Source: Arcobacteraceae bacterium (GTDB lineage: Bacteria > Campylobacterota > Campylobacteria > Campylobacterales > Arcobacteraceae). Taken from it: 64,000 nucleotides of DNA. The DNA is taken from contig OY782506.1 of assembly GCA_963677755.1 (NCBI GenBank), positions 958,137-1,022,136 on the forward strand. The letters run 5' to 3'. The notes beneath the pieces are model-generated. The model made no database searches. It had not been told where the DNA came from and saw nothing but the letters and a program-made list of their open reading frames with translations. Within the stretch, counting starts at the first letter, position 1, and every line of letters begins with the position of its first letter. Positions 1 through 64,000 of this stretch are shown piece by piece. The translations under genes were made by a program, and so were the position numbers.

Positions 1-998
1 TCTGTTATTTTTTTAGCTTGAACATCTAAAGCACCTCTGAAAATAAATGGAAAACCAAGTACATTGTTTACTTGATTTGGGTAATCACTTCTTCCTGTTC
101 CAATAATAGCATCATCTCTTACTTCAAGAATCTCTTCTGGTAAAATTTCTGGCGTAGGATTTGCTAGTACTAAAATAATAGGATTTTTCGCCATAAGTGA
201 AACCATTTTTTTAGATACTGTTCCAGCAACACTAAGACCTAATAAGACATCAGCATCTTTAATAGCATCTTCAAGTGTTTCATCTTCTGTTTGGATAATA
301 AAATCTTTTTTGTATTCATTTAAATCATCTCTTTTATGATTGATTACACCTTTACTATCACACATAAGAATATTTTTTGCACCAAGTTTTCTATACATAT
401 TTGCACAACTCATAGCAGCACCACCTGCACCACTAATAACAATTTTCATATCTTCTATTTTTTTATTTACAAGTTCACTTGCATTTATTAGTGCAGCTGT
501 TGTGATAATAGCAGTTCCATGCTGATCATCGTGCATAACAGGAATATTTACTCTTTTTTGAAGTTCTTTTTCTATTTCAAAACATTTAGGTGCTTTTATA
601 TCTTCAAGGTTAATCCCCCCAAAACTAGGAGCTAAAGCAACACAAATATCAACTATTTTTTTAGGATCAAGTTCATCTAATTCTAAATCTACTCCATCTA
701 CATTAGCAAATTTTTTAAATAATACAAGTTTCCCTTCCATTACGGGCTTTGCAGCGAGAGGTCCAATATCCCCTAAACCTAAAACGGCAGTACCATCACT
801 AATAACAGCAACCATATTCCCTTTTGCTGTATATTTATATGCTAGTTTTGGATCTTTTTCTATTTCAAGACATGGTATGGCAACGCCTGGAGAATACGCT
901 ATTGATAAGTCTTTTTGTGTATCACAACCTTTTGTAACATTAGTACTTATTTTCCCACCAATATGGTATTGAAGTACCTCTTCATCTGTAATTTTCAT
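1..998 (-). CDS. NAD(P)-dependent malic enzyme, N-terminal ~332 codons (3' end runs off the window)
   Basis: Open minus-strand frame from ATG (complement of 996-998) to the window edge. It is missing from the ORF track because no stop is reached. Hand translation MKITDEEVLQYHIGGKIS...YSPGVAIPCLEI...GLGDIGPLAAKPVMEGK...HDDQHGTAII...ISGAGGAAMSCA fits malic enzyme N-terminal and NAD-binding domains. Confidence 0.85.
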   Translation of the reverse strand, partial: MKITDEEVLQYHIGGKISTNVTKGCDTQKDLSIAYSPGVAIPCLEIEKDPKLAYKYTAKGNMVAVISDGTAVLGLGDIGPLAAKPVMEGKLVLFKKFANVDGVDLELDELDPKKIVDICVALAPSFGGINLEDIKAPKCFEIEKELQKRVNIPVMHDDQHGTAIITTAALINASELVNKKIEDMKIVISGAGGAAMSCANMYRKLGAKNILMCDSKGVINHKRDDLNEYKKDFIIQTEDETLEDAIKDADVLLGLSVAGTVSKKMVSLMAKNPIILVLANPTPEILPEEILEVRDDAIIGTGRSDYPNQVNNVLGFPFIFRGALDVQAKKIT

Positions 999-1100
999 AA
1001 TCTATCCTAATTATTATAAGTTGATTCCTCTTGGAAGTATAAAAGTATACCTGAAGAACTATCAAATAATAATTAGTTATAAATAAAAAAGTTACTATTT

Positions 1101-1685
1101 TTATTCAGTAGCTTCACTTTCCCCTTTAAGTTCGGAGATTTTTGCATCAATTAATTCAAGAGTTTTTGCTTGGGTGTCATAAGATATTTGAGGTAGTTCA
1201 CCACCCCACATCTCTTGGGCTTCTTCAAAACCTTTTACGATTCCTTCTCTCCCTTTTTCAAGTTTGTCTAAATCATCACCAGAAAAACCTAGTACAAAGT
1301 CAGCAACTCTTTGCGATGTTTGGGAAATACCAAAAAATCCCTCTTCACTTATTAAAGAAGTTGCTTCATCTACAGATAATTCAGTAATAGGTTTTCCCTC
1401 ATAACCAGTATTTGAAAGATTAAAATTTTCATTATCACTATTTCCTGAAAGAAAGTTCAATATATTTTGTTGTGCTTCAGTGTTATCTTTGATTTGATCA
1501 CTTGCATCCATAGAGAAAAGTATAATTTGTGCATTCATAGATAAAGAGACTTCAATAGCAGATTTTTCAATTTGTTCCTCTACTGATAACTCTTTTTTTG
1601 TAGAAGTTTTTGAATTATCTTGTGAACTTGTATTTTGTGTTGCTTTTTCATTAGCTTGTGTGTAGCTATTTGTAGTTATTTGCAT
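1101..1685 (-). CDS. hypothetical acidic protein, 194 aa
   Basis: Long ORF in an otherwise empty interval, same strand as its neighbours. No motif recognised. Confidence 0.55.
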   Translation of the reverse strand: MQITTNSYTQANEKATQNTSSQDNSKTSTKKELSVEEQIEKSAIEVSLSMNAQIILFSMDASDQIKDNTEAQQNILNFLSGNSDNENFNLSNTGYEGKPITELSVDEATSLISEEGFFGISQTSQRVADFVLGFSGDDLDKLEKGREGIVKGFEEAQEMWGGELPQISYDTQAKTLELIDAKISELKGESEATE

Positions 1686-1768
1686 AATTTCACCTTTAGT
1701 TTAATATATAAGTTGATTATAGAACTTATATATTTAAACTAATATTAAGAAAAGGGATTAGGTCTTAC

Positions 1769-2869
1769 TTAAACATTAAAACGAAAGTGCATAATATCTC
1801 CATCTTGCACGATATAATCTTTCCCTTCAAGTTTTAGTTTCCCTGCTTCTTTACATTTTGCCTCTCCACCAAGTGCAATAAAATCTTCATAAGCTATAAC
1901 TTCAGCTTTAATAAAACCTTTTTCAAAGTCATTGTGTATAACAGCAGCTGCTTTTGGTGCAGTACAACCTTTTGGAATAGTCCAAGCTCGCACCTCTACT
2001 TTTCCAGCTGTAAAATAGCTTTGAAGACCTAGTTTATCAAAAGCTGTGTGGATTATTTTTTCTAGTCCAGACTCTGCAACACCAAGATCTGTTAACATCT
2101 CTTTTGCTTCATCATCTTCCATACCAACTAACTCTTCCTCTATTTTTGCACAGAGCATAATCAAATCAGCATTTACAGAATCAGCATGTGCTTGTAGTTT
2201 TTGTACATATTCATTTCCATCTACGAGGCTATCTTCATCAACATTTGCACCATAGATTACATCTTTGTTTGATAGAAAGCGTAACTCTTTATCAAGTTCT
2301 AAAAAGTTTTCATCTTCTCTATCTTCAAATGTTTTCACTGGATTTAAGGCATCTAAATGTGAAGCTAAAGCTTGTGCAATTTCAAGTTTTGCAGCAGCTT
2401 TTTTATCAAATTTTGAATCTTTTTTGAGTCTATCTAGTTTTTTATCAAGTTGAGTGATATCTGCATAGATAAGTTCAGTTTCTATAATCTCCAAATCTCT
2501 AATTGGATCAATTCCACCTTCAACATGTACAACATTAGGGTCATCAAAACATCGTACCATATGTAAGATAACTTCCACTTCTCTAATATTTGATAAAAAC
2601 TGATTTCCAAGACCTTCACCTTTAGAAGCACCTTTTACTAAACCTGCAATATCAACAAAATCAATAGTTGAATGTTGTATTTTTTCAGGATTTACTATTT
2701 TTGCTAGCTCATCAAGTCTTTTGTCAGGAACTGGTACTATTGCTTTATTTGGTTCAATAGTACAAAATGGATAGTTTTGTGCCTCCGCATTTTGTGCTTT
2801 TGTTAACGCATTAAAAGTTGTACTTTTACCAACATTTGGAAGTCCTACTATACCTACACCTAATCCCAT
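1769..2869 (-). CDS. ychF: ribosome-binding ATPase YchF
   Basis: 366 aa with P-loop GIVGLPNVGKST, a typical YchF coiled-coil insert and C-terminal TGS-like end (GDIMHFRFNV). Confidence 0.95.
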   Translation of the reverse strand: MGLGVGIVGLPNVGKSTTFNALTKAQNAEAQNYPFCTIEPNKAIVPVPDKRLDELAKIVNPEKIQHSTIDFVDIAGLVKGASKGEGLGNQFLSNIREVEVILHMVRCFDDPNVVHVEGGIDPIRDLEIIETELIYADITQLDKKLDRLKKDSKFDKKAAAKLEIAQALASHLDALNPVKTFEDREDENFLELDKELRFLSNKDVIYGANVDEDSLVDGNEYVQKLQAHADSVNADLIMLCAKIEEELVGMEDDEAKEMLTDLGVAESGLEKIIHTAFDKLGLQSYFTAGKVEVRAWTIPKGCTAPKAAAVIHNDFEKGFIKAEVIAYEDFIALGGEAKCKEAGKLKLEGKDYIVQDGDIMHFRFNV

Positions 2870-2929
2870 ATCAAACCTTTTATTATAAATTATTTTCGCG
2901 ATTATAGTGTAATTTTGGTTAATAGATTA

Positions 2930-4171
2930 TTATAGTAGGTTTCCTGCTAGATATCCACTGCTAAAAGCCCATTGAAGATTATAGCCACCACATGGACCAT
3001 CAAGATCAACAAGTTCTCCTGCAAAATAAAGCCCATTGATTATTTTACTTTGCATTGTTTTAGGATTAATCTCTTTTAAGCTTATGCCCCCTCTTGTAAT
3101 CATAGCCTTATCAAAACCATCATGACCATTTATAGTAAAAGGTGTCCAAGCTAATAGTTTGACAAGTTTATTTTTAGTGATTCCTGAGATGTTTTTAAAA
3201 GTCTGTGTGGAGTCTACTTCACTAAGTATACAAAGCTCTTTTATAACGCTTAAAGGTAATAGTTTTGATAGTTGTTCTTCTATAGAACTTTGAAGATTTT
3301 TTGTGGTTTCATTTTTGATATGTTGTAAAATAGCATCTTCATTCATCCCTTTTGTTAGGTTGATTAAAATAGGAACTTCCTTAAAAGTATCAAGATGTGG
3401 TGTTATCTCTCTTGCAAAATCTAGTATTACTGGACCTCTTAAACCTTTTTTTGTAAAGATTAAATCTCCAGTTGCTTTAAGTTTTTTGATTTTATTTTTT
3501 TTAGAATCTACTTTGATAGTTACTTTTGCAATAGTATCGGCAGTACAATGAGCTTGCCAACTCTCTACTGTATGAAGTGGCATCATTGCTGGATAGATAT
3601 TTGTTATGCTATGACCTAAATTTTTTACAACTTCATAACCATCTCCTGTTGCACCCAAAGTAGGGTAGCCTAAACCACCAGTTGCTAAAATAACCTTGTT
3701 TGTGTTGTAGATTGAGTTTAGAGTTTTTACTGCTTTTATTTTATTATTGTTTAGAACTATCTCTTGCAGTTTTTGATTTGTTTTTATCTCTACATGAAGT
3801 TCAAGCAATTTATTCTTTAGTGCTTCTATAATAGTATTTGAACTATGCGTTGTGGGGAAAATACGAAAACCATCTGGAATGTGGGTATCAACTCCAATTG
3901 ATTTAAAAAACTCCATAAGTTTTTTGTGATCAAGTACCTCTAATGCATCCCTCATAAATCTTCCATTTTTTCCAAATGATTTCATAAAGGTTTCATTGTC
4001 AAGAGTATTACTTAAGTTGCATCTTCCTCCCCCTGTTGCTTTGAGTTTTGAAGCTAATTGGGGAAGTTTTTCTAAAAGTAGGGTAGAGTTACCCTTTTGT
4101 GCAGATTGTATTGCTGCAATGAGTCCTGCTGCTCCTGAACCTATAACTACAACATCATAGTTTTTATCCAT
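2930..4171 (-). CDS. HI0933/BaiN-family FAD-dependent oxidoreductase
   Basis: 413 aa. N-terminal GSGAAGLIAA dinucleotide fold, TGGGRCN motif and C-terminal GELVDLDGPCGGYNLQWA, all typical of this family. Confidence 0.85.
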   Translation of the reverse strand: MDKNYDVVVIGSGAAGLIAAIQSAQKGNSTLLLEKLPQLASKLKATGGGRCNLSNTLDNETFMKSFGKNGRFMRDALEVLDHKKLMEFFKSIGVDTHIPDGFRIFPTTHSSNTIIEALKNKLLELHVEIKTNQKLQEIVLNNNKIKAVKTLNSIYNTNKVILATGGLGYPTLGATGDGYEVVKNLGHSITNIYPAMMPLHTVESWQAHCTADTIAKVTIKVDSKKNKIKKLKATGDLIFTKKGLRGPVILDFAREITPHLDTFKEVPILINLTKGMNEDAILQHIKNETTKNLQSSIEEQLSKLLPLSVIKELCILSEVDSTQTFKNISGITKNKLVKLLAWTPFTINGHDGFDKAMITRGGISLKEINPKTMQSKIINGLYFAGELVDLDGPCGGYNLQWAFSSGYLAGNLL

Positions 4172-5079
4172 TATTTTTTTCTAGCCTTTAGATAAGCTCG
4201 TTTAGGAGCAGGGTAGCCTTCTATAGTTTTATCTGGATCATTTGTATCTCTAAAATCATCCAAACTCATACCAAAAGTCCATGGGGTTACACGCTGTTCT
4301 TTTTCATCAGTTTTGGTTATTTCTATAAGCTCTATATCTGTAAATCCAGCACGATGAAGCCAGTTTTTAAAGCAATTTACTGTTGGGATAAAATAGATAT
4401 TTGGTATCATCGCGTATCGCTCTTTAGGAACTAAACACACTTCATTCTCCCCATCAATCATAAAACTATCTACAATAATCTCTCCACCACTATTTAAAGC
4501 TCTATTTAAAGATTTTAGTGAAGCTATAGGATCACTTCTATGATATAAAACACCAAGCATAAAAATGAAATCGAATTTATGCTCATAAAATTCTAGATGC
4601 TCAACACCTAAGAGTTCATAGTGTATATCACTTTGAATAAAATGATTGACTATATCAAATTGTGTTTTAAATATAGCAGAAGGGTCAAATCCTATAAGTT
4701 TTTTTGGATTTTGAGATAACATTCTAAACATATAGTATCCGTTGTTACAACCTACATCAGCTACAATTTTATCTTTTAAATCAAAATGTTTTTCAAGTAG
4801 ATTATATTTAAGATTACTTTGCCATTCGCTATCAACTTCTATACCACAAATATTAAAAGGACCTTTTCGCCATGGTATAAGTTTTTTAAGATTTTTTTCT
4901 AATTGTTCTGTTTCTTTTTGAGATATGTTCTTTGTAGCACTTACCCAATCTTCATTGATATTAATATTTATATTAGTAGTATCTATTTTTTTTATATTTT
5001 CTAATGCTTCTCTCATTGGAATTATATTTTTCCATTGAAGCCATTTTTCTCTTTCTTGTCGTATATTATTTAAATTCAT
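4171..5079 (-). CDS. cmoB: tRNA U34 carboxymethyltransferase CmoB
   Basis: 302 aa. PWRKGPF...EWQSNLKY signature and SAM-MTase motif VADVGCNNGYY. Confidence 0.9.
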   Translation of the reverse strand: MNLNNIRQEREKWLQWKNIIPMREALENIKKIDTTNINININEDWVSATKNISQKETEQLEKNLKKLIPWRKGPFNICGIEVDSEWQSNLKYNLLEKHFDLKDKIVADVGCNNGYYMFRMLSQNPKKLIGFDPSAIFKTQFDIVNHFIQSDIHYELLGVEHLEFYEHKFDFIFMLGVLYHRSDPIASLKSLNRALNSGGEIIVDSFMIDGENEVCLVPKERYAMIPNIYFIPTVNCFKNWLHRAGFTDIELIEITKTDEKEQRVTPWTFGMSLDDFRDTNDPDKTIEGYPAPKRAYLKARKK

Positions 5080-5173
5080 TTTGTAATTCTACTTTAATTT
5101 TACTTTAAAGTGATATATCAACTAATGATGTTAAAATAAATTCTTATAATAAATATAACTTCAAGGATAAATA

Positions 5174-6400
5174 TTGAAACCACAAGATTTAAAATCAGAT
5201 CACAAAAAAAATATTTTACATGGATTTTTTCTCACAATTGGAACAACAATAGCTGAACCACATACAATTTTACCATTGATTATTAGTCATTTTGGCGGTG
5301 GGGCTATATTGATTGGTTTTTTCTCTTCTCTTCTTAGAGGTGGAGCTATTCTTGTGCAACTTTATGCTGCTTTTCATGCACAGAGTTATCCTAAAATGTT
5401 ACCTTATTTTAGAAGAGTTTTAGTAACACGATTTTTTGCTTGGTTGTTTATTGGTATAGCAATACTGATGATTGGAGATTCAAATCCTACTCTAACTTTA
5501 TGGTGTATTGGAGTTGGACTTTTTGTTTTTTCATTTGCTGCTGGGTTTGGTGCTATATATTTTAAAGAGATTATTGCAAAAGTATTTACCCATAAATTTA
5601 GAGGCAAAAGTATGTCGATACGCCAGTTCTTTTCAGGTGCTGGTGCAATTATGAGTGGAGCCGTTGCTGGGGTTATCTTAGCAAATTATGAAGCACCTTT
5701 AAGTTTTGGGATACTTTTTGTTGCATCTACTTTTATAATGGGATTTGGTTATTTAGCTGCTGGGACATTATCTGAACCTATAAAAGAAAATGTCGCTGTA
5801 AAAGAGAAGTCCTTTAAAGAATTTTTGAAAAATGCTTATAAAATCTTACAAAATGATTCTCAACTCAAAGTACAAGTTTTTACTTTTCTTTTAGCTTATT
5901 CATATTTGTTTGCTTTACCTTTTATAATTATTGATGCAAGTGATAAGATAGATCTTCACGGAACAGCAATCGGGATGCTTATAACTGCACAAATGGTAGG
6001 AGCAATGTTTAGTAATATTTTATGGGGAAAACTAAGTTCTCATGGGAAAAACAAACTCATAGCCCAAATTACAATTGCAACAACAATTTTTGCTATATTG
6101 TTAGCTTATATAAATAGTTCACTTTACGGTTATATGTTTCTATTTTTCCTTGTAGGAACAGCGATGGATGGAAATAGAATAGCTTCTGGAAATCTTATTT
6201 TAATTTTAGCACCAGAAGATAAAAGACCTGTATATACTGCTTTGCAAACAAATATTGTATCATTTGGATTGTTTTTTTCTATAATAGGAGGAGTTGTCTT
6301 AACTGTATCTTCTTATACTTTTTTATATAGTTTTACAGTTGCTTTTTTAGTTTTAGCAATGATTTTATCATTTAAATTGGAAGATGAAAAAAAATTATAA
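5174..6400 (+). CDS. MFS-type transporter
   Basis: 408 aa and highly hydrophobic, with about 12 predicted helices by eye. TTG start as given by the track. Confidence 0.75.
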   Translation: MKPQDLKSDHKKNILHGFFLTIGTTIAEPHTILPLIISHFGGGAILIGFFSSLLRGGAILVQLYAAFHAQSYPKMLPYFRRVLVTRFFAWLFIGIAILMIGDSNPTLTLWCIGVGLFVFSFAAGFGAIYFKEIIAKVFTHKFRGKSMSIRQFFSGAGAIMSGAVAGVILANYEAPLSFGILFVASTFIMGFGYLAAGTLSEPIKENVAVKEKSFKEFLKNAYKILQNDSQLKVQVFTFLLAYSYLFALPFIIIDASDKIDLHGTAIGMLITAQMVGAMFSNILWGKLSSHGKNKLIAQITIATTIFAILLAYINSSLYGYMFLFFLVGTAMDGNRIASGNLILILAPEDKRPVYTALQTNIVSFGLFFSIIGGVVLTVSSYTFLYSFTVAFLVLAMILSFKLEDEKKL

Positions 6401-6512
6401 ATTTAATATGTATACTTGTATATAAAATTTAAATTAGAAATGTAAGGTTACTTTAATATTCTTAAAGTTGCTTTTAACTATAATTATTCAAATAATAAAA
6501 TAAGGTTGGTTT

Positions 6513-8396
6513 TTGAATAAAATAAGATTTTCTTATATAGTTATTACTGCAGTTTTTTCTTTTCTTTTACTTACATTTATTTATCATCAAAATACACATG
6601 CTACAGCTGTAGATAATGCAAAAGCAAAAATAAATGAGCTGCTTCTTAATTATGAGGCAGTTCGTGCTTATGTTGGAAAAGTACAAAAAGAGGAGATATA
6701 TCATCTTCAACAAAAAGGTGTAGTAGATAAGGAATATTTTAGTCCAGCTTTATTATCGTCAACATTTAGTGCAAAAAACATTAATAATTTTTATAATGAG
6801 TTTAAAGGAAAACTACAACAAAGTCCTGTAACTATAAGATTTGCCAGTGATAATCCTAGAAATACCTCAAATAAAGCAACAAAAAAAGAATCAGAAATTT
6901 TACATAAGTTTAATACCCAAGAGATTAATGAATATAGTGAAATTATTGAGAAAAATGGCGAGCCTATTTTATACTATGTTTTACCTACAAAACCAACTGA
7001 TGAGAAATGTATGAGATGTCATTCAGACCCTAAGTTAGCACCAAAAGGATTAATAGAAATCTATGGAGATACAAATGGCTTTTATGAAAAAGTTGGAGAT
7101 ATTAGAGCAGTTTTATCTACAACTTACCCTTTAAGTAAAGACTTTAAGAGTGCCGATAAAACATTTATTATATTAACTTTAGTTACTTTTGTAGTTTTTG
7201 TAGGATTGTTAGTTTTAGTTTATTTTTTTACAAAAAAAATAAATGAGGCAAATGTTACACTAGATAAAAAAGTGGTTCAAAGAACAAAAGAATTAAAAGA
7301 GGAAAAAGAGCATATTAAAGCTATTTTAGATATTAATCCAAATATTATTATAGTTATACAAAATGACAGTATTATAAGTGCGAATAGACAATTTTTTAAA
7401 TTTTTTGATTGTAATTCAATCGAAGAATTTAAGGAAAAAAATAAAACAATTAGTAATTTAATTGTTGAGATTGATAAAAAAGCTCTCCCTAAAAACAATC
7501 AAATAAATGACTTACCTTGGTATGAGTATCTAGCAAATGTTAAAAAGAAAGTACACCATATCTTAATTGACTTTAACAATACACAAAGTTGTTTTCTCAC
7601 AAGTGCAACGCATTTTCATAATCAAGGAGATATTTTACTCACTTTTAATGATATTACAGAACAAATTAAAAAAGATAAACTTCTTGAAGAACAGACAAAA
7701 TTAGCTGCAATGGGAGAGATGATAGGAAATATTGCTCATCAATGGCGACAACCATTATCCGTAATATCTACAAGTTCTACAGGTATGCAAATACAAAAAG
7801 AGCATAATATGTTAGAAGATGATAAGTTTAATGAATACTGTAATATTATCAATGAAAATGTACAGTATCTCTCAAAAACTATAGATGATTTTAGAGATTT
7901 TATAAAAGCAGACAAAGAGAAGATGAATTTTCAACTTAATGATACAGTTAATAGTTTTTTAAAACTTGTAGATGGTTCTATTAAAAGTGAACATATAAAT
8001 ATTGTATTGGATATTGAAGAAGATATTACTTTGTACGGATACCCAAATGAATTAGTACAATGTTTTATGAATCTTTTTAATAATTCAAAAGATGCTTTAC
8101 AAACAATAGATGAAGAAAATAGATATATATTTATCTCAATTAAAAAAGAAAGTAGTGGTACTTTAATATCTTTTAAAGATAGTGCAAATGGGATTGATCC
8201 AAAAATTCAATCAAAAATTTTCGAACCATATTTCACCACAAAACATCAATCTCAAGGTACTGGACTGGGACTTCACATGGTTTATTCCATGATTGTTGAT
8301 AGTATGAGAGGTTCTATAGAGGTGAGAAATGTAGGGTTTACATACGAAAATAAATTTTTAAAAGGTACTGAATTTAAAATATTATTTACAAACTAA
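6513..8396 (+). CDS. sensor histidine kinase with periplasmic haem-c (DUF3365-like) domain and a PAS-like region
   Basis: 627 aa. N-terminal TM helix, CMRCH haem-c motif in the periplasmic part, second TM helix, H-box NIAHQWRQPL, and ATPase G-boxes (DSANGID, GTGLGLH). Confidence 0.8.
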   Translation: MNKIRFSYIVITAVFSFLLLTFIYHQNTHATAVDNAKAKINELLLNYEAVRAYVGKVQKEEIYHLQQKGVVDKEYFSPALLSSTFSAKNINNFYNEFKGKLQQSPVTIRFASDNPRNTSNKATKKESEILHKFNTQEINEYSEIIEKNGEPILYYVLPTKPTDEKCMRCHSDPKLAPKGLIEIYGDTNGFYEKVGDIRAVLSTTYPLSKDFKSADKTFIILTLVTFVVFVGLLVLVYFFTKKINEANVTLDKKVVQRTKELKEEKEHIKAILDINPNIIIVIQNDSIISANRQFFKFFDCNSIEEFKEKNKTISNLIVEIDKKALPKNNQINDLPWYEYLANVKKKVHHILIDFNNTQSCFLTSATHFHNQGDILLTFNDITEQIKKDKLLEEQTKLAAMGEMIGNIAHQWRQPLSVISTSSTGMQIQKEHNMLEDDKFNEYCNIINENVQYLSKTIDDFRDFIKADKEKMNFQLNDTVNSFLKLVDGSIKSEHINIVLDIEEDITLYGYPNELVQCFMNLFNNSKDALQTIDEENRYIFISIKKESSGTLISFKDSANGIDPKIQSKIFEPYFTTKHQSQGTGLGLHMVYSMIVDSMRGSIEVRNVGFTYENKFLKGTEFKILFTN

Positions 8397-8402
8397 TATC
8401 TC

Positions 8403-8432
8403 ATAGAATTTCTCATTCTATCTTTTTCTTTT
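8403..8432 (+). terminator. putative rho-independent terminator after the kinase gene
   Basis: ATAGAAT-ttctc-ATTCTAT hairpin followed by a T-rich tract. Confidence 0.4.
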
Positions 8433-8469
8433 CTCTTTGACTCAAATACCATTTCATTTCATGAATTTT

Positions 8470-8485
8470 CTTGACTTAGGTCAAG
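8470..8485. promoter_or_regulatory. Crp/Fnr-family-type palindromic operator candidate
   Basis: Perfect palindrome CTTGAC-TTAG-GTCAAG (TTGAC-N4-GTCAA class) about 75 nt upstream of the ATG at 8561. Confidence 0.45.
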
Positions 8486-8560
8486 GAAATTTTATTAGAA
8501 TAGTTATAAACTTTAAAACTATATTTATTTATTAAGTATTGATTAAAGAAAGGAGACTTT

Positions 8561-9094
8561 ATGAGTGGACCGAATCAATTTTGGATTAGAGTTGTACTAG
8601 TATTTATTGCAATTATTGGTATAGTTTTATTAGGACGAGCCATTATGCTACCAGATAGTTGGGGTCAGTATGGTTATTACAGAGGTGGATTTATAGACCA
8701 AGAAGCTCATAAAGATATGAAGTATGGTACCAATGAATCTTGTAAAGAATGTCATATTGAGGTTCTTGAATTAAAAGAACACTCATCTCACAAAAGGCTT
8801 GCCTGTGAAGCCTGTCACGCGCCCATTGCGGAGCATATAAAAAATAACAAGAAGTTTGTAGATATGCCAACTAAAAAAGGGGAACGACAAATTTCTCTTT
8901 GTTTAAATTGTCACCAAAAAGCTATCGGTAGACCTGAAAAATTTCCTATGATAGATCATAAAACTCATTTAAGTGAGCAAAATGTTAAGTCAACACATAC
9001 TTGTGATCAATGTCATACCGTTCATGCACCTCTAGAAAATATCAATCATGTTAAAAAACAAAGATCGTTAAAGGAGGCACTCAATGAAAAATAA
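8561..9094 (+). CDS. membrane-anchored tetrahaem cytochrome c
   Basis: 177 aa with an N-terminal TM helix and four CXXCH motifs (CKECH, CEACH, CLNCH, CDQCH). The architecture resembles NapC/NrfH or anchored c3-type cytochromes. Confidence 0.8.
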   Translation: MSGPNQFWIRVVLVFIAIIGIVLLGRAIMLPDSWGQYGYYRGGFIDQEAHKDMKYGTNESCKECHIEVLELKEHSSHKRLACEACHAPIAEHIKNNKKFVDMPTKKGERQISLCLNCHQKAIGRPEKFPMIDHKTHLSEQNVKSTHTCDQCHTVHAPLENINHVKKQRSLKEALNEK

Positions 9095-9899
9095 AATTAC
9101 TCAAGAGTTTATTGATAATGATAGAAGATCATTTATTGATAAAGTTGTAAAAGGTACGATTACTGGTTCATTAATGGTTATGATACCAATGAGTTCTAAA
9201 CTTTTTAGTGAAGTTTTAGGTGAAGAAAAAGAGGCACAAAGTGAAATAAATCCTATGGATTTAAATGCTAATTATTGTTTTATAGTGGATGTTACAGCTT
9301 GTATTGGCTGTGGCAATTGTTGTGTTGCCGATAGAAAAGAGAATAATGTTCCCCAAGGTCAGTATCGAACTTGGGTTGAAAGATATGTTATAGATATGGT
9401 AAATAAAGTGTATGTAGATTCACCAGATGGTGGAGAACATGGTTACAGTAATATACCAATTAATAAAACTATAAAAGAGATAAAAGAAGCATTTTTTGTA
9501 CCAAAGCTTTGTAATATGTGTGATGAACCTTCATGTACTCAAGTTTGTCCAGTAGCTGCTACATTTACGACACCTGATGGCTTTGTACTGGTTGATAGCG
9601 AGCATTGTGTTGCCTGTGGATATTGCATTCAAGCTTGCCCTTATGGTGTAAGATATATAAATAAAGATACGAAAACGGCTGATAAATGTACTTGGTGTTA
9701 CCATCGTGTGAGAAAAGGTAAATTACCTGCATGTGTAAATGCTTGTCCTACGGGAGCAAGAAAATTTGGTGACTTAAATGACCCATCTAGTGAAGTATCT
9801 AAAATTTATAATTCAAAATCTAGACTTAAAGTTCTTAAAAAAGATTTAGGAAATGAACCAAGCCTTTATTATATTGATCTACATGAGGAGGTAGTGTAA
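9084..9899 (+). CDS. Tat-exported 4Fe-4S protein, NrfC/PsrB/DmsB family
   Basis: 271 aa. Twin-arginine motif DRRSFIDK and four ferredoxin-type Cys groups (CIGCGNCC, CNMCDEPSCTQVCP, CVACGYCIQACP, CTWC...CVNACP). Overlaps the upstream gene by 11 nt. Confidence 0.85.
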   Translation: MKNKITQEFIDNDRRSFIDKVVKGTITGSLMVMIPMSSKLFSEVLGEEKEAQSEINPMDLNANYCFIVDVTACIGCGNCCVADRKENNVPQGQYRTWVERYVIDMVNKVYVDSPDGGEHGYSNIPINKTIKEIKEAFFVPKLCNMCDEPSCTQVCPVAATFTTPDGFVLVDSEHCVACGYCIQACPYGVRYINKDTKTADKCTWCYHRVRKGKLPACVNACPTGARKFGDLNDPSSEVSKIYNSKSRLKVLKKDLGNEPSLYYIDLHEEVV

Positions 9900-11092
9900 T
9901 GGAACATTTAGCTGTAGAAGCCTTAAACTTTGTATTTCCAAATGATACACATGCGCATTGGACTTTAATGATTGTAATTTACCCATATATTACAGGAGTA
10001 GTTGCTGGAGCCTTTATAGTATCTGCTTTGGCTCATGTATTTCATGTGCAGTCACTTATGCCAGTTGCAAAATTTGCATTAATATTTGCACTTGCTTGGT
10101 TGTTGTTTGTAACAGCACCACTTCTAAATCATTTAGGGCATCCTGAAAGAGCTTTGAGTATGCTTTTTACCCCAAACTTTGGTGGACCATCTATGATGGC
10201 AGGGTTTGGTTATATCTATATGACATATTCTATTCTTTTAATTTTCGAGATTTTATTTGTATTTAGATACGAAATGATTTTATTAAAAGAGAAATCAACT
10301 GGAGTTAAAAAAACAATTTACAATATATTAACTTTAGGTACAAATGACAAATCTATTGAAGGTAGAAAGATAGATAGAAAGGTTGCTTTTATATTAGCAG
10401 CTATTGGTATTCCACTTGCTTGTAGTTTACATGGGTATGTTGGATTTATCTTTGGTGCTGTTAAAACTGTAGAGTGGTGGTTTACTCCACTTATGCCAAT
10501 TATTTTTTTACTTTCTGCTTCTGTTTCTGGAATTGCAGGTATGATTTTATTTTATATTTTGATAAAAAAATTTACAGGTAAAATAAGTGAGATAAAAACA
10601 GAAACAATTAAAACACTAGTAAAACTTCTTTGGGCATTTTTTATATTAGATTTTTTGTTTGAAATGATAGAAATATCTGTTCATGCTTATGGTGGTACGG
10701 AGGGTTGGCATCATGTTAGTTCTGCTTTAAATGGTCCATTAAGCTGGTCGTTTTGGACTATGCAAGTTGAAATATTATCAATTATACCATTTATAGTACT
10801 TGGATTTTTGTCATTGAAAAATGTAAGTAGAAATACATTGATGATACTCTCTCCCATCATATCTTTTATGCTTTTAGCACAGGTTTTATTTATGAGATGG
10901 AATGTTGTAATAGGTGGGCAGATAATGGCAAAAAGTGAGAGAGGTTTTGCAGTATATCATCCAACAATGTTTGAAAAAGAAGGTATTTTAGTAACTATTA
11001 TCATGCTTGTGGCTCCCATAGTTACATTGTGGTTGTTAAGTAAAATATTCCCACTTTGGGAAACTCAAGTTGATAAAGAACCTTTAGTTTAA
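9899..11092 (+). CDS. NrfD/PsrC-family integral membrane quinone-interacting subunit
   Basis: 397 aa polytopic membrane protein. Its start codon overlaps the stop of the FeS gene (TAATG). Gene order is typical of NrfCD-type modules. Confidence 0.8.
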   Translation: MEHLAVEALNFVFPNDTHAHWTLMIVIYPYITGVVAGAFIVSALAHVFHVQSLMPVAKFALIFALAWLLFVTAPLLNHLGHPERALSMLFTPNFGGPSMMAGFGYIYMTYSILLIFEILFVFRYEMILLKEKSTGVKKTIYNILTLGTNDKSIEGRKIDRKVAFILAAIGIPLACSLHGYVGFIFGAVKTVEWWFTPLMPIIFLLSASVSGIAGMILFYILIKKFTGKISEIKTETIKTLVKLLWAFFILDFLFEMIEISVHAYGGTEGWHHVSSALNGPLSWSFWTMQVEILSIIPFIVLGFLSLKNVSRNTLMILSPIISFMLLAQVLFMRWNVVIGGQIMAKSERGFAVYHPTMFEKEGILVTIIMLVAPIVTLWLLSKIFPLWETQVDKEPLV

Positions 11093-11213
11093 AGTAGAAG
11101 TTGTTTATATGTACTAGTGTGCAGTGAAGAGTAAATATCATGTCGTTTATTGTTCATTGTACACTAGGAACTGATTTGTGGTAGGATGGTCGGATTTTAC
11201 AAAGGAGAATCTC

Positions 11214-12794
11214 ATGAAATTAAGCAAATTGTTAATTGCTATGGTATTAGTTGTTGGTTTGGGGAGTAGCTTATATGCTACGACAAAGGCTTCTTCAAAG
11301 GTAAGACATGAAAGTGTTAAAGATGCAAATGATAAGTGTGTTACATGTCACCTGAAAGAAAACAGGTCATTAGTTGATCATTATGAAAACTCAGCACATG
11401 CTGTATCAGATGTTGGATGTTTTACCTGTCATGCAGCAGATAAAAAAGATCCTTTAGGTTATGAACACGAAGGTGCTTTTATTAAAACAATTCAAACACC
11501 TAATGACTGTAATTTTTGTCATGTAAAAGAGGTGAAAGAGATGACAAACTCTCACCATGCAACTGCGGGTCAGATTATGGCATCTTTAGATAATATGCTT
11601 GCAGAAGTTATAGCATCTTTCCCAGATAGTAAAGCAGATGCTGTAAGTGGTTGTTGGCAATGTCATGGTGGAATTATTAAACCTGAAAAAGACAAACACG
11701 GTAAAATTATTTATAATGAGGCTGGTGCACCAGTTATGGATTGGATGACTTGGCCAAATTCAGGTATTGGTAGAATTAATCACGATGGAACAAGAGGCTC
11801 TTGTAATGCTTGTCACTCAAGACATGACTTTAGTTCTAGTCGGGCAAGACAACCAGAAAATTGTGGTAAATGTCACTTAGGTCCTGATCATCCTCAAAAA
11901 GAGATTTATGAAGAGTCTAAACACGGTATTGCCTATTATGCTGCACCAAAAGGTGATGTTCCAGGTGGTATGAATATTCATAAACAAGGTTCTTGGGTAT
12001 TAGGTAAAGATTATAACGCTGCACCTACTTGTGCTACTTGTCATATGGGTAGTTATAAAAAATCAAATGGTTCTATTGTAAAAGGAACACATAATGTTGG
12101 AGATAGAATTTCATGGACTTTGAGACCAGCTGTATCAGTTAAGTTGAATAGAGTAGTTTTTGAAGATGGTACTGTTCAAGATATTCCCGGTGAAAAAGCT
12201 CCAGCAATAGGTTCAATGCAAACTTTTAAAGATTATGAGAGAGTTGGAGATAAACTTAGCAAAATCATGAAAAAGAAAAAAGTTAAAGAGGTAATTTCTT
12301 GGGAAAAAAGAAGAGATAATATGAAACAAGTTTGTTCATCTTGTCACTCTGACCACCATGTGGATAACTTCTATAAACAATTTGATTCTTTAGTGAATAC
12401 ATATAATGATAAATTTGCAAAACCTGGTGTTGAACTAGTAAAACAAATGAAAAAAGATGGTGTTTGGAAGAAATCTGGGTTCCAACAAGATGATATAGGG
12501 TATATTTGGTTTGAGATATGGCATCATGAAGGGCGTCGAGCTAGACATGGAGCTGCAATGCAAGCACCAGATTTTACTCATTGGCATGGTATGTATGAAG
12601 TATCAAGACACTTTTATAATAAGTTTTTACCAAAAGTATTAAAACTTGCTAAAAAGGCTGGTATGGAAGATAAGTATAAAAAACTTATTAGTGATTTACT
12701 AGATAAACCTGAGCATGAATGGTATAAAACTGGTGGTAATCCTGCAACTCTTAAAATGATTGAAGAAGAGAATAAAGCAAGATACAAACAATAA
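11214..12794 (+). CDS. octahaem cytochrome c, hydroxylamine oxidoreductase (HAO) family
   Basis: Eight CXXCH motifs (CVTCH, CFTCH, CNFCH, CWQCH, CNACH, CGKCH, CATCH, CSSCH). HAO-like block CNACHSRHDFS...CGKCHLGPDHPQKEIYEESKHG. Signal peptide MKLSKLLIAMVLVVGLGSSLYA. ATG 11214 follows AAGGAG and is preferred over the track GTG at 11178. Confidence 0.8.
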   Translation: MKLSKLLIAMVLVVGLGSSLYATTKASSKVRHESVKDANDKCVTCHLKENRSLVDHYENSAHAVSDVGCFTCHAADKKDPLGYEHEGAFIKTIQTPNDCNFCHVKEVKEMTNSHHATAGQIMASLDNMLAEVIASFPDSKADAVSGCWQCHGGIIKPEKDKHGKIIYNEAGAPVMDWMTWPNSGIGRINHDGTRGSCNACHSRHDFSSSRARQPENCGKCHLGPDHPQKEIYEESKHGIAYYAAPKGDVPGGMNIHKQGSWVLGKDYNAAPTCATCHMGSYKKSNGSIVKGTHNVGDRISWTLRPAVSVKLNRVVFEDGTVQDIPGEKAPAIGSMQTFKDYERVGDKLSKIMKKKKVKEVISWEKRRDNMKQVCSSCHSDHHVDNFYKQFDSLVNTYNDKFAKPGVELVKQMKKDGVWKKSGFQQDDIGYIWFEIWHHEGRRARHGAAMQAPDFTHWHGMYEVSRHFYNKFLPKVLKLAKKAGMEDKYKKLISDLLDKPEHEWYKTGGNPATLKMIEEENKARYKQ

Positions 12795-12796
12795 TT

Positions 12797-12831
12797 TATA
12801 AAATCTTTGGGCTTTTGCCCAAGATTTTATA
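12797..12831 (+). terminator. rho-independent terminator after the octahaem gene
   Basis: AAAATCTTTGGGC-tttt-GCCCAAGATTTT hairpin followed by a T/A-rich tail. Confidence 0.6.
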
Positions 12832-12899
12832 ATATTAAATATTAAGTATTGAGTGTCAATATTTAAGATTTAATATTAAAATAAGAAATAGGAGAAATT

Positions 12900-13514
12900 A
12901 TGAAAGCTATAGTGAAAGTATTGTTGGTTGTATCTATATTTGGTACAGGTTTATTAAGTGCGAATGGTATTTATGAAAAAGTAGAAAATATGAAAAAAGG
13001 ACTTGATGGCTATATTCTGGGTTCAACTTTAAAAAAAGAACAGCAGAGCAATAGCATACCAAGTGATAATGATAAAGTAAAAAAGTATCTTATAAATGAT
13101 GATTTATTAATCGCTATAAATGTAAAAAATAACAAGATTTTAGCAATAAATAAAAGATTTAATGCGGTAAAACAATTAGAAATAAAATCAATGATTGGTT
13201 CATTAATACATGATTATGATGAACCAACAGCAATGGCACATGATAAAATGATATATTGGGTATATGATAAAAATGGTAAAAAATTAACAGAAGATGATTT
13301 AAAAAATTGGAAAGATTCATTAAAAGTTGCAAAAACAAAGTTACCTTTAGTAGAAGCAATTAAAGTAGATACTAAACAAGTTGATTTTGACCCTTATGTA
13401 TCAATAAAAATGACTTCAGACCAACCAATGATGACAAAAGTAAAAGATGAAAAGTTAGCTAATGTATACTTAATGGTTTCATCAGAAAAATTAATACAAA
13501 ATACAATGAAATAA
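12900..13514 (+). CDS. secreted hypothetical protein, 204 aa
   Basis: N-terminal signal peptide (MKAIVKVLLVVSIFGTGLLSA) and an RBS (AGGAG) upstream. No recognisable domain. Confidence 0.6.
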   Translation: MKAIVKVLLVVSIFGTGLLSANGIYEKVENMKKGLDGYILGSTLKKEQQSNSIPSDNDKVKKYLINDDLLIAINVKNNKILAINKRFNAVKQLEIKSMIGSLIHDYDEPTAMAHDKMIYWVYDKNGKKLTEDDLKNWKDSLKVAKTKLPLVEAIKVDTKQVDFDPYVSIKMTSDQPMMTKVKDEKLANVYLMVSSEKLIQNTMK

Positions 13515-13522
13515 AATAAATA

Positions 13523-14089
13523 ATGAAAACAATTTCACTATATACTAAAATACTATATATAGTTTTATTATTATCAATCAATAGTTTTGCTTCATCAAAA
13601 ATTGATTTATTAATTGAAAAAAAAGAGTTTGAGAAAATAGCAGACTTGATTAGTGAGACAAAAATTATTTATAGTGATACTAATCTTCCAGATAATTCGA
13701 ATGATGGTGATTTGATTATTATTAGTAATGAGTATGAAATAAAGCAATTTTTCGAATTTTACAATGGTATTTGGAATGAAAAAGTTACTGAAGAGATAGC
13801 TAAATTACTTGGCAATGATAGTGGGACAACATATGGAAATCTTTTTAATTATAAAGTGAATTCAAAAGAGTTTAATGCTTATGAAACAGATGATTTTAAA
13901 TATGAAAAAAGTGAAGTAAGTTCTGTTGTCGTGAAGATAATAAATTCAAAAAATAGTGAATATGACATTAATAATAATATTAATATATATTTAAAAGAGC
14001 ATACAATTGATATTGATAATATAATCAATATACAAATAAGTGATACAAATTTAAAAAATTGCAAAATAATAATTATTTATGAATTATAA
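13523..14089 (+). CDS. secreted hypothetical protein, 188 aa
   Basis: Signal peptide (LLLSINSFASS). Closely follows the previous ORF. Confidence 0.55.
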   Translation: MKTISLYTKILYIVLLLSINSFASSKIDLLIEKKEFEKIADLISETKIIYSDTNLPDNSNDGDLIIISNEYEIKQFFEFYNGIWNEKVTEEIAKLLGNDSGTTYGNLFNYKVNSKEFNAYETDDFKYEKSEVSSVVVKIINSKNSEYDINNNINIYLKEHTIDIDNIINIQISDTNLKNCKIIIIYEL

Positions 14090-14231
14090 TAAATGTAAAA
14101 CAAACCTTATAGGATATTATTAAGTACAATTAATTACTGTTATAATATTTACATTGTTAGGCTAGTTCTGTTATAATCTTTCATTATTTTTAAGAAGGAT
14201 ATTTTACAATGATTATCAAAAGGATTTCTTT

Positions 14232-16967
14232 ATGCAAGAGCAGAGTATAGTTAAAAAGTTTGCAGATATATTATTTTCATATTGGACAATGTTAATTTTA
14301 TTATTTTTATTAGGTGCAGGTGCAGGTGTTGCTACATTTATAGAAAATGATTTTGGTACATCAACGGCACGAGTTTTAGTTTATAATAACATATGGTATG
14401 AAGTAGTTATGGTGCTTACTTGTATTAACTTGCTTGGTATTATTTATAGAAGAAAAATGTGGAAGCAAAAAGCTAAGTTTATTTTTCATATCTCATTTGT
14501 AGTAATGTTAATTGGTGCTGGGATAACTCGATATGCAGGTTATGAAGGTATTATGCATATTAAAGAGGGACAAACACAAAATGAGATGATCTCTTTAGAG
14601 CCTTATTTACAAGTTACAATTATTGATAATGGAAAAACTTATTATGCAGAATTTCAAAAAGAATTTAGTGCAATAGGAAGTAATTATTTTAATCATGATA
14701 TTGAGTTTGGTGATAAAATTTTAAATATTGAATTAGATAATTACAAGTTTGCAAAAAAAGCAAAAGCTACTATGAATTTAATTGGAGTAAAGTTTACAAT
14801 TGATGATGAGGAAAAAGTAGAAAAACTTGTGGGACAAAGAGGAAATTCAGGTCTTGTAAGAGATATGAGTTTTCAAGAAAATGTTAGAGTAATAGTAACT
14901 TATGGTTCTAAACCTTTAACTGTACCATTTTCTATTAAATTAAATGATTTTCAACTAGATCGTTATCCAGGAAGTATGTCTCCATCTTCTTACGCAAGTG
15001 AAGTAACACTTATAGATGTGGAAAATGATGTTAAATTTGACTATAGGATATTTATGAATTCAACTTTAAAATATGGTGGTTTCCAATTTTTCCAAAGTTC
15101 ATATGACCCAGATGAAACTGGAACTGTACTTTCTGTAAATAAAGACCCAGGAACAATCCCTACATATATAGGATACTTTTTACTGGCACTTGGGCTTTTA
15201 ATGAATATGTTTGATAAAAAATCAAGATTTACAAAACTTCTTCAGTATACAAAACAGTTTAATAGTATAGCAATTATTCTTGTTGCAACAGCAATTTTTA
15301 CAAATACCTCTTATGCAAATGATACGGTAGAGTATCTTGAAAAGTATAAAGTAGAGTCAAAAGAAACTGCTAAATTGTTTGGTAAGTTAGTAACCCAATC
15401 AAGTATGGGAAGAATGAAACCTATTGATTCTTTAAATCGTGAAATACTTAATAAACTCTCAAGAAAAAGTTCATTTTTAGGTATGAATCCAGATCAAGTT
15501 GTATTAGGTATGATTACTCGTCCAGAGGTTTGGCGAGAGTTAAAAATGTTGAAAATAACAACTCCAAAACTTAAAAGAGAATTAGGACTTGAAGATAGTA
15601 GAAAGTATGTTGCTTTTTCTGAAATGTTTACACCACAAGGTGAATATAAACTAAAAGAACTTATTAACAGTGTAAATGCAATGAATCCAAATCAAAGAGG
15701 TACTTTTGAAAAGGATATTTTAAAACTTGATGAGCGATTAAATATTGCATATATGGTTTATTTTGGAAATTTATTTAATATTTTTCCACGACCTGATGAT
15801 GGGCATAACCACGACAATACCAAATGGTACACACCAATTGATGCAATGGATCAATTTCATGATAAAGATAAACAAATTGTACAGCTTATGGTTAGAGGAT
15901 TTATTGACAATGTGGTTGCTGCTAAATATGAAGATGCAAATAAATATATTGGTTTAATTGCACAGTTTCAAAGAAAAATAGGAAAAGATGTAATTCCATC
16001 AGAAGATGTTATTAATAGTGAGATACTTTTTAATGAATTATCAATATTTGGAAAGTTAACAATAGCATATATGCTACTTGGTATTATCTTATTTGTAGTG
16101 TCATTTTTAACTGTTTTCAATAAAAAGTGGACTTCAAAAAAACTTAATACAGCAATATTTGTAATACTAGCAGTGTTGTTTGCAATACACACTTTTGGTA
16201 TGGGACATAGATGGTATATAAGTGGACATGCTCCTTGGAGTGATACTTATGAGTCTTTAGTCTATATCGCTTGGTCTGTAATGTTTGCAGGGGTTATCTT
16301 CTTTAGAAAATCACTTATGGCACTAAGTGCTACAGTGGTTATGGCTGGAGTGTTTATGTTTACAGCACATCTTACAGGGATAGATCCACAAATAACAAAT
16401 CTTGTACCAGTTTTAAAATCATATTGGCTTACAATTCATGTATCTATTATTACAGGTTCTTATGGTTTCTTAGCAATAGGTGCTATGCTTGGATTTATGT
16501 CAATGGTTTTATTTATCTTTAGAGATCCAAATAAACCACATATTGATGACAATATTAAACATATAACGGCTATTAATGAAGCTGCACTTATATTAGGTTT
16601 AGCTGCTTTAGTTGTAGGAAACTTCTTAGGTGGAGTTTGGGCAAATGAGTCTTGGGGAAGATACTGGGGATGGGATCCTAAAGAGACTTGGGCTTATGTA
16701 GCTATTGTATTTTATGCATTGGTTATTCATCTTAGATTTATACCAAAACTTAATACACCTTATGTATTTGCAGTAGCTTCAACTTGGGCTTTTTCAACTA
16801 TATTGATGACATATTTTGGAGTAAACTTTTATCTTAGTGGAATGCACTCATATGCAACAGGTGATCCTGTACCAATTCCTACATGGGCTTATGTTCTGAC
16901 TTCATTAGTATTGGTTGTGACACTACTTGCTAGTAGAAAAAGGGATTTATCTAAATTAAAAGTATAA
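14232..16967 (+). CDS. ccsBA: fused system II cytochrome c synthase CcsBA (ResB-CcsA)
   Basis: 911 aa. N-terminal ResB-like region with a large periplasmic loop. C-terminal CcsA with the WWD motif WGRYWGWDPKETW and conserved His residues. Confidence 0.9.
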   Translation: MQEQSIVKKFADILFSYWTMLILLFLLGAGAGVATFIENDFGTSTARVLVYNNIWYEVVMVLTCINLLGIIYRRKMWKQKAKFIFHISFVVMLIGAGITRYAGYEGIMHIKEGQTQNEMISLEPYLQVTIIDNGKTYYAEFQKEFSAIGSNYFNHDIEFGDKILNIELDNYKFAKKAKATMNLIGVKFTIDDEEKVEKLVGQRGNSGLVRDMSFQENVRVIVTYGSKPLTVPFSIKLNDFQLDRYPGSMSPSSYASEVTLIDVENDVKFDYRIFMNSTLKYGGFQFFQSSYDPDETGTVLSVNKDPGTIPTYIGYFLLALGLLMNMFDKKSRFTKLLQYTKQFNSIAIILVATAIFTNTSYANDTVEYLEKYKVESKETAKLFGKLVTQSSMGRMKPIDSLNREILNKLSRKSSFLGMNPDQVVLGMITRPEVWRELKMLKITTPKLKRELGLEDSRKYVAFSEMFTPQGEYKLKELINSVNAMNPNQRGTFEKDILKLDERLNIAYMVYFGNLFNIFPRPDDGHNHDNTKWYTPIDAMDQFHDKDKQIVQLMVRGFIDNVVAAKYEDANKYIGLIAQFQRKIGKDVIPSEDVINSEILFNELSIFGKLTIAYMLLGIILFVVSFLTVFNKKWTSKKLNTAIFVILAVLFAIHTFGMGHRWYISGHAPWSDTYESLVYIAWSVMFAGVIFFRKSLMALSATVVMAGVFMFTAHLTGIDPQITNLVPVLKSYWLTIHVSIITGSYGFLAIGAMLGFMSMVLFIFRDPNKPHIDDNIKHITAINEAALILGLAALVVGNFLGGVWANESWGRYWGWDPKETWAYVAIVFYALVIHLRFIPKLNTPYVFAVASTWAFSTILMTYFGVNFYLSGMHSYATGDPVPIPTWAYVLTSLVLVVTLLASRKRDLSKLKV

Positions 16968-16998
16968 AAAAAGGTTGCTTTTTAGCAACCTTTTTTAT
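16966..16998. terminator. bidirectional terminator between convergent genes
   Basis: AAAAAAGGTTGCT-tttt-AGCAACCTTTTTT. Confidence 0.6.
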
Positions 16999-17861
16999 TT
17001 TCCAATTTTTATAACACTTTTAAGAAGTTGGTATAATAAAAATAAAAAAACAAGTGGAAAAAATATGGTTTTAAAACTAAATGCTACAATAAGATTTAAA
17101 ATATAATCACTTGTTTTTTCTGTCGTTTTTTGATACTCATTTACTTTGTTTTTGTAGTAGTTTAGATTAAAAATATTATTTGTGACACTATTAAAAGTTT
17201 GTGTTATGGAGTCAACTAAACTATTGTCTTTTTCAGATATAGTTTGTTTATCTTCTATTGTTTGTTGTGTGATATTATTAATATTTTCAGCTGATTTATT
17301 AATCAAGTTTTGATTTATCTCTATATTGTAATCATTTTTTACATAATGTTCATAAACAAAACTATTTAACATTGACATAATAGGTATACTAAATCGTAAA
17401 AATATCAAAACGATAGTTACCCTAAAAAAAATATCTCTAATTTTTATATCATTTGAAAATCTTATAAACATCCAAATATTTAAAATAACAATAAAGACTA
17501 TAACAATGATTGTAAATATATCCCCAGAAACAAAGTTTAAAAGTATTTTTTGAATACCAAGAGAGGTTATACTTGCTAACATAATCCACGAAAACTGTTC
17601 AACTAAATCATTAATAGGGTCAAGTACTTCACCTACACTAATAGTTAAAATTGCTGCATTTATTTCTGTTCCTTGTGCTAAAGAAATAGCACCATTGAGA
17701 CCTTTTGCTACAGCAAACACTTTTATAGCACTACTAAGTGAATCTGTAACGATAGATTCGCCTTTAGTATCTATTTGAACTGTATATGATATTGTGATGA
17801 TGAAAAAAGAAAAAAGAACAATCAGTATTTTGTTAAAATTTATTTTTACTAGGTGTAGCAT
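16995..17861 (-). CDS. hypothetical membrane protein, 288 aa
   Basis: Several hydrophobic helices. No recognised motif. Confidence 0.55.
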   Translation of the reverse strand: MLHLVKINFNKILIVLFSFFIITISYTVQIDTKGESIVTDSLSSAIKVFAVAKGLNGAISLAQGTEINAAILTISVGEVLDPINDLVEQFSWIMLASITSLGIQKILLNFVSGDIFTIIVIVFIVILNIWMFIRFSNDIKIRDIFFRVTIVLIFLRFSIPIMSMLNSFVYEHYVKNDYNIEINQNLINKSAENINNITQQTIEDKQTISEKDNSLVDSITQTFNSVTNNIFNLNYYKNKVNEYQKTTEKTSDYILNLIVAFSFKTIFFPLVFLFLLYQLLKSVIKIGK

Positions 17862-17908
17862 ATTATTTCCTATATATGAAGTATTGTATACATTATACAG
17901 AAATTAAG

Positions 17909-19735
17909 TTAGATTATTAAATACCTTTTTCCCTCTTTATTTTCTATACTACTTGTTTGGTCTAGATAATCTAAATAGGCTATCATATATTTTCTACTCA
18001 TATTATATTTTTGTTTAAAGTTTTTAATATCTATATATCCCTCTTCTTTGATAATATTTTTCATAGAGGTTATTAAGTTAGAGAGTACTTGTACCTCTAC
18101 AAATAAGTTGTGTTGTATCCTTATTAGAAGTTTTTTCTTTGTAAGTGATTTTAAAACATTATCGCCAAGTTTTCTATCAATATCTAAATCATCATATATA
18201 TTATATGGAGCTGTTGGGGTAAACCCCTCATTTTTTAATCTTTGTAATATGATATTAGATAACTTATCTTCAATATTCTCTTTTATATTACTATTTTTAT
18301 ATAGATTTCCCTCTTGGGTAAGTATATTTTCGTTGCACAGTTCTTGTAATGCAAGCTCTATAAAAGTATCACTTGCCCAAACAAGTCTTAGTCCAATAGA
18401 GCTATTTGATAGTAATGCATATTTATTTTTTGTGTAGATATTTTTAATAATATTTTTAATAGTCTCTTTAGTCTCTATTGGATAGATAACTAAAGATTTT
18501 TCATCTATAAAACAGTTCACCATATTATTTGCAAATCGTAAAGCTTCTTCGTGACTAAGGGCAAATCTTTGAGCAGAAGATACCAAACCTAAACCTTTTT
18601 TATGTACTTGCAATAATATTTTGTAAGCATCTGAAATATTGTTTTTTTCCAACACTTTTAAAAGTTCTAATTTTTGTGATTTTTTCATTGGGTCTATAAT
18701 TGGGTTTAAAATAATTCCACCAGCAATAGTGGTATTCCCTTGTCTAATAATTAACTTCTCACCATAAATTGAAAAAATATCTTCATTTGCTTTAATTGTT
18801 GCAAAACCATTTTCTAATATTAAAACTCTTGCTTCGATTTTTTTTGAACCTATGTAGATTGAATATACTACATTATGAGAAAGCTCTTTCCCTTTTAATA
18901 TACTATACGAAATATCTACTTGATTAAAACCTCTTAAAAAGCCTTTTTTACTAATTACAAAACCTTTTTTGATAAGTTTTGTGTCAATACTTTGTAGATT
19001 TAACGCTGCTCTATTTGAGATATTTGCAGTTTTTGTATCTTCTCCATGTACTTGAATTGCTTTTAATTTTACCTCTTTTTTTATATCACAGATAAAAACT
19101 TTCTCATCTTGCGATATAGGGTTTCCAAGAACTGTACCTGTTACAATAGTACCACTTCCTTTTGTATTAAAAACTCTATCTACATAATATCTAAAAAAGT
19201 TTTCAGATGGTTTTGTATCTGCTTGAAGTTCAAAAAGTCCCTCTTTTAATTCTTCAATAGAATCTTCATCAAATATAGAGACACTTTTTGATAAAACAAT
19301 ATCAAAATCATAAGAGTTGATAAACTCAATTATCTCATCTGTATTTTTTTGAAGCTCTTGTGGTGAAACTAAATCTTTTTTTGTGATAACTACAATTGCT
19401 TTTTTTAATCCTAGTATATTTAATATATCAAGATGCTCTATAGTTTGAGGCATAATTTTCTCTTTTGCACTGACAACTATCATAACAACATCAAAACTAA
19501 ATGCACCAGCAATCATATTTTTTACCAGTTTTTCATGTCCTGGAACATCTATAAAAGCGATATTCTTTTCACCTTGTGTAAGGTTAGAAAAAGATAAGTC
19601 TATGGTGATACCTCTTTGTTTTTCCTCATTTGTAGTATCACCCTCATAGCCATTAAGTGCTTTAACTAAAGCTGTTTTACCATGGTCAATATGTCCACAA
19701 GTTCCTACTATATAATTATACATCGCAAATTTCAC
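17909..19735 (-). CDS. selB: selenocysteine-specific elongation factor SelB
   Basis: 608 aa. GTPase motifs GHIDHGKT and DVPGHE, long C-terminal winged-helix extension, and a 20-nt overlap with selA. Confidence 0.92.
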   Translation of the reverse strand: MKFAMYNYIVGTCGHIDHGKTALVKALNGYEGDTTNEEKQRGITIDLSFSNLTQGEKNIAFIDVPGHEKLVKNMIAGAFSFDVVMIVVSAKEKIMPQTIEHLDILNILGLKKAIVVITKKDLVSPQELQKNTDEIIEFINSYDFDIVLSKSVSIFDEDSIEELKEGLFELQADTKPSENFFRYYVDRVFNTKGSGTIVTGTVLGNPISQDEKVFICDIKKEVKLKAIQVHGEDTKTANISNRAALNLQSIDTKLIKKGFVISKKGFLRGFNQVDISYSILKGKELSHNVVYSIYIGSKKIEARVLILENGFATIKANEDIFSIYGEKLIIRQGNTTIAGGIILNPIIDPMKKSQKLELLKVLEKNNISDAYKILLQVHKKGLGLVSSAQRFALSHEEALRFANNMVNCFIDEKSLVIYPIETKETIKNIIKNIYTKNKYALLSNSSIGLRLVWASDTFIELALQELCNENILTQEGNLYKNSNIKENIEDKLSNIILQRLKNEGFTPTAPYNIYDDLDIDRKLGDNVLKSLTKKKLLIRIQHNLFVEVQVLSNLITSMKNIIKEEGYIDIKNFKQKYNMSRKYMIAYLDYLDQTSSIENKEGKRYLII

Positions 19736-21065
19736 TTACTATAGCTATAACAGTGTTTAGTTCTGATTCTTGAATAGTTCTAAAATCTAATAAAAATTTA
19801 TCATCTTCAATCCGTCCTATCACTTTTTTATCTCTAAAAAGTTTTTCAATTTTACTTGGTTTGTAATTTTTAAACTCTATAGTTAAAGCAATAGTTGGTA
19901 TTTTTCTATTAGGGGTTGTCCCTCCACCAATCAATGTTTGAGTCTCAATAATAGTAGATTTACAAATATCTTTTATTTTATTTTCTACTTTAGTTGCCCT
20001 TTGTTTTAAAGTATCTATAGGGGTAAAAAGCATATTAAGTGTAGGGATTTTCTCTTTTTTATCAAGTAAAAGTGAAATGATATTATCTTCTAAAATTGCT
20101 AGAGTGATTTTATCAACACGCAACATTCTTAGTAGTTGATTTTTTTTCAGTTGCTCAATATACTTTTTTTTACCTACAATAATCCCTGCTTGTACTGACC
20201 CTAGTAGTTTATCTCCTGAAAAACTTACCAAACTTGGATTAGATCTCATTATCTCTTTAACACTAGGCTCTGTTTGATTTAGATTGTATGGTAGATCAAT
20301 CATATGTCCACTACCCATATCAAAATAATCTATAAGATTGTTTTTTGTAGCTACTTCAACTATCTCTTCATGGGAAACTTCACTTGTAAAACCCTCAATA
20401 GAGTAGTTTGACTTATGAACTTTCATCAATATAGCACTATTCTCATTACAAGCGTTTTCATAGTCTTTTAGATGTGTTTTATTTGTAGTTCCTATCTCTT
20501 TTAAAATAGCACCACTACTAGACATAACATCAGGAACTCTAAAACTACCACCAATCTCCACAAGTTCTCCTCGACTTACTACTGCTTCTTTATTTTGAGC
20601 AAAAGTGTTAAGGACTAAAAATACAGCACTCGCGTTATTATTCACTATTAAAACATCTTCACACTCTAAAAGTTCACATAAGGCTTTTGATATATGTGAG
20701 TATCTTTCTCCCCGTTTCCCTTTATCTAGGTCATATTCTAAATTATTGTATGAGGTAACAATATCTTTTACTTTTTCAAAACTCTCTGGAGCTATAAGGC
20801 TTCTGCCTAAGTTTGTATGGACTATGATACCTGTTGCATTTATAACTTTTTTTAAAGATGGTGAGATGATATCTTGATACTCATTTATCACTTTTAGAGT
20901 AAGAAGCTCCTCATCTATAGTAGTTATATCTTTGTTTATAATACCTATTCGTAAATCATCAATAATCTTTTTTGATATTTTGGTAACAAGTTTTGTTGAT
21001 AGATTATCAAATGCACTATTTTGTACAAATTTATCTACTTTTGGGATAGACTTAAGTAAAAGCAT
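19716..21065 (-). CDS. selA: L-seryl-tRNA(Sec) selenium transferase SelA
   Basis: 449 aa. PLP-lysine motif FSGDKLLGSVQAGIIVG. Sits next to selB and tRNA-Sec. Confidence 0.93.
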   Translation of the reverse strand: MLLLKSIPKVDKFVQNSAFDNLSTKLVTKISKKIIDDLRIGIINKDITTIDEELLTLKVINEYQDIISPSLKKVINATGIIVHTNLGRSLIAPESFEKVKDIVTSYNNLEYDLDKGKRGERYSHISKALCELLECEDVLIVNNNASAVFLVLNTFAQNKEAVVSRGELVEIGGSFRVPDVMSSSGAILKEIGTTNKTHLKDYENACNENSAILMKVHKSNYSIEGFTSEVSHEEIVEVATKNNLIDYFDMGSGHMIDLPYNLNQTEPSVKEIMRSNPSLVSFSGDKLLGSVQAGIIVGKKKYIEQLKKNQLLRMLRVDKITLAILEDNIISLLLDKKEKIPTLNMLFTPIDTLKQRATKVENKIKDICKSTIIETQTLIGGGTTPNRKIPTIALTIEFKNYKPSKIEKLFRDKKVIGRIEDDKFLLDFRTIQESELNTVIAIVSEICDV

Positions 21066-21117
21066 TTTTACCCTTTCAGTTTAATTTAATCTTTATAGTG
21101 TAAAATTTCTCTGTTAG

Positions 21118-21217
21118 TGGGGGGTATGTGATCCTGGTGGACACCACAGGTTTCAACCCTGATTGGAGGTATTTGTGTAAACGCCTCGGTAGGTTCGATT
21201 CCTACACCTTCTCACCA
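21118..21217 (+). tRNA. selC: tRNA-Sec (anticodon UCA)
   Basis: Canonical T arm GTAGG-TTCGATT-CCTAC (21189-21205). 7-nt loop TT-TCA-AC with TCA at 21153-21155. 6-bp D stem with one bulge and a 4-nt loop (TGGT). Long extra arm (21166-21187) and encoded CCA (21215-21217). The acceptor pairs the G-run 21119-21125 with 21206-21212 using several G-U pairs, so the exact 5' end is uncertain. Confidence 0.7.
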
Positions 21218-21298
21218 AAATATTTTGGACCCTCACGAACTCTTATACAATATCATTTAAACTTCTTGATTTTATCAAATCTAATGTATTATTTTACT

Positions 21299-21322
21299 TA
21301 AAAAGTCAAATCTATTTGACCT
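21299..21322 (-). terminator. putative terminator of the chemoreceptor gene
   Basis: GTCAAA-tcta-TTTGAC hairpin followed by a T-run on the minus strand. Confidence 0.4.
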
Positions 21323-21379
21323 TAATTTATAAGATAGAAGTGGAACTTTTGTGGAAAGAGAAAGAGGTGATATAAACTA

Positions 21380-23653
21380 TCATACCTCTATTTTATTTTC
21401 AAACTCTTTATCTTCAGTGTTTGCTACAGCTTCTTTTGCTAAAAGGTCTGTTTCTATAGCTACTTGTTTTGCTTTGTGTGCTATTTGTGCATTATTTTGT
21501 GTTTTTTGATCTAAAGCATTGACAGCACTATTTATTTGTTGGATACCTTCAAGTTGCTCTTTTGAACTGTTTTCAACATCGTTAATGAGTTCAATAGTGT
21601 TAAAAATATTTTTGTTGAGTGTTGTATATCCGTTTGTCATCTCATCTGCAATACTTTTCCCATAATTTGCTCGTGTTGTAGCTTTTTCAACAAGATTTTT
21701 AATCTCATTTGCAGCTTCTGCACTTCTACTAGCTAAGTTTCTTACCTCTTGTGCAACAACGGCAAAACCTTTTCCAGCTTCTCCCGCAGTTGCTGCTTCA
21801 ACAGCTGCATTTAAAGATAGAATATTTGTTTGAAATGCTATTTGGTCTATAACTGTAATAGCTTCATTAATTGCAGTTACCTCTTGATTGATCTCGTCCA
21901 TTGCAGTTGTTGTTTTTGTAGCGAGATTTTGACCTTGATTAACAGAAGTTGTTACCTCTTCTGCAAAAGCAGCCATTTTTGATATATTGTGTGTATTGTT
22001 TGAGATATTTGTTGTGATCTCTTCAAGTGCTGCAGCTGTTTGTTCTAAAGATGATGCAGCTTCTGTTGAGTTCTGATTTAAAGTATCAACATTATTTAAA
22101 AGAATATCACTACTTTTGTCCAAAGTAATTCCTAATTTTCTATTTTCAATTAAAATATTTGTAATAGAGTCTCTTAAACTATTTACACCAATACAAAGTT
22201 TGAGTTGGTGTGCTTTTATCCCTTGTGTATCAACTGTATTGAGGTAGTTGTTTTTTGTATATTGGTCTAATACTGTTAGTACATTATTGATATTTATCTC
22301 TATTTTTTCGCCCATTTGATTAAGAAGTTTGGTAAGTTCTTGTAAGATAGGATTATCACTTTTTGTCATTACTCGTTGTGATAGATTGCCTTGTTCAAAT
22401 TCAGCTAAAACAGCAATACTTTCCTGAATGAGTTGATTGTCAAGCTCAATTGTTTTTTGTGTTTTTTTAATATTATGGTTAATTAGATGACTCATAATTC
22501 CTATCTCATCATCTGATTTTACTTCCATGATTTCTATCTTATCTTTCTCTTTATTTATATATGCAAAAAAATCTATAAGTCCAGATTGAAGTTTGTTTAG
22601 TGGAGATATTATTAATCTTTTTGTTACTAAAAATATAGCAAGAGAGATAACCAAAAGTATACTAATGCTTATTGCATAAAGGATATTTCTCATAATATAA
22701 CTTTCCACTAAAAATTCATCAATTTCAGATGTTAAAAGAAGTTTCCATTTTCTCTCTTTGTAGTCTAGATATACAATGTGTTTTAAATTATTTTTATTTG
22801 TATAATTTAGTGACCCGTAGTTATTTTTGTATAAAGTTTCTATAAAATTAAATCCATTATCATCTTGTAGTTTATAGATATTTTCTTTACTATGAATAGG
22901 GTCTAAAATCACATCCCCTTTTGTTTTTGTACTTAAGATAGAAAGATACCCTTTTGTTCCAATTTTAATTTGTTTTAGTGTTTCTAAAAGTTTATTCATA
23001 CTTTTAGTGTAGTTATACCCAACATATAAGATACCAATAAGTTCTCCATCTTTTATAATTGGATTGTATACAGCCATATAATCATTTCCAAAAAGTTTTG
23101 CAGTACCAAAATATCTCTCTTTATTCATTATATGTTTATATGCAGGAGATTTTTTCCCTAAAAATGTACCCAAAGTTCGAGTTCCATCACCTCTTTTTAA
23201 TGAGGTAGTAACCCGCACAAAATCATCTCCTTGTTTTGCAAATACAGTTGCTGTTGAACCTTTGATTTTTGTATAGTTATCCACAAAGTCAAAGTTAAGG
23301 TTAAGTTGCTCCCCGTTATTAGTTATAAGGGGTGTTTGGACATTATTTACTAAAATAGTTTTAGAATAATCTATCTCAATATTAGAAAATTGAGACTCAA
23401 AAACTTCAAAAAGTTTATTTGCTATCCCTTTTAATGAATCATCATACACCTCCAAAGTGTTTTTAATAGAAAAAATTCTTTTTTCTAATTGTGTATGAAC
23501 TTGATCTTTGATAATTGATTGTGAGTAGGAGATTGAAAGTGTTGTTAAGCCTATAAAGCCAATGCAAAGTAATGAGATGAGTGTAACATTAATCTTTTTG
23601 ACCAACGAATCCATTTTGAACATAAAGTACCCTTTGAAAATTATTTTATACAA
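21380..23653 (-). CDS. methyl-accepting chemotaxis protein with Cache-type periplasmic sensor
   Basis: 757 aa. Cache-like region ([18 protein letters not shown]...GTFLG...[19 protein letters not shown]), TM helix, HAMP, and the conserved signalling hairpin [37 protein letters not shown]. The true start may be an internal Met (MFKMDSL). Confidence 0.9.
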
Positions 23654-23770
23654 AATAAAGTTTTATTTGGGATTATAAAGAAATAATTATTAAAAAATGG
23701 TAAATTAAAATTTACCATTTTAAAAAAGAAGATTAAATGTAGAGTAAAATATTTTTATATAGTATATTAT

Positions 23771-24808
23771 CTATTGTACAACAATTGGTGTTTCTTTTCT
23801 TGAAACTATCTCTCCAACTATTGTTGCATAACCAAAAGTGAAATCTTCAATTCTTTTTAAATATTCCTCTGCATCTTTTGGGTCAATAGCGATTAGAAGT
23901 CCTCCAGAAGTTTGTGCATCACAAAGAATTTGCTTTTGTATTTCAGATATATGTGAAGCATAAGAGACTTTATCTTCTAGGTATTTTTTATTTTTTTTAC
24001 TACCACCTGGAACTACATCTTGCTTTATGAGCTCTTCTACTTTATTAAATACAGGTATATTATCATTGTATAGTTTATAAGTAATATCCTCTCTTGTAGA
24101 TTCTAAACTATGTCCTAACAGACTAAATCCTGTAATATCAGTACATGCATCTACACGGTACTCTTTAAGGATTTTTGATGTTTCATAGTTTAAACACTCC
24201 ATAACCTTTATCGCCTCTTTTGTTGTCTCAATATCTAATAAGTCTCTTTTTATAGCAGTGGTTAATACCCCTAATCCAATTGGTTTTGTAAGTATTAAAA
24301 GGTCTCCTATTTTTCCACTATTATTTTTTAAGATATTAGTTGGGTGTATCATACCTGTCACACTAAGTCCATAATACATCTCAGGTGTTTCAATAGTGTG
24401 TCCACCCATTAAAACTCCATTACACTCTTTTATCTTATCATTTCCACCACGCAACATCTCATTTAAAACTTCACGATTAAAGTTTTTAGCATCAAACCCA
24501 ACTATATTCATAGCAGTTTTTACATCGGCACCCATTGCAAATATATCTGACAATGAGTTAGCTGCAGCAATTTTCCCATAAATATAAGGATCATCAACAA
24601 CAGGTGTTATAAAATCAAGTGTTTGTACTAAAGCTTCATTTTCATTTATTTTAAAAACAGAGGCATCTTCACTATTCTCAAATCCTACAAGTATATTTTC
24701 ATTATCTGGTTTAAGTTGGCAAATTGTTTGTTTTAGATCCTCCGGACCCATTTTTGCCGCGCAACCAGCTGCTTGTACAAATTTGGTTAATTTATATTGA
24801 CTATTCAT
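23771..24808 (-). CDS. selD: selenide, water dikinase SelD (Cys-type)
   Basis: 345 aa. N-terminal AAGCAAKMGP loop corresponding to the catalytic Cys/Lys loop, and an AIR-synthase-like fold. Confidence 0.9.
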   Translation of the reverse strand: MNSQYKLTKFVQAAGCAAKMGPEDLKQTICQLKPDNENILVGFENSEDASVFKINENEALVQTLDFITPVVDDPYIYGKIAAANSLSDIFAMGADVKTAMNIVGFDAKNFNREVLNEMLRGGNDKIKECNGVLMGGHTIETPEMYYGLSVTGMIHPTNILKNNSGKIGDLLILTKPIGLGVLTTAIKRDLLDIETTKEAIKVMECLNYETSKILKEYRVDACTDITGFSLLGHSLESTREDITYKLYNDNIPVFNKVEELIKQDVVPGGSKKNKKYLEDKVSYASHISEIQKQILCDAQTSGGLLIAIDPKDAEEYLKRIEDFTFGYATIVGEIVSRKETPIVVQ

Positions 24809-25122
24809 TAAAACTCTTTATTTGTATATTATTATAAGAATATTAGAGATTATATCCCTATATCCTACAACTTACGCTAATTATCTTATTAGTATAGTAT
24901 AAATAAAATTAAAGTTTGCAAAATAAAAAGGTTAATAAAATTTTACTCATTAAGCTCAAATTTATTAATATTATTTTATAGTTTTATTTTATAAGAATAA
25001 AATAAGTTATAACTTACTTTATTATTTGAAAGGTCTAAGGTTTAGATATCCATGTATTAAAGATAGAATTACTAACATTCCTTCTTTCTCATGTAAAATA
25101 AAATTATAATTAAGGAAATATA

Positions 25123-26445
25123 ATGGGTGTAGAACAACATAAAGAGCTACTTTCAGATATTGGTGTAGATGTAGAGAGACATGCAAAAATGATGACAATG
25201 GGTTTAGAGTCTTATAAAAACCAATTTATGTCTCAACAAAATAGACCAGAGGGGATGAAATATTTTGATTGGTTTATGAGTGAGATTCAAGGTGATAGAA
25301 TTGCTGAGATAAATGAACTAAAAAAGAAGAAAAAACCTGCTGTTGGAACATTTTGTATATTTGTTCCTGAAGAGATTATCGTTGGTGCTGGTGGGGCCTG
25401 TTTTGGTCTTTGTGGAGGAAGCCCTGCTACTATAGCTGATGCAGAAACAGAACTTCCACGAAATATTTGCCCATTGATCAAATCAGCACATGGTTTTAAG
25501 TTACAAAAGACATGTGCTTATACACAAAGTTCAGATTTTATTTACGGGGAAACAACTTGTGAAGCAAAAAAGAAAACATGGGAGATTTTAAATAAACATC
25601 ATCCTGTTCACGTGATGAATATACCACACATGAAAAGGGAAAAAGATTTAAAGATGTGGAAAGAGGAGATTGTTGAGTTTAAAGAACATATTGAAGAAGT
25701 TACAGGGGAAAAACTCTCTTTAGAAGAGATGCTTAACGGAACTAAAATTATCAATGAAAAAAGAAAAGCTATGAATAGATTGGATTCATTGAGAGGTTTA
25801 AATCCTGATGTTGTTCCTATTAGTGGAAAAGATGCATTATTTGTAAATCAAATGGGATTTTTAGATGAGCCAGTAAGATATACTGAAAAAGTAAATGAAC
25901 TTTGTGATGAGTTAGAAAAAAGAGTTGAGGAAAAAGTTTCAGTATTTGAAGAAAATACACCAAGAATCATGGTACTTGGAACTCCAATTGCCCCACCAAA
26001 CTGGAAACTCCATACAGCAGTTGAGGGTTCAGGTGGAGCTATTATCAATGAAGAATCATGTATTGGTCATAGATACTATAAAGATAATGTAGATTTAGAT
26101 AATATAGAAACAGAAGATGATTTAATGGGTGAATTGATGAAAAGATATAGTGCAGTTGATTGTGCTTGTTTTACACCTAATACACCTAGAATTGATAAAA
26201 TATTAGAGATGTATAAAGATAGAAAAGCTGATGGAGTTATCTACTATACTTTATCTTTTTGTCATACATATAATGTGGAATCTCATTTAGTAACAGAAGC
26301 TTTAGAAGCGGCAGGAATACCATGTTTAGTTATAGAATCTGATTATTCTCCTGAAGATGCTGGACAAATTAAAACTAGAGTTGAAGCATTCTTAGAAAGT
26401 ATATCTTTTAAAAATAAAGCCTTGAAATTTAAATCAAATAGTTAA
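25123..26445 (+). CDS. HgdB/BcrC-family protein of the double-cubane-cluster (DCCP-like) reductase type
   Basis: 440 aa with many conserved Cys (FCIFVPEE, CFGLCGG, NICPLIK, ETTCEAKK, ESCIGH, DCACFTP, SFCHTYN) and the C-terminal ...VIESDYSPEDAGQIKTRVEAFLE typical of 2-hydroxyacyl-CoA dehydratase-like proteins. A cognate activase gene follows. Confidence 0.75.
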   Translation: MGVEQHKELLSDIGVDVERHAKMMTMGLESYKNQFMSQQNRPEGMKYFDWFMSEIQGDRIAEINELKKKKKPAVGTFCIFVPEEIIVGAGGACFGLCGGSPATIADAETELPRNICPLIKSAHGFKLQKTCAYTQSSDFIYGETTCEAKKKTWEILNKHHPVHVMNIPHMKREKDLKMWKEEIVEFKEHIEEVTGEKLSLEEMLNGTKIINEKRKAMNRLDSLRGLNPDVVPISGKDALFVNQMGFLDEPVRYTEKVNELCDELEKRVEEKVSVFEENTPRIMVLGTPIAPPNWKLHTAVEGSGGAIINEESCIGHRYYKDNVDLDNIETEDDLMGELMKRYSAVDCACFTPNTPRIDKILEMYKDRKADGVIYYTLSFCHTYNVESHLVTEALEAAGIPCLVIESDYSPEDAGQIKTRVEAFLESISFKNKALKFKSNS

Positions 26446-26446
26446 T

Positions 26447-27208
26447 ATGTATTGGGGCGTTGATGTTGGTTCCACATATACTAAAATATGTGGAATTAAC
26501 GAAAAAAAAGAGATTATAGATACACAAGTGATACCAACAATTGTAAATCAAGATGAGATAGTAAAAGAGTATCTAAAAGATAAAAATGTACAGATGCTTG
26601 TATCAACAGGATATGGAAGACATATGATTGAAGATACTTTCTCTTGCCCTATAATCAGTGAGATAAAAGCACATGCAAAAGGGGCACATTTTTTTCAAGA
26701 GGAAGCTCAAATGGTTGTTGATTTAGGTGGTCAAGATAGTAAAGTGATTTTACTAGATAAAACAGGTGGATTTATAGACTTCAAAATGAATGATAAATGT
26801 GCAGCAGGAACTGGAAAGTTTTTAGAGATAGCATCAAGTAGAATGGGGTTGGGTTTAGAAGAATTTTCTAAAATTGGGTTTGAGGCAGATAAAGAGCTTA
26901 CTATCTCTAGTATGTGTGCAGTCTTTGCTGAATCAGAAGTTATCTCTTTAATAGCAAAGAAAGAGAGTGCTGCAAATATATGTTTTGCTGTTCATGAGTC
27001 AATAGCTTCAAGATTGGCTTCAATGGCAAGAAAGTTTGCAATAAAAAGTGAATATATTGTATTTACAGGTGGTGGAGCATTAAATGGTTTTTTAGTAGAC
27101 CTTTTATCGAAGAAGTTAGAAAAAAGTGTAGTTGCAGCTTCTCATCCACAGCTTGTAGGTGCTATAGGTGCAGCACTAAGTGGTTATGAAGTTTTTCATG
27201 AGATTTAA
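26447..27208 (+). CDS. BcrA/BadF/HgdC-type ATPase activase (electron-transferring ATPase)
   Basis: 253 aa. ASKHA-fold motifs GVDVGSTYTKI and DLGGQDSKV. Cluster-bridging Cys in NDKCAAGTGKFLE and SSMCAVFAESEVI. Confidence 0.85.
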   Translation: MYWGVDVGSTYTKICGINEKKEIIDTQVIPTIVNQDEIVKEYLKDKNVQMLVSTGYGRHMIEDTFSCPIISEIKAHAKGAHFFQEEAQMVVDLGGQDSKVILLDKTGGFIDFKMNDKCAAGTGKFLEIASSRMGLGLEEFSKIGFEADKELTISSMCAVFAESEVISLIAKKESAANICFAVHESIASRLASMARKFAIKSEYIVFTGGGALNGFLVDLLSKKLEKSVVAASHPQLVGAIGAALSGYEVFHEI

Positions 27209-27213
27209 AATCA

Positions 27214-27245
27214 AAAAAAATAGACTTTTTAAGTCTATTTTTTAT
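27214..27245. terminator. bidirectional terminator
   Basis: AAAAATAGACTT-ttt-AAGTCTATTTTT between convergent genes. Confidence 0.55.
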
Positions 27246-27583
27246 TAAAGAGTTACAATATTTTCTGTAAGAAACATTTTTGCAGTATCCATAGCATTTC
27301 CAACAACACCAACTTTTAGATCATCTCTTTTATTATAAAAATCCAAACAAGTACCACAAGAATAGATATCTATACCTTTTGCTTCTAGTTGCTTTAAAGT
27401 TGCTAAAACTTCATTAGCTTCACTTGCAGTTGTTAATAAAACAGCACTATTAATACATACAATTGCTTTTGGTTTTTCTTCTTGTTCTAGAATAGCTTTT
27501 AAAAATCCCTTTATTAAAATTGATCCAAGTTCACCCTCACCAACTTTATCTGACTTTAGAAGTATTGTATTTTTTCTTTCCAT
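27245..27583 (-). CDS. DsrE-like protein equivalent to the C-terminal half of selenium-metabolism protein YedF
   Basis: 112 aa. LLKSDKVGEGELGSILIKGFL...IVCINSAVLL...YSCGTCLDFY. No TusA/SirA CPxP domain is present. Confidence 0.7.
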   Translation of the reverse strand: MERKNTILLKSDKVGEGELGSILIKGFLKAILEQEEKPKAIVCINSAVLLTTASEANEVLATLKQLEAKGIDIYSCGTCLDFYNKRDDLKVGVVGNAMDTAKMFLTENIVTL

Positions 27584-27769
27584 AATTTCCCTTTTTTATT
27601 AGATAAATAATTTTACTTTATTAATTATTAATTAAAGGTAAAATATTTTTTACTATTTAAGTTTATTTTTATTCTAAATCTAATATGATTCCTATTAGAA
27701 GTTCAAGCCATAGGTTATGGTGTTAAGTTGAAGTATATTTTACTTTACCTTTTGTTTAGGAGGTTTCCT

Positions 27770-28912
27770 ATGAACAAAATAGAAGAACAAAAAGTTTTTT
27801 ACAAAGGGAAAAGAATGGAAAGAAGATTATTTTTAAAAGGTGCAACATTGCTTGCAAGTTCAGCAGTTATTGCACCTAATTTATTAGTTGCTAATTCAAA
27901 TATGTATAGATTTGGTATCACAAAAGATACAAGAGTATTTAGTGTAGAAAACACTTTTAATTTAGAGCTTAACGATAAAGTAGCACAGTTATGGGTTCCA
28001 CTACCTTTAAATAGTGATTATCAAAAAGTTTTAGATATCTCTTATGAGGGTGATTTTGATGAAGGTTTTATATCAAACGATAATCCATATAATACAAGAT
28101 TAGTTTATGCAAAATGGGATAAAAATAGCAAATCAAGAAAAATGAAAGTAAAGTTTACAGTAAGTATGAGTGAAAGAAGTGTTAATCTTGACTTAGCAAC
28201 TAAAAGTACTAACTTCCCATCTGAGGTTCAAGAGTTTATAAAAGGGACTGCACATACACCAATTTCAAAAACAATTACTAATTTTGTTTATACATTAGTA
28301 GATAAAAATGATACACCATTGGAAAAAAGTCAAAAAATATTTGATTGGACTGTTGCTAATATGTATAGAGATGAGAAAGTTTTAGGTTGTGGAGTAGGGG
28401 ATGCTACTAGAATTTTAACAGAAAAACTTTTTGGTGGAAAATGTACAGATGTAAGTTCTATTTTTGTAGCACTTTTAAGAAATGCAGGAATTCCAGCACG
28501 AGAAGTTTTTGGTATAAGAGCAGGAAGTTCAAAAATATCAAAATCTTGTGGTAAATCAGATGAAAAAGGTTTTGCTAAAATCACTGGTGGACAACATTGT
28601 CGAGCAGAATTTTATCTAAATGGAATAGGTTGGGTACCAGCAGATCCAGCAGATGTAACAAAAGTTATGAAACAAGAAAAAAGAGATCTAAATGATAAAA
28701 AAATCCAAAATCTTAAAAAATATTTCTTTGGAAATTGGGAGATGAACTGGGTTGCATTTAATTATGCTAGAGATTTTGTATTAAATCCAAAACCGGCACA
28801 GTATCCATTAAATATGTTTGGTTACCCTTATGCTGAGATGGATGATGAAGTTGTAGATTATTACGATGCTAAAAACTTCTCTTATAAATACAGTTCACAA
28901 GAAAGATTATAA
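27770..28912 (+). CDS. Tat-exported transglutaminase-like (cysteine peptidase fold) protein
   Basis: RBS AGGAGG before ATG 27770, preferred over the track TTG at 27728. Twin-arginine signal ERRLFLKGATLLA. Transglutaminase core GGKCTDVSSIFVALLRNAGIPAR with downstream H (GGQHCRAEFY) and D (WVPADP). Confidence 0.75.
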   Translation: MNKIEEQKVFYKGKRMERRLFLKGATLLASSAVIAPNLLVANSNMYRFGITKDTRVFSVENTFNLELNDKVAQLWVPLPLNSDYQKVLDISYEGDFDEGFISNDNPYNTRLVYAKWDKNSKSRKMKVKFTVSMSERSVNLDLATKSTNFPSEVQEFIKGTAHTPISKTITNFVYTLVDKNDTPLEKSQKIFDWTVANMYRDEKVLGCGVGDATRILTEKLFGGKCTDVSSIFVALLRNAGIPAREVFGIRAGSSKISKSCGKSDEKGFAKITGGQHCRAEFYLNGIGWVPADPADVTKVMKQEKRDLNDKKIQNLKKYFFGNWEMNWVAFNYARDFVLNPKPAQYPLNMFGYPYAEMDDEVVDYYDAKNFSYKYSSQERL

Positions 28913-29234
28913 GATTAGTAATTATAAAGTTATAGTAACAGCTGTTATTGCAGCGTTACTTTCAACTAGTTGTTGTTTACCAGCATTTTTATTTCTGTTT
29001 TTTGGTATATCTATAGGCTCATTATCTTTTTTAACACAATTAGATTTTTTAAGAATCCCACTTGGGATTCTCTCTATTGTTTTTTTTATAATATATTTTT
29101 TAACAAAAAGAAAAAAAGTACTATGTGAGTGCAACGGTAAAAAAATAAAAACATATATTGGTTTGTTTTTATTGTGTTTAGGATTATTAGCTTTACTATT
29201 TTATCCTGAATTTTCAGTTTATTTTGTGGAGTAA
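28866..29234 (+). CDS. MerT-like small membrane protein
   Basis: Three TM helices, a CC pair in TM1 (LSTSCCLPAF) and a second Cys pair in the TM2-TM3 loop (LCEC). The start is uncertain: the only ATG overlaps the upstream gene by 47 nt. Confidence 0.55.
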   Translation: MLKTSLINTVHKKDYKISNYKVIVTAVIAALLSTSCCLPAFLFLFFGISIGSLSFLTQLDFLRIPLGILSIVFFIIYFLTKRKKVLCECNGKKIKTYIGLFLLCLGLLALLFYPEFSVYFVE

Positions 29235-29237
29235 AAA

Positions 29238-29513
29238 ATGAAAAAATTATTTATAGTGTGTGTAGTATATTTTTTAATAAACATAGCTACCTTTGCCCAA
29301 ACTATTAATATCAAAATTGATAAGATGCATTGTCCATTATGTACAACAATGGTTAAAAAAGCTATAGCTAAAGTTGATGGAGTAGAGAAGGTAAAAGTAA
29401 CTTTACACACAAAAACAGCAAAAGTAAAGTATGATGAATCAAAAATAAAGCAAAGTGATATTTTAGAAGCTATTAAAACAACAACATATACGGGTGTAGT
29501 GATAAAAGAATAA
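29238..29513 (+). CDS. periplasmic heavy-metal-associated (MerP-like) protein
   Basis: 91 aa. Signal peptide followed by an HMA fold with the MHCPLC metal-binding motif. Confidence 0.75.
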   Translation: MKKLFIVCVVYFLINIATFAQTINIKIDKMHCPLCTTMVKKAIAKVDGVEKVKVTLHTKTAKVKYDESKIKQSDILEAIKTTTYTGVVIKE

Positions 29514-29524
29514 AGGGAAATTAG

Positions 29525-30562
29525 ATGTTTGAAGATTATCTAGAAGTTTATGAAGTTGTGAATATTTTAGCATTAATTGTTGGGATATTATTTGGAGCAA
29601 TTGCTCAAAAAAGTCAATTTTGTTTTGGTGGTGGTTTGAGAGACTATATAGAAACAAACTCTACAAAAAGAGCATCTTCAGTTGTAATGGCTATGATTAG
29701 TGCAGTTGTAACAACATATTTTGTAACAACATATTTTGAAGTAGATTTAACCCAAACTCCATATTTAAAAGAGAGTGTCAACTATTTTACTATTGTATTT
29801 GGTGGTGTTTTATTTGGTATAGGTATGATTGTATCAGATGGTTGTAGTGCAAGACATATGGTGAAGTCTTCCCAAGGGGATATCTATTCTATTATTGCAC
29901 TTTTATTTATTGCAATATCAGCTTATGCAACTATAAAAGGGGTGTTAAACCCTGTGATTTTTCCATTAATACAAAACACTTTTTTACTTGAACTCTCATC
30001 ATATATTTCAAATTTTGCTTTAAATATATATTTTGTTGTAGTTGTTTTGACAATGCTTTTACTCTTTTTAATTAAAGGTGATTTCAAAAAGATTTTAGGA
30101 CTTTATGATGGGATACTTATAGGTATTTTGGTTGGTGTAATGTGGTATGTTACAGGTTATATAGGAGCTGAAAGTATGGAGAAAACAATCTCATTAAGTG
30201 CTTTGTCTTTTATATATTCTAGTGGTGAAACACTTCAAACAATCACTGATTACAATCTTATAGGGATGAGAAACTCCGTTGTTCTTATCATTGGTATTTT
30301 TATTGGTGCTTTTTTGATGAGTTTGGTAAATAAGAGCTATACTAAAGCGTGTAATATAACTCCTCAACCAAATAAATTAAGATCTAAAATAGTTGGTGGA
30401 ACTTTAATGGGAGTTGGTGGTGTTATGGCTATTGGTTGTACTATGGGGCAAGGATTAAGTGGTCTTTCTACACTTGCATTAGCTTCTACTGTTGCAATAA
30501 GCTCAATTTTAGTATCTGCTTATTTTAGTATCATAATTTTAAAAAAATATAATAAAAATTAA
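29525..30562 (+). CDS. YedE/YeeE-family membrane protein (FdhT-like putative selenium/sulfur compound transporter)
   Basis: 345 aa polytopic protein with two repeated halves carrying conserved Cys motifs (SQFCFGGGLRD, DGCSARH, IGCTMGQGLSG). Confidence 0.8.
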   Translation: MFEDYLEVYEVVNILALIVGILFGAIAQKSQFCFGGGLRDYIETNSTKRASSVVMAMISAVVTTYFVTTYFEVDLTQTPYLKESVNYFTIVFGGVLFGIGMIVSDGCSARHMVKSSQGDIYSIIALLFIAISAYATIKGVLNPVIFPLIQNTFLLELSSYISNFALNIYFVVVVLTMLLLFLIKGDFKKILGLYDGILIGILVGVMWYVTGYIGAESMEKTISLSALSFIYSSGETLQTITDYNLIGMRNSVVLIIGIFIGAFLMSLVNKSYTKACNITPQPNKLRSKIVGGTLMGVGGVMAIGCTMGQGLSGLSTLALASTVAISSILVSAYFSIIILKKYNKN

Positions 30563-30595
30563 AAAAGGTTCACAATGTTTTGTGAACCTTTTTTA
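30561..30595. terminator. bidirectional terminator
   Basis: AAAAAAGGTTCACA-atgttt-TGTGAACCTTTTTT. Confidence 0.6.
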
Positions 30596-30613
30596 ATTGG
30601 AAATAACTAACTT

Positions 30614-31276
30614 TTATATCTCATTTAACGCAATCTCATTAAATTTATAAGTTTTATAAGCTGTTTTAACTAAAATATCTTTTTGTGCTAACTCTTTAAA
30701 AAGTTTTATAAGGGTTGGTTTTGATATTGAAATTTTATCTATTATTTCACTATAGGAAGTGATGAGTATATTTTCTTTATCAAGATTGTTCATAATGTAT
30801 TTTATCACATCAACTTGTTTACTATCAGTTATTGCAGATATAGTTTTAATAATATTAATATTTTTTTGTATCTGTTTTTTTTGTACAATTGGTAGTAAAA
30901 CATCATGAAGGGTATTAAGCAACTCTTTTATATTAATTGGTTTTATAATATAGTTTTCTACTTTTAGTTGTATAGCATCAAGGAGATATTTTGTATCTGT
31001 ATGTGCTGTTGTTAAAATAGCAGGTATTGAGATGTTTTTAACTTTTAAATCTCTTAAAAAGTCAATACCATTTTCATTTTCAAGTAGAATATCTGATATA
31101 ATAAGATCAACTTTTTTTGTTTCAATCACCTCTAAAGCGTCTGCTATTGTCTCTACACTATAAATTTTATGAACAAAATCTTCTAAAATATCAGTGGTAT
31201 GTTTTGATAAATCAATATCATCCTCTAAGTATAAAATATTTGCATCAAGCAATATATTTAAATTTCTACTTTCCAT
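30614..31276 (-). CDS. response regulator (receiver plus C-terminal HTH-like domain)
   Basis: 220 aa. Receiver with LYLEDD and DLIISDILL Asp pocket. C-terminal ISKPTLIKLFKELAQKDIL helix-turn-helix-like segment. Confidence 0.8.
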   Translation of the reverse strand: MESRNLNILLDANILYLEDDIDLSKHTTDILEDFVHKIYSVETIADALEVIETKKVDLIISDILLENENGIDFLRDLKVKNISIPAILTTAHTDTKYLLDAIQLKVENYIIKPINIKELLNTLHDVLLPIVQKKQIQKNINIIKTISAITDSKQVDVIKYIMNNLDKENILITSYSEIIDKISISKPTLIKLFKELAQKDILVKTAYKTYKFNEIALNEI

Positions 31277-31284
31277 AAATTTAT

Positions 31285-32850
31285 CTATCCTTGTATTGGA
31301 ATTTTAATTATAAATAAAGAACACTTATCGTTATGAACATCATCTATTTTGTGGTAAATATTTTTGCAACTTATAAAACCATTCATATGTTTTTCAATAA
31401 TTTGTTTTGACATATAAAGTCCTATACCTGTACCCGCACTTTTGTACTTAGTTGTATAGTACGGTTCAAATATTTGCTCTATAATATTCTCATCTATTCC
31501 ACCACCATTGTCTATAAAATGGATAACTGCATATTCTTTGTATTTGCTTATAATTATTTTTATCATTTTATCATGTTTTATAGTAGTTGTTGCTAAAGCA
31601 TCTTTAGAATTAGAGATAATATTTAAAAAAACATGTGAGAGTTCGTTATAATATGTGTTTAATTCAATGTCACATCGTATCTCAAGTTTTAAACAAATTT
31701 TTTGTTTATCAAGTAAGTATTTTGATAATTCTACAGCATGTTCAGCACAATCATGTAAATAAAAGACACTTTTTGCTTTGTCAGGACTAAAAAAGTTTTT
31801 AAAATCATCAAGAGTATTGGACATGTTATTTGCTAAAAGAAGTGCATCTTGAACCTTAGTTTCCATATATTCATGGGTTAATTTTCCCATAGACATTTTT
31901 GTTTGAAACCCTTGTATTATCATAATTATAGAACTTAAAGGTTGTCTCCATTGATGAGCAATGTTATTAAGCATCTCTCCTAAACTTGCAAGTTTTGCTT
32001 GTTGAAACATAATAATATCTTTTTTTCTATTATTTGTTACCTCTTGAATTACCCTTTTTTCTAAAGAATTATTGAGTTTTTTCAGCTCTTTTGTTTTGTT
32101 TTCTATATTAACTTCTAATATCTTATGGAGGTTTTTAAAATTATTAATTAAAATCATTGATAGAGCAATTGAAAAAATAAATACCAAAATTATTGAGATG
32201 ACTGAACCTATAATTATAATATTAAAAACTTGTTGAGTTTCTATTTTTTCTTTTATAGCTAAAGATAAATCATAATTAATTAAACTTGTAATATATATGT
32301 TTATGGCATTAATTTCTAAATAAAGCTTTGTAAAATCATCTTTATTGTTGTTCTCTTTTATTTGTGAAAGAATGGTATTAATTAATACAATTTTTTTATC
32401 AATATTATTGATGACATTGATTTTTAAAACTTGGTCTTTTTTATGTGAAATATTTGGTTGTAAAAATTTTTTTATAAATTGAGTAAGATAAATTAATGGA
32501 GTATTTGTATTATTAGTTTCATGTTTATATTCATACCAATTTGATTTTATCAATTGCTTTGCTAATGTAATCACCTCTTTAGAATCTTCTAATGTAATAC
32601 TCTTATTTTCTACATCAATAAGAGTATCTTGTATATTTACTTTATAAGCATCTTTCATATTTTCTAGTTTAACAAACAGCGTTGTTCTTTGCTCAAATAA
32701 TTTATCAAAATCTTGCTTTATTGAAAATGTAGATATAAGTGAAAGGATTACAATTGTGAACATTCCTCCAGATATAACAAAAATAAGAAATTTTGTTTTA
32801 ATTTCAAAGTTTAATTGATTAAAATATGTAAAAATATCATTTAATTTCAT
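31285..32850 (-). CDS. sensor histidine kinase
   Basis: 521 aa. Two TM helices flanking a periplasmic domain, H-box NIAHQWRQPL, and ATPase motifs DNGGGID and GTGIGLY. Confidence 0.85.
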   Translation of the reverse strand: MKLNDIFTYFNQLNFEIKTKFLIFVISGGMFTIVILSLISTFSIKQDFDKLFEQRTTLFVKLENMKDAYKVNIQDTLIDVENKSITLEDSKEVITLAKQLIKSNWYEYKHETNNTNTPLIYLTQFIKKFLQPNISHKKDQVLKINVINNIDKKIVLINTILSQIKENNNKDDFTKLYLEINAINIYITSLINYDLSLAIKEKIETQQVFNIIIIGSVISIILVFIFSIALSMILINNFKNLHKILEVNIENKTKELKKLNNSLEKRVIQEVTNNRKKDIIMFQQAKLASLGEMLNNIAHQWRQPLSSIIMIIQGFQTKMSMGKLTHEYMETKVQDALLLANNMSNTLDDFKNFFSPDKAKSVFYLHDCAEHAVELSKYLLDKQKICLKLEIRCDIELNTYYNELSHVFLNIISNSKDALATTTIKHDKMIKIIISKYKEYAVIHFIDNGGGIDENIIEQIFEPYYTTKYKSAGTGIGLYMSKQIIEKHMNGFISCKNIYHKIDDVHNDKCSLFIIKIPIQG

Positions 32851-33989
32851 TCTTCAACCTTTATGAAGTTGTTATTTTCATATTTAAAAAGATACACTTT
32901 ATTAAAAAGTTGCTGGTTTTTATATTCAATTTTTAATCCTTTTAAAGTGTTTTGTGGAATTTTTTTTAATTCTTCAATAAACTTACTTCTAGTGATACTC
33001 CCTTTAATATTCTTTAGTGCTGTTACAACAATTTTTGCATTTAGAAATGCTTCAAGAGATATAAACCCAGCTTCATAGTTGGAATCATACGCTTTTAAAA
33101 TTTTGTGATACTCTTTAATGATAGGTATATCTAAATTATTATAGCTAGGTACAACCTGTGAAAATAAAATATTTTTTGTATGACCATCAAGCTTTTTTAT
33201 CATAGCACTTGCATCACCAAAAGAAATATTACAAAAGATAGTATTTTTAAAATTCTTATTTTTTTTAGCTTTTTTGATAAAAAGGGTATTCGCTTTATTT
33301 GCACCAACCATTATTATTGCCTCTGGTTTAGCATTATTAATTGCATGAAATGCATGCCTAATTGATAGTGTATTTCGCTTATAACTTCCTTCTGCTACCA
33401 ATGATAAATTATATTTTTTTAAAGTGTTGACAACACTTATATATCCATCTTCACCATATTCATCATTTTGATAAAATACTGCAATTTTCGTAAACCCTTT
33501 TTTATTATGAAGATATTTGATTTGCTCTTCTATCTCTTGCTGGTAAGAGCTTCTAAAATTAATTATATTTTCATAATAATCATCTCTTAAAAATGAAGCA
33601 CCAGTAAAAGCAGCAATAAATGGTATATCAGTTTGTCTTAATATTGGTAATATATTTTTTACCGTAGGAGTTCCTACAAATCCATATAATGCAAAAATTT
33701 TGTCATCTTTTATGAGCTTCTTTATGTTTTGTAATGTTAATTGAGGTTCATATTTGTCTTCATATGCTACAAGTTTTATTTTTTTATTATTTAATAGATT
33801 GTTAGTATTGATATGATGAAAATAAGCATTTGTACCTAGTTCAACGGCATTCCCAAGTTCCTTTATAGTCCCTGTTTTAGGCAATGAACTTCCTATATAG
33901 ATAATGTTATTATCAAAACTTTTTTCTTTAAAAAAAAGAAATCCAATAGCTACAGCAACAATAAGAATTAGTAATATAAGTTTTTTCAT
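32847..33989 (-). CDS. periplasmic binding protein, type 1 (Leu/Ile/Val-binding-like), probable sensor partner
   Basis: 380 aa. Signal peptide, a PBP1-like pattern (IYIGSSLPKTG...GFVGTPT...FTGAS), and a 4-nt overlap with the kinase gene. Confidence 0.75.
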   Translation of the reverse strand: MKKLILLILIVAVAIGFLFFKEKSFDNNIIYIGSSLPKTGTIKELGNAVELGTNAYFHHINTNNLLNNKKIKLVAYEDKYEPQLTLQNIKKLIKDDKIFALYGFVGTPTVKNILPILRQTDIPFIAAFTGASFLRDDYYENIINFRSSYQQEIEEQIKYLHNKKGFTKIAVFYQNDEYGEDGYISVVNTLKKYNLSLVAEGSYKRNTLSIRHAFHAINNAKPEAIIMVGANKANTLFIKKAKKNKNFKNTIFCNISFGDASAMIKKLDGHTKNILFSQVVPSYNNLDIPIIKEYHKILKAYDSNYEAGFISLEAFLNAKIVVTALKNIKGSITRSKFIEELKKIPQNTLKGLKIEYKNQQLFNKVYLFKYENNNFIKVEE

Positions 33990-34211
33990 AGGGAGATTTT
34001 ATCTAAATTACCTAAATTTTTAAATAAAGTGTTTAATTTAAGTAAACATTAAGAGTTTGAGTTATAAAATTGGTCAAATATTTTTTACCAAAATGAATTT
34101 TTTATATATTTTATTATTCAACTGAATAATTGGTTTTCCAATAAAATGATTACTAAATTATATAAAAAGATTTTGATTTTAGTTTAAATATTAAAAATGG
34201 TGTGAAAGTTG

Positions 34212-34238
34212 CCTTAAGAATTTCTATAATTTTTAAGG
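34212..34238 (+). promoter_or_regulatory. conserved leader: 9-bp inverted repeat bracketing a TATAAT box (copy 1)
   Basis: CCTTAAGAA-tttctataa-TTTTTAAGG with TATAAT at 34225-34230, 43 nt before ATG 34273. The same element is found at 42247-42273. Confidence 0.4.
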
Positions 34239-34272
34239 GGGCTTTTACCCATATAAATCTAAAGGAGTGAAG

Positions 34273-34497
34273 ATGGCTGAAGAGTTAAACGGTAGACGAA
34301 ATTTTATCAAACGAGCTGGTGTTGCTACGGCAGTGTTAGCTGGTTCAGTTGCTGCAGTTGCTGCAACATCAGAGGAGCATCACAGAGGAGCTGGGAGTGA
34401 AGTTGGTAACGGTGTTGTTACAGGAACTTCAAAAAAGAAAGAGATTTTATACGATAAAACTCAAGCTTGGCATCAATTTTATCAAGCTGCTAAATAA
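34273..34497 (+). CDS. small twin-arginine-signal protein of the formate-dehydrogenase-region TAT target type
   Basis: 74 aa from the ATG after AGGAG (the track starts 2 codons earlier at GTG 34267). NGRRNFIKRAGVATAVLAG Tat signal. Lies immediately upstream of fdhA. Confidence 0.75.
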   Translation: MAEELNGRRNFIKRAGVATAVLAGSVAAVAATSEEHHRGAGSEVGNGVVTGTSKKKEILYDKTQAWHQFYQAAK

Positions 34498-34512
34498 TTA
34501 AAAAGGGAAACA

Positions 34513-37311
34513 ATGAAATTAATTAAAAGTTTTAAGAGAAGAAATTTTTTAAAAATGGCTTCACTTGCAACAGCTGTAACAGCAACATCTGGCTTTGCTA
34601 GTACAAATGTTTTAAGAAGTGCAACTGAAGAAGAGATTAAAAACCCATTTCCAGGTTCTAAACTTGTTAAAACTATCTGTTCTTACTGTTCAGTAGGTTG
34701 TGGTGTAGTTGCTGAAGTTCAAAATGGTGTATGGGTAAGACAAGAGGTAGCTTCTGATCACCCTATAAGTCATGGAGGTCACTGTTGTAAAGGTGCTGAT
34801 ATGATTGATAAGGCACGAGCAACAAATAGACTTAAATATCCAATGGAAAAAGTTGATGGTAAATGGACTAGAGTATCTTGGGATAATGCAATGGGAAAAA
34901 TATCTGATAAATTGCAACAGTTAAAAGATGATTTCGGTCCAGATGCAGTACAGTTTATAGGTTCTTCAAAAGTTGGTAATGAGCAAGCATATTATATAAG
35001 AAAGTTTGCTTCTATGTTTGGAACAAATAATATTGACCAACAAGCTAGAATTTGTCACAGTCCAACAGTTGCAGGTGTTGCTAACACTTGGGGTTATGGA
35101 GCTATGACAAATCATATAGGTGACATGCAAAACTCAAAAGCGATTATTATATTCGGAGCAAATCCAGCTTCAAATCATCCAGTAGCTATGCAGCATATTT
35201 TAAAAGCAAAAGAACAAAATGGAGCAAAAATCATTGTTGTAGATCCAAGATATACTAAAACAGCTGCAAAAAGTGATCTTTTTTGTCGTGTAAGACCAGG
35301 TTCTGATATTGCTTTTATGTACGGTATGATTCGTCTTATCAAACATAATGGTTGGTTAGATAAGTCTTTTATTGCTGATAGAGTTTATGGTATGGAAGAG
35401 ATTTTAGAAGAGTGTGAAGCTTATACACCTGAACATGTTGAAGATGTAACAGGTTGTCCTAAAGAAGATCTTATTCAAGCTACTACAGTATTTGCTAAAG
35501 CTGAACCAGGTTCACTTATTTGGAACCAAGGGTTAACTCAACATACTATAGGTTCTTCAAATACAAGACTTGCAACAATCGTTCAATTAGCACTTGGAAA
35601 TATGGGTAAAACTGGTGGTGGATGTAATATCTTAAGAGGTCATGATAATGTTCAAGGTGCTACAGACTTAGGTTGTCTATCACATACACTTCCAGGATAT
35701 TATGGATTAAGTGAAGGTTCATGGAAATATTTTGCAAAACAGTGGAATGTAGATTATGAATGGCTTAAAGGGCAATTTAAATCTAAAGAACTTATGGAAA
35801 AAGAGGGATTTAGTTTAAGTTTATGGTTACATGGTGTTTTAGAAAAAAATAATGCTAAAAATAATGGTGGTACACCAATTAAAGCTTTAGTAGTTATAGG
35901 AAATGGTATCTCAACTATTACACAAACACATAAAGTAAAAGAAGCTTTAGATAAATTAGAGTTAGTTGTATTTATTGACCCTTTTGTTAATGATTCAGCT
36001 GTATTAACTACAAGAGACAACAACTTATTTATGTTGCCTGTTGCAACACAGATGGAAACTTCAGGGAGTATTGTTAATACATCAAGAAGTATCCAATGGC
36101 GTTCTAAAGTTATGGACCCAATGTATGAAACAAGACCAGATCATGAAATTTTATTTGATTTTGCTAAACGGTTGGGATTTTATGATCAACTTGTTGCTGG
36201 TATGGGTAAAGGTGATAAATATAATTGGCCAGAAGATGCTACAGATGAGATAGCAAAAGCTCTTAAAACTATTGGTATGCAAGGTAGAACAGCCAAGCGT
36301 ATTAAAAAACATACTGAAAATTGGCACTTATTTGATAGTGTATCACTAAAAGGTAAAGGTGCACTTTCAAAAGAGTATTATGGTTTACCATGGCCTTGTT
36401 GGACAGAACAACATCCTGGAAGTCCTGTATTATATAATACTAATTTACCAGTAAACCAAGGTGGTATGGGATTTAGAGCTAGATTTGGACTTCAAAGAGA
36501 TGGAAAAAATCTTCTTGCTGCACAAGGGAGTGCTCCTAAAGGTTCTAAAATAAAAGGTGGATATGCAGAAATTACATATAAAAATGTTGAAGAACTTACA
36601 GGTATTAAGCTAACTGCTGCTGAGAAAAAAGCGGTTGAGGGTAAAAACTGGAAAACAGATGATAGTGGTATTTTAAATAAATATGCAATTGAAGCTGGAC
36701 TTGCTCCTTATGGAAATGCAAGAGCTAGAACTATTGTTTGGAACTTTACAGATCAAATCCCTAAACATAGAGAGCCTTTACACTCACCAAGACCAGATTT
36801 AGTAAAACAATACCCATCAGTTCGAGATAAAAAGAACTATTATAGAACAGATGTACGGTATGAATCTGAACAAAAAGCTCAAGAGTGGGTAAAAGATTAT
36901 CCTACAAGTATAGTTTCAGGAAGAATTGTTGAACACTTTGGTTCAGGGACAGAAACAAGAGCATCAAAATATCTTGCAGAGTTATCTGGTGAGATGTATG
37001 GTGAAGTACATCCTAATTTTGCAGCCTCTTTAGGGATTAAAGATGGTGATATGATGTGGGTTTATGGAACTGCTGAAGGAAAAATAAAAGTAAAATGTAA
37101 ATATAGCTACACAGTTGCAGAAAACTATGTATTTTTACCACAAAACTTCTCAGGAGTATTTAGTGGAGAGAGCTTGGAAAGTAAATATCCAGAGGGTACA
37201 AAACCATATATGTATGGTGAGTCGTCAAATTCAATTACAAGTTATGGATTTGATCAAGAAACAGGTTGTCCAGAGACTAAATGTTCTTTGGTAAGACTAG
37301 AAAGAGCATAG
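34513..37311 (+). CDS. fdhA: formate dehydrogenase catalytic subunit, Cys-type (Mo/W-bisPGD enzyme)
   Basis: 932 aa. Tat signal KRRNFLKMASLA, N-terminal FeS motif CSYCSVGCG, and active-site context QQARICHSPTVAG with Cys where copy 2 has TGA. Confidence 0.9.
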   Translation: MKLIKSFKRRNFLKMASLATAVTATSGFASTNVLRSATEEEIKNPFPGSKLVKTICSYCSVGCGVVAEVQNGVWVRQEVASDHPISHGGHCCKGADMIDKARATNRLKYPMEKVDGKWTRVSWDNAMGKISDKLQQLKDDFGPDAVQFIGSSKVGNEQAYYIRKFASMFGTNNIDQQARICHSPTVAGVANTWGYGAMTNHIGDMQNSKAIIIFGANPASNHPVAMQHILKAKEQNGAKIIVVDPRYTKTAAKSDLFCRVRPGSDIAFMYGMIRLIKHNGWLDKSFIADRVYGMEEILEECEAYTPEHVEDVTGCPKEDLIQATTVFAKAEPGSLIWNQGLTQHTIGSSNTRLATIVQLALGNMGKTGGGCNILRGHDNVQGATDLGCLSHTLPGYYGLSEGSWKYFAKQWNVDYEWLKGQFKSKELMEKEGFSLSLWLHGVLEKNNAKNNGGTPIKALVVIGNGISTITQTHKVKEALDKLELVVFIDPFVNDSAVLTTRDNNLFMLPVATQMETSGSIVNTSRSIQWRSKVMDPMYETRPDHEILFDFAKRLGFYDQLVAGMGKGDKYNWPEDATDEIAKALKTIGMQGRTAKRIKKHTENWHLFDSVSLKGKGALSKEYYGLPWPCWTEQHPGSPVLYNTNLPVNQGGMGFRARFGLQRDGKNLLAAQGSAPKGSKIKGGYAEITYKNVEELTGIKLTAAEKKAVEGKNWKTDDSGILNKYAIEAGLAPYGNARARTIVWNFTDQIPKHREPLHSPRPDLVKQYPSVRDKKNYYRTDVRYESEQKAQEWVKDYPTSIVSGRIVEHFGSGTETRASKYLAELSGEMYGEVHPNFAASLGIKDGDMMWVYGTAEGKIKVKCKYSYTVAENYVFLPQNFSGVFSGESLESKYPEGTKPYMYGESSNSITSYGFDQETGCPETKCSLVRLERA

Positions 37312-37320
37312 GAGTAAGAT

Positions 37321-37914
37321 ATGAATAATAAACCAGATTTTGCAAGAATGAAGTTCTATTGTGATGAAAACCTATGTATCGATTGTAATGGTTGTGTAGT
37401 AGCTTGTAAAGAAGCACATGAAGTTCCAGTTGGTGTAAATAGAAGAAAAGTAGTTACAGTAAACGAAGGTATAGTAGGGCAAGAGATATCAGTATCAATG
37501 GCGTGTATGCATTGTGCTGATGCACCATGTCAACAAGTATGTCCAACAGACTGTTTTTATATAAGAGCAGATGGAATTGTTTTACATGATAAAGATAAAT
37601 GTATAGGTTGTGGATATTGTCTATTTGCTTGTCCTTTTGGAGCTCCACAGTTTCCAAAAGATGGTGCTTTTGGTACTAAAGGGAAAATGGATAAATGTAC
37701 AATGTGTGCAGGGGGACCTGAAGAGACTAATTCACACGAAGAGTTCGAGAAATATGGACAAAACAGAATTAGTGAAGGGAAAGTTCCTATGTGTGCATCA
37801 ATGTGTTCAACAAAAGCTTTACTTGTAGGTGATGCAGATGAAGTAGCACTTATTAAAACATATAGAGCTACAACAAAAGGGAAAGGTATAGCTACTGAAC
37901 CTATGGGATGGTAG
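37321..37914 (+). CDS. fdhB: formate dehydrogenase iron-sulfur subunit
   Basis: 197 aa with four ferredoxin-type Cys clusters (CIDCNGCVVACK, CMHCADAPCQQVCP, CIGCGYCLFACP, CTMC...CASMCS). Confidence 0.9.
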   Translation: MNNKPDFARMKFYCDENLCIDCNGCVVACKEAHEVPVGVNRRKVVTVNEGIVGQEISVSMACMHCADAPCQQVCPTDCFYIRADGIVLHDKDKCIGCGYCLFACPFGAPQFPKDGAFGTKGKMDKCTMCAGGPEETNSHEEFEKYGQNRISEGKVPMCASMCSTKALLVGDADEVALIKTYRATTKGKGIATEPMGW

Positions 37915-37923
37915 GAGATAATT

Positions 37924-38880
37924 ATGGAAAATACTAACACATTTTTTAGTAGAAATAAAGCCTATATCTTTACTCTATTAGGACTTACTATAGCTGCTAT
38001 TATTATGGGTGGTTTTATGATGATCTTTGATTGGGGATATTTAGTAAAATATATCCTTGATATGATCACAGGAGCAGGGGTAAGTGGAGTTGTAACTCCA
38101 CCTACTTCAAACTATGAAACTATGGTAAATGCAGCCTTTGGACCAAACTATAATACAATTGCACCTGAGATTATCCGTGCTAGTAACGAGAGACAAGAAT
38201 ATATTTGGTGGGTATTTGTAGCGGAGATTGCAATATTTTGTTTTATGTATGCAAAATATGGTAGAAAAACTGCAATAGTAACAAACCCAGATGATCAAGT
38301 GCAAGTGTTCTCTTTATTTCATAGAACTGTGATGTGGTTAAATGTAATCATTATCATTACACTTATAATATCAGGATTTAATATCACATGGTCATTGCGT
38401 TCAGGTGGTGGTGAGATCCCATTTCTTTTACGTGGATTACATGAAGTGACAGGATTAGTATGGTTTCCATTTTGGTTACTCCTTACTATTATAGCTTTTA
38501 AAGATGCAAAATTACTTTCAAGTAATAGTGTACTGAAAAAGATTATATTACCTGGAAAATTTAAACCAATGAAAAGAGTGATTTATATTGTATTTGTAGC
38601 TATGGGAACTGGTCTTTTAGCAAGTGGTTTTCTTATTTGGTTTTTACATCCAGATACTTTTACCCATGCTAGTTTAATACAGTTTAAAAGAGTGTTACTT
38701 TATGTTCACTTCGCTTCTAGTGTTTTAATTATGTTCTTTATTATGGACTTTGTATATTCTATTTTAATATCAATAAAAGGGAATTTAAAAGGGTTAATTA
38801 CAGGAAAGTATCCAAGAGAACATTTAGAACAATTAGCACCAGATGTTTTAGCTGATATTGATAGTATAAAAGGAAACTAA
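37924..38880 (+). CDS. fdhC: formate dehydrogenase membrane cytochrome b subunit
   Basis: 318 aa polytopic membrane protein with conserved His residues, in the canonical fdhABC position. Confidence 0.8.
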   Translation: MENTNTFFSRNKAYIFTLLGLTIAAIIMGGFMMIFDWGYLVKYILDMITGAGVSGVVTPPTSNYETMVNAAFGPNYNTIAPEIIRASNERQEYIWWVFVAEIAIFCFMYAKYGRKTAIVTNPDDQVQVFSLFHRTVMWLNVIIIITLIISGFNITWSLRSGGGEIPFLLRGLHEVTGLVWFPFWLLLTIIAFKDAKLLSSNSVLKKIILPGKFKPMKRVIYIVFVAMGTGLLASGFLIWFLHPDTFTHASLIQFKRVLLYVHFASSVLIMFFIMDFVYSILISIKGNLKGLITGKYPREHLEQLAPDVLADIDSIKGN

Positions 38881-38881
38881 G

Positions 38882-39709
38882 ATGACTAAGCCTATGAGAA
38901 GTGAGAACTTCTCCCTTCTAAAAACTAAACTCAATGATTACTGTAAAGAGATAATTATTGAAAAAGTTTATGAAGATGAGATTGAAACACTTGAAGATTA
39001 TGTAATTAAAGAAGACAAAATAGAATTTTACCTTAATGGTAAAAGATTTTTGTCTGTTATGAGTATTGCTCAGTATCAAGATGCACATATTATTGGTTTC
39101 TTACTTTCAGAAGCTGTTATTAAAAGTTATGATGATATAAAATCAGTAAAAATTGATGAAGATGGATTAAAAGTTCGTATCAAAGCAAATGTAAGTAAAG
39201 TAGGGTACCAAAATCTTTTTAAAGAGAAAACATTAACTTCAGGTTGTTGTGTTGGTGTAACTGGTAATGCAGAGAAAACATTTAATTGTTCATTTGTAAA
39301 TACAGATTATACTATTGACTCAAAAGAGATTTTACATCATATGAAAGAGTTTAATAGCCCTAGTGTATTGTTTGATAATACAGGTTGTGTACATAAAGCA
39401 GAACTTGTATTAGAAGATGGTACTTTTTATGTAGCTGAAGATATAGGGAGACACAACGCAATAGATAAAGTTGTTGGTCTTGCATCTATGGATAGAAAAG
39501 ATATTAAAAAATCTATTTTATACGCTAGTGGTAGATTGTCTATGGAGATGGTAGTAAAATGTGTAATGCATAGAATACCAATAGTAGTTTCAAAAGCTGC
39601 TGTTACCTTACAAGGTATTAAATCTGCAAACGAACATGGTATAACTCTTATTGGGTTTGCTAGAGATAGAAAAATGAATGTTTATACACATTCTGGAAGA
39701 ATAGCTTAA
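38882..39709 (+). CDS. fdhD: formate dehydrogenase accessory sulfurtransferase FdhD
   Basis: 275 aa. FdhD motifs TSGCCVG and EDIGRHNAIDKV. Confidence 0.9.
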   Translation: MTKPMRSENFSLLKTKLNDYCKEIIIEKVYEDEIETLEDYVIKEDKIEFYLNGKRFLSVMSIAQYQDAHIIGFLLSEAVIKSYDDIKSVKIDEDGLKVRIKANVSKVGYQNLFKEKTLTSGCCVGVTGNAEKTFNCSFVNTDYTIDSKEILHHMKEFNSPSVLFDNTGCVHKAELVLEDGTFYVAEDIGRHNAIDKVVGLASMDRKDIKKSILYASGRLSMEMVVKCVMHRIPIVVSKAAVTLQGIKSANEHGITLIGFARDRKMNVYTHSGRIA

Positions 39710-39966
39710 ATAATTAAATAGTATAAGTACATTGGTATGAAATAAAAAATTATTTCTATCGTACTTAGACTATAATAACAATAAAAAAATAATTAAAAAC
39801 TCCCCTATTTACAAGCACTTTTTATAATATGACCAATAAAAATTATTAATACAGATAACCTTCACGAGAATAGATAAAATATTTAAATAAATTTTACTAT
39901 TTAAGGGTAAGTTAAGAGGTTGAATAATAAAATATAGTCAAATATGTTTTACCAAAAAGGAAAAAG

Positions 39967-41637
39967 ATGCAAGAGTTTATATATTATAACCCAAATGGTT
40001 TAGAGTTTCCTCTAAGTGAAGCCATAAATGTTGTTTCATCTACTGTAGATAATGAGGACAATAAATATATTGTATCAAACTCAAAAGAGACAAATAGTGA
40101 AGTGGTTGCAAAAGAGATAGATTTTTATATTAAAAATAGTAGAGATGCTTTAACTGAAAAAATGACTAATGTTCCAAAGTTATATGATATAGCTGTAACA
40201 AAATATGATAATGCTCAAGATTTAGATTATACACAAAAAGTAGAAAATAAACTTTTAGCAGTTGGTAATGCTGAACAATTAAAAGAATTCGCAAAACAAA
40301 TAGAAATAGAAGAGTTTGATTTATATGTTATTAATGAAGATAATATTAAGTCAATAAGTGGACATATTGGAAATTTAGATGTTATTGTTATTTCAAATGA
40401 AAAAGAAGTTTTACTACAAGTTGATCAAATAGTTTGGTTTGACGCTAAAGAGGAAGGACTTAAACAAAGTGGTACTTTTGATCCATTGGCAACATCGATT
40501 GAAGATACTGTTGCAACTTTAAGAGAAAATATTAAAAACTATAACTATAAAAAATATATCACATACAACTCATCGTTTTGTCAATATCATGAAAGAAGAG
40601 ATGAAACCTGTGCAAAATGTGTAGAGGTTTGTCCTACAACAGCTATTACAAAAATAGATGAACTTAAACATTTAGAATTTTCAGATATAGATTGTGTAGG
40701 GTGTGGTGGATGTGTGAGTGTTTGTCCAACAGCTGCAATTGATTATGCAATGTTTAATAAAGATTCAATATATGAGGTGAGCTATTTTTATACAGATACA
40801 CACCCTTTGATTATTCCAAATAAAATGGATATAGAAAATCTTACTGTTGATTTAAAAGAGGGAGTTTTACCACTTTGTATTGAAGGTGAAAAGTTTTTAG
40901 ATGAAGCATCATTTATTACATTAACTCAAATGTCTGGTTCTCAAGTGATTTTTTATAGTGACTTTTTATCAAAAGGTACAAAAGATTCAATAGATATTTT
41001 AAATGCAATCTATCAAAAAAAGTATTCAAAAGATGCTATTTTAGTAGCTGCTACAGTTGAAGAACTAGAAGCCTGTATAAATGAAGTTTCTTTTATAGAA
41101 AATTCAAAGTTTAATACAAACCAAAAAAACCAAAGAAAAAGAGAAACTTTTTCATTTAGATTACAACATTTAGTTGGTGATGAGGATTTAGGTGTTGTAA
41201 AAACAGGTGAACATATTCATTATTCAAAAGTTGAAGTTAATGAGTCAAACTGTACTTTATGTTTATCATGTGTTGGGGCTTGTAATGTAGATGCACTTGT
41301 GGCAGACCCAAGAGATAATACTTTACGAATCAATCCAAGTCTTTGTACCTCATGTGGGTATTGTGAAGTGTCTTGTCCAGAGAAAGATTGTTTAACAATC
41401 AAACGAGATGAGATAGAGCTAAATCCAATGTGGTTTAAAGAAAATATTATAGCAAAAGATACACTGTTTGCTTGTGTAGAGTGTGGAAAAGAGTTTGCAC
41501 CTAAAAAAGCAGTTGAAAAAATAGCAGATATGATGGCACCACTTTTTGCATCAGACCCAGTAAAACAAAGAACACTTTACTGTTGTGAAGATTGTAAAGC
41601 AAAATTAATGATAAAACAAGGATTATTAAATGGATAA
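39967..41637 (+). CDS. multi-[4Fe-4S] ferredoxin-domain protein, FDH-associated
   Basis: 556 aa. Motifs CAKCVEVCP, CVGCGGCVSVCP, CTLCLSCVGACN and CTSCGYCEVSCP, plus a C-terminal CVECG...CCEDCK Zn-ribbon-like end. The N-terminal ~200 aa carry no recognised domain. Confidence 0.75.
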   Translation: MQEFIYYNPNGLEFPLSEAINVVSSTVDNEDNKYIVSNSKETNSEVVAKEIDFYIKNSRDALTEKMTNVPKLYDIAVTKYDNAQDLDYTQKVENKLLAVGNAEQLKEFAKQIEIEEFDLYVINEDNIKSISGHIGNLDVIVISNEKEVLLQVDQIVWFDAKEEGLKQSGTFDPLATSIEDTVATLRENIKNYNYKKYITYNSSFCQYHERRDETCAKCVEVCPTTAITKIDELKHLEFSDIDCVGCGGCVSVCPTAAIDYAMFNKDSIYEVSYFYTDTHPLIIPNKMDIENLTVDLKEGVLPLCIEGEKFLDEASFITLTQMSGSQVIFYSDFLSKGTKDSIDILNAIYQKKYSKDAILVAATVEELEACINEVSFIENSKFNTNQKNQRKRETFSFRLQHLVGDEDLGVVKTGEHIHYSKVEVNESNCTLCLSCVGACNVDALVADPRDNTLRINPSLCTSCGYCEVSCPEKDCLTIKRDEIELNPMWFKENIIAKDTLFACVECGKEFAPKKAVEKIADMMAPLFASDPVKQRTLYCCEDCKAKLMIKQGLLNG

Positions 41638-42226
41638 TAAAAGTATAGATAAAGCAAGATGCTTTTTATATGAAACACTAGCACTTCTTTTTGTAGAGGA
41701 ACATACAAAAAATAGTAAAAAACATATAATTGAGAATTTAAAACAAATTGCATTAAACCCTTTTGATGAAGAAGTTGGTGATGTTTCAAAACAGATTGTT
41801 GAACTTCTTGAAAATGGTGAAGAGGATATACTTTATAAAGAGTATCAAGATCTATTTCTAGTCCCTTTTGGTGCAAATATATCACTAAGTGCTTCTTGGT
41901 ATTATGAGGAGAGAGAATGTGGTGAGATGTTGGTAAAAGTAAGAGATATTTTAGCGAATACTCAAATCAGAAAAGATGAAAACTTATTTAAAGCACCAGA
42001 AGATAACTTTGGGTTTATTTTTACTTTATCTTCATATTTACTTGAAGAGAGTAACGATGATACAAATAAAGAGTTACAAAAAAAATTATTTGAAGAGGTT
42101 GTTAATCCTTACTTTGAAAGACTTTATATCTCTTTATTATCAAGTAAATCACCTATTTATTCTTTAGTAGGGATTATTCTTGGTGATTTTTTAAGTATGG
42201 AGAGAACCTATTTAAATTTAGGATAG
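41630..42226 (+). CDS. TorD/DmsD-family redox enzyme maturation chaperone
   Basis: 198 aa and all-helical, with the YQDLFLVPFG motif typical of the TorD family. 8-nt overlap with the ferredoxin gene. Confidence 0.7.
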   Translation: MDNKSIDKARCFLYETLALLFVEEHTKNSKKHIIENLKQIALNPFDEEVGDVSKQIVELLENGEEDILYKEYQDLFLVPFGANISLSASWYYEERECGEMLVKVRDILANTQIRKDENLFKAPEDNFGFIFTLSSYLLEESNDDTNKELQKKLFEEVVNPYFERLYISLLSSKSPIYSLVGIILGDFLSMERTYLNLG

Positions 42227-42246
42227 AAGAATGGTGGTGAAAGTCG

Positions 42247-42273
42247 CCTTAAGAATTTCTATAATTTTTAAGG
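42247..42273 (+). promoter_or_regulatory. conserved leader: inverted repeat bracketing TATAAT (copy 2)
   Basis: Same CCTTAAGAA-N9-TTTTTAAGG element, with TATAAT at 42260-42265. Confidence 0.4.
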
Positions 42274-42307
42274 GGGCTTTGACCCACATAAATTTAAAGG
42301 AGTGAAG

Positions 42308-42532
42308 ATGGCTGAAGAGTTAAACGGTAGACGAAATTTTATCAAACGAGCTGGTGTTGCTACGGCGGTGTTAGCTGGTTCTGTTGCTGCAGTTGCTGCA
42401 ACCTCAGAAGATCACCATCGAGGAGATGGAGGTGAAGTTGGTAACGGTGTTGTTACTGGAACTTCAACAAAGAAAGAGATTTTATACGATAAAACTCAAG
42501 CTTGGCATGAATTTTATCAAGCTGCTAAATAA
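42308..42532 (+). CDS. small twin-arginine-signal protein (FDH-region TAT target), paralog 2
   Basis: 74 aa and near-identical to the 34273 product, differing at a handful of residues. Confidence 0.75.
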   Translation: MAEELNGRRNFIKRAGVATAVLAGSVAAVAATSEDHHRGDGGEVGNGVVTGTSTKKEILYDKTQAWHEFYQAAK

Positions 42533-42548
42533 ATAAAAAGGAAAAAAC

Positions 42549-45347
42549 ATGAAACTGTTAAAAAGTTTTGGAAGAAGAAGTTTTTTAAAAATGGCTTCAC
42601 TTGCAACAGCTGTAACAGCAACATCTGGCTTTGCTAGTACAAATGTTTTAAGAAGTGCAACTGAAGAAGAGATTAAAAATCCATTCCCAGGTTCTAAACT
42701 TGTTAAAACTATATGTACACATTGTTCAGTAGGTTGTGGTGTTGTAGCTGAAGTTCAAAATGGTGTATGGGTAAGACAAGAAGTTGCTCAAGATCACCCT
42801 ATAAGTCATGGAGGTCACTGTTGTAAAGGTGCTGATATGATTGATAAGGTAAGAGGAACAAACAGACTTAAATATCCTATTGAAAAAGCTAACGGAAGTT
42901 GGAATAGATTAAGCTGGGATGATGCTATGAGTAAAGTAACTGATAAGTTAACAGCTCTTAGAGATCAATTTGGTCCAGATGCAATCCAATTTTTAGGATC
43001 AGCTAAAGTAAGTAATGAGCAAGCTTTCTATATAAGAAAATTTGCAGCTATGTTTGGAACAAACAACATAGATCACCAAGCTAGAATTTGACATAGTCCA
43101 ACAGTTGCCGGTGTGGCAAATACATGGGGTTATGGAGCTATGACAAATCATATAGGTGACATGCAAAACTCAAAAGCGATTATTATATTCGGAGCAAATC
43201 CAGCTTCAAATCATCCAATAGCGATGCAACATATATTAAAAGCAAAAGAACAAAATGGTGCAAAAATTATTGTAATTGATCCAAGATATACAAAAACTGC
43301 TGCGAAATCAGATGTGTACTGTAGAATTAGAACAGGTACTGATATTGCGTTTATGTATGGAATGATTAGACTTATTAGAGATAATAACTGGGTTGATAAA
43401 TCATTTATTGCAGATAGAGTTTATGGAATGGAAGATATTTTCACAGAATGTGAAAAATTTACACCAGAGCATGTAGAAGATGTGACAGGTTGTCCAAAAG
43501 AGTTATTGATTCAAGCTACAACTGCATTTGCAACAGCAGATCCAGGATGTTTAATTTGGAATCAAGGATGGACTCAACACACAATCGGTTCTTCAAATAC
43601 AAGATTAGGTTCTATTTTACAACTTACATTAGGAAACATGGGTAAACCAGGTGGAGGATGTAATATTTTAAGAGGACATGATAATGTACAAGCATCAACA
43701 GATTTAGGTTGTCTAGCTGATACACTACCAGGGTATTATGGTTTAAGTGAAGGTTCGTGGAAATACTTCTCGAAACAATGGAATGTAGATTATGATTGGT
43801 TAAAAGGTCGATTTAAATCTAAAAAAATGATGGAATCAAAAGGATTTAGTCTAGGGCTTTGGATACATGGTGTTTTAGAAAAAGAAAATGCCGCAAATAA
43901 TGCTGACACTCCTTTAAAAGCTTTAGTATGTATAGGGAATGGTATTTCAACTATTACACAAACACATAAAGTAAAAGAAGCATTAGATAAGCTAGACTTA
44001 GTTGTCTTTATTGATCCATATGTAAATGATGCTGCTGTTATTACAACAAGAGGTGACAATATGTTCCTTTTACCAGCTGCTTCACAAGTTGAAACAAGTG
44101 GTACAGTTGTAAATACTGCTCGTAGTGCACAATGGAGAACAAAAGTTGTAGATCCACTTTATGAGGCAAGACCAGATCAAGAGATATTATTTGACTTTGC
44201 TAAAAGAATGGGATTTTATGATGAGTATATTGCAGGTATGGGTAAAGGTGATAAATTTACTTGGCCAGAAGATGCTACAAATGAGATTGCAAGAAGTTTA
44301 AAAACTATTGGTTTCCAAGGTAGAACAGCTGAGCGTATTAAAAAACATACTGAAAATTGGCACTTATTTGATAGTGTATCACTTAAAGGTAAAGGTGTTA
44401 CCCAAAAAGAGTACTATGGTTTACCATGGCCTTGTTGGACAGAAGAACATCCAGGAAGTCCTGTTTTATATAATATTAATTTACCAGTATCACAAGGTGG
44501 TATGGGATTTAGAAATAGATTTGGAACAGAACGAAATGGAGCTGATTTACTTTCTGCAAAAGGAAGTGCACCAGTTGGTTCTAAAGTTGATGGTGGATAT
44601 GCTGAAATTACATATAAAAATATTGAAGAGTTAGCTGGTATAACTTTAACTGCTGCTGAGAAAAAAGCGGTTGAGGGTAAAAACTGGAAAACAGATGATA
44701 GTGGTATTTTAAATAAATATGCAATTGAAGCTGGACTTGCTCCTTATGGAAATGCAAGAGCTAGAACTATTGTTTGGAACTTTATTGATAATATTCCTAA
44801 ACATAGAGAGCCATTGCATTCATTTAGACCAGATTTAGTGAAAAAATATCCAGCAGTAAAAGATAGAAAAAATCACTACAGAACAAATGTACGATATGAA
44901 ACTGAACAAAATGCACAAAATTGGGTAAAAGATTATCCAGTAAATATTGTTTCAGGAAGAATTGTTGAGCATATGGGAACAGGAACAGAAACAAGAGCAT
45001 CAAAATATCTTGCAGAGTTATCTGGTGAGATGTATGGTGAAGTGCATCCTAATCTTGCAGCTAAACTTGGTATCAAAGATAATGAGATGATGTGGGTTTA
45101 TGGAACAGGTGAAGGTAAGATTAAAATCAGATGTAAACACTCTTTTAGAGTTGATGAAAATTCTGTATTTTTACCACAAAACTTCTCAGGAATGTGGAGT
45201 GGAGAGAGCTTAGAAAGTAAATATCCAGAGGGTACTGCACCACATAGTTTCGGTGAAAGTTCAAACCAAGTTACAAGTTATGGTTATGACCAACAAACAT
45301 CTTGTCCAGAGACTAAATGTTCTTTGGTAAGACTAGAAAGAGCATAG
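42549..45347 (+). CDS. fdhA: formate dehydrogenase catalytic subunit, selenocysteine-type (TGA 43089-43091 read as Sec)
   Basis: Track ORFs 42549-43091 and 43113-45347 are in the same frame. The sequence across the TGA reads HQARI-U-HSPTVAGVANTWGYGAMTNH and is collinear with QQARICHSPTVAG of copy 1. selA, selB, selC and selD are all in this window. Confidence 0.88.
43103..43121 (+). promoter_or_regulatory. candidate bacterial SECIS hairpin
   Basis: TTGCC-GGTGT-GGCAA stem-loop (43105-43119, extendable by A43103-T43121) beginning 11-13 nt after the UGA. The equivalent segment of the Cys paralog (GTTGCAGGTGTTGCTAAC) does not form this stem. Confidence 0.55.
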
Positions 45348-45356
45348 GAGTAAGAT

Positions 45357-45950
45357 ATGAATAATAAACCAGATTTTGCAAGAATGAAGTTCTATTGTGA
45401 TGAAAACCTATGTATCGATTGTAATGGTTGTGTAGTAGCTTGTAAAGAAGCACATGAAGTTCCAGTTGGTGTAAATAGAAGAAAAGTAGTTACAGTAAAC
45501 GAAGGTATAGTAGGGCAAGAGATATCAGTATCAATGGCGTGTATGCATTGTGCTGATGCACCATGTCAACAAGTATGTCCAACAGACTGTTTTTATATAA
45601 GAGCAGATGGAATTGTTTTACATGATAAAGATAAATGTATAGGTTGTGGATATTGTCTATTTGCTTGTCCTTTTGGAGCTCCACAGTTTCCAAAAGATGG
45701 TGCTTTTGGTACTAAAGGGAAAATGGATAAATGTACAATGTGTGCAGGGGGACCTGAAGAGACTAATTCACACGAAGAGTTCGAGAAATATGGACAAAAC
45801 AGAATTAGTGAAGGGAAAGTTCCTATGTGTGCATCAATGTGTTCAACAAAAGCTTTACTTGTAGGTGATGCAGATGAAGTAGCACTTATTAAAACATATA
45901 GAGCTACAACAAAAGGGAAAGGTATAGCTACTGAACCTATGGGATGGTAG
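45357..45950 (+). CDS. fdhB: formate dehydrogenase iron-sulfur subunit, copy 2
   Basis: 197 aa, identical to the 37321 product. Confidence 0.9.
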   Translation: MNNKPDFARMKFYCDENLCIDCNGCVVACKEAHEVPVGVNRRKVVTVNEGIVGQEISVSMACMHCADAPCQQVCPTDCFYIRADGIVLHDKDKCIGCGYCLFACPFGAPQFPKDGAFGTKGKMDKCTMCAGGPEETNSHEEFEKYGQNRISEGKVPMCASMCSTKALLVGDADEVALIKTYRATTKGKGIATEPMGW

Positions 45951-45959
45951 GAGATAATT

Positions 45960-46916
45960 ATGGAAAATACTAACACATTTTTTAGTAGAAATAAAGCCTA
46001 TATCTTTACTCTATTAGGACTTACTATAGCTGCTATTATTATGGGTGGTTTTATGATGATCTTTGATTGGGGATATTTAGTAAAATATATCCTTGATATG
46101 ATCACAGGAGCAGGGGTAAGTGGAGTTGTAACTCCACCTACTTCAAACTATGAAACTATGGTAAATGCAGCCTTTGGACCAAACTATAATACAATTGCAC
46201 CTGAGATTATCCGTGCTAGTAACGAGAGACAAGAATATATTTGGTGGGTATTTGTAGCGGAGATTGCAATATTTTGTTTTATGTATGCAAAATATGGTAG
46301 AAAAACTGCAATAGTAACAAACCCAGATGATCAAGTGCAAGTGTTCTCTTTATTTCATAGAACTGTGATGTGGTTAAATGTAATCATTATCATTACACTT
46401 ATAATATCAGGATTTAATATCACATGGTCATTGCGTTCAGGTGGTGGTGAGATCCCATTTCTTTTACGTGGATTACATGAAGTGACAGGATTAGTATGGT
46501 TTCCATTTTGGTTACTCCTTACTATTATAGCTTTTAAAGATGCAAAATTACTTTCAAGTAATAGTGTACTGAAAAAGATTATATTACCTGGAAAATTTAA
46601 ACCAATGAAAAGAGTGATTTATATTGTATTTGTAGCTATGGGAACTGGTCTTTTAGCAAGTGGTTTTCTTATTTGGTTTTTACATCCAGATACTTTTACC
46701 CATGCTAGTTTAATACAGTTTAAAAGAGTGTTACTTTATGTTCACTTCGCTTCTAGTGTTTTAATTATGTTCTTTATTATGGACTTTGTATATTCTATTT
46801 TAATATCAATAAAAGGGAATTTAAAAGGGTTAATTACAGGAAAGTATCCAAGAGAACATTTAGAACAATTAGCACCAGATGTTTTAGCTGATATTGATAG
46901 TATAAAAGGAAACTAA
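45960..46916 (+). CDS. fdhC: formate dehydrogenase cytochrome b subunit, copy 2
   Basis: 318 aa, identical to the 37924 product. Confidence 0.8.
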   Translation: MENTNTFFSRNKAYIFTLLGLTIAAIIMGGFMMIFDWGYLVKYILDMITGAGVSGVVTPPTSNYETMVNAAFGPNYNTIAPEIIRASNERQEYIWWVFVAEIAIFCFMYAKYGRKTAIVTNPDDQVQVFSLFHRTVMWLNVIIIITLIISGFNITWSLRSGGGEIPFLLRGLHEVTGLVWFPFWLLLTIIAFKDAKLLSSNSVLKKIILPGKFKPMKRVIYIVFVAMGTGLLASGFLIWFLHPDTFTHASLIQFKRVLLYVHFASSVLIMFFIMDFVYSILISIKGNLKGLITGKYPREHLEQLAPDVLADIDSIKGN

Positions 46917-46917
46917 G

Positions 46918-47745
46918 ATGACTAAGCCTATGAGAAGTGAGAACTTCTCCCTTCTAAAAACTAAACTCAATGATTACTGTAAAGAGATAATTATTGAAAA
47001 AGTTTATGAAGATGAGATTGAAACACTTGAAGATTATGTAATTAAAGAAGACAAAATAGAATTTTACCTTAATGGTAAAAGATTTTTGTCTGTTATGAGT
47101 ATTGCTCAGTATCAAGATGCACATATTATTGGTTTCTTACTTTCAGAAGCTGTTATTAAAAGTTATGATGATATAAAATCAGTAAAAATTGATGAAGATG
47201 GATTAAAAGTTCGTATCAAAGCAAATGTAAGTAAAGTAGGGTACCAAAATCTTTTTAAAGAGAAAACATTAACTTCAGGTTGTTGTGTTGGTGTAACTGG
47301 TAATGCAGAGAAAACATTTAATTGTTCATTTGTAAATACAGATTATACTATTGACTCAAAAGAGATTTTACATCATATGAAAGAGTTTAATAGCCCTAGT
47401 GTATTGTTTGATAATACAGGTTGTGTACATAAAGCAGAACTTGTATTAGAAGATGGTACTTTTTATGTAGCTGAAGATATAGGGAGACACAACGCAATAG
47501 ATAAAGTTGTTGGTCTTGCATCTATGGATAGAAAAGATATTAAAAAATCTATTTTATACGCTAGTGGTAGATTGTCTATGGAGATGGTAGTAAAATGTGT
47601 AATGCATAGAATACCAATAGTAGTTTCAAAAGCTGCTGTTACTTTACAAGGTATTAAATCTGCAAATGAACATGGTATAACTCTTATTGGGTTTGCTAGA
47701 GATAGAAAAATGAATGTTTATACACATTCTGGAAGAATTAATTAG
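46918..47745 (+). CDS. fdhD: FdhD sulfurtransferase, copy 2
   Basis: 275 aa, identical to copy 1 except the last residue (N versus A). Confidence 0.9.
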   Translation: MTKPMRSENFSLLKTKLNDYCKEIIIEKVYEDEIETLEDYVIKEDKIEFYLNGKRFLSVMSIAQYQDAHIIGFLLSEAVIKSYDDIKSVKIDEDGLKVRIKANVSKVGYQNLFKEKTLTSGCCVGVTGNAEKTFNCSFVNTDYTIDSKEILHHMKEFNSPSVLFDNTGCVHKAELVLEDGTFYVAEDIGRHNAIDKVVGLASMDRKDIKKSILYASGRLSMEMVVKCVMHRIPIVVSKAAVTLQGIKSANEHGITLIGFARDRKMNVYTHSGRIN

Positions 47746-48726
47746 ATGGTTAAGTTAAATTGTTTACAATACAAACGAGCTGACCATTTAACTATTACAA
47801 ATGATTATAGTGTAAGTGCTTTAGTATCAAATGAGGAATTTGATGCTTTGTGCTTACGTTATTATAAAAAGTTTGAATATCCAAGTTTAAAAACATTTTC
47901 TCTATTAAAAGAGGGTTTTTTAGGATTGTTTTTAGAGTTAGAGGGAAAAATTGCTGTCAGTGTTGGAGAAACACAAGCGGTAATTGATGGTGCAAAATTA
48001 TACGAGAAATTGGGTTTTGAAATTCAATGGGTTAATTTAAAAAAAGATGGAACAGTAAATCTCTATGATTTAAAAGATAAAAATATAGATTTCTTGTTCT
48101 TATCTTCTTATGTGATGGATACTTTTGCAAAAATAGATTTAAAAAGAATTAAAAGATATACAAAAGCAAAAATCATCTCAAATGGAACAGCACATAAAGA
48201 TACTTTAAGTGATGCAATTTATTTTGATAATTATAAGTTAACAGGTTTCTCTGTCTCAGCAGTATTGTTATTTAAAAATGATTTATTTGAACTTTTACCT
48301 GTTGGACAAATAGATTCAGTTGCTTTAAAAATATGTTATGATGCATTGGAAAAGCAAAATTTTAATAATAATATGAAACCATTATTTATTGAACACCTTC
48401 TTGAAATATTTAATGATGATATTTGTTTTTTTGTGAATCATAAAAGAACATTGCCATACTCTTTACATTTTGGTTTAAAGTATATAAAAGCAAGAGAGTT
48501 AATACGAACAATGGCTTTAAATAAAATATATATAACAAATGGGGAAGGGTGTTCTTTAGGTTTTTCAAAACCATCTAGAATAGTACAAGAAATGGGATAT
48601 GATGAAACTAGAAGTAGATGTGCAATATCATTATCTTTTGATCAAGAGCTAACTCCTGAAGAGATAAAAAAAGTAGTAGAAACTATGTATAAAAAATATA
48701 AACAAATACGAGCATTAAATAATTAA
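47746..48726 (+). CDS. short NifS/IscS-like (class V aminotransferase fold) protein
   Basis: 326 aa. GTAHKDTLSDAIYF resembles the SAHK PLP-lysine motif, ITNGEGCSLG resembles the active-site Cys loop, and RCAISLSF resembles the C-terminal IRFSL motif. ATG directly abuts the fdhD stop (TAGATG). Confidence 0.55.
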   Translation: MVKLNCLQYKRADHLTITNDYSVSALVSNEEFDALCLRYYKKFEYPSLKTFSLLKEGFLGLFLELEGKIAVSVGETQAVIDGAKLYEKLGFEIQWVNLKKDGTVNLYDLKDKNIDFLFLSSYVMDTFAKIDLKRIKRYTKAKIISNGTAHKDTLSDAIYFDNYKLTGFSVSAVLLFKNDLFELLPVGQIDSVALKICYDALEKQNFNNNMKPLFIEHLLEIFNDDICFFVNHKRTLPYSLHFGLKYIKARELIRTMALNKIYITNGEGCSLGFSKPSRIVQEMGYDETRSRCAISLSFDQELTPEEIKKVVETMYKKYKQIRALNN

Positions 48727-48744
48727 TATTTTCTAAGTGTTATT

Positions 48745-48780
48745 AAAAAAGGGTTGCTAAATTTAGCAACCCTTTTTTTA
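48745..48780. terminator. bidirectional terminator
   Basis: AAAAAAGGGTTGCTAAATTTAGCAACCCTTTTTTT between convergent genes. Confidence 0.65.
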
Positions 48781-48799
48781 ATAGAAAAGTAATAGTAGA

Positions 48800-49672
48800 T
48801 TATTTAGTTAAAACCTCTTTTACAGCTTTCCCTATTTCTGCTGGAGAAACAACAACTTTAACCCCTGCATCTTCAAGTGCAGCCATTTTTTCAGCAGCCG
48901 TACCAGCTCCACCAGATACAATAGCACCAGCGTGACCCATTCTTTTCCCAGCAGGTGCAGTTTGACCAGCAATAAATGCTACAACAGGTTTCGTAATATT
49001 TTCTTTGATATACGCAGCAGCTTGAATCTCTAAATCTCCACCAATTTCACCAATCATAACAATTGCTTCAGTTTCTGGATCTGCTTCAAACATTGGTAAT
49101 AATTGTTTGTATGAAAGTCCAATAATTGGGTCTCCACCAATACCAACAGCTGTTGTGATACCAAATCCTTCTTTACACACTTGGTTTGCACCTTCATATG
49201 TTAATGTTCCAGATTTAGATATAAGCCCTACATTTCCTTTTTTGAAAATATTTCCTGGCATAATACCTATTTTACATTCTTGGGCAGTTATAATTCCTGG
49301 ACAGTTTGGTCCAATAGTCATCATCCCATGTTTTACAGCGTAAGCTTTTGCAGCTTGCATATCTCTTACAGGCGCACCTTCTGTAATAATAACAGCAAGT
49401 TTAATCCCAGCCTCAGCAGCTTCCATAACAGCATCTGCTACAAAAACAGGTGGAACAAATATCATTGATACTGTTGCATTCGTAGCATTTACAGCACATT
49501 GCACAGTATTAAAAACAGGTTTTCCTAAATGTTCTTGACCACCTTTATTTGGAGTGACACCACCTACTATATTTGTCCCATAAGCTATACATTGTTCAGA
49601 ATGAAAAGTACCTTCTTTCCCTGTGAAACCTTGAACGATTACTTTTGTATCTTTATTTACTAAAATTGACAT
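48800..49672 (-). CDS. sucD: succinyl-CoA synthetase alpha subunit
   Basis: 290 aa. Motifs [19 protein letters not shown] and the phosphohistidine loop MGHAGAI. Confidence 0.95.
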
Positions 49673-49684
49673 CTATAATACTCC

Positions 49685-50857
49685 TTACTGTGCCGCTGCA
49701 GCTTCAACTGCTTTTTTTGCACCATCACCTAAATCTGTTGCACTTATAACATTGTCTATACCCGCACTTTTCAATATTTCTGCAGCTTCCGGTGCATTTG
49801 TTCCATCAAGTCTTACAATAATAGGGACTCTTACATCTACCATTTTTGTAGCTTCTAAAATACCATTTGCAATTCTATCACATCTTACAATACCACCAAA
49901 AATATTAACAAATATCGCTTTTACTTTTGGATTTTTTAAAATTATTTCAAAACCTTTTGCAACTGTTTCAGCATTTGCTTTTCCACCTACATCAAGGAAA
50001 TTTGCAGGAGTTCCACCCATATAATTAATAGTATCCATAGTACCCATAGCAAGTCCTGCTCCATTTACCATACAACCAATTTCACCATCTAGTGAAATGT
50101 ATGATAATCCATACTGACTAGCTTCTCTTTCATCAGCATCTTCTTCACTTATATCCCTCATATCTTCTATATCAGGATGACGTGCTAATGCAGAATCATC
50201 AAATCCCATTTTTCCATCAAGAGCTAAAAAGTCCCCTGATTTTGTTTTAATAAGTGGATTTATTTCGATAAGTTCTGCATCATTTTCCATATATAGAGTA
50301 TAAAGTTTTTTTGCAAAATCAATAAATTTTCTTTGTTCATTTTTATCTGTAATTCCTAGTTCAAAAACAAGTCTTCTTCCATGAAAACCATGAAAACCTA
50401 TTGCTGGGTCAACTGGTACTTTGATGATTTTTTCAGGAGTTTTTTCAGCTACTTTTTCTATCTCCATTCCACCTTCATTTGAAGCCATAATAACAGGCAT
50501 CTCTCTAGCTCTATCTAAAACAATACCAAGATATAATTCATCTTGAATATCTGCTCCCTCTTCAATATATACTTTATTTACAGTTTTTCCCTCAGGTCCT
50601 GTTTGGTGAGTAACAAGTTGCATATGAAGAATTTCACTTGCTAGTTCTTCTACTTCAGTAACAGATTTAGCAATTTTAACTCCTCCACCTAGTCCTCTTC
50701 CTCCTGCGTGTATCTGAGCTTTTACAACCCAAATGTTTCCACCAAGTTCATGTGCATTTGCCACAGCTTGTGCTGGGGTATTTGCAACGATACCTCGTGG
50801 TGTTGGTACACCATATTTTGCAAAAATTTGTTTTGCTTGATATTCGTGAATATTCAT
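49685..50857 (-). CDS. sucC: succinyl-CoA synthetase beta subunit
   Basis: 390 aa. MNIHEYQAKQIF start, ATP-grasp motifs and GCMVNGAGLAMGTMD. Confidence 0.95.
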   Translation of the reverse strand: MNIHEYQAKQIFAKYGVPTPRGIVANTPAQAVANAHELGGNIWVVKAQIHAGGRGLGGGVKIAKSVTEVEELASEILHMQLVTHQTGPEGKTVNKVYIEEGADIQDELYLGIVLDRAREMPVIMASNEGGMEIEKVAEKTPEKIIKVPVDPAIGFHGFHGRRLVFELGITDKNEQRKFIDFAKKLYTLYMENDAELIEINPLIKTKSGDFLALDGKMGFDDSALARHPDIEDMRDISEEDADEREASQYGLSYISLDGEIGCMVNGAGLAMGTMDTINYMGGTPANFLDVGGKANAETVAKGFEIILKNPKVKAIFVNIFGGIVRCDRIANGILEATKMVDVRVPIIVRLDGTNAPEAAEILKSAGIDNVISATDLGDGAKKAVEAAAAQ

Positions 50858-50987
50858 TATTTCTCCTATGTAAGATTTGAATTTAAAAAATTATAGCAAT
50901 ATAGTGATTTAACTATTTTTACATTTTTATAAAAAATGTATTTTCAGGTAAGATTAGTTACGAATTGTATCAAAAGTTACAAAAATA

Positions 50988-51293
50988 CTACTTTTTTAAC
51001 TTATAATATGTTTCGTTTAGATACTTTGTTACTTTCTCTTGTTCTTCTGGAAACCATCCGATATGTAGAGAATTGTCACATGTACTTACCCATGAGGCTA
51101 AATTATTAACATTTTGAACTTTTTTATTCATTTTGTCAAATTCACCATCTACTATGTGACATTTCTGACAGTTTGCTTCTTTAAATAGTTCTTCACCCTC
51201 TTGGATAGTTTCATCTAAAGGTTGAGAATATAAAGGTAAACTACAAACTGCAACTAAAAGTGACTTATAAATTATTTTTGTAAAAGTAATCAT
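50988..51293 (-). CDS. small periplasmic monohaem cytochrome c-like protein
   Basis: 101 aa with a signal peptide and a single CQKCH motif. Confidence 0.6.
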   Translation of the reverse strand: MITFTKIIYKSLLVAVCSLPLYSQPLDETIQEGEELFKEANCQKCHIVDGEFDKMNKKVQNVNNLASWVSTCDNSLHIGWFPEEQEKVTKYLNETYYKLKK

Positions 51294-51409
51294 TTGAAAT
51301 CCTTTCTACTAATACTTTAGTGTATAAGAATTTACGTTAAATAATGGTTAACTTGAGAATGTAGCTGCTACTTTAGTTGAAAATTCATCTAAAGTAAAGC
51401 AAAGGTAAC

Positions 51410-51967
51410 TTACTTTACCTCGTACTGTTCTCGTCCCATTTGGTATAAATCTGCACCATAGGTATCATTGATTACTGTTACTGGGAAATTTTCTACAGTA
51501 AGTTTTCTAACTGCTTCTGGTCCAAGTTCTGGATATGCAATTATCTCTGCACTTTTGATTTGTTTTCCTAGAAGAGCTCCAGCACCACCTGTTGCACCAA
51601 AATATATTCCGCCGTATTCTTTACAAGCATCTTTTACTTCTTGGTTTCTTTTCCCTTTTCCTATCATCCCTTTTGAACCATTTTTCAACATAGTTGGTGA
51701 GTAGCTATCCATTCTATATGATGTAGTGGGTCCCGCACTTCCTATTGGATCACCCGGTTTTGGGGGAGTTGGTCCTACAAAGTATATTACACTTCCTTCT
51801 AAGTCAAAAGGAAGTTCTTCCCCAGCTTCTATTAAATCAACAAGTCTTTTATGTGCAGCATCTCTTGCTGTAAAAATAACACCACTAAGATATACTATAT
51901 CACCAGCTTTTAATTCTCTTGTTTGCTCTTCTGTCAATGGAGTTGTTAAATTATATGTTTTACTCAT
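51410..51967 (-). CDS. class I (Fe-S) fumarate hydratase, beta (C-terminal) subunit
   Basis: 185 aa. GVIFTARDAAHKR...GPTTSYRMD...GKGKR motifs of the Fe-S hydro-lyase beta family, in a TCA gene context. Confidence 0.85.
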   Translation of the reverse strand: MSKTYNLTTPLTEEQTRELKAGDIVYLSGVIFTARDAAHKRLVDLIEAGEELPFDLEGSVIYFVGPTPPKPGDPIGSAGPTTSYRMDSYSPTMLKNGSKGMIGKGKRNQEVKDACKEYGGIYFGATGGAGALLGKQIKSAEIIAYPELGPEAVRKLTVENFPVTVINDTYGADLYQMGREQYEVK

Positions 51968-51979
51968 TTTATTTACCCT

Positions 51980-52831
51980 TTATATAGTGATATGTGTATG
52001 TCGAGAACTATGACATTGTACATTTACAGAAACTGGTAAACTAGCTATATGACATGGATTTGCTTCAATATGAACAGCAAGTGCAGTTTTAGTTCCACCC
52101 ATACCCATAGCTCCAATTCCTAGATTGTTTAGCTCTACTAAAATTCTTTGCTCTAGTTCATCCATCTCTGGGTCTTCATTTTTTGTCCCTAATGTTCTAA
52201 ATAGTGCATGTTTTGAACTAATTGCAGCTTTTTCAAAAGTACCACCAATTCCAACACCAACTGTAATAGGTGGACATGGGTTTGGTCCCGCATTAGAAAT
52301 AACTTCTTTAACATATTCTACAATTCCATCTTTTCCAGCAGCTGGAGGAAATACAGTAGCTCTTGATACATTTTCACTTCCTCCACCTTTTGCTGCATAT
52401 TCGATATCTATTTTATCTCCAGCAACTATATCAAAATGGATAATAGCAGGGAGGTTATAACCAACTGTATCTTTTAGATTTGCTCTACTAAATGGTTCAC
52501 AGGTTGAAGCTCTTAAATATGCATCTTTATATCCCTGTTCAGTTCCTTTATTAATGGCATCTTTTAAAAGACCACCATCAATTTTTACTTCATCTCCAAC
52601 TTTTACAAAAAATACTGCAAGTCCTGTATCTTGACATAAAGGTCTTTTTTCGTTTTTTGCAATGTCAGCATTTTCAAGTATCTGTTTCAATACCTCTTTA
52701 GATACAGGTGATTTTTCCTCTTCCATAGCTTGTTTTAGTGCATCATAAGCATCTTGTGGTAAATCTGTACCACAATGTACTATGATGTCCCTAACCGCTT
52801 TAACTACATCATTAAATTGTATTACTCTCAT
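51980..52831 (-). CDS. class I (Fe-S) fumarate hydratase, alpha (N-terminal) subunit
   Basis: 283 aa. PLCQDTGLAVFF and GPNPCPPITVGVGIGG motifs. Confidence 0.85.
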   Translation of the reverse strand: MRVIQFNDVVKAVRDIIVHCGTDLPQDAYDALKQAMEEEKSPVSKEVLKQILENADIAKNEKRPLCQDTGLAVFFVKVGDEVKIDGGLLKDAINKGTEQGYKDAYLRASTCEPFSRANLKDTVGYNLPAIIHFDIVAGDKIDIEYAAKGGGSENVSRATVFPPAAGKDGIVEYVKEVISNAGPNPCPPITVGVGIGGTFEKAAISSKHALFRTLGTKNEDPEMDELEQRILVELNNLGIGAMGMGGTKTALAVHIEANPCHIASLPVSVNVQCHSSRHTHITI

Positions 52832-52948
52832 ATAAACTCCATTACTAAAATTCTTTTATAACTTTATATTATCATCAAACTAGTTAATAAACTCTAAAAA
52901 AAAAGACAAGCAATTGTGCTTATCTTTTTTTGTGTAGTTTTGCTACTT

Positions 52949-53902
52949 TTATCTAAGTGTATCAAAAAAATTATTTTTCGTTAACACATCAATCCCTTTT
53001 TTTATTGTTGCTACAGATTGATCAAATTTTCCTTGAAGTTCATCATCAAATTCTAATTCAATAATTTTTTCTATACCATTTTTCCCTACAATGATTGGAA
53101 CACCTACTGATACATCTTTGTGTCCATACTCACCATCAAGTAAAACAGAAGAGGGGATAACTATTTGACTATCATTTAAAATTGCTTCTACCATAACTGC
53201 AACACATCGTCCAGGTGCATAATATGCACTAGTACCAAGATGTTTTACTATTTCAGCACCGCCTGTTTTTGTTCTTGCAATGATTTGTTCCATATTTTCT
53301 TTTGAAATTATTTCAGTAATAGGAACTCCCCCAATAGAAGAAAGTGAAGGTACAGGTATCATATTTTCACCATGGTCACCTAAAACCATAGCTTTAGTTT
53401 GTGCTCTTCCATAACCTAACTGATGGTTTATTTGATAAGCCATTCGTGAACTATCTAAAGCCCCTGCCATACCAATAATTCTGTTTCTATCCCAGTGTGT
53501 AATTTTATGACAAACATAACACATTACATCAAGTGGATTTGATACACAGATTATAATTGCATTTGGTGAATGAATTTTAACATTTTCAACTACTTCTTTT
53601 GTGATTCTTGCATTGATAAGAAGTAAATCTTCTCTTGTCATATCTCTAGTTCTAGGAACACCTGCTGTTATAACAACAATATCACAATCTGTTATTTCTG
53701 ATGGTGTTTCAACAGCAGTTATTTTTGTACCTATTGGTGAATAGTTAGTTGCTTGTTCTATATCTATTGCTTTTCCAATAGCTATATTTGTATCTATATC
53801 ATAAAGGATTATTTCGTTGCAAGTACCTGTCATACTTAGGCTAAATGCAGCTGTTGCTCCAACAGCACCAGCACCAATAATTCCCACTTTTCTATTTGTC
53901 AT
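52949..53902 (-). CDS. mdh: malate dehydrogenase (LDH-like family)
   Basis: 317 aa. GIIGAGAVG Rossmann motif, ITAGVPR and catalytic DHGENM. Confidence 0.9.
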   Translation of the reverse strand: MTNRKVGIIGAGAVGATAAFSLSMTGTCNEIILYDIDTNIAIGKAIDIEQATNYSPIGTKITAVETPSEITDCDIVVITAGVPRTRDMTREDLLLINARITKEVVENVKIHSPNAIIICVSNPLDVMCYVCHKITHWDRNRIIGMAGALDSSRMAYQINHQLGYGRAQTKAMVLGDHGENMIPVPSLSSIGGVPITEIISKENMEQIIARTKTGGAEIVKHLGTSAYYAPGRCVAVMVEAILNDSQIVIPSSVLLDGEYGHKDVSVGVPIIVGKNGIEKIIELEFDDELQGKFDQSVATIKKGIDVLTKNNFFDTLR

Positions 53903-54119
53903 TTTTTTTCCTAAAATTTATTCAATCGTTATTATCTATTCAAATTAACATAATAAACATTATAAAATTTATTTGATTTGTTTCTTTTTGCAGAAAGTGC
54001 TTAAAATGTAACTTTTTAACACTTTTTTGAATAATCTACAATTTATAGTTTTTGTTACTTTAAATTATATCTATTGTATATAAACTCTTCTTAAAACATA
54101 TTTAATTATAATATAAGCT

Positions 54120-54296
54120 ATGGATAAAAGAATTATATGTCAACGATGTAAATCCTATTATGTGACTTGGGAAAAAAATAAGCCACATGGGTGTCGAGCT
54201 TATGGTTTCAAATCACAAGCTTTACCAGCTGCTGTAGTCAAACAAAGTAGTGGTGTAGAGTGTAGTTTTTATGAACCAAAGAATAAAAAAGTATAA
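54120..54296 (+). CDS. small Cys-rich conserved hypothetical protein (58 aa)
   Basis: Below the ORF-track size cutoff. Hand translation MDKRIICQRCKSYYVTWEKNKPHGCRAYGFKSQALPAAVVKQSSGVECSFYEPKNKKV. The four Cys form a zinc-ribbon-like spacing. Confidence 0.45.
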   Translation: MDKRIICQRCKSYYVTWEKNKPHGCRAYGFKSQALPAAVVKQSSGVECSFYEPKNKKV

Positions 54297-54369
54297 ATAG
54301 CGTTATAAATCAAATAATTTAAACAAAATAATTGTATCATAATTAATGAAGAATATATAGGAGAATGAA

Positions 54370-55308
54370 TTGTTATATGAAGAGTTAAAAACAACTGTTA
54401 AAAATCTAGGTTTTTCTACAATTGAAAGTTTTGCTAACTATGTAGGTGTTACACCTAGTGATATATTAGAGTGGGAACAAAAAGATGAGATACCTTACAC
54501 AATAGCTCTTATAGTACATCTACTTCAAGGTGATCAAAGTGTACCAGGAGACAACAACTCTCTAGACCTTTTGGTTGAAGAGTGTTTACCACTTGCTGCA
54601 TTGTTAGAAGAGTCTTCAAGCTTTCCTGCAAAACTAGAAGAGATGTTCGTACTACAAAAGAAACTCAATGATGATACAAATGGTACAAATTGGGAATTAG
54701 GTGTCAATAAATATGATAAAGAGATTAATTGGTTAAGATGTATCCATATGGAGGTAGCTGAACTTATAGATTCTACACCTTGGAAACATTGGAAAAATAT
54801 TGGTGATCAACCTGATTTAAATAATCTTCATGTAGAACTTGTAGATGTATGGCATTTTTTAATGAGTTATATTTTACAAGAAACAAATATCCCAAAAGCT
54901 GTATCTTTAGTAAATACCCATTGTATTTATGAAGCAGTAGAGATAGAAGAGATAGATGTAAAACTTATCGTTAAAGAGGCCGAAAAGCTTTCATATATCG
55001 CTTTTGCTATAGAAACTGGAAATATGCCACAGTTTAGTGGAGTTGAAAGATTTATTGATCAATTCTTTAGATGCTGTAAACTCTCAGGTCTAAGTTTCTC
55101 TTGGCTACAAAAACTGTATATTGGAAAAAATTCTCTTAATAAATTTAGACAAGACAATGGCTATAAAGAGGGTACTTATATAAAAGAGTGGAATGGTCAA
55201 GAAGATAATGTGGTTATGATTGAAGTATTAAAAGAGTTGAAAAATGCTTCTTATAATACTGTATATAAAGAGTTACAAATAAAATATGATGTGTTAATAA
55301 ACTCTTAA
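54370..55308 (+). CDS. dut: dimeric all-alpha dUTPase-family protein with an N-terminal HTH-like extension
   Basis: 312 aa. NWLRCIHMEVAELIDSTPWKHWK...ELVDVWHFLMSY matches dimeric dUTPase motifs. The first ~60 aa resemble an Xre-type HTH. TTG start. Confidence 0.7.
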   Translation: MLYEELKTTVKNLGFSTIESFANYVGVTPSDILEWEQKDEIPYTIALIVHLLQGDQSVPGDNNSLDLLVEECLPLAALLEESSSFPAKLEEMFVLQKKLNDDTNGTNWELGVNKYDKEINWLRCIHMEVAELIDSTPWKHWKNIGDQPDLNNLHVELVDVWHFLMSYILQETNIPKAVSLVNTHCIYEAVEIEEIDVKLIVKEAEKLSYIAFAIETGNMPQFSGVERFIDQFFRCCKLSGLSFSWLQKLYIGKNSLNKFRQDNGYKEGTYIKEWNGQEDNVVMIEVLKELKNASYNTVYKELQIKYDVLINS

Positions 55309-55730
55309 GGGTTTACAAAAAACTTATAACTAATAATTACAAAAAGGTATCTACTACCTTTTGCAATTACAACTAAGAGTATAAACTTTTTGAAGTTGTA
55401 TTGTAACATACCAGCTACAAATGTTATGGGATCACCAATTATTGGTACCCAAGACAGAAGAATTGAATATCCTCCAAACTTATCAAAATACTTTTTCCCT
55501 TTTATAATATATTTTTCTTGAAGTAATTTATGATTTACTAAATACTCTTCCCCTTTTAATCCTAGCCAATAGTTAATAATTGAACCTATTGAGTTACCAA
55601 AAGTAACAATAATAAAAAGAAAATAGATATTTAAATTAATAGAAATGGTATATAAGAGGAAAGCTTCACTCCCCATGGGAAAAATAGTTGCAGATATTAA
55701 TGCAATAAAAAATAAGTATATATAATTCAT
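55305..55730 (-). CDS. YqaA/DedA-related small membrane protein
   Basis: 141 aa with four hydrophobic helices and FPMGSEAFLLY near the N-terminus. Confidence 0.65.
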   Translation of the reverse strand: MNYIYLFFIALISATIFPMGSEAFLLYTISINLNIYFLFIIVTFGNSIGSIINYWLGLKGEEYLVNHKLLQEKYIIKGKKYFDKFGGYSILLSWVPIIGDPITFVAGMLQYNFKKFILLVVIAKGSRYLFVIISYKFFVNP

Positions 55731-55801
55731 ATAACATAATAACTAATTAATATTTAAGTAGGGTATAACTATAATTAACTTATATACACAAAGGTTTTTT
55801 T

Positions 55802-56275
55802 ATGAATAATATTATGTTTGTACTATTTCTTAGTTTTAGTTCTTTGATGGCTCTTGATATAGATAATGATTTAGTTCAAGATGAAGTAGATGTTTGTTTA
55901 GATACACCAGCAGGCGTATTTGTAGATAAGCAAGGATGTACTAAAGAGATAAGAAGAGTTGTGAACTTTGATCATAACTTATTTATCTTAGATATGACTA
56001 ATATGCAACTCTTACAAGAGTATGCCCAAATTGCCAGTGAAGCATTTGGTTATAACATTATATTAAAAGGTCATACAGACTCAAGAGCTGATTATAAAAC
56101 AAACTTAATTCTTTCAAAAAAAAGAGTGTATACAGTTTTAAAACATTTGGAAAGTTTAGGGATAAATAGTGATAGAATATCTGTTAAATGGTATGGGGAA
56201 ACTAGACCAATTGCTACAAATGTAACACCAGAGGGTAGAGCACTCAATAGAAGAGTTGAGATAATCTTAAAATAA
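55802..56275 (+). CDS. OmpA-family peptidoglycan-binding protein
   Basis: 157 aa. Signal peptide, a thrombospondin-type-3-like Asp-rich repeat, and OmpA_C motifs GHTDSRAD...NLILSKKR...NRRVEI. Confidence 0.8.
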   Translation: MNNIMFVLFLSFSSLMALDIDNDLVQDEVDVCLDTPAGVFVDKQGCTKEIRRVVNFDHNLFILDMTNMQLLQEYAQIASEAFGYNIILKGHTDSRADYKTNLILSKKRVYTVLKHLESLGINSDRISVKWYGETRPIATNVTPEGRALNRRVEIILK

Positions 56276-56436
56276 AAAAATATTGAATAGTATATATGCT
56301 TCAAATAGTAACATTTAATAATAATATAGAAAAATCTTTATAAATATTAAAACTAATTAAACATTATACGATATGATACTTCTAGTAATGTATGAAAATC
56401 ATATATTCTATTTAATTGAATAATGAAGGGGAAAAT

Positions 56437-56769
56437 ATGTCTTTAATGAAAGCACCTGAAAATACTCAAGTATGGGTTGATACTAGCAGATGTAAAGCCT
56501 GTGATATATGTGTTTCAGTTTGTCCAGCGGGAGTGTTGTCAATGAAAGCAGAGCCAACATCTACTTTAGGAGCAATGATTGATATTGTTGCAATTGATAG
56601 CTGTATAGGTTGTAATGACTGTGAGTTAAATTGTCCAGATTTTGCAATATATGTTGCAGACAAAAAAGCAGATCATGTTAAATTTGCAAAACTAACAGAT
56701 GAAGCAAAAGCACGAGCTGCAGCAATTGTAGAAAATAATTATAGATTACCTGAAAATTACGGGAAATAA
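56437..56769 (+). CDS. oorD: 2-oxoglutarate:acceptor oxidoreductase delta (ferredoxin) subunit
   Basis: Two 4Fe-4S motifs (CKACDICVSVCP, CIGCNDCELNCP). ATG 56437 after GAAGGGGA is preferred over the track TTG at 56416. Confidence 0.85.
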   Translation: MSLMKAPENTQVWVDTSRCKACDICVSVCPAGVLSMKAEPTSTLGAMIDIVAIDSCIGCNDCELNCPDFAIYVADKKADHVKFAKLTDEAKARAAAIVENNYRLPENYGK

Positions 56770-56780
56770 GGAGAAATTTA

Positions 56781-57926
56781 ATGTCAACGAGAGAAATAAT
56801 ATCTACTGGTAATGACCTGTCAGCTAGAGCAGCTGTAGATGCAGGATGTGAGTTTTTTGGTGGATATCCACTAACTCCATCAAGTGAGGTGATGCATACA
56901 ATTTCAGATCTTTTACCAAAGGTTGGTGGTGTTGCAATCCAAATGGAAGACGAGATAGCAGGTATCTGTTGTGTAATAGGTGCTGCAATGTCAGGGAAAA
57001 GAGCATTAACAGCTACATCAGGTCCTGGTATGAGTTTAAAAGCTGAAAACTTAGGTCTTGCTCAAATGGCAGAAACACCACTAGTTTGTGTGAATGTTAT
57101 GAGAGGTGGTCCATCAACAGGACTTCCAACTAGAGTTTCACAAGGTGATGTACTTCAAGCAAAAAATCCTTCACATGGTGATTATAAATCAATCACATTG
57201 TGTGCAGGGTCATTAGCTGAGTGTTATACAGAAGTAGTACGTGCTTTTAATTTAGCAGATAGATTTATGCAACCTGTTATTGTTCTTACTGATGAAACTT
57301 TAGGTCATATGCATGGAAAAGCGATCATACCAACTGTAGAAGAAGTTAAAGCAGGAATTGTACCTAGAAAGAAATTTGAAGGTGCACCTGAAGATTATTT
57401 TCCATATGAGTGTGAGGGTGATCAACCTGCAGTTTTAAATCCTATGTTCGAAGGGTATAGATATCACTTTACAGGTCTTCATCATGATAAAAATGGTTTT
57501 CCAACTGAAGAGATTAATACATGTAGAGACTTGATTCAAAGACTTGAAGATAAAGTTGAATTACATAGAGATGAATTAGAATTAAATGAAGAATTTATGT
57601 GTGATGATTTAGAAGAAAATGATGTTTTAATTATAGCTTATGGTTCTGTATCACTTGCAGCAAAAGAAGCTATAAGACATTTAAGAAAAGATGGAATTAA
57701 AGCTGGTTTATTTAGACCAATTACTTTATGGCCATCACCAGCTGAAAGAATTAAACATTTCACTGATAAAATTAAAAATGTACTTTGTGTAGAATTAAAT
57801 ATCAAACAATATACAGCTGAAATAGAAAGAGTTTCTAGTAGATTAGATCTTGAAGGTTTGTATAAAGTAAATGGTAGAGCTATCTCTCCTCATGAGATTG
57901 TAGCAAAAGTTAAGGAGGTATTTTAA
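56781..57926 (+). CDS. oorA: 2-oxoglutarate:acceptor oxidoreductase alpha subunit
   Basis: 381 aa of the 2-oxoacid:ferredoxin oxidoreductase alpha family, in the canonical oorDABC order. Confidence 0.9.
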   Translation: MSTREIISTGNDLSARAAVDAGCEFFGGYPLTPSSEVMHTISDLLPKVGGVAIQMEDEIAGICCVIGAAMSGKRALTATSGPGMSLKAENLGLAQMAETPLVCVNVMRGGPSTGLPTRVSQGDVLQAKNPSHGDYKSITLCAGSLAECYTEVVRAFNLADRFMQPVIVLTDETLGHMHGKAIIPTVEEVKAGIVPRKKFEGAPEDYFPYECEGDQPAVLNPMFEGYRYHFTGLHHDKNGFPTEEINTCRDLIQRLEDKVELHRDELELNEEFMCDDLEENDVLIIAYGSVSLAAKEAIRHLRKDGIKAGLFRPITLWPSPAERIKHFTDKIKNVLCVELNIKQYTAEIERVSSRLDLEGLYKVNGRAISPHEIVAKVKEVF

Positions 57927-57927
57927 A

Positions 57928-58785
57928 ATGGCATTTAATTATGATAAATACTTAAGATTAGAAAAAATGCCAACACTATGGTGTTGGGGATGTGGTGATG
58001 GTGTTATACTAAAAGCTACAATTAGAGCTATTGATAAAATGGGTTGGAAACAAGATGATGTTTGTGTAGTTTCTGGTATTGGATGTTCAGGAAGATTTTC
58101 TTCTTATGTTGATTTTAATACAGTACATACAACACATGGTAGAACAGTTGCATATGCTACAGGTATAAAGCTTGCAAATCCAGATAAACATGTAATATGT
58201 GTTGCTGGAGATGGAGATGCACTAGCTATCGGTGGAAATCATACAATTCATGGTTGTAGAAGAAATATTGATATTAACTTTATTATGATCAATAACTTTA
58301 TCTATGGTCTTACAAATTCACAAACAAGTCCTACTACACCTCAAGGTATGTGGACAGTATCTCAAAAAGCTGGTAATATTGACCCAACTTTTGATGCTTG
58401 TAAGTTAGCTATTGCTGCTGGTGCTTCATTTGTAGGAAGAGAAACTATGTTAGATCCTAAAAAACTTGAAAGACTTTTAGTAAAAGGTTTTGAACATAAA
58501 GGTTTTAGTTTCTTTGATGTTATGTCAAACTGTCATATTAACCTTGGTAGAAAAAATAAAATGCAATCAGCTATGGAAAACTTAGACTGGATTGATTCTA
58601 TTACTACTCCATTATCTAAGTTTGAAAAATTATCTGAAGAGGAGCAATTAAATAAGTTCCCAACAGGTGTATTAAAACAAGATACTGAAGCTAGAGAATA
58701 TTGTGATATGTACCAAGAGATTAAAGATGTACATCAAGGTAAACGAAAAGTTATCACTCAAGATGACTTTGAGAAAAAGATATAA
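57928..58785 (+). CDS. oorB: 2-oxoglutarate:acceptor oxidoreductase beta (TPP-binding) subunit
   Basis: 285 aa. WCWGCGDG FeS/TPP motifs and GDGDALAIGGNH. Confidence 0.9.
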   Translation: MAFNYDKYLRLEKMPTLWCWGCGDGVILKATIRAIDKMGWKQDDVCVVSGIGCSGRFSSYVDFNTVHTTHGRTVAYATGIKLANPDKHVICVAGDGDALAIGGNHTIHGCRRNIDINFIMINNFIYGLTNSQTSPTTPQGMWTVSQKAGNIDPTFDACKLAIAAGASFVGRETMLDPKKLERLLVKGFEHKGFSFFDVMSNCHINLGRKNKMQSAMENLDWIDSITTPLSKFEKLSEEEQLNKFPTGVLKQDTEAREYCDMYQEIKDVHQGKRKVITQDDFEKKI

Positions 58786-58794
58786 GGAGACACT

Positions 58795-59358
58795 ATGGCT
58801 AGAAAACTAATGAGATTTACAGGTGTTGGTGGACAAGGTGTTCTTCTTGCTGGTGAGATTTTTGCAGCTGCAAAAATTAAAGCTGGTGGATATGGATTAA
58901 AAACAGCAACTTATACTTCACAAGTAAGAGGTGGTCCAACTGTTGTTGATATTACTCTAGATGATGAAGAGATTTTTTACCCTTATGCAAATGATGGTGA
59001 GATTGACTTTATGTTATCTGTTGCACAAGTGAGTTATAACTCATTTAAAGATGGTGTTACACCAGGTGGAACAATTGTTATTGAGCCAAATCTTGTGGAA
59101 GCAACTGAAGAAGATAGAAAAAAATGGAATATCGTAGAGATACCTATTATTACTATAGCTAAAGAGGAGGTTGGGAATGTTATTACTCAATCTGTTGTTG
59201 CACTTGCTATTGCTAATAACTATATGGATGCTATTGATAAAGAGTTACTTAAAGAGGTAATGCTTTCAAAAGTTCCTGCAAAAGTTCATGAAATAAACTT
59301 AAAAGCGTATGATTTAGGATATAAATATTCTGATGAAGCTAAAGCTGCAATGAAATAA
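58795..59358 (+). CDS. oorC: 2-oxoglutarate:acceptor oxidoreductase gamma subunit
   Basis: 187 aa. GVGGQGVLLAGEI motif. Confidence 0.9.
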   Translation: MARKLMRFTGVGGQGVLLAGEIFAAAKIKAGGYGLKTATYTSQVRGGPTVVDITLDDEEIFYPYANDGEIDFMLSVAQVSYNSFKDGVTPGGTIVIEPNLVEATEEDRKKWNIVEIPIITIAKEEVGNVITQSVVALAIANNYMDAIDKELLKEVMLSKVPAKVHEINLKAYDLGYKYSDEAKAAMK

Positions 59359-59374
59359 TTTTTTTTGTAGATAT

Positions 59375-59410
59375 AAAAAAAGGGTGCTACTTTGGTAGTA
59401 CCCTTTTTTA
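59375..59410 (+). terminator. rho-independent terminator of oorDABC
   Basis: AAAAAAGGGTGCTAC-tttg-GTAGTACCCTTTTTT. Confidence 0.7.
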
Positions 59411-59431
59411 TTGTAAATTATATATTAATAT

Positions 59432-59590
59432 TTAAACATCACTAGTTGTAATTACCAGTAAATTATTTTCTTTTAAATATATTATTCTATAGTTTCCTTC
59501 TCTTTTTCTAAACTTACCTTTATGTTTTCCTTTAAGTGATTTATCAAGTGCTACAACTTTAGTTAAATTATTTAAGTTGTTTTGGTTTTT
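59432..59590 (-). pseudogene. 5'-truncated RelE/ParE-type toxin remnant at the distal end of the array
   Basis: Minus-strand frame with no start codon reads ...LDKSLKGKHKGKFRKREGNYRIIYLKENNLLVITTSDV*. The GxYRIIY block is typical of RelE/ParE toxins. The frame is open right up to attC A, and no attC follows it. Confidence 0.4.
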
Positions 59591-59591
59591 T

Positions 59592-59662
59592 AGGTAACGT
59601 TTGACTTGAGAAATAGTTTTGCCCGCTAGGGTAAACTATTTCTCTCCAAGGTTTTGTTAAAC
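59592..59662 (-). repeat. attC site A (belongs to the VOC cassette)
   Basis: Minus strand: R'' GTTTAAC ... GAGAAATAGTT/AACTATTTCTC stems ... R' GTTACCT. About 70 nt and a close relative of attC B and C. Confidence 0.8.
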
Positions 59663-59680
59663 TTGCCATTACTGAGAAAT

Positions 59681-60121
59681 TCAATTCCAAGATTGAATTT
59701 CTATAATATTTCCTTCTATATCTCGTAAATATGTAAATTTTAATATTCCTACACCTTCAACTTCATTTTCAATAACTTCACCTAATTTTGTTGCGCCATG
59801 TTCTAAAGCTTTTGATAGTATTGCATCTACATCATCCACTTCAAAAGCGATATGTGTAAAGCCAATTTGGTTTGCCATCATAGGAATTGTATCAACAAAT
59901 TTTTCATAACTAAATATTTCTAATGTTGGAGGATTATCATATCCAGGTAATGATAAATGAACTCCAGTCTGTCTAGCATTTTTAATCCCGATAGCTTTAT
60001 CTAACCAATCACCTTTTAGATCTCTTTCAGGTGGTTTTATTTTACATTCAAAAACTTTAATATAAAAATCTGCTAATATTTTCCAATCTCTTGCAGCTAT
60101 GTTTGTATGTGCAAATCGCAT
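59681..60121 (-). CDS. VOC (glyoxalase/bleomycin-resistance/dioxygenase) family protein, cassette 5
   Basis: 146 aa. HTNIAARD...FTHIAFEVDD...RDIEGNIIEI pattern of paired beta-alpha-beta-beta-beta modules. Confidence 0.75.
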   Translation of the reverse strand: MRFAHTNIAARDWKILADFYIKVFECKIKPPERDLKGDWLDKAIGIKNARQTGVHLSLPGYDNPPTLEIFSYEKFVDTIPMMANQIGFTHIAFEVDDVDAILSKALEHGATKLGEVIENEVEGVGILKFTYLRDIEGNIIEIQSWN

Positions 60122-60141
60122 ATGTATGTTTCCTTTTTATA

Positions 60142-60211
60142 GTTTAACGTTTGAGTTGAGAAATAAAATTAGCCGCAGGGTAATTTATTTCTCTCCAATG
60201 ATTTGTTAAAC
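60142..60211 (-). repeat. attC site B
   Basis: Minus strand R'' GTTTAAC (abuts the stop codon of the 100-aa ORF) ... R' GTTAAAC. Confidence 0.85.
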
Positions 60212-60212
60212 A

Positions 60213-60515
60213 TTAATTGATACCCCAATTTTTTTTATCCTGAGGCGTTAATGTTGAATAAACATCTTGTAAAACACTATTTAATTCTGAACTCACATTA
60301 CCAAAACTACGGTAATTCGTAAGAATATACCTTCTTACTGTATTTGGATATAACCCTGAATCATGAGCATCAGATATAATACCTTTTGCATCATGATAGC
60401 TAGTATTTTTTCTAACTTCTTTTAACCTTTGTTCAAAGTGACCAAAAGTCCAATCATCAGTTCTTTGTTCAAATTCATCTAAAAGTTTTTCTTTATATTG
60501 TGCTAGTTTTGCCAT
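60213..60515 (-). CDS. hypothetical protein, cassette 4 (100 aa)
   Basis: The single ORF filling the cassette between attC C and attC B. Confidence 0.65.
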   Translation of the reverse strand: MAKLAQYKEKLLDEFEQRTDDWTFGHFEQRLKEVRKNTSYHDAKGIISDAHDSGLYPNTVRRYILTNYRSFGNVSSELNSVLQDVYSTLTPQDKKNWGIN

Positions 60516-60534
60516 TGTTACATTTTCCTTTATT

Positions 60535-60604
60535 GTTTAACGGTTGAGTTGAGAAATAAGTTTGCCCGTAGGGTAACTTATTTCTCTCCAAAGTTTTGTT
60601 AGAT
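60535..60604 (-). repeat. attC site C
   Basis: Minus strand ATCTAAC-aaaactttgg-AGAGAAATAAGTTACCC-tac-GGGCAAACTTATTTCTC-aactcaacc-GTTAAAC, with bulged bases in the stem. Confidence 0.85.
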
Positions 60605-60613
60605 ACTTTAAAA

Positions 60614-60865
60614 CTATTCGGTAGCTTCATGTGATAAAACTTCAATCTCTCCAGAAATCTTTTGAATAAGTTCCTTTAAAGCTTCATCACCATTTACATG
60701 TGATGCGACATTTTGTCCTTCCCTGAGAAGTACATTTACAGCTTGTATCCTCATCAATGTTTCTTTTAATTCAGATGTTGTAATCTTTAGAACACCTTCT
60801 GGTGAATTCACTTTTATAACGCCTCTTACGCCAACGCCATAATCTTCATAATTTATGTTACTCAT
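60614..60865 (-). CDS. hypothetical protein, cassette 3 (83 aa)
   Basis: The single ORF filling the cassette between attC D and attC C. Confidence 0.65.
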   Translation of the reverse strand: MSNINYEDYGVGVRGVIKVNSPEGVLKITTSELKETLMRIQAVNVLLREGQNVASHVNGDEALKELIQKISGEIEVLSHEATE

Positions 60866-60899
60866 TTTTATGCTCCTTATACATTATAAAACATTCTTT

Positions 60900-60967
60900 A
60901 TCTAACGACTGAATAGAGCGAATAAGTCGCCGCTAGGCTACTTATTCGTTCCTATGTTTTGTTAGGT
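60900..60967 (-). repeat. attC site D
   Basis: Minus strand R'' ACCTAAC ... CGAATAAGT/ACTTATTCG stems ... R' GTTAGAT. The 474-aa ORF runs 26 nt into it. Confidence 0.8.
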
Positions 60968-62366
60968 TTTTAATGTCAATTATAGTTCCTTCTTCTAAAG
61001 ACAAACATCTTAGTTTACCCATTTTCTGATACAATTTAAACTGTTCAACTGACTTTATTTCAATATTTTTTTCAAGTGAAAAAGTTATTAAAAATCTTTC
61101 TTTCTCTTTAACTTCATACTCTTGAAATTTTTCATTAGTAAATCCTATTGTAAATTCAATATTATCATCTAACTCGTTAAATAAAACTTCAAAGCTTTTT
61201 TCATCATTAACTAACTCAATAGCTTCTATAACTTCTGCAAATATAAAAACTAAATCTGGGTTAAAGTTTTCAACAATTTGATAAATTGAATTTTTAAAAA
61301 ATTGTTCACCAGCGAATAAGTTTAATCTTGAAACAATTGGTAAATTATTTCCTTCAAAAGTTTTAATACCTGTATCAGCATTGAAGTTTATATTAACTAT
61401 ATTTGTATCTTTAAATAAAGTCTTATCTATCGGATTTTTAGCAAAAGGATTATGAAATATAAATAATCCATCTGATAAAAACTCTGGATTATTTGAAGAT
61501 ACAATTTGAGGTTTAAAATGAGGTGGTTCTGTATCATGTCTCATACACAAGACTGTATTTAAATTTAAATTAGATTTACTTTGTGAAATTGATAATGATG
61601 TTAATTTTCCTAAAGTCACGGTAGAACTAAAAATTACAGCTGATATATGTTTCATTTTTTCATTTAAAAATAATCCAATAGGTATATCAGATGTACTATT
61701 TGGTTTTCTAATATTTTCTTTCTTGGTATATTTATCATTTAAATTATCATAATATAATCCATAAAGTAATGCAAACATGGCATAATAAAAGTTGTTACCA
61801 TAATTAATTTGTTCATAGCCACTTAAAGCTATTAAATATGGAGCAGTTATATCATAGTCTTCATCTTCTGAATAACCTTTGTGATATTTTCCTTTTTTTG
61901 AATATCCCGTATATTTTTCACTTTTTGATAAAATTGCATTTGAATACCTTACAATTGATTCTTTTAAATTTTCATCAAAGTTTTCTTGCATATGTACGGG
62001 TTCTATCATAGATATAATATCGTCTAAAGTTCTTTGTTCTTCTTGTGAGCCATCTTGCTTTATGTTTGCGACAACTGCTTCCACATAAATTTTTTGTGGT
62101 TTATTTATAATAAAGTCAGGTCTGTTTTTTGTAAAATCTATTTCAAATCCAGCTTCTTTAAATACGGCAAACAAATAAAATTCCCAAAATGATGAATGAA
62201 ATGTTGTTTGAAATTCTTTAACAATTTTATTATCTCTATCTTCAAACCCATCAATCCAGTCTTTTAAAATATCATGTTCTCCAGTTAAGAATAAATTATT
62301 TTTAATAGTTTCATATTTAGGATGTAATTTTTCTTTTTCTGTAGTTATTGAAAATAAATCTATCAT
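60942..62366 (-). CDS. hypothetical 474-aa protein, cassette 2 (possible N-terminal PD-(D/E)xK-like nuclease fold)
   Basis: The single long ORF filling a 1489-bp cassette. N-terminal segment FWEFYLFAVFKEAGFEIDFTKNRPDFIINKPQKIYVEAVVANIK has the helix / PD / hydrophobic-E pattern of restriction-endonuclease-like folds. That reading is weak and made by eye only. Confidence 0.7.
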   Translation of the reverse strand: MIDLFSITTEKEKLHPKYETIKNNLFLTGEHDILKDWIDGFEDRDNKIVKEFQTTFHSSFWEFYLFAVFKEAGFEIDFTKNRPDFIINKPQKIYVEAVVANIKQDGSQEEQRTLDDIISMIEPVHMQENFDENLKESIVRYSNAILSKSEKYTGYSKKGKYHKGYSEDEDYDITAPYLIALSGYEQINYGNNFYYAMFALLYGLYYDNLNDKYTKKENIRKPNSTSDIPIGLFLNEKMKHISAVIFSSTVTLGKLTSLSISQSKSNLNLNTVLCMRHDTEPPHFKPQIVSSNNPEFLSDGLFIFHNPFAKNPIDKTLFKDTNIVNINFNADTGIKTFEGNNLPIVSRLNLFAGEQFFKNSIYQIVENFNPDLVFIFAEVIEAIELVNDEKSFEVLFNELDDNIEFTIGFTNEKFQEYEVKEKERFLITFSLEKNIEIKSVEQFKLYQKMGKLRCLSLEEGTIIDIKNLTKHRNE

Positions 62367-62388
62367 TTTTATGCCTTTATGTTTGTGA

Positions 62389-62519
62389 ACCTAACGCCTA
62401 AAGCAAAAAACAAGGGGATATTTTACTTGGATGTTTGCTTTGTCTTTTTGGTTGCTTTACAAAATAAAACTTTAAATTATCGCAAGTATACCCTTGTTTT
62501 TTTCGGTGTATTGTTATCA
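62389..62519 (-). repeat. attC site E (long, divergent; belongs to the TA cassette)
   Basis: 131 nt. Minus strand R'' TGATAAC ... AAAAAACAAGGG/CCCTTGTTTTTT stems with a large central loop ... R' GTTAGGT. Confidence 0.7.
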
Positions 62520-62523
62520 TATC

Positions 62524-62850
62524 TTAATATTCAAATATCTCCGTAAGCATTTTTGATATTTCTTTTGATTTATTTTTTTCTACTGTACCAATTTTTTTAA
62601 CTACTCTAGTTTTATCAACTGCTCTGATTTGGTCTAATAATACTAAACCATTTTTATCTTCAAATTCTATTTTTGGTCTAAAAATAAAATTAAACCCTTT
62701 GCTTGTCATTGGAGCAATAATAATTGTTTTTAAAACATTCATTTCATTTGGTGATATTATAATACAAGGTCTAGTTTTTTGAATTTCTGAACCAACAGTT
62801 GGATTTAATTTTACTAAAACTATATCAAATCTATTTATTTCATCTACCAT
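62524..62850 (-). CDS. mazF: PemK/MazF-family toxin, cassette 1
   Basis: 108 aa. FDIVLVKLNPTVGSEIQKTRPCIIISP motif. 7-nt overlap with the antitoxin gene. Confidence 0.85.
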   Translation of the reverse strand: MVDEINRFDIVLVKLNPTVGSEIQKTRPCIIISPNEMNVLKTIIIAPMTSKGFNFIFRPKIEFEDKNGLVLLDQIRAVDKTRVVKKIGTVEKNKSKEISKMLTEIFEY

Positions 62851-63104
62851 TGATAATCTTCTAAATCATTATCATTTAATAACTCATCAATTATAGCTTC
62901 GTCTTCAATATTTTTATTTTGTAATAAAATATTTTCAATGTTATCTTTCCAATTTTCTCTTCTTGAAGTTAAAATTGGTTTTAACAATAATCCATTTTCA
63001 ACAACTTCTAAATCAATTTGAACATTTTCAAGATGTGCTTGTGCAATTAATGGCTTTGGTATTCTTATACCTTGTGAATTTCCTATTCTTGTTAACATTG
63101 TCAT
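62844..63104 (-). CDS. mazE: AbrB/MazE/SpoVT-family antitoxin, cassette 1
   Basis: 86 aa. IGNSQGIRIPKPLI swapped-hairpin motif and an acidic C-terminus. Confidence 0.8.
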   Translation of the reverse strand: MTMLTRIGNSQGIRIPKPLIAQAHLENVQIDLEVVENGLLLKPILTSRRENWKDNIENILLQNKNIEDEAIIDELLNDNDLEDYQW

Positions 63105-63136
63105 TTAATACTCCAATATAATTCATTTATATAGTA

Positions 63137-63165
63137 ATTATATTGTAATAACATATAATTGTCAA
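63137..63165 (-). promoter_or_regulatory. consensus sigma70-type promoter inside cassette 1
   Basis: Minus strand TTGACA (63165-63160), 17-nt spacer, TATAAT (63142-63137), about 33 nt upstream of the mazE ATG, which has a GGAG RBS. Confidence 0.65.
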
Positions 63166-63187
63166 GACTTTTAAAATTTATTTCTTA

Positions 63188-63194
63188 TGATAAC
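63188..63194 (-). other. probable attI crossover core (G|TTATCA)
   Basis: Minus-strand GTTATCA is the exact complement of R'' (TGATAAC) of the first cassette's attC E. It lies between the first cassette ORF and intI. Confidence 0.5.
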
Positions 63195-63485
63195 TCTTTA
63201 TTGAACATACATTATATATAAAACAGCCTGAAAATCAACAAATAACATACATAAAAAATGTCGTATATCAAAATAACGACAAACACCTTAAATAAGGTGT
63301 TCTTGCATATTTAACTATAAAAAATATTGCAATATGTCATATTTTTTAAATATATTTTAAGTTTACGATATAGTTTTCATGTATGTTTATTATCGATATT
63401 TCGATGATAATAGTACATTATGTATGTATATTATGACAATATCGTAATAAACCTGCATTTTGTTAAATTGATTTGGAGGTGTGTT

Positions 63486-64000
63486 ATGGGTAAAAAATTA
63501 TTAGAAATTATGGCTGATAAAATTAGATTTAAACACTATAGTATTAGTACAGAAAAAACTTATGTGCATTGGGCTAAGCGATATATACTTTTTCACAATA
63601 AACGACATCCAAAAGATATGGGAAAAATTGAGATAGAACAGTTCTTAACTCATCTGGCCACTAAGTTAAATGTATCTCCAACCACTCAAAATCAAGCGTT
63701 CAATGCAATATTATTTTTGTATGAGCAAGTTTTAAACATATCGTTAAAAGATCAGAATATTCAAGCTTTAAGAGCACAAGAGAGAAAACATATTCCAGTA
63801 GTGCTTACAATAGATGAAGTAAAAAGTATTATATTAAATATGTCAGGTATTTACCAACTGATGGTTAAGCTTATGTATGGTTGTGGTTTAAGGATGAAAG
63901 AAGTACAAAATATTCGTATAAAAGACATTGACTTTGGATTTGATAAAATCTATATTTGGGATAGTAAATCTTTAAAAGACAGAACTTTACCACTTCCTTT
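63486..64000 (+). CDS. intI: integron integrase IntI, N-terminal 171 codons (continues beyond the window)
   Basis: GGAGG RBS then ATG 63486, with the frame open to the window end. IRFKHYSISTEKTYVHWAKRYILFHNKRHPKDMG..VSPTTQNQAFNAILFLYEQVL...PVVLTIDEV...LMYGCGLRMKEVQNIRIKDIDF is collinear with IntI1 ([30 protein letters not shown]...STHRQALAALLFFYGKVL...[22 protein letters not shown]). Confidence 0.85.
   Translation, partial: MGKKLLEIMADKIRFKHYSISTEKTYVHWAKRYILFHNKRHPKDMGKIEIEQFLTHLATKLNVSPTTQNQAFNAILFLYEQVLNISLKDQNIQALRAQERKHIPVVLTIDEVKSIILNMSGIYQLMVKLMYGCGLRMKEVQNIRIKDIDFGFDKIYIWDSKSLKDRTLPLP

Follow-up and report, generated by a model that had tools for sequence, protein, structure and literature searches.

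The window, a 64,000-nucleotide stretch of an Arcobacteraceae genome, carries between positions 8561 and 12794 four open reading frames on the forward strand that encode (i) a tetrahaem cytochrome c, (ii) a Tat-exported Fe-S protein, (iii) an NrfD-like membrane subunit, and (iv) an octahaem cytochrome c of the HAO family, the same set and positions as described in the initial annotation (Table 1). The first two genes overlap by 11 nt and the second and third by 1 nt, suggesting translational coupling. The octahaem gene almost certainly starts at ATG 11214, judging from an AAGGAG Shine-Dalgarno motif 7 nt upstream and a product of the same length as its homologues; on these grounds GTG 11178, which would open a longer frame (11178-12794), was rejected. 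All 12 haem sites of the two cytochromes are plain CXXCH, as noted at the outset. The four-gene unit first proposed is thus real, but the conserved unit is larger and includes at least one additional gene, the fifth in Table 1.

Table 1. Features of the octahaem cytochrome locus and its flanks (window coordinates)
Feature	Position	Strand	Characteristics
Sensor histidine kinase, periplasmic Tll0287-like domain with CMRCH haem-c motif	6513..8396	+	PF11845 at 100.6 bits, HisKA, HATPase_c
Putative operator, Crp/Fnr-family type, 12-nt inverted repeat	8464..8491		core TTGACTTAGGTCAA at 8471-8484
Membrane-anchored tetrahaem cytochrome c, 177 aa	8561..9094	+	4 CXXCH, single N-terminal hydrophobic helix (residues 11-29)
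Tat-exported periplasmic Fe-S subunit, NrfC/PsrB/TtrB/DsrO type, 271 aa	9084..9899	+	RRSFI at residues 14-18, PF13247
NrfD-family integral membrane subunit, 397 aa	9899..11092	+	PF03916 NrfD at 128 bits, ~9-10 hydrophobic segments
Octahaem cytochrome c, HAO family, IhOCC-like branch, 526 aa, Sec signal peptide	11214..12794	+	8 CXXCH, PF13447
Terminator-like GC hairpin, then T-run	12806..12823	+	directly 3' of octahaem stop; consensus match only
Fifth gene, periplasmic protein, 204 aa, signal peptide, zero Cys	12900..13514	+	conserved downstream of octahaem gene
Sixth gene, secreted protein, 188 aa	13523..14089	+	follows fifth gene in L001, L002, L083/84, L086, L088
Fused CcsBA (ResB-CcsA) system II cytochrome c synthase	14232..16967	+	PF05140 and PF01578, TIGR03144

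Conservation was assessed in 29 distinct loci with an octahaem protein of at least 58% identity (clade loci) and in 57 loci of other OCC homologues. The octahaem proteins of the 29 loci form a single clade, accompanied by the Fe-S and NrfD genes in 28 and by the tetrahaem gene in 27, and this operon is also present in Sulfurovum, Sulfurimonadaceae, Sulfurospirillaceae, Desulfobacterota, and Thermosulfurimonas, with more distant homologues displaying a cytochrome b or NapC/NrfH instead. A homologue of the fifth gene lies directly 3' of the octahaem gene in 26 of the clade loci, against none of the 57 others; its product, without a match in Pfam or NCBIfam and with an AlphaFold2 model (pLDDT 85, pTM 0.77) that retrieves nothing from the PDB at E<0.01 with Foldseek, probably serves as an accessory subunit or as an assembly factor. 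The sixth gene, also lacking a Pfam or NCBIfam family match, is found only in Campylobacterota versions of the operon. CcsBA, preceded by a promoter-like site at 14148-14177 (11/12 positions match), adjoins the operon in the window and in L001 and in no other locus, and is probably a general haem lyase, not dedicated to the operon. In the window the operon is surrounded by the kinase, CcsBA, an MFS transporter, formate dehydrogenases, and selenium genes, whereas nap, nir, hcp, and Crp/Fnr genes are absent to a distance of ~20 kb.

The Fnr/Crp-type palindrome reported earlier upstream of the operon is confirmed by phylogenetic footprinting. Its arms (8464-8475 and 8480-8491) show 92% complementarity, and a perfect TTGAC-N4-GTCAA forms the core, 90 nt 5' of the first ATG; the exact motif appears once per locus, just 5' of the first gene, in five Campylobacterota lineages (L001, L002, L083/84, L086, and L088), and also 5' of the octahaem gene in two Verrucomicrobiota loci (L026 and L032). 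L002, L086, and L088 have Crp/Fnr-family genes beside the operon. In Campylobacterota, a Crp/Fnr-family (NssR/Dnr-like) regulator that binds this motif probably controls the operon. The upstream histidine kinase is likewise a candidate regulator; it has no adjacent response regulator in the window. In L011, L018, L021, L022, and L081, the operon is next to a kinase that shares this sensor domain and is paired with a response regulator.

The partner set was initially likened to NrfBCD, Qrc, or alternative complex III modules, and this description stands. The tetrahaem cytochrome, which presumably connects the Fe-S subunit electronically to the octahaem enzyme, is neither of NapC/NrfH type (no PF03264 match in Pfam) nor NrfB (match under cut-off); in the PDB, it is best matched by the N-terminal module of an octahaem nitrite reductase (8RV0, E 2.6e-5). 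The Fe-S subunit matches Fer4_11 at 91.7 bits, has PsrB as its top PDB hit (2VPW_B, E 3e-45), and contains 16 Cys in four groups, the first CX2CX2CC, invariant across 28 homologues and predicted to bind four [4Fe-4S] clusters. It scores under the cut-off of the TtrB, DsrO, and NrfC equivalog models of NCBIfam, the highest score being that of TtrB (207 bits) and the second-best match DsrO. The NrfD-family subunit, presumed to be the menaquinol dehydrogenase, falls far under the cut-offs of the NrfD and DsrP equivalog models (NCBIfam) and finds no match in the PDB by phmmer.

The octahaem cytochrome, presumably the catalytic subunit, contains the block CNACHSRHDFS...CGKCHLGPDHP from which it had been assigned to the HAO family, exactly 16 Cys, and no CXXCK. 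The assignment is supported by PF13447 (76 bits, cut-off 21.9) and by hhalign to Nitrosomonas europaea HAO (NeHAO; 99.8% probability), whose sequence was verified. Its closest PDB structure is the archaeal IhOCC (4QO5; E 2e-43 with the single sequence, 6e-72 with a profile), with 40% identity over the 223 residues of the haem core and a common 40-residue insertion between haems 4 and 5 that NeHAO lacks. By sequence comparison the protein is therefore nearest to the cross-link-free IhOCC, described as an octahaem nitrite reductase without P460 haem (PMC9250108), rather than to canonical HAO/HDH. According to hhalign, haem 4 corresponds to the P460 haem of NeHAO and D225/H226 to the catalytic pair Asp267/His268, invariant in 28 family members, as is the Arg (R304) that aligns with Tyr334. 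The search for the cross-linking Tyr, suggested from the start, revealed no conserved Tyr opposite NeHAO Tyr467 in either of two candidate alignments, the C-terminal alignment to NeHAO being weak and the AlphaFold model bearing on the cross-link poor (pLDDT 55).

We consider, with moderate confidence, that the operon encodes a menaquinol-dependent, membrane-bound, periplasm-facing reductase for nitrite, NO, or hydroxylamine. Judging from the Sec signal of the octahaem protein, the signal anchor of the tetrahaem cytochrome, and the Tat motif of the Fe-S subunit, the redox centres should all lie in the periplasm. Based on homology and topology, we infer a complex in which (i) the NrfD-family subunit would oxidise menaquinol, (ii) electrons would cross the four [4Fe-4S] clusters, (iii) the tetrahaem cytochrome would accept them, and (iv) the octahaem cytochrome would receive them for catalysis at haem 4. 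The substrates would most likely be nitrite and/or the NO and hydroxylamine that form on its partial reduction, made downstream of a periplasmic nitrate reductase, and the operon would then take over the role of NrfA, whether for respiratory ammonification or for relief of nitrosative stress. Thermosulfurimonas dismutans and Dissulfuribacter thermophilus, with the operon beside napMADGH, convert nitrate to ammonium without NrfA (PMC5276818; also PMC9676032).

The genomic context in relatives bears on this assignment. In Arcobacter MAG-3 (L002) and a Sulfurospirillaceae genome (L088), a Crp/Fnr gene and then napAGHBF directly follow the operon, the NapA, NapG, and NapH of L002 scoring above the equivalog cut-offs; in L086 the operon lies between napD/Crp and nrtABC-nasA-nirA; nap adjoins it in Thermosulfurimonas and Desulfobulbaceae, and hcp in three Desulfobacterales loci. 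A nitrogen-oxide gene lies within 10 kb in 9/29 clade loci and 17/57 of the others, compared with a rough expectation of ~1% for a random gene; the remaining 20 clade loci, many of them short contigs, have none nearby. Substrate and direction had been regarded as unreadable from the sequence. This holds only in part: the octahaem subunit without detectable Tyr cross-link should work in the reductive direction, and the failure to find a conserved cross-link Tyr, together with the nap/hcp/nas adjacency, points to nitrogen-oxide reduction.

Several points weigh against the nitrogen-oxide reading: multihaem cytochromes commonly reduce nitrite in vitro, Ignicoccus lives by sulfur reduction, and nearly all operon hosts are sulfur cyclers, among them Sulfurovum, Sulfurimonadaceae, Desulfobacterota, and sulfur disproportionators. 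On an unlikely alternative reading, the same complex and path would have sulfite, tetrathionate, thiosulfate, or polysulfide as the physiological substrate, and the sulfur cycle would gain its first HAO-family enzyme, a counterpart of MccACD. The TtrB, DsrO, and PsrB top scores of the Fe-S subunit are consistent with it, although all equivalog scores are under cut-off; the invariant Arg that replaces NeHAO Tyr334 would be compatible with any oxyanion, most Desulfobacterales loci lack nitrogen genes nearby, and related Desulfobacterota proteins of the HAO family have been suggested to reduce sulfur compounds (PMC9213671). However, the recurrent neighbours over several phyla are nap, hcp, and nas/nirA, the annotated neighbourhoods showed no sulfur-metabolism genes, and the octahaem protein displays neither a PDB match to MccA or Otr nor the MccA hallmarks, its 16 Cys leaving no extra Cys for Cu or a CX15CH site.

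It is distinctly improbable that the octahaem protein is a non-catalytic periplasmic relay or store of electrons from the quinol pool, for instance towards other reductases or extracellular acceptors, as proposed for Ignicoccus IhOCC-type cytochromes, which hydrogenase reduces (PMC4429474). Many loci give no substrate clue, but the Asp-His pair at the HAO active-site position and numerous residues surrounding haem 4 are invariant across phyla, and tight linkage of the gene to nap recurs in many lineages. Menaquinone has a low potential, and its reduction by most candidate donors would be unfavourable, which argues against operation in the oxidative direction. Canonical HAO and HDH are oxidative and NrfD modules can run either way (PMC8076601), but with no conserved cross-linking Tyr, a closest solved relative without P460 (PMC9250108), and only reductive examples among the cross-link-free HAO-family members studied so far (PMC12758564, PMC9250108), oxidation of hydroxylamine, hydrazine, or another reduced compound with electrons passing to menaquinone through the NrfD module, as in Qrc, is highly improbable.

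Compared with known systems, the proposed nitrogen-oxide reductase shares the gene order of DsrJOP, Qrc, and alternative complex III (membrane-anchored cytochrome c, Tat Fe-S protein, NrfD-like protein), with all equivalog scores under cut-off, but lacks a molybdopterin-like subunit or cytoplasmic partner and has the octahaem protein attached instead. The four-part logic of E. coli NrfABCD, a quinol:nitrite oxidoreductase with multihaem catalyst, electron-transfer cytochrome, 4x[4Fe-4S] NrfC, and quinol-oxidising NrfD (PMC12285233, PMC8076601), is preserved, whereas the catalyst is octahaem with a CXXCH active-site haem instead of the pentahaem, CXXCK-containing NrfA, a membrane-anchored tetrahaem cytochrome takes the place of the soluble pentahaem carrier NrfB, and the NrfC and NrfD models score far under cut-off. 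IhOCC (Igni_0955, Ignicoccus hospitalis) is archaeal, ends ~40 residues earlier, and has no NrfCD or tetrahaem partners reported in PMC4429474. Epsilon-Hao (Campylobacter, Nautilia, Caminibacter) is likewise a Campylobacterota HAO-family octahaem protein without Tyr cross-link, and reduces nitrite in vitro (PMC9213671, PMC10949509). The earlier comparison with it is correct in that its proposed NapC/NrfH-type tetrahaem partner CycB (PMC5276818) is not encoded in the operon; the window protein itself is of IhOCC type and is set beside epsilon-Hao by description.

The wiring of an octahaem cytochrome to an NrfCD-type module, initially regarded as unusual, has precedents. In the characterised MccACD of Wolinella succinogenes, an epsilonproteobacterial octahaem sulfite reductase is fed by such a module (PMC8076601), although MccA belongs to another clade of the superfamily (PMC9250108) and MccACD lacks the additional tetrahaem cytochrome. 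The closest counterpart is the locus of T. dismutans (TDIS_0606-0609), D. thermophilus (DBT_2326-2329), T. marina, and strain F29, which encodes these four proteins in identical order beside napMADGH; nitrite reduction, with sulfur compounds as alternative, was put forward for it as a hypothesis in two genome papers, in 2017 and 2022 (PMC5276818, PMC9676032), and the functions assigned to identical operons in the literature are hypotheses of this kind. In Thermosulfurimonas sp. (L081/L082), the octahaem homologue P0115 is 59% identical to the window protein and the five-gene order, including the downstream periplasmic protein, is the same. Unlike these loci, the window operon is detached from nap, carries the Campylobacterota-specific sixth gene, and displays a Crp/Fnr-type putative operator, in place of a two-component system with adjacent response regulator. 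The operon type is therefore already described, and the window version adds a new member to it.

On sequence grounds, the octahaem protein of the operon is an HAO-family enzyme of the type represented by the octahaem cytochrome of Ignicoccus hospitalis (IhOCC; PDB code, 4QO5), encoded together with three putative electron-transfer partners whose redox centres, like its own, are all predicted to face the periplasm. The four plus-strand open reading frames reported in the initial annotation are present with their motifs (CXXCH, twin-arginine, PF03916, and PF13447), the first three genes overlapping by 11 nt and 1 nt; that observation is confirmed overall, and its interpretation is supported with the qualifications detailed below. 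The ATG listed in the table is almost certainly the start of the octahaem gene; an AAGGAG Shine-Dalgarno precedes it by 7 nt, and the product is then similar in length to the homologues. The best genome match, at 99% identity, assigns the window to an Arcobacteraceae bacterium.

Coordinates of the operon and of other features in the window
Feature	Position	Strand	Description
Haem-c sensor histidine kinase	6513-8396	+	periplasmic Tll0287-like sensor, CMRCH haem-c motif; no adjacent response regulator
Palindrome	8471-8484		TTGACTTAGGTCAA
Tetrahaem cytochrome c	8561-9094	+	177 aa; one N-terminal hydrophobic helix; four CXXCH
Fe-S protein	9084-9899	+	271 aa; twin-arginine motif RRSFI; ferredoxin-type Cys groups
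NrfD-like protein	9899-11092	+	397 aa; PF03916 NrfD at 128 bits
Spacer hairpin	11114-11167	+	~22 pairs; z-score -4.1
G-rich motif	11178-11194	+	GTGGTAGGATGGTCGGA
Octahaem HAO-family protein	11214-12794 (ATG 11214)	+	526 aa; eight CXXCH, 16 Cys; PF13447
Fifth gene	12900-13514		secreted, Cys-free product; no family match
Sixth gene	13523-14089		Campylobacterota only
CcsBA cytochrome synthase	14232-16967
selA, selB, selD-like gene	17909-24808
2-Hydroxyacyl-CoA dehydratase D-component-like gene and BcrAD/BadFG-type activator ATPase	25123-27208	+
YeeE/YedE-type sulfur-transport protein	29525-30562	+
Formate-dehydrogenase-like cluster 1	34513-39709	+	uninterrupted 932-aa catalytic ORF
Formate-dehydrogenase-like cluster 2	42549-47745	+	in-frame TGA at 43089-43091 in the catalytic gene

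The HAO-family model PF13447, whose superfamily corresponds to clade 1 of an earlier classification (PMC9250108), scores the octahaem protein at 76.3 bits against a cut-off of 21.9, and hhalign pairs it with the HAO of N. europaea (NeHAO) at a probability of 99.8%, keeping haems 1-8 in register; the eight CXXCH motifs thus follow the HAO order. All of its cysteines lie in CXXCH motifs and CXXCK is absent. The NeHAO reference sequence agrees with the PDB fragments at the right offsets, and an exact look-up returned HAO_NITEU. The best solved relative is IhOCC, with an E-value of 2e-43 from the single sequence and 40% identity over 223 core residues, whereas NeHAO, Kuenenia HOX, HDH, and kustc0458 reach only 1e-11 to 5e-15 in the same single-sequence search; a profile of 28 sequences widens the distance to 6e-72 for 4QO5 versus 8e-30 for HAO, HDH, and the Kuenenia HAO-like proteins. 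In addition, the protein and 4QO5 have in common an insertion of 40 residues (WPNxGIGRxNxDG) that separates haems 4 and 5 and is gapped in NeHAO. Campylobacter, Nautilia, and Caminibacter are not named among the 120 best matches listed, most of which carry no source name. An AlphaFold2 model built from a 19-sequence alignment reached a pLDDT of 55, and a Foldseek search with it returned meaningless matches only, giving no ranking against HAO, ONR, MccA, and Otr.

The tetrahaem protein is not of the NapC/NrfH type because it gives no match to PF03264 in Pfam, in line with the earlier remark that the partner set differs from an NrfH-type one; its four haems are accompanied by a sub-threshold score on the NrfB-like model PF22678 (17.8 against a cut-off of 27), and in the PDB it resembles only an octahaem nitrite reductase, in the N-terminal module of the latter. 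The Fe-S protein conserves 16 cysteines, invariant in 28 homologues, together with its Tat motif, and its first motif (residues 73-80) reads CX2CX2CC (CIGCGNCC) instead of the usual CX2CX2CX3C, a variant found in 28/28 clade homologues. Its closest PDB entry is PsrB (2VPW_B, E 3e-45), and it stays under the cut-offs of the TtrB, DsrO, and NrfC equivalog models. The NrfD-like subunit is long, with some 9-10 hydrophobic segments, is distant from the equivalog models of NrfD and DsrP, and finds no PDB match by phmmer.

The distribution of this arrangement was followed in a scan of one genome per species, in which more than 590 genomes contain an octahaem relative; the best 80 of these more than 590 loci, plus eight fetched by protein identity, were compared, among them 29 distinct loci with octahaem proteins at least 58% identical. 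Within this clade the Fe-S and NrfD genes are both found at 28/29 loci, the tetrahaem gene at 27, and a homologue of the fifth gene directly downstream of the octahaem gene at 26, the hosts being Arcobacteraceae, Sulfurovum, Sulfurimonadaceae, Sulfurospirillaceae, Desulfobacterales, Desulfobulbaceae, and Thermosulfurimonas. When rooted on NeHAO, a neighbour-joining tree gathers the NrfCD-wired proteins into one clade with Campylobacterota and Desulfobacterota subclades. The 57 other loci with OCC homologues (~40-52% identical) are devoid of the Fe-S, NrfD, tetrahaem, fifth, and sixth genes; a cytochrome b gene stands immediately upstream of the octahaem gene in 35 of them (bc1/b6-type in the set L024-L080), and a NapC/NrfH tetrahaem gene (PF03264, E ~1e-50) lies downstream in five gammaproteobacterial loci (Agarivorans, Grimontia, Neiella). 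The same catalytic cytochrome is thus joined to three quinol-oxidising modules, comprising (i) NrfCD with the tetrahaem cytochrome, (ii) cytochrome b, and (iii) NapC/NrfH. The L024-L080 loci come from Verrucomicrobiota, Planctomycetota including Brocadia, Gemmatimonadota, Acidobacteriota, Nitrospira, and others, often with napA immediately downstream.

No nitrogen gene was found near the operon of the window. Among the relatives, the Arcobacter MAG-3 locus (75% identity) and a Sulfurospirillaceae locus (72%) share the order Crp/Fnr gene, operon, Crp/Fnr gene, one gene, napAGHBF, with the MAG-3 NapA, NapG, and NapH above their equivalog cut-offs, and an 86%-identical metagenomic locus carries the operon between napD/Crp and nrtABC-nasA-nirA. 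Furthermore, napMADGH adjoins the operon in Thermosulfurimonas and in a Desulfobulbaceae MAG, and hcp does so in three Desulfobacterales loci. Altogether, a nitrogen-oxide gene occurs within 10 kb at 9/29 clade loci and at 17/57 other OCC loci, both lower bounds since many contigs are short, against ~1% by our own estimate for a random gene. In Thermosulfurimonas (L081), the fifth gene is separated from napMADGH by a gene for a 523-aa Alginate_exp-type outer-membrane β-barrel (12280-13851 of that locus), of which a weaker homologue comes after the octahaem gene of a Verrucomicrobia locus.

The best-supported model, which we hold to be probable by a modest measure, is a menaquinol-dependent periplasmic reductase of nitrite and/or NO or hydroxylamine. 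Electrons from menaquinol would enter at the quinol site of the NrfD-like subunit, travel along four Fe-S clusters, cross the anchored tetrahaem cytochrome, and arrive at haem 4 of the octahaem enzyme, where nitrite and/or NO or hydroxylamine would be reduced. The analysis shows which genes are present, their motifs and topology signals, the family placement, how far the operon is conserved, and the statistics of its genomic context; that the subunits form a complex, the direction in which this reductase works, its substrate and product, and its coupling to energy conservation we infer. T. dismutans and D. thermophilus convert nitrate to ammonium without NrfA, and the authors of those studies suggested that the locus serves to reduce nitrite or, alternatively, sulfur compounds (PMC5276818; also PMC9676032). 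A sulfur-oxyanion reductase, in keeping with that second proposal, appears unlikely alongside the nitrogen-oxide neighbourhoods; should a sulfur compound nevertheless prove to be the substrate, the HAO family would gain its first enzyme outside the nitrogen cycle.

The active-site alignment bears on the remaining alternatives. In hhalign, the haem 4 motif CWQCH (C147) falls on the P460 haem motif CTMCH of NeHAO, and D225/H226, invariant in 28 sequences, stand opposite NeHAO Asp267/His268, the distal Asp-His pair at the catalytic haem 4 in the HAO structure papers. A non-catalytic electron relay seems quite improbable beside this invariant pair. The position of NeHAO Tyr334 is an arginine (R304), invariant in 28/28 and flanked on both sides by conserved Trp and Pro anchors. 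Oxidative HAO and HDH, the P460 enzymes of clade III, are distinguished by a cross-link between haem 4 and a tyrosine that the adjacent subunit contributes (NeHAO Tyr467). The local hhalign alignment ends near residue 424, short of Tyr467; the global one places Tyr467, with low confidence, opposite the conserved K505 (the adjacent Y504 not being conserved), in disagreement with a manual helix-loop-helix alignment that places it opposite the invariant W457. No conserved tyrosine faces Tyr467 in either alignment, both weak in that region, which points to the absence of the cross-link tyrosine, and IhOCC itself has no P460 haem (PMC9250108). The enzyme is probably cross-link-free and would therefore be reductive, leaving an oxidative enzyme of the HAO and HDH kind very improbable.

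As to regulation, the Fnr/Crp-type palindrome noted previously is present as TTGACTTAGGTCAA, the only exact TTGAC-N4-GTCAA of the window, and exact copies lie just upstream of the first operon gene in four other Campylobacterota lineages; two Verrucomicrobiota loci also have exact copies, upstream of their octahaem genes. The element was not found in the Desulfobacterota loci, where pairs of Tll0287-type kinases and response regulators are often adjacent instead. Neither a Crp/Fnr regulator nor nap genes occur among the window ORFs scanned. The operon of the window is flanked by the haem-c sensor kinase and the CcsBA cytochrome synthase; at five Desulfobacterota and Thermosulfurimonas loci, the neighbours of the operon include a kinase with this type of sensor domain, accompanied by a response regulator. 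CcsBA was considered as a dedicated haem lyase and rejected, given that all sites are standard CXXCH, that it has its own promoter-like site, and that its adjacency is limited to the same species.

The fifth gene product yields a confident AlphaFold model (pLDDT 85) for which Foldseek finds no PDB relative. The 124-nt spacer between the NrfD and octahaem genes has an MFE of -35.5 kcal/mol; its hairpin was discarded as a conserved element, being absent from the shorter spacers of relatives, and may thus be a window-specific insertion. The G-rich motif, ~20 nt upstream of the octahaem Shine-Dalgarno, is kept as DNA in L002, L083, and L088, unlike the rest of the spacer, and its peptide is not conserved. 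An Rfam scan of 6000-17500 returned nothing relevant. Elsewhere in the window, each of the two paralogous formate-dehydrogenase-like clusters comprises a molybdopterin subunit, an Fe-S protein, cytochrome b561, and FdhD; the TGA of the second lies in the context HQARI-U-HSPT, so its catalytic gene encodes a selenocysteine enzyme, and the first has no such TGA. The dehydratase/activator genes and the YeeE/YedE-type gene appear unrelated to the octahaem operon.

Ammonification of nitrate goes on without NrfA in several cultured bacteria, and no enzyme is known to have been identified as responsible. Nitrogen-cycle surveys at present rely on nrfA and onr as their only markers of ammonification, and the operon is relevant to them as the leading genomic candidate for this NrfA-less activity; its distribution reaches well beyond the handful of thermophiles where it was first noted, with the octahaem family present in more than 590 species genomes. 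A tentative and rather doubtful extension is that the clade represents the long-sought physiological nitrite-to-ammonium reductase of NrfA-less ammonifiers, with Thermosulfurimonas and Dissulfuribacter as candidate users and, possibly, many of the Desulfobacterota and Campylobacterota besides, as a stable five-subunit complex that would include the new-fold periplasmic protein and whose 9-10-helix NrfD-like subunit would make quinol:nitrite transfer electrogenic. If true, NrfHA and NrfABCD would be joined by a third, energy-conserving type of complex for respiratory nitrite ammonification. The operon may matter for NrfA-less ammonification, yet its modules are familiar and it has already been flagged in the literature: the identical operon appears, with a hypothesised function only, in genome papers on Thermodesulfobacteriota and Dissulfuribacter (PMC5276818, PMC9676032), and a literature search found no biochemical or genetic study of it, so the operon of the window is a new Campylobacterota member of a described type. 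No prior assigned function therefore displaces the initial annotation. New here are (i) the IhOCC-type placement, (ii) the Tyr334-to-Arg substitution, (iii) the conserved fifth gene, whose product has a predicted fold without a PDB relative, (iv) the conserved operator, (v) the three-way modular wiring, and (vi) the quantified linkage to nitrogen-oxide genes. Together they set the NrfCD-wired proteins apart as a clean, monophyletic clade in which an accessory gene and an operator are conserved, offering targets for genetics and biochemistry.

Compared to known systems, the operon differs from NrfABCD in having a tetrahaem carrier and no CXXCK, as opposed to the pentahaem NrfA, with its CXXCK active-site haem, and the pentahaem NrfB. 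The Fe-S and NrfD-like subunits are clearly homologous to NrfC and NrfD at the superfamily level (PF13247, PF03916) and fall well below the equivalogs (151.8 versus 377.6 for NrfC, TIGR03149; 48.4 versus 347.6 for NrfD, TIGR03148). MccA reportedly, in work of Hermann et al. from 2015, carries a CX15CH site and a Cu-binding Cys; the octahaem protein has no Cys beyond CXXCH and no MccA chain among its PDB matches at E<=1. ONR is recognized by a CXXCK haem and Otr by its fold with a Lys-ligated haem, and neither a CXXCK nor an ONR or Otr chain turned up in the protein or its PDB matches. With respect to Qrc, ACIII, and DsrMKJOP, the operon has no molybdopterin-like subunit (QrcB/ActB) and no cytoplasmic DsrMK partners, and scores 155.9 versus 200 for DsrO, 92.6 versus 400 for QrcC, and 39.8 versus 350 for DsrP. 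The likeness to NrfBCD or Qrc/ACIII modules originally suggested survives as the logic of NrfBCD and the gene order of DsrJOP/ActABC, and fails as equivalog-level membership, which applies to none of them. Epsilon-Hao, the Campylobacterota lineage of HAO clade II, has as its proposed partner a NapC/NrfH-type tetrahaem quinol dehydrogenase, unlike the tetrahaem protein found here. A 2021 catalogue of NrfD-containing complexes lists no HAO-type complex (PMC8076601). The closest characterised systems are NrfABCD and MccACD in architecture, and IhOCC and epsilon-Hao in the catalytic subunit.

Follow-up and report, generated by a model that had tools for sequence, protein, structure and literature searches.

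The selenium gene cluster at positions 23771-30562 of the window (the whole stretch of 64,000 nucleotides that was analysed) is a real variant of the association between DCCP (a protein with a double-cubane cluster) and selenium genes that is known from bioinformatics, and this association exceeds chance by far. We tentatively read DCCP and its ATPase, DCCP-R, as an enzyme dedicated to selenium metabolism, an ATP-driven, very-low-potential reductase that would convert carrier-bound selenium to selenide for SelD; we put this at a little short of an even chance. A selenium role for DCCP has been suggested before. Haft & Gwadz (bioRxiv 10.1101/2022.07.06.499078) proposed that DCCP processes selenium compounds or carries a selenium-containing cofactor, DCCP has been "provisionally linked to selenium metabolism" (PMC10418091), and the STRING partners of YedE, YedF and DUF3343 include a dehydratase subunit, an activase and a transglutaminase-like enzyme (Lin et al. 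2015). Our literature search found no biochemical or genetic experiment for any DCCP acting on selenium. The open reading frames and family matches bear out the gene content given in the preliminary description, with every named gene present where it had been placed.

Judged from its sequence, the product of 25123..26445 (plus strand) is a genuine DCCP with the adjoining ATPase DCCP-R. The protein, which has 440 amino acids and 12 cysteines, matches the NF040772 model "double-cubane-cluster-containing anaerobic reductase" with 455.8 bits against a cutoff of 350, and PF06050 with 389.8 bits. It aligns over its full length with the C. hydrogenoformans DCCP structures 6ENO and 7YYL (463 bits; 49% identity with MAFFT) (Jeoung & Dobbek 2018, 2022) and retains 11 of the 11 cysteines of that protein. 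Seven cysteines (C78, C97, C116, C146, C313, C347 and C380) are invariant in 89 members of the family. DCCP-R, the ATP-dependent reductase (26447..27208, plus strand), is an archerase-type activase that starts 2 nucleotides past the DCCP stop codon and matches TIGR00241 with 224 bits and 7YYL_E with 138 bits. As in C. hydrogenoformans, the adjoining ATPase has two cluster cysteines: Cys118 and Cys157 align with the [4Fe-4S] ligands C115 and C152 of the characterised DCCP-R. With NF040772 above its cutoff and the cluster cysteines kept, the earlier assignment of the HgdB-like protein and its activase to the double-cubane class stands. The pair shares its superfamily (PF06050 and a BcrAD_BadFG ATPase) and the archerase principle with the 2-hydroxyacyl-CoA dehydratases and class I benzoyl-CoA reductases, but the window lacks an alpha-subunit partner and has no genes for CoA-ester metabolism nearby. 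The HadC and BcrC models give DCCP scores far below their cutoffs (108 against 700 and 66 against 421 bits).

By analogy with the C. hydrogenoformans protein, electron injection into the [8Fe-9S] cluster is presumably coupled to ATP. The cluster of DCCP, described as [4Fe4S]-μ2S-[4Fe4S], resists reduction by dithionite or Ti(III) citrate, and the enzyme acts on acetylene, hydrazine and azide. The protein studied was reportedly a recombinant product. While the C. hydrogenoformans DCCP is structurally characterised and has no known physiological substrate, the pair in the window sits in a selenium island. The closest relative sampled, C. islandicus L001 (DCCP 96% identical), showed no selenium gene in a truncated locus that reaches only about 300 bp upstream of DCCP.

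Flanking the cluster are selB, selA, the gene for tRNA-Sec and two formate dehydrogenase (FDH) operons, one for a Sec and one for a Cys enzyme. The selenocysteine-specific elongation factor SelB is encoded at 17909..19735 (minus strand; domains GTP_EFTU, SelB-wing_3 and Beta-barrel_SelB), SelA at 19716..21065 (minus strand; 561.8 bits to TIGR00474, whose cutoff is 267.9), and tRNA-Sec with anticodon TCA at 21117..21213 (plus strand; ARAGORN; 48.8 bits to Rfam RF01852, whose gathering score is 47). The gene for selenide water dikinase, selD (23771..24808, minus strand; 354.5 bits to TIGR00476, cutoff 125), is divergent from the DCCP and activase genes, as previously described. The active site of SelD has Cys, not Sec, in the N-terminal motif AAGCAAK. 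The selD-DCCP intergenic region holds the single exact copy in the window of the palindrome GTCTAAGGTTTAGAT (25033..25047), a candidate operator that precedes the DCCP start by about 75 bp. A. nitrofigilis and Arcobacter sp. KX21116 both keep the palindrome, in perfect form (GTCTAAG-G-CTTAGAC). According to the open reading frame list, the cluster genes in the window fall into four transcription units rather than one, and the unit running from the transglutaminase-like gene through merT and hma to the permease gene ends in a terminator-like hairpin with a 19-bp stem (30557..30598). The Sec-containing catalytic subunit FdhA (42549..45347, plus strand) has molybdopterin domains and an in-frame TGA at codon 181 (QARIUHSPT), and is a likely client of the selenium pathway. 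Its paralogue with Cys at the Sec position (34513..37311, plus strand) is 82% identical to it.

To place the locus among its relatives, we surveyed 80 DCCP loci from other phyla in a species-level genome collection (zero from Campylobacterota), with the family identities of the selenium-linked genes verified separately. At least one such family lies within 10 kb of DCCP in 48 of the 80 loci, and in 22 of the 30 whose flanks are complete. The counts are 24 for DUF3343 (PF11823), 16 for the EF2568/SclA-type Sec lyase family (TIGR01977), 14 for YedF, 10 for SelD, 9 for LysR_Se (NF040786), 4 for YedE (TIGR04112) and 3 each for SelA and SelB. In 39/80 loci a selenium-linked gene is found within or immediately adjoining the DCCP/activase block. 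The linked loci vary in gene order and, judged by their record titles, represent seven or more phyla (Bacillota, Halanaerobiaeota, Desulfobacterota/Thermodesulfobacteriota, Actinomycetota, WOR-3, Chloroflexota and Campylobacterota). Of the 10 DCCP sequence clusters, clusters 1-7 are represented among them, and the three small paralogue clusters likewise sit in selenium-linked loci. The preliminary description had proposed a check for co-occurrence of the pair with selD, yedE and yedF; because the linkage is nonrandom across many phyla, the loci do not show the lack of statistical association with selD or yedE that was to count against it.

In Lebetimonas, the genes for DCCP, DCCP-R, YedF, a transglutaminase-like protein, a YedF-N::MerT (TusA::MerT) fusion, HMA, DsrE and SelD(Sec) are contiguous in this order and direction, and the DCCP pair and selD apparently form a single operon. 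Synteny that is merely incidental to an FDH/selenium island, with no functional tie, would account for the four transcription units in the window and for relatives in which the pair stands alone, such as Sulfurospirillum arcachonense and Sulfurospirillum sp. T05, which have zero selenium genes within 10 kb of it. It is nevertheless strongly disfavoured and very improbable, given the 10 selD and 14 yedF genes observed against about 0.3 expected (for selD, in 1.08 Mb of flanking DNA, Poisson P ~1e-12), the independent architectures in the seven or more phyla and the co-directional run in Lebetimonas. These close relatives, the 32/80 loci with no selenium-linked family within 10 kb and the four transcription units do also count against the selenide-making reading itself.

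The usual order in Clostridia is (SclA)-DCCP-DUF3343-DCCP-R, with the gene of a cysteine carrier between the two enzyme genes. Such loci, and the Slackia heliotrinireducens cluster Shel_25110-25470 (Lin et al. 2015), show the same association of DCCP with SelD, YedF, SelA/B and cysteine carriers as the window. Unlike these Firmicutes and Actinobacteria clusters, the window lacks DUF3343, SclA, LysR_Se and a true YedE, and has a split YedF (the C-terminal half) and an added periplasmic transglutaminase/MerT/MerP module. No other metabolic enzyme recurs beside DCCP across phyla. The next recurrent neighbours are pyrimidine genes, apparently common only to Clostridium loci.

Selenium could also flow in the reverse direction, such that DCCP itself, or its maturation, depends on selenium supplied through SelD, for instance as Se bridging the two cubanes, with the carriers and Sec lyase that adjoin DCCP feeding selenium to an enzyme whose catalytic job is outside selenium metabolism. 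This is a formal possibility according to Haft & Gwadz (10.1101/2022.07.06.499078), who found 955 of 970 DCCPs in SelD-containing assemblies (section 24); DCCP genomes being almost a subset of SelD genomes is the pattern expected of DCCP dependence on SelD, and is equally compatible with it. We consider this direction unlikely, since the cluster is described with a sulfide bridge in an enzyme active on acetylene, hydrazine and azide, DCCP has no recurring non-selenium partner, and the divergent LysR_Se regulators and the selD in one co-directional run better match a pathway role.

The commonest immediate neighbours of the DCCP/activase block are small cysteine-carrier proteins (DUF3343 in 22 loci, YedF in 8), which fits a carrier-bound substrate. 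The substrate might instead be a free small selenium compound, with DCCP reductively cleaving C-Se bonds in methylated or organic selenium, or reducing selenium or tellurium oxyanions, for scavenging or detoxification. The DCCP substrates known in vitro are small molecules, DCCP genes are found within mlp clusters of type 1, for which handling of methyl-selenium compounds has been proposed (PMC10418091), and DCCP correlates with the selenocysteine-assisted organometallic (SAO) system (Haft & Gwadz), among whose proteins are DsrE-like and MerT/CopZ-like ones that carry Cys or Sec in pairs. However, the neighbours are mostly cysteine carriers rather than transporters or methyltransferases, oxyanion reduction works without a very low potential, and among the annotated genes of the window no mlp or SAO homologues, including SaoL (MerB-like), the Sao ABC transporter and SaoE, were noticed; a free substrate is therefore doubtful. 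The MerT and HMA proteins of the window match the SAO-related models NF045683 and NF041115 weakly, below the cutoffs.

The transglutaminase/MerT/MerP trio is a conserved module that is frequently beside selD (linked in 13/80 loci), and it appears to be undescribed so far. The transglutaminase-like protein (plus strand; PF01841, 73 bits) has an open reading frame listed from 27728 and a likely start, MERRLFLK, at 27815, giving 27815..28912. The twin-arginine motif (RRxF) is invariant among 38 homologues, in agreement with the export already suggested for this protein, as are C192, C210, H261, C262, D277 and D280. The best PDB match of its AlphaFold model (pLDDT 82.6) is 3ISR, a putative Cys protease. 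The MerT-like membrane protein (28866..29234, plus strand), whose start codon is uncertain because the frame overlaps the end of the preceding gene, scores below cutoff for PF02411 (20.2 against 32.9), yet its first predicted (hydrophobic) transmembrane segment carries a CC pair, and a CxC follows the second segment. The CC pair is present in 65/65 family members, and the Lebetimonas orthologue, fused to a YedF-N/TusA domain, has 48.5 bits to MerT. The HMA/MerP/CopZ-like protein (29238..29513, plus strand; PF00403, 52.4 bits) contains CPLC and has a hydrophobic, signal-like N-terminus, and is therefore probably periplasmic. CxxC is kept in 63/63 HMA family members beside the transglutaminase gene, and the members inspected have a signal-like N-terminus. 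The MerT/MerP-like pair of the preliminary description is recognisable from its cysteine layout and the PF00403 match.

Selenium import by thiol relay is a possible function of the trio. It shares with the mercury relay MerP-MerT-MerA the signal-like CxxC HMA protein, the small CC-bearing membrane protein with a later cysteine pair and a downstream reductase, and the thiol-exchange logic would be analogous. In contrast to the mercury relay, the MerT and MerP of the window score below the equivalog cutoffs, the fusion partner of MerT in relatives is YedF-N/TusA rather than NmerA, and the candidate reductase is an ATP-dependent iron-sulfur enzyme rather than a flavoprotein. MerA, MerR and MerB were not noticed among the genes annotated in the window.

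The stand-alone C-terminal (DsrE-like) half of YedF (27245..27583, minus strand), a putative cytoplasmic selenium carrier, passes the TIGR03527 cutoff (125 bits against 110), as expected from the earlier account. It covers only model positions 83-193 and contains a CGTC motif. A. nitrofigilis, KX21116, H. ebronensis and L084 likewise have this form of YedF, 113-115 amino acids long, beside DCCP. The 345-residue permease (29525..30562, plus strand) had been called YedE/FdhT-like; its YeeE/YedE superfamily membership is upheld (PF04143, 145.6 bits), but orthology to YedE/FdhT is rejected by the specific models (NF033796, 72 against 350; TIGR04112, 65 against 200). TsuA was rejected as well (86 against a cutoff of 400). 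The clusters of A. nitrofigilis and Arcobacter sp. KX21116 are identical except that they lack this gene, which is a lineage-specific addition to the operon. FdhT/FdhU (YedE/YedF) of Campylobacter jejuni, also Campylobacterota, control Sec-FDH activity and are similar as accessory membrane and carrier proteins, whereas the window permease fails the YedE/FdhT models and the window YedF lacks the TusA-like N-terminal domain.

DUF3343, TusA, DsrE and NifS-like proteins serve sulfur too, which speaks against the selenide-making reading, and YeeE/YedE-family proteins likewise have sulfur-handling relatives. The cluster might act in sulfur traffic, for instance as a persulfide reductase or relay for FdhD-dependent sulfuration of the FDH molybdenum/tungsten cofactor. 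The permease scores for TsuA and YedE are comparably close, fdhD is divergent from and adjoins DCCP in Lebetimonas, and the pair is flanked by FDH operons in the window and also in H. ebronensis. Sulfur traffic is nonetheless quite improbable: the markers enriched across phyla are selenium-specific (SelD, SelA/B, LysR_Se NF040786, YedE TIGR04112 and YedF TIGR03527), the genome-level co-occurrence is with SelD (Haft & Gwadz), and S(0) reduction is thermodynamically easy.

For the selenide-making reading, we infer the selenium substrate, the direction of flow and the role of each carrier as follows. Capture of selenium in the periplasm would fall to the transglutaminase-like protein, whose Cys-His-Asp site has three invariant cysteines around it, and to the MerP-like protein with its CxxC. 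The MerT-like protein would move it through the membrane by thiol exchange, using the CC pair and the later cysteine pair; this genome also has an extra YeeE/YedE-family permease. A TusA/YedF-type cytoplasmic carrier, here the YedF half with CGTC, would receive the selenium as perselenide, selenotrisulfide or Se(0), the candidate substrates on such Cys carriers. DCCP-R would then spend ATP to pass electrons to the [8Fe-9S] cluster of DCCP, reducing the bound selenium to HSe-, from which SelD would make selenophosphate, and SelA, tRNA-Sec and SelB would bring Sec into FdhA.

The E0 of Se/H2Se is about -0.40 V and pKa1 about 3.9. Calculated from these standard values, Se(0)/HSe- is at about -0.72 V at pH 7, which is lower than S(0)/HS- by about 0.45 V and lower than ferredoxin as well; a potential so low would justify ATP coupling, although reduction of an S-Se bond on a carrier may need a less low potential. 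Among representative genomes, SelD occurs in 38% and DCCP in only 4.7% (Haft & Gwadz, 10.1101/2022.07.06.499078), and the DCCP step is therefore not generally required but optional or specialised. The recurrence of DCCP beside selenium genes in at least seven phyla suggests that this reductase supplies the selenide used in selenoprotein synthesis, and the locus, on the same tentative footing, would be an island for selenium acquisition and activation.

The selenium genes and the formate dehydrogenase (FDH) genes of the window, in which the DNA has a G+C content of about 30%, form a compact island. The genes selB (17909-19735) and selA (19716-21065) are located on the reverse strand and are followed on the forward strand by the gene for tRNA-Sec (21117-21213), which is the sole Rfam match in the whole window. 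A gene for a Cache_3-Cache_2 methyl-accepting chemotaxis protein (21380-23653) is placed between tRNA-Sec/selA and selD (23771-24808, reverse strand). By comparison, no gene separates selA from selD in A. nitrofigilis and Arcobacter sp. KX21116. The SelD protein scores 354.5 bits against TIGR00476 (cutoff 125) and contains a cysteine in its N-terminal glycine-rich loop, ‘AAGCAAK’. Next on the forward strand are the genes for a double-cubane cluster protein (DCCP, 25123-26445) and its ATPase (DCCP-R, 26447-27208), the latter starting 2 nt downstream of the former. The gene for a C-terminal half of YedF (112 aa) is located on the reverse strand at 27245-27583, and genes for a transglutaminase-like protein, a MerT-like protein, a MerP-like HMA protein and a PF04143 permease on the forward strand at 27728-30562.

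Two complete operons with the gene order fdhA-fdhB-fdhC-fdhD (34513-39709 and 42549-47745) also belong to the island. One of the FdhA copies, which are 82% identical, contains an in-frame TGA codon for Sec at codon 181, while the other contains a Cys at this position. This suggests a Sec/Cys isoenzyme pair and an adaptation to a fluctuating selenium supply. The retention of both forms further suggests that selenium is limiting in the habitat, in which case selection would favour a route for scavenging it. The two operons are separated by genes for a multi-ferredoxin-domain protein of about 555 aa and a TorD/NarJ-type chaperone (Nitrate_red_del; 39967-42226), a pair that also adjoins the corresponding island in Lebetimonas (locus L081, 582-2970). 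Genes for a response regulator, a histidine kinase and a periplasmic binding protein (Peripla_BP_6) are located at 30614-33989. In Arcobacter spp. (L086, 14447-17827; L170, 13538-16918), this set likewise separates the selenium cluster from the FDH operons. It is found near FDH genes in Lebetimonas as well (L081, 3057-6269), and may regulate the FDH or selenium genes.

The 440-aa protein is, as judged from its sequence, a bona fide double-cubane cluster protein. It scores 455.8 bits against the curated NCBIfam model NF040772 (cutoff 350), and residues 6-427 align to positions 4-421 of the reference structures 7YYL_C/6ENO_A (463 bits, E = 8e-138). The closest homologs are found in Arcobacter and Halarcobacter genomes (88-93% identity). 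All 11 cysteines of the reference DCCP are kept, and seven of these (C78, C97, C116, C146, C313, C347 and C380), the predicted ligands of the [8Fe-9S] cluster, show no variation in 89 of 89 aligned members. The cysteine spacing agrees with the published seven-cysteine motif, apart from a first spacer of 18 residues rather than 19 as printed. Taken literally, the published regular expression matches neither the protein in the window nor the reference DCCP, and the ligands were therefore settled by column conservation in the alignment. The 253-aa protein is correspondingly assigned as the archerase-type ATPase of DCCP: it scores 224 bits against TIGR00241, and the [4Fe-4S] ligands of the characterised DCCP-R, C115 and C152, have their aligned counterparts in C118 and C157.

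Members of two other enzyme families were considered for this pair. A 2-hydroxyacyl-CoA dehydratase (HgdAB/HadBC) was rejected on the score against NF052456 (108 vs a cutoff of 700) and the lack of a second PF06050 gene in the cluster that could encode an alpha subunit, and a benzoyl-CoA reductase was likewise ruled out by the scores and the absent partner subunit. Elsewhere, a second PF06050 paralogue is placed directly beside the DCCP gene (L037, L046 and L048, at about 8700-9900; L017, L023, L025 and L078). The paralogues from Clostridium spp. are 36-38% identical to the DCCP in the window, and such proteins might be hetero-oligomer partners or second enzymes. The physiological function of DCCP is described as unknown in the 2022 structural paper (Jeoung & Dobbek 2022), which also reports that neither dithionite nor Ti(III) citrate reduces its cluster and that the delivery of electrons has to be coupled to ATP, and the authors likened the cofactor to the clusters of nitrogenase.

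A scan of a genome set with a single representative per species, run with an alignment that has the Carboxydothermus DCCP as its first sequence, yielded 80 loci, none of them from Campylobacterota. Their flanks were searched with the proteins of the window, all ORFs were clustered, and representatives of recurrent clusters were named by curated models. The activase gene is present at 62-64 of the 80 loci, followed by genes for DUF3343/Se_S_carrier (24), the EF2568/SclA-type Sec lyase family (16), YedF (14), SelD (10), LysR_Se (9), YedE (4), TusA (4), SelA (3), SelB (3) and the same transglutaminase-like family as in the window (3). Across the 1.08 Mb of flanking DNA, a single-copy gene is expected about 0.3 times, compared with the ten occurrences of selD (Poisson P ~1e-12). 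The loci do not all count as independent in terms of phylogeny, although they vary in gene order and represent at least seven phyla by record titles. The association between the DCCP pair and selenium genes, for which a co-occurrence check had been proposed in the preliminary description, is thus borne out at the level of gene neighbourhoods. Full 10-kb flanks are available for 30 loci, of which 22 contain at least one selenium-linked family and seven contain selD. At 39 of all 80 loci, a selenium-linked gene either lies within the DCCP/activase block or immediately adjoins it. Selenium-linked loci fall in clusters 1-7 of the ten DCCP sequence clusters, and the other three, small paralogue clusters also occur in selenium-linked loci.

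The genes that most commonly flank the DCCP/activase block directly are those for cysteine carriers. In Clostridia and their relatives, the DUF3343 gene is located between the genes for DCCP and DCCP-R (L019, L030, L031, L034, L037, L039, L040, L042, L046, L048, L058, L060, L065, L069, L077 and L080), often with a gene of the EF2568/SclA-type Sec lyase family just upstream. The ORF clustering of the 80 loci revealed no other metabolic enzyme that recurs beside DCCP across phyla, and the sole other recurrent neighbours, pyrimidine genes, are apparently common only to the Clostridium loci. This bears on the main rival explanation, according to which selenium flows in the reverse direction and DCCP itself needs selenium derived from SelD (Haft & Gwadz, bioRxiv 10.1101/2022.07.06.499078). 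That DCCP genomes are nested in the set of SelD genomes fits this explanation and a role of DCCP in the selenium pathway equally well, but the lack of a recurrent non-selenium partner favours the pathway role, as does the finding that the cluster of the characterised DCCP is bridged by sulfur. With DCCP present in 4.7% of representative genomes and SelD in 38% (Haft & Gwadz), the role in the pathway would not be essential and would rather represent a specialised route that perhaps serves certain selenium sources or conditions of extreme selenium shortage.

Within Campylobacterota, the most complete arrangement is found in Lebetimonas, in which the genes for DCCP, DCCP-R, full-length YedF, the transglutaminase-like protein (predicted to be Tat-exported), a fusion of YedF-N/TusA to MerT, HMA, DsrE and SelD form a contiguous, co-directional run that is followed by selB and selA, with fdhD upstream. 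The SelD protein at the end of this run (L081, 15024-16067) is itself a selenoprotein with an in-frame TGA codon, ‘AAG*AGK’, where the SelD in the window has a cysteine. A. nitrofigilis and Arcobacter sp. KX21116 contain the arrangement of the window without the permease and the chemoreceptor. In H. ebronensis, DCCP, DCCP-R and a 115-aa gene, presumably for a YedF half, adjoin the FDH operons, while the DCCP pair is found alone in two Sulfurospirillum genomes. These arrangements suggest that DCCP and DCCP-R represent a mobile two-gene unit, with a small cysteine carrier as its most constant companion.

The carrier in the window scores 125 bits against TIGR03527 (cutoff 110) and covers model positions 83-193 only. 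It consists of the DsrE-like domain, with a CGTC motif at residues 76-79, and lacks the N-terminal TusA-like domain with its CPxP cysteine; the protein is 112 aa long, and the gap upstream of its gene is 144 bp. Stand-alone halves of this kind also adjoin DCCP in four other Campylobacterota genomes and at Desulfosporosinus-like and actinomycete loci. Curated model scores, cysteine conservation and a structure match uphold all of the preliminary gene assignments in the region 23771-30562 except that of the transporter, which had been described as YedE/FdhT-like. This 345-aa permease (29525-30562, forward strand) is a full-length member of the YeeE/YedE superfamily (PF04143 145.6 vs a gathering score of 27), yet it falls below the cutoffs of the models for YedE and FdhT (TIGR04112 64.9 vs 200; NF033796 72.2 vs 350) and also fails the TsuA model; for comparison, a true YedE from locus L014 scores 488. 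The identification as a selenium transporter of the YedE/FdhT type was therefore rejected. Since the clusters of A. nitrofigilis and Arcobacter sp. KX21116 lack the permease but are otherwise the same, it is here treated as a lineage-specific addition to the cluster.

The transglutaminase-like protein scores 73.3 bits against PF01841, has no NCBIfam model, and contains an invariant Cys-His-Asp triad (C210, H261 and D277/D280). Family members share three invariant cysteines (GCGxG, GGKCxD and QHCxAE) as well as the His and Asp, and the twin-arginine motif RRxFLK is invariant in 38 homologs. The predicted structure suggests an N-terminal beta-sandwich and a transglutaminase core that matches 3ISR (E = 6e-17), and the PDB matches from Foldseek are confined to common transglutaminase or Cys-protease folds that give no hint of the function. 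The MerT-like protein scores below the model cutoffs (PF02411 20.2 vs 32.9; NF010314 16.3 vs 150). It has the cysteine pairs C36-C37, placed by hydrophobicity in the putative first transmembrane helix, and C87/C89, a putative cytoplasmic pair. All 65 of 65 relatives likewise contain two vicinal cysteines in their first hydrophobic segment. The HMA protein belongs to PF00403 (52.4 vs 24.8), falls below the MerP equivalog model TIGR02052 (52 vs 92.55), and contains a CPLC motif and a hydrophobic N-terminus that is a putative export signal. The CxxC motif is present in 63 of 63 HMA proteins, and those inspected have a signal-like hydrophobic N-terminus.

Five aligned transglutaminase-like proteins were used to scan metagenome contigs, which identified 80 further loci (L089-L168). 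The MerT-like gene is located downstream of the transglutaminase-like gene at 64 of these and the HMA gene at 65, with exceptions mainly on truncated contigs. The three genes, located at 27815-29513 in the window, are thus a conserved module, and they are widespread in Campylobacterota. Adjacent to this trio, selD occurs at 13 of the 80 loci compared with about 0.3 expected (P below 1e-15), and selA and selB at eight. Seven of the metagenome MerT-like proteins (L104, L106, L107, L109, L111, L159 and L161) have an N-terminal YedF-N/TusA domain with the CPxP cysteine, as does the fused protein in Lebetimonas (L081, 13798-14379). Five of these seven loci have an adjacent selD gene (Fisher P = 0.001), and the other two are L106, in which DCCP and DCCP-R are adjacent, and L104, a contig of 2.4 kb. 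Mercury resistance was rejected as the role of the MerT/MerP pair on the basis of the linkage to selD, the TusA fusions in relatives and the lack of MerA and MerR families among the annotated genes at 14-49 kb of the window. Many trio loci have no selenium gene within 8 kb, including contigs that resemble Pasteurellaceae or Enterobacterales as judged by GC content and neighbouring genes alone. The trio therefore represents an independent module, for which we infer a role in selenium handling.

The search for regulatory elements identified a palindrome, GTCTAAGGTTTAGAT, at 25033-25047, about 75 bp upstream of DCCP, which may be an operator. It is present as a single copy in the window, and a search for a regulon revealed no further copy beyond chance. 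A. nitrofigilis and Arcobacter sp. KX21116 keep the palindrome in a perfect form (GTCTAAG-G-CTTAGAC). In the spacer between selD and DCCP, the Rfam scan of the whole window matched neither a riboswitch nor any other known RNA. Promoter predictions in the AT-rich DNA of the window were fewer than in shuffled sequence and thus uninformative, and a hairpin at 30557-30598 was the only credible element from the promoter and terminator scan.

The best-supported explanation for the locus is a Mer-like thiol relay that feeds an ATP-driven reductase, in which we infer both the substrate of DCCP and the direction of the selenium flow. The cysteine site of the transglutaminase-like protein and the CxxC motif of the MerP-like protein would capture selenium in the periplasm, the cysteine pairs of the MerT-like protein would pass it through the membrane, and a carrier of the TusA/YedF type would receive it. 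DCCP, energised by DCCP-R, would then carry out the reduction, and selenide would be delivered to SelD. The standard potential of Se/H2Se is about -0.40 V and the pKa1 of H2Se about 3.9. From these values, we calculate about -0.72 V for Se(0)/HSe- at pH 7 and about -0.54 V at micromolar selenide, a couple more negative than ferredoxin and much more negative than S(0)/HS-, which supports the need for such an enzyme. In its full form, we offer the following proposal tentatively and with some doubt: DCCP and DCCP-R could be the missing dedicated, ATP-coupled reductase of anaerobes that converts Se(0)-level selenium on cysteine carriers (YedF, DUF3343) to selenide for SelD, with the trio as a Mer-style selenium importer and the fusion of MerT to TusA as the hand-over point.

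A statistical link between DCCP and SelD, and the suggestion that DCCP processes selenium compounds, have already been published (Haft & Gwadz, bioRxiv 10.1101/2022.07.06.499078). DCCP and DCCP-R have also been drawn in selenium gene clusters, with the link called provisional (PMC10418091), and Lin et al. is among the published precedents for the association. The initial hypothesis that the pair provides an ATP-dependent reductive step feeding selenide to SelD is therefore reasonable but not original, and the locus is a new compositional variant of an association that is known from bioinformatics. Our literature searches found no experimental test of the link between DCCP and selenium, and no experimental paper that ties DCCP, DUF3343 or YedF to reductase activity. 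New here are the quantification of DCCP neighbourhoods across phyla, with cysteine carriers as the most frequent direct neighbours, the co-directional run in Lebetimonas that includes selD, and the trio with its TusA fusions as a candidate relay for selenium import, of which we found no prior description.

Two questions meet at this locus and become directly testable: the physiological role of DCCP, and how selenide is supplied to SelD without toxic free selenide, especially in anaerobes. If DCCP reduces carrier-bound selenium, this would explain its near-confinement to genomes with SelD, the function of YedF and DUF3343, and the cost in ATP, given the estimated potential of Se(0)/HSe- below ferredoxin. 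For selenium uptake, the trio offers a new and concrete candidate, and the role as a selenium reductase, if true, would be the first physiological function for the double-cubane protein class.

Follow-up and report, generated by a model that had tools for sequence, protein, structure and literature searches.

Organisation of the locus

The window, that is, the whole 64,000-nt stretch of DNA that was analysed, belongs to a member of the Arcobacteraceae and carries two collinear units on the forward strand, each consisting of a leader hairpin, a gene for a small Tat-signal protein, fdhA, fdhB, fdhC and fdhD (Table 1). The units are direct repeats (34202-39709 and 42237-47745), and alignment of the repeats gave an offset of 8035 nt, rising to 8036 nt past a 1-nt indel close to the stop of the small gene, which agrees with the preliminary description of two collinear units 8036 nt apart. 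The left edge of the repeat is the leader hairpin of unit 1.

The upstream unit runs in the order module, leader, small Tat gene, fdhA (Cys) and fdhBCD, without polyferredoxin and fdhM. The downstream operon comprises the module, polyferredoxin, fdhM, leader, small Tat gene, fdhA (Sec), fdhB, fdhC, fdhD and an IscS-like gene, with fdhM, the polyferredoxin and the IscS-like gene in single copy. The polyferredoxin heads the ancestral operon and was present in all relatives compared. As judged from sequence, the downstream (Sec) operon is the ancestral layout within Arcobacteraceae and the upstream Cys unit is extra. The spacer at 34094-34201 (108 nt) was searched for polyferredoxin and fdhM remnants and scored no better than shuffles, so this does not demonstrate that a complete duplication was later trimmed by deletion.

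Table 1. Features of the fdh region and of its surroundings in the window
Feature	Position	Strand	Basis or remark
selB	17909-19735	-	NCBIfam
selA	19716-21065	-	NCBIfam
tRNA-Sec (selC)	21119-21213	+	ARAGORN and Rfam RF01852
selD, Cys-type	23771-24808	-	NCBIfam
YedE-like gene	29525-30562		PF04143 sulphur-transport family
Response regulator, histidine kinase, periplasmic binding protein	30614-33989	-	divergent from fdh region
Promoter-region module, copy 1	34014-34093	+	upstream of Cys unit; ends in palindrome GTCAAATATTTTTTACC
Leader hairpin, unit 1	34204-34246	+	terminator-like, ~19 bp; in front of small Tat gene
Small Tat-signal protein, unit 1 (74 aa)	34273-34497	+	TIGR01409 match
fdhA1, Cys-type catalytic subunit	34513-37311	+	Mo/W-bisPGD domains PF04879, PF00384, PF01568 (Pfam); PDB 9vap_A; Cys clade
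Exact repeat block, copy 1	37266-39606	+	0 differences vs 45302-47642 over 2341 nt
fdhB1, four-cluster ferredoxin	37321-37914	+	NF038355 FDH3_beta, 330 bits vs cut-off 240
fdhC1, cytochrome b membrane anchor	37924-38880	+	PF01292, 43.9 bits vs cut-off 30.1
fdhD1, sulfurtransferase for cofactor sulfuration	38882-39709	+	NF001943, 321.8 bits vs cut-off 269
Promoter-region module, copy 2	39877-39957	+	directly 5' of polyferredoxin start codon
Polyferredoxin (556 aa), single copy	39967-41637	+	multiple Fer4 domains (Pfam)
fdhM-like TorD-family Tat chaperone, single copy	41630-42226	+	PF02613, 66 bits
Leader hairpin, unit 2	42239-42281	+	RNAalifold
Small Tat-signal protein, unit 2	42308-42532	+	similarity to unit 1 copy
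fdhA2, Sec-type catalytic subunit	42549-45347	+	in-frame TGA aligned to Cys181 of fdhA1
SECIS apical hairpin UUGCC-GGUGU-GGCAA	43105-43119	+	starts 13 nt past UGA of fdhA2
fdhB2	45357-45950	+	protein identical to fdhB1
fdhC2	45960-46916	+	protein identical to fdhC1
fdhD2	46918-47745	+	differs from fdhD1 at residue 275 only (A275 vs N275)
IscS-like protein (326 aa), single copy	47746-48726	+	weak IscS/NifS matches; synteny

Identity between the units varies along the repeat. For leaders and small Tat genes it is 94-95% (small Tat genes 93.8% at the nucleotide level, the proteins differing at 5 of 74 residues), and the exact repeat block spans fdhB, fdhC and most of fdhD, after which identity tapers off, with six differences within the last 103 nt of fdhD. 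The preliminary description had FdhA clearly diverged and FdhB, FdhC and FdhD identical; this held except for FdhD, which differs at its last residue. It had also taken the anchor and electron-transfer subunits to be shared, but fdhBCD is duplicated and each unit has its own copy. We conclude that fdhBCD is identical in the two units through gene conversion or because of a partial duplication that was very recent, and not because the genes are shared.

Promoter modules and leaders

The two copies of the promoter-region module aligned locally with a score of 81, against a shuffled maximum of 44, and in every Arcobacteraceae relative compared the module likewise precedes the polyferredoxin gene. 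Its presence at both operons argues against separate control at transcription initiation, and the near-identical duplicated modules carry no sign of selenium-specific transcriptional control. A sigma-70 promoter and terminator scan of this AT-rich DNA returned 66 promoter-like sites where 72.9 were expected.

The leader hairpin comprises 19 pairs, 7 of them with compensatory changes (RNAalifold, 18 sequences), and matched no credible Rfam family. A small Tat gene lies 5' of fdhA in all relatives compared; in unit 1 it was read from the conserved ATG, the mechanical open reading frame beginning at GTG 34267.

Catalytic subunits

Codon 181 is TGT (Cys181) in fdhA1 (35053-35055) and TGA in fdhA2 (43089-43091), where it is the sole internal stop; the surrounding context is ARI-C/U-HSPTVAG in both copies, confirming the earlier reading of a Cys in copy 1 and a TGA at the same codon in copy 2. 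The proteins are identical at 767 of 933 aligned positions, stop counted (82.2%), the genes differ at 481 of 2796 nt, and dS was 0.57 with a dN/dS of 0.21. The analysis showed fdhA1 and fdhA2 to be old paralogues under purifying selection.

Both FdhA copies carry Tat signals (RRNFLK and RRSFLK), an N-terminal CxxCxxxC Fe4S4 motif, C/U181-H182 and the motif ILRGHDNVQ. The Arg of RGH(D/S)NVQ we take to be the catalytic Arg, from FdhH and FdnG. Scores fell below the equivalog cut-offs of TIGR01591 and TIGR01553, so the FdhA proteins are neither FdhF-type nor Fdh-N-type. PDB 9vap is the closest solved structure for FdhA and FdhB (9vap_A, a Cys-type FdhA, E = 5e-293; 9vap_B, E = 9e-78). Its active site reads ARICHS, that of a Cys-type member of the subfamily, but position -5 is still His instead of the Gln seen in the Arcobacteraceae Cys clade; neither the small Tat protein nor FdhC has a counterpart in 9vap, and no solved homologue was found for either. 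By domain content and motifs, both units are assigned as encoding a Tat-exported, periplasmic, membrane-anchored Mo/W-bisPGD formate dehydrogenase, FdhABC, of the FDH3/Wolinella-Campylobacter type.

SECIS and selenocysteine machinery

The hairpin behind the UGA of fdhA2 has a 5-bp stem and the loop GGUGU, with the conserved G of the apical loop, and fits published epsilonproteobacterial SECIS elements (PMC4607533). The same TGA occurs in 22 distinct Sec-type relatives; across these sequences 99.1% of cells in the stem are paired and pair 18-30 shows UA/CG/GC covariation. Only 80% are paired in the corresponding region of 18 Cys-type sequences, which has relaxed. Single-sequence RNAfold gave similar energies for the Cys and Sec copies, which were separated only by comparative analysis.

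As noted in the preliminary description, selenium machinery is close to the operons: selA, selB, selC and selD all lie within the window, ~20 kb upstream of fdhA2, the three protein-coding genes scoring above the cut-offs of TIGR00474, TIGR00475 and TIGR00476. An unrelated chemoreceptor gene is located between tRNA-Sec and selD. By its in-frame UGA, its SECIS and the sel genes, fdhA2 qualifies as a putative selenoprotein gene, with selenium incorporation predicted.

A nearby gene had been called FdhT/YedE-like. Membership of the PF04143 superfamily was retained and the FdhT/YedE identity was not, with scores of 72 bits against a cut-off of 350 and 65 against 200 (NF033796, TIGR04112); the best match was the thiosulfate transporter TsuA (86 bits, cut-off 400). 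The neighbours of this gene encode MerT-like and HMA-domain proteins, with no TusA-like FdhU/YedF partner among them. For a YedF-like open reading frame at 27245-27583, an upstream TusA-like domain behind a TGA was sought and none was found.

Accessory and neighbouring genes

In Campylobacter jejuni, FdhM is a chaperone specific to formate dehydrogenase (PMC4148689). The IscS-like protein had no Pfam match, and its weak IscS/NifS matches cover residues 192-324 only; its position 3' of fdhD is kept in relatives, and it is a possible sulfur donor for FdhD. The response regulator, histidine kinase and periplasmic binding protein form a block that is syntenic in all relatives and are candidate regulators of the fdh region.

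Comparison with relatives

FdhA1 falls within a distinct Arcobacteraceae Cys clade (bootstrap 200/200) that is conserved in at least five genomes. FdhA2 belongs to the ancestral Sec lineage and forms a group with Sec-type FdhA from Arcobacter sp. 15-2 (92% identity, bootstrap 200/200). A large protein search returned only partial proteins, at identities of at most 81%. The Cys clade keeps outgroup residues at positions 341, 354, 461 and 883 and is separated from all Arcobacteraceae Sec forms by 13 fixed differences, including H176Q, five residues before the active site.

Most relatives have one copy only at the fdh locus, and the metagenome-assembled genome (MAG) UBA4036 (L001 and L008) has the same two-unit layout with the Cys unit upstream. 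Two Cys-only relatives (L002 and L049) have no selD within 10 kb upstream, the place it occupies in other relatives, so the Cys enzyme is apparently able to stand alone.

Clustering follows the genome for the leader and small Tat gene, and the type for FdhA. Exact tracts of 138, 99 and 93 nt were found inside fdhA, compared with a random 95th percentile of 47, and over these tracts identity to orthologues is only 69-95%. In UBA4036 and SZUA-449, MAG contigs end exactly where the within-genome copies turn identical. Taken together, the identical fdhBCD, the near-identical leaders and small Tat genes and the exact tracts in fdhA point to a signature of recurrent gene conversion, which would have stopped short of the Sec/Cys codon and SECIS without crossing them.

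Interpretation and rival explanations

We consider it likely that the locus holds tandem Sec and Cys operons for one respiratory formate dehydrogenase, as a selenium-dependent enzyme and a selenium-independent isoenzyme with homogenised partner genes. Its functional part, a selenium-dependent enzyme with a selenium-independent backup, is plausible and the best reading of the sequence data. Both operons would probably be induced by one signal through the duplicated promoter modules, and selenium supply would select, after initiation, which enzyme is completed. With selenium present, fdhA2 would be read through its UGA by means of the canonical SECIS and selA/B/C/D, and the more active Sec enzyme would be made. 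With selenium absent, ribosomes would halt at the fdhA2 UGA and polarity would silence the downstream fdhBCD; the Cys operon, with its own fdhBCD, would still yield active enzyme. Because their Tat signal peptides are nearly identical, FdhA1 and FdhA2 probably have their partners in common and are served by the single FdhM chaperone. Without its own fdhM, polyferredoxin and IscS-like gene, the Cys unit would depend on expression of the accessory genes of the other operon.

The 13 fixed differences, H176Q among them, could instead mean that the isoenzymes are specialised for a factor other than selenium, such as a Mo or W cofactor, oxygen tolerance (the bacteria being aerotolerant), or catalytic direction or affinity, with Sec/Cys just one adaptive change among several. 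In Desulfovibrio, the availability of Mo or W determines which formate dehydrogenase isoenzyme is used, and the same promoter module at both operons offers no obvious selenium switch. The exchange of Sec for Cys is, however, the only change at a known catalytic residue, the Cys-only relatives without upstream selD link the Cys form to selenium-free life, and experimental precedent favours selenium control (PMC3892789), so that this specialisation seems unlikely. We give far less weight still to decay, with the Cys copy a redundant duplicate drifting to loss or the TGA copy a pseudogene: the single copy at this locus in most relatives would fit it, but both frames are intact, the dN/dS between copies is low, the Cys clade is kept in several genomes, and the TGA, with a conserved SECIS after it, recurs in the Sec-type relatives.

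The origin of the pair could also have been a single step, in which the resident Sec unit was recently duplicated in tandem and one of the two fdhA genes was then exchanged, by homologous recombination, for a Cys-type allele gained by horizontal transfer, conversion playing no continuing part. Such an event would account for the sharp bounds of the divergent segment and for the 90-91% identity that FdhA1 shares with its Cys-type counterparts in UBA4036 and L002, genomes in which the genes next to fdhA reach only 52-68% identity with those of the window. Yet UBA4036, a distant relative (polyferredoxin 63% identical), places its Cys unit upstream in the same way, its leaders and small Tat genes are 97-100% identical between copies and its contigs break where the copies turn identical; SZUA-449 has identical fdhB copies in a different arrangement, and fdhA contains several separate exact tracts. 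Three independent duplication-plus-replacement events would be needed, and we regard the single step as rather improbable. An artefact of assembly or polishing as the source of the perfect identity over 2341 nt is very hard to credit: mis-mapping of reads during polishing can homogenise exact repeats of this size, but divergence as large as that in fdhA cannot be erased by polishing, two other genomes have short-read MAGs whose contigs stop at these boundaries, as real near-identical repeats would cause, and identity ends gradually in fdhD.

Beyond the tandem Sec and Cys operons themselves, we tentatively suggest, at somewhat less than even confidence, that the locus may be a divergent island which selection maintains within a field of gene conversion. 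The Sec/Cys dimorphism would have been long maintained across several Arcobacteraceae lineages while its surroundings were repeatedly homogenised, as close as 34 nt to the Sec codon and again from shortly beyond the SECIS, and fdhBCD would be duplicated because UGA-linked polarity would otherwise leave the partner genes of the Sec operon unexpressed without selenium.

Comparison with known systems

The idea of a Sec/Cys formate dehydrogenase backup was raised in one sentence, without analysis, by Miller et al. 2007 for Arcobacter (Aliarcobacter) butzleri RM4018, a member of the same family (PMC2147049). That paper does not contain the tandem layout, the identical fdhBCD, the age of the Cys clade, the SECIS decay or the duplicated promoter module.

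As in the fdhF(Sec)/fdhF(Cys) pair of Treponema primitia described by Matson et al., the window contains, within a single genome, two intact paralogous formate dehydrogenases whose common catalytic position is Sec in one and Cys in the other. In T. primitia the Sec gene is favoured when selenium is available; when it is lacking, transcription-translation coupling is lost and the transcript is cut short downstream of the UGA (PMC3892789); a similar mechanism is supposed for the window. The T. primitia enzymes are cytoplasmic and FdhF-type, from an acetogenic spirochaete, and are encoded by single genes with no duplicated partner subunits, whereas those of the window are predicted to be periplasmic and respiratory and are encoded in full operons.

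The FdhABC enzymes of C. jejuni and Wolinella succinogenes have the same architecture and the accessory genes FdhM and FdhD. C. jejuni FdhA contains Sec (PMC6682613). A single Sec operon is present in C. jejuni, in contrast to the two operons of the window. W. succinogenes reportedly carries two nearly identical fdh operons. The Wolinella duplicates are both of Cys type and are not known to form a Sec/Cys pair. Methanococcus has Sec/Cys isoenzyme sets of hydrogenases and formate dehydrogenase, in which the selenium-free Cys backup is repressed when selenium is available; this system differs in being archaeal, in the location of its SECIS and in having a dedicated transcriptional regulator.

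Significance

Sec/Cys pairs of this sort were already on record in Arcobacter, and what is added here is that the partner genes are letter-for-letter identical while the catalytic genes are distinct. Since the basic idea is not new, the value of the locus is that of a good experimental system more than of a discovery. With FdhA 82% identical and FdhB and FdhC identical, it would allow Sec and Cys catalysis to be compared cleanly in a natural pair, and it would clearly illustrate concerted evolution from which one part is exempted by selection. Among the electron donors of Campylobacterota formate is a major one, and their Sec-dependent formate dehydrogenase is limited by the supply of selenium. 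A Cys isoenzyme would explain how some Arcobacteraceae go on respiring formate when selenium is in short supply, and how lineages can lose the selenocysteine machinery entirely.

Paralogous formate dehydrogenase units

Two complete enzyme gene sets, upstream unit 1 with fdhA1 and downstream unit 2 with fdhA2, were found in direct repeats (34202-39709 and 42237-47745) whose offset is 8035 nt at first and 8036 nt further on. Codon 181 was TGT in fdhA1 (35053-35055) and TGA in fdhA2 (43089-43091), the sole internal stop of that gene, within the shared context ARI-C/U-HSPTVAG, and selenocysteine (Sec) decoding is required by unit 2 only. The two FdhA proteins were 82.2% identical, their genes differing at 481 of 2796 nt; FdhB and FdhC showed no difference, and the DNA spanning fdhBCD (37266-39606 and 45302-47642) had 0 differences in 2341 nt. 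Outside FdhA, differences between the gene sets were confined to 5 of the 74 residues of the small Tat-signal protein and to the C-terminal residue of FdhD. The preliminary description, which had proposed paralogous Cys-type and Sec-type operons with diverged catalytic and identical partner subunits, is therefore correct, FdhD differing in that one residue.

FdhA was identified by a twin-arginine signal, an Fe4S4 motif and molybdopterin domains (Pfam), with the Cys-type FdhA of PDB 9vap_A as nearest solved structure (E = 5e-293). FdhB exceeded the FDH3-beta equivalog cut-off and also matched 9vap_B; the anchor FdhC is of the cytochrome b561 type, and FdhD is an accessory sulfurtransferase. The enzyme type and accessory genes (see table) are those of Campylobacter and Wolinella; C. 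jejuni FdhM is a chaperone specific for formate dehydrogenase (PMC4148689). The IscS-like gene followed fdhD in all relatives, its product resembling the C-terminal part of IscS/NifS at residues 192-324 only and giving no match in a Pfam search; its role may be that of a dedicated sulfur donor or of a degenerate FdhD partner.

All of selB, selA, tRNA-Sec and a Cys-type selD were located within the window, and a selenium- or metal-flavoured cluster (25123-30562) adjoins selD. The gene at 29525-30562, earlier called FdhT/YedE-like, merits that name only at superfamily level (Pfam PF04143); it was far under the NCBIfam cut-offs for YedE/FdhT and was preceded by MerT-like and HMA-domain genes, not by a TusA-like partner.

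Features of the formate dehydrogenase region (window coordinates)
Feature	Position	Strand	Remarks
Double-cubane-cluster reductase and its activase	25123-27208		cluster beside selD
YedF homologue, stand-alone C-terminal half	27245-27583	-	above TIGR03527 cut-off
Tat-signal transglutaminase-like protein	within 25123-30562		selD-side cluster
MerT-like and HMA/CopZ-like genes	28866-29513		selD-side cluster
YedE/YeeE-family transporter	29525-30562		selD-side cluster
Promoter-region module, copy 1	34014-34093		before Cys unit
Promoter-region module, copy 2	39877-39957		before polyferredoxin start codon
Leader hairpins	34204-34246; 42239-42281		~19 bp; start of each repeat, leader of small Tat gene
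Units 1 and 2, each			small Tat-signal protein gene, 932-codon fdhA, fdhB, fdhC, fdhD
FdhA residue 176 codon	35038-35040 (fdhA1); 43074-43076 (fdhA2)		His to Gln in Cys clade
Polyferredoxin	between units 1 and 2		556 aa
TorD-family gene	between units 1 and 2		counterpart of C. jejuni fdhM
IscS-like protein	47746-48726		326 aa; directly 3' of unit 2

Selenocysteine codon and SECIS element

The hairpin UUGCC-GGUGU-GGCAA (43105-43119) begins 13 nt past the UGA of fdhA2 and agrees with the published epsilonproteobacterial SECIS, an apical hairpin of 5/6 bp with an invariant loop G (PMC4607533). Species-representative genomes were scanned, yielding 64 related loci, and a 48-nt stretch was compared among the 22 distinct Sec-type and 18 distinct Cys-type sequences obtained from them. 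In the Sec type, 99.1% of stem cells were paired, third-codon positions of the stem were frozen and pair 18-30 covaried (UA, CG, GC; observed score matched by 0 of 500 shuffles), whereas in the Cys type 80% of stem cells were paired and those third positions were free to vary, one pair of the equivalent stem in fdhA1 being a U-U mismatch. The pairing and covariation of the one type, the variation of the other and the fit to the published SECIS argue, at the level of sequence, that fdhA2 genuinely encodes a selenoprotein and that SECIS constraint was lost in the Cys lineage.

Phylogeny and locus organisation

In a neighbour-joining tree, FdhA1 grouped with the Cys forms of loci L001, L002 and L003 from other genomes (bootstrap 200/200), and this Cys clade branched outside the one that unites all Sec forms from Arcobacteraceae; the sister of FdhA2 was Arcobacter sp. 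15-2 (92% identity, bootstrap 200/200). The Cys clade retained outgroup residues at positions 341, 354, 461 and 883 and also had changes of its own, among them H176Q, 5 residues before the active site. Gln176 was present in all five Arcobacteraceae Cys-type FdhAs, with His kept in other Cys-type lineages and PDB 9vap, and may have arisen in this lineage as a co-adaptation to Cys. Tree placement, these residues and the divergence of fdhA1 from fdhA2 (dS 0.57, dN/dS 0.21) thus show the two genes to be old paralogues, both under purifying selection. The Cys-type FdhA of L049 (Ca. Marinarcus sp. PCE-1, 10001-12796) was a Cys/Sec mosaic, with Cys-clade residues in the N-terminal part (58Y, 152S, 176Q, 341L, 354A) and at 514M and 809F, and Sec-clade residues at 461, 510, 520, 799 and 883; recombination between the two types appears to have produced it.

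Most Arcobacteraceae relatives shared one layout, in which genes for a response regulator, a histidine kinase and a binding protein occupy the minus strand, and next come the promoter-region module, polyferredoxin, fdhM, small Tat gene, fdhA(Sec), fdhB, fdhC, fdhD and the IscS-like gene. The window has one unit more, with a Cys-type fdhA and no polyferredoxin or fdhM; it separates the binding-protein gene from the module, as in MAG UBA4036 (L001, Cys copy; L008, Sec copy); in MAG SZUA-449 the Cys unit lay instead 3' of the IscS-like gene (L003, L006), the repeat structure in both MAGs being read from contig ends. The SZUA-449 small Tat genes (L003 2708-2923, L006 9755-9775) look disrupted, by an early stop in one and a divergent C-terminus in the other, which could reflect true decay or errors in the MAG sequence. 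The Cys type alone, in the ancestral position, was found in two genomes (L002 and L049), where selD was absent from the 10 kb upstream, its place in other relatives. Arcobacter iocasae (L015) carried a tandem Sec/Sec duplicate (3293-18291, copies 7207 nt apart) of polyferredoxin-fdhM-small Tat gene-fdhA(Sec)-fdhB-fdhC, both copies equally identical to the query and fdhD in the second unit only; operon duplication is therefore recurrent within the family.

Probable concerted evolution around fdhA

Identity of the leader and small Tat gene was 94-95% within the window and 97-100% within UBA4036, and 72-77% between the two genomes. Both UBA4036 contigs stopped in an identical 21 nt at the fdhA 3' end and both SZUA-449 contigs in an identical ~170 nt of fdhB, as expected of short-read assemblers at exact repeats. 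Within fdhA, exact tracts of 138, 99 and 93 nt were found (random 95th percentile 47, maximum 78), one spanning the Tat signal peptide and another starting at 35089, just beyond the SECIS position. Nucleotide-level constraint does not account for them, since these tracts are only 69-95% identical to orthologues. Clustering by genome in the flanks and by type in the core is what gene conversion opposed by selection classically leaves behind, the selected core probably being the segment from codon 176 to the SECIS. A single duplication followed by allelic replacement could also give this pattern, but is the weaker explanation because it would have to have occurred independently in three genomes.

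Regulatory features

The 80-nt module closes with a palindrome of consensus GGTAAAA-N4-TTTTACC (window form GTCAAATATTTTTTACC), abuts the ribosome-binding site and was directly 5' of the polyferredoxin start codon in all relatives; it precedes the polyferredoxin gene in L002, L004, L007, L013 and L049 and the small Tat gene in L001. The two copies in the window have the GTCAAA variant in common and aligned with a score of 81 (shuffled maximum 44). The module may act as operator of the adjacent response regulator or form a hairpin in the 5' RNA. This regulator, with an unusual RepL-like C-terminal region, the histidine kinase and the Peripla_BP_6 binding protein (30614-33989, minus strand) kept synteny with the fdh locus throughout the Arcobacteraceae relatives and form a candidate sensor system for formate or a related signal. 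Duplication of the module suggests that both operons answer a common initiation signal, which may be relayed by this two-component system; no sign of a selenium-specific promoter was seen in the sequence of either operon. A generic sigma-70 scan of this AT-rich DNA gave 66 promoter-like sites, against 72.9 expected.

The conserved leader hairpin is terminator-like, followed by the T-run GGGGCTTTTTACCC, and showed 7 pairs with compensatory changes among 18 sequences. It also occurs in L001-L015, L049, L050 and L054, in the interval from fdhM to the small Tat gene. An Rfam search gave no family for it, and it could serve in attenuation, processing or stabilisation.

Discussion

We propose that a single FdhM would serve both, nearly identical, FdhA signal peptides and that the Sec enzyme would be made when selenium is present. 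In its absence, translation would halt at the fdhA2 UGA and the loss of coupling would reduce transcription of unit-2 fdhBCD, while active enzyme would still come from the Cys operon, which has its own fdhBCD; if so, this would be a reason for the partner genes being kept in both units. Such polarity parallels Treponema primitia fdhF(Sec), in which coupling loss without selenium was demonstrated to lower transcription downstream of the UGA (PMC3892789). The isoenzymes may instead be specialised otherwise, for Mo versus W or for oxygen tolerance.

Experimental precedent for Sec/Cys pairs comes from T. primitia and Methanococcus. The pair is already paralleled in A. butzleri, whose genome paper reported two formate dehydrogenase homologues, one with selenocysteine and one with cysteine, and suggested selenium regulation (PMC2147049). 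Within the literature searched, what appears to be new is a tandem arrangement whose partner genes are perfectly homogenised, an Arcobacteraceae Cys clade that is both old and monophyletic, the SECIS decay of that clade and the duplicated promoter module, and the evolutionary signature of these tandem Sec/Cys fdh units is instructive.
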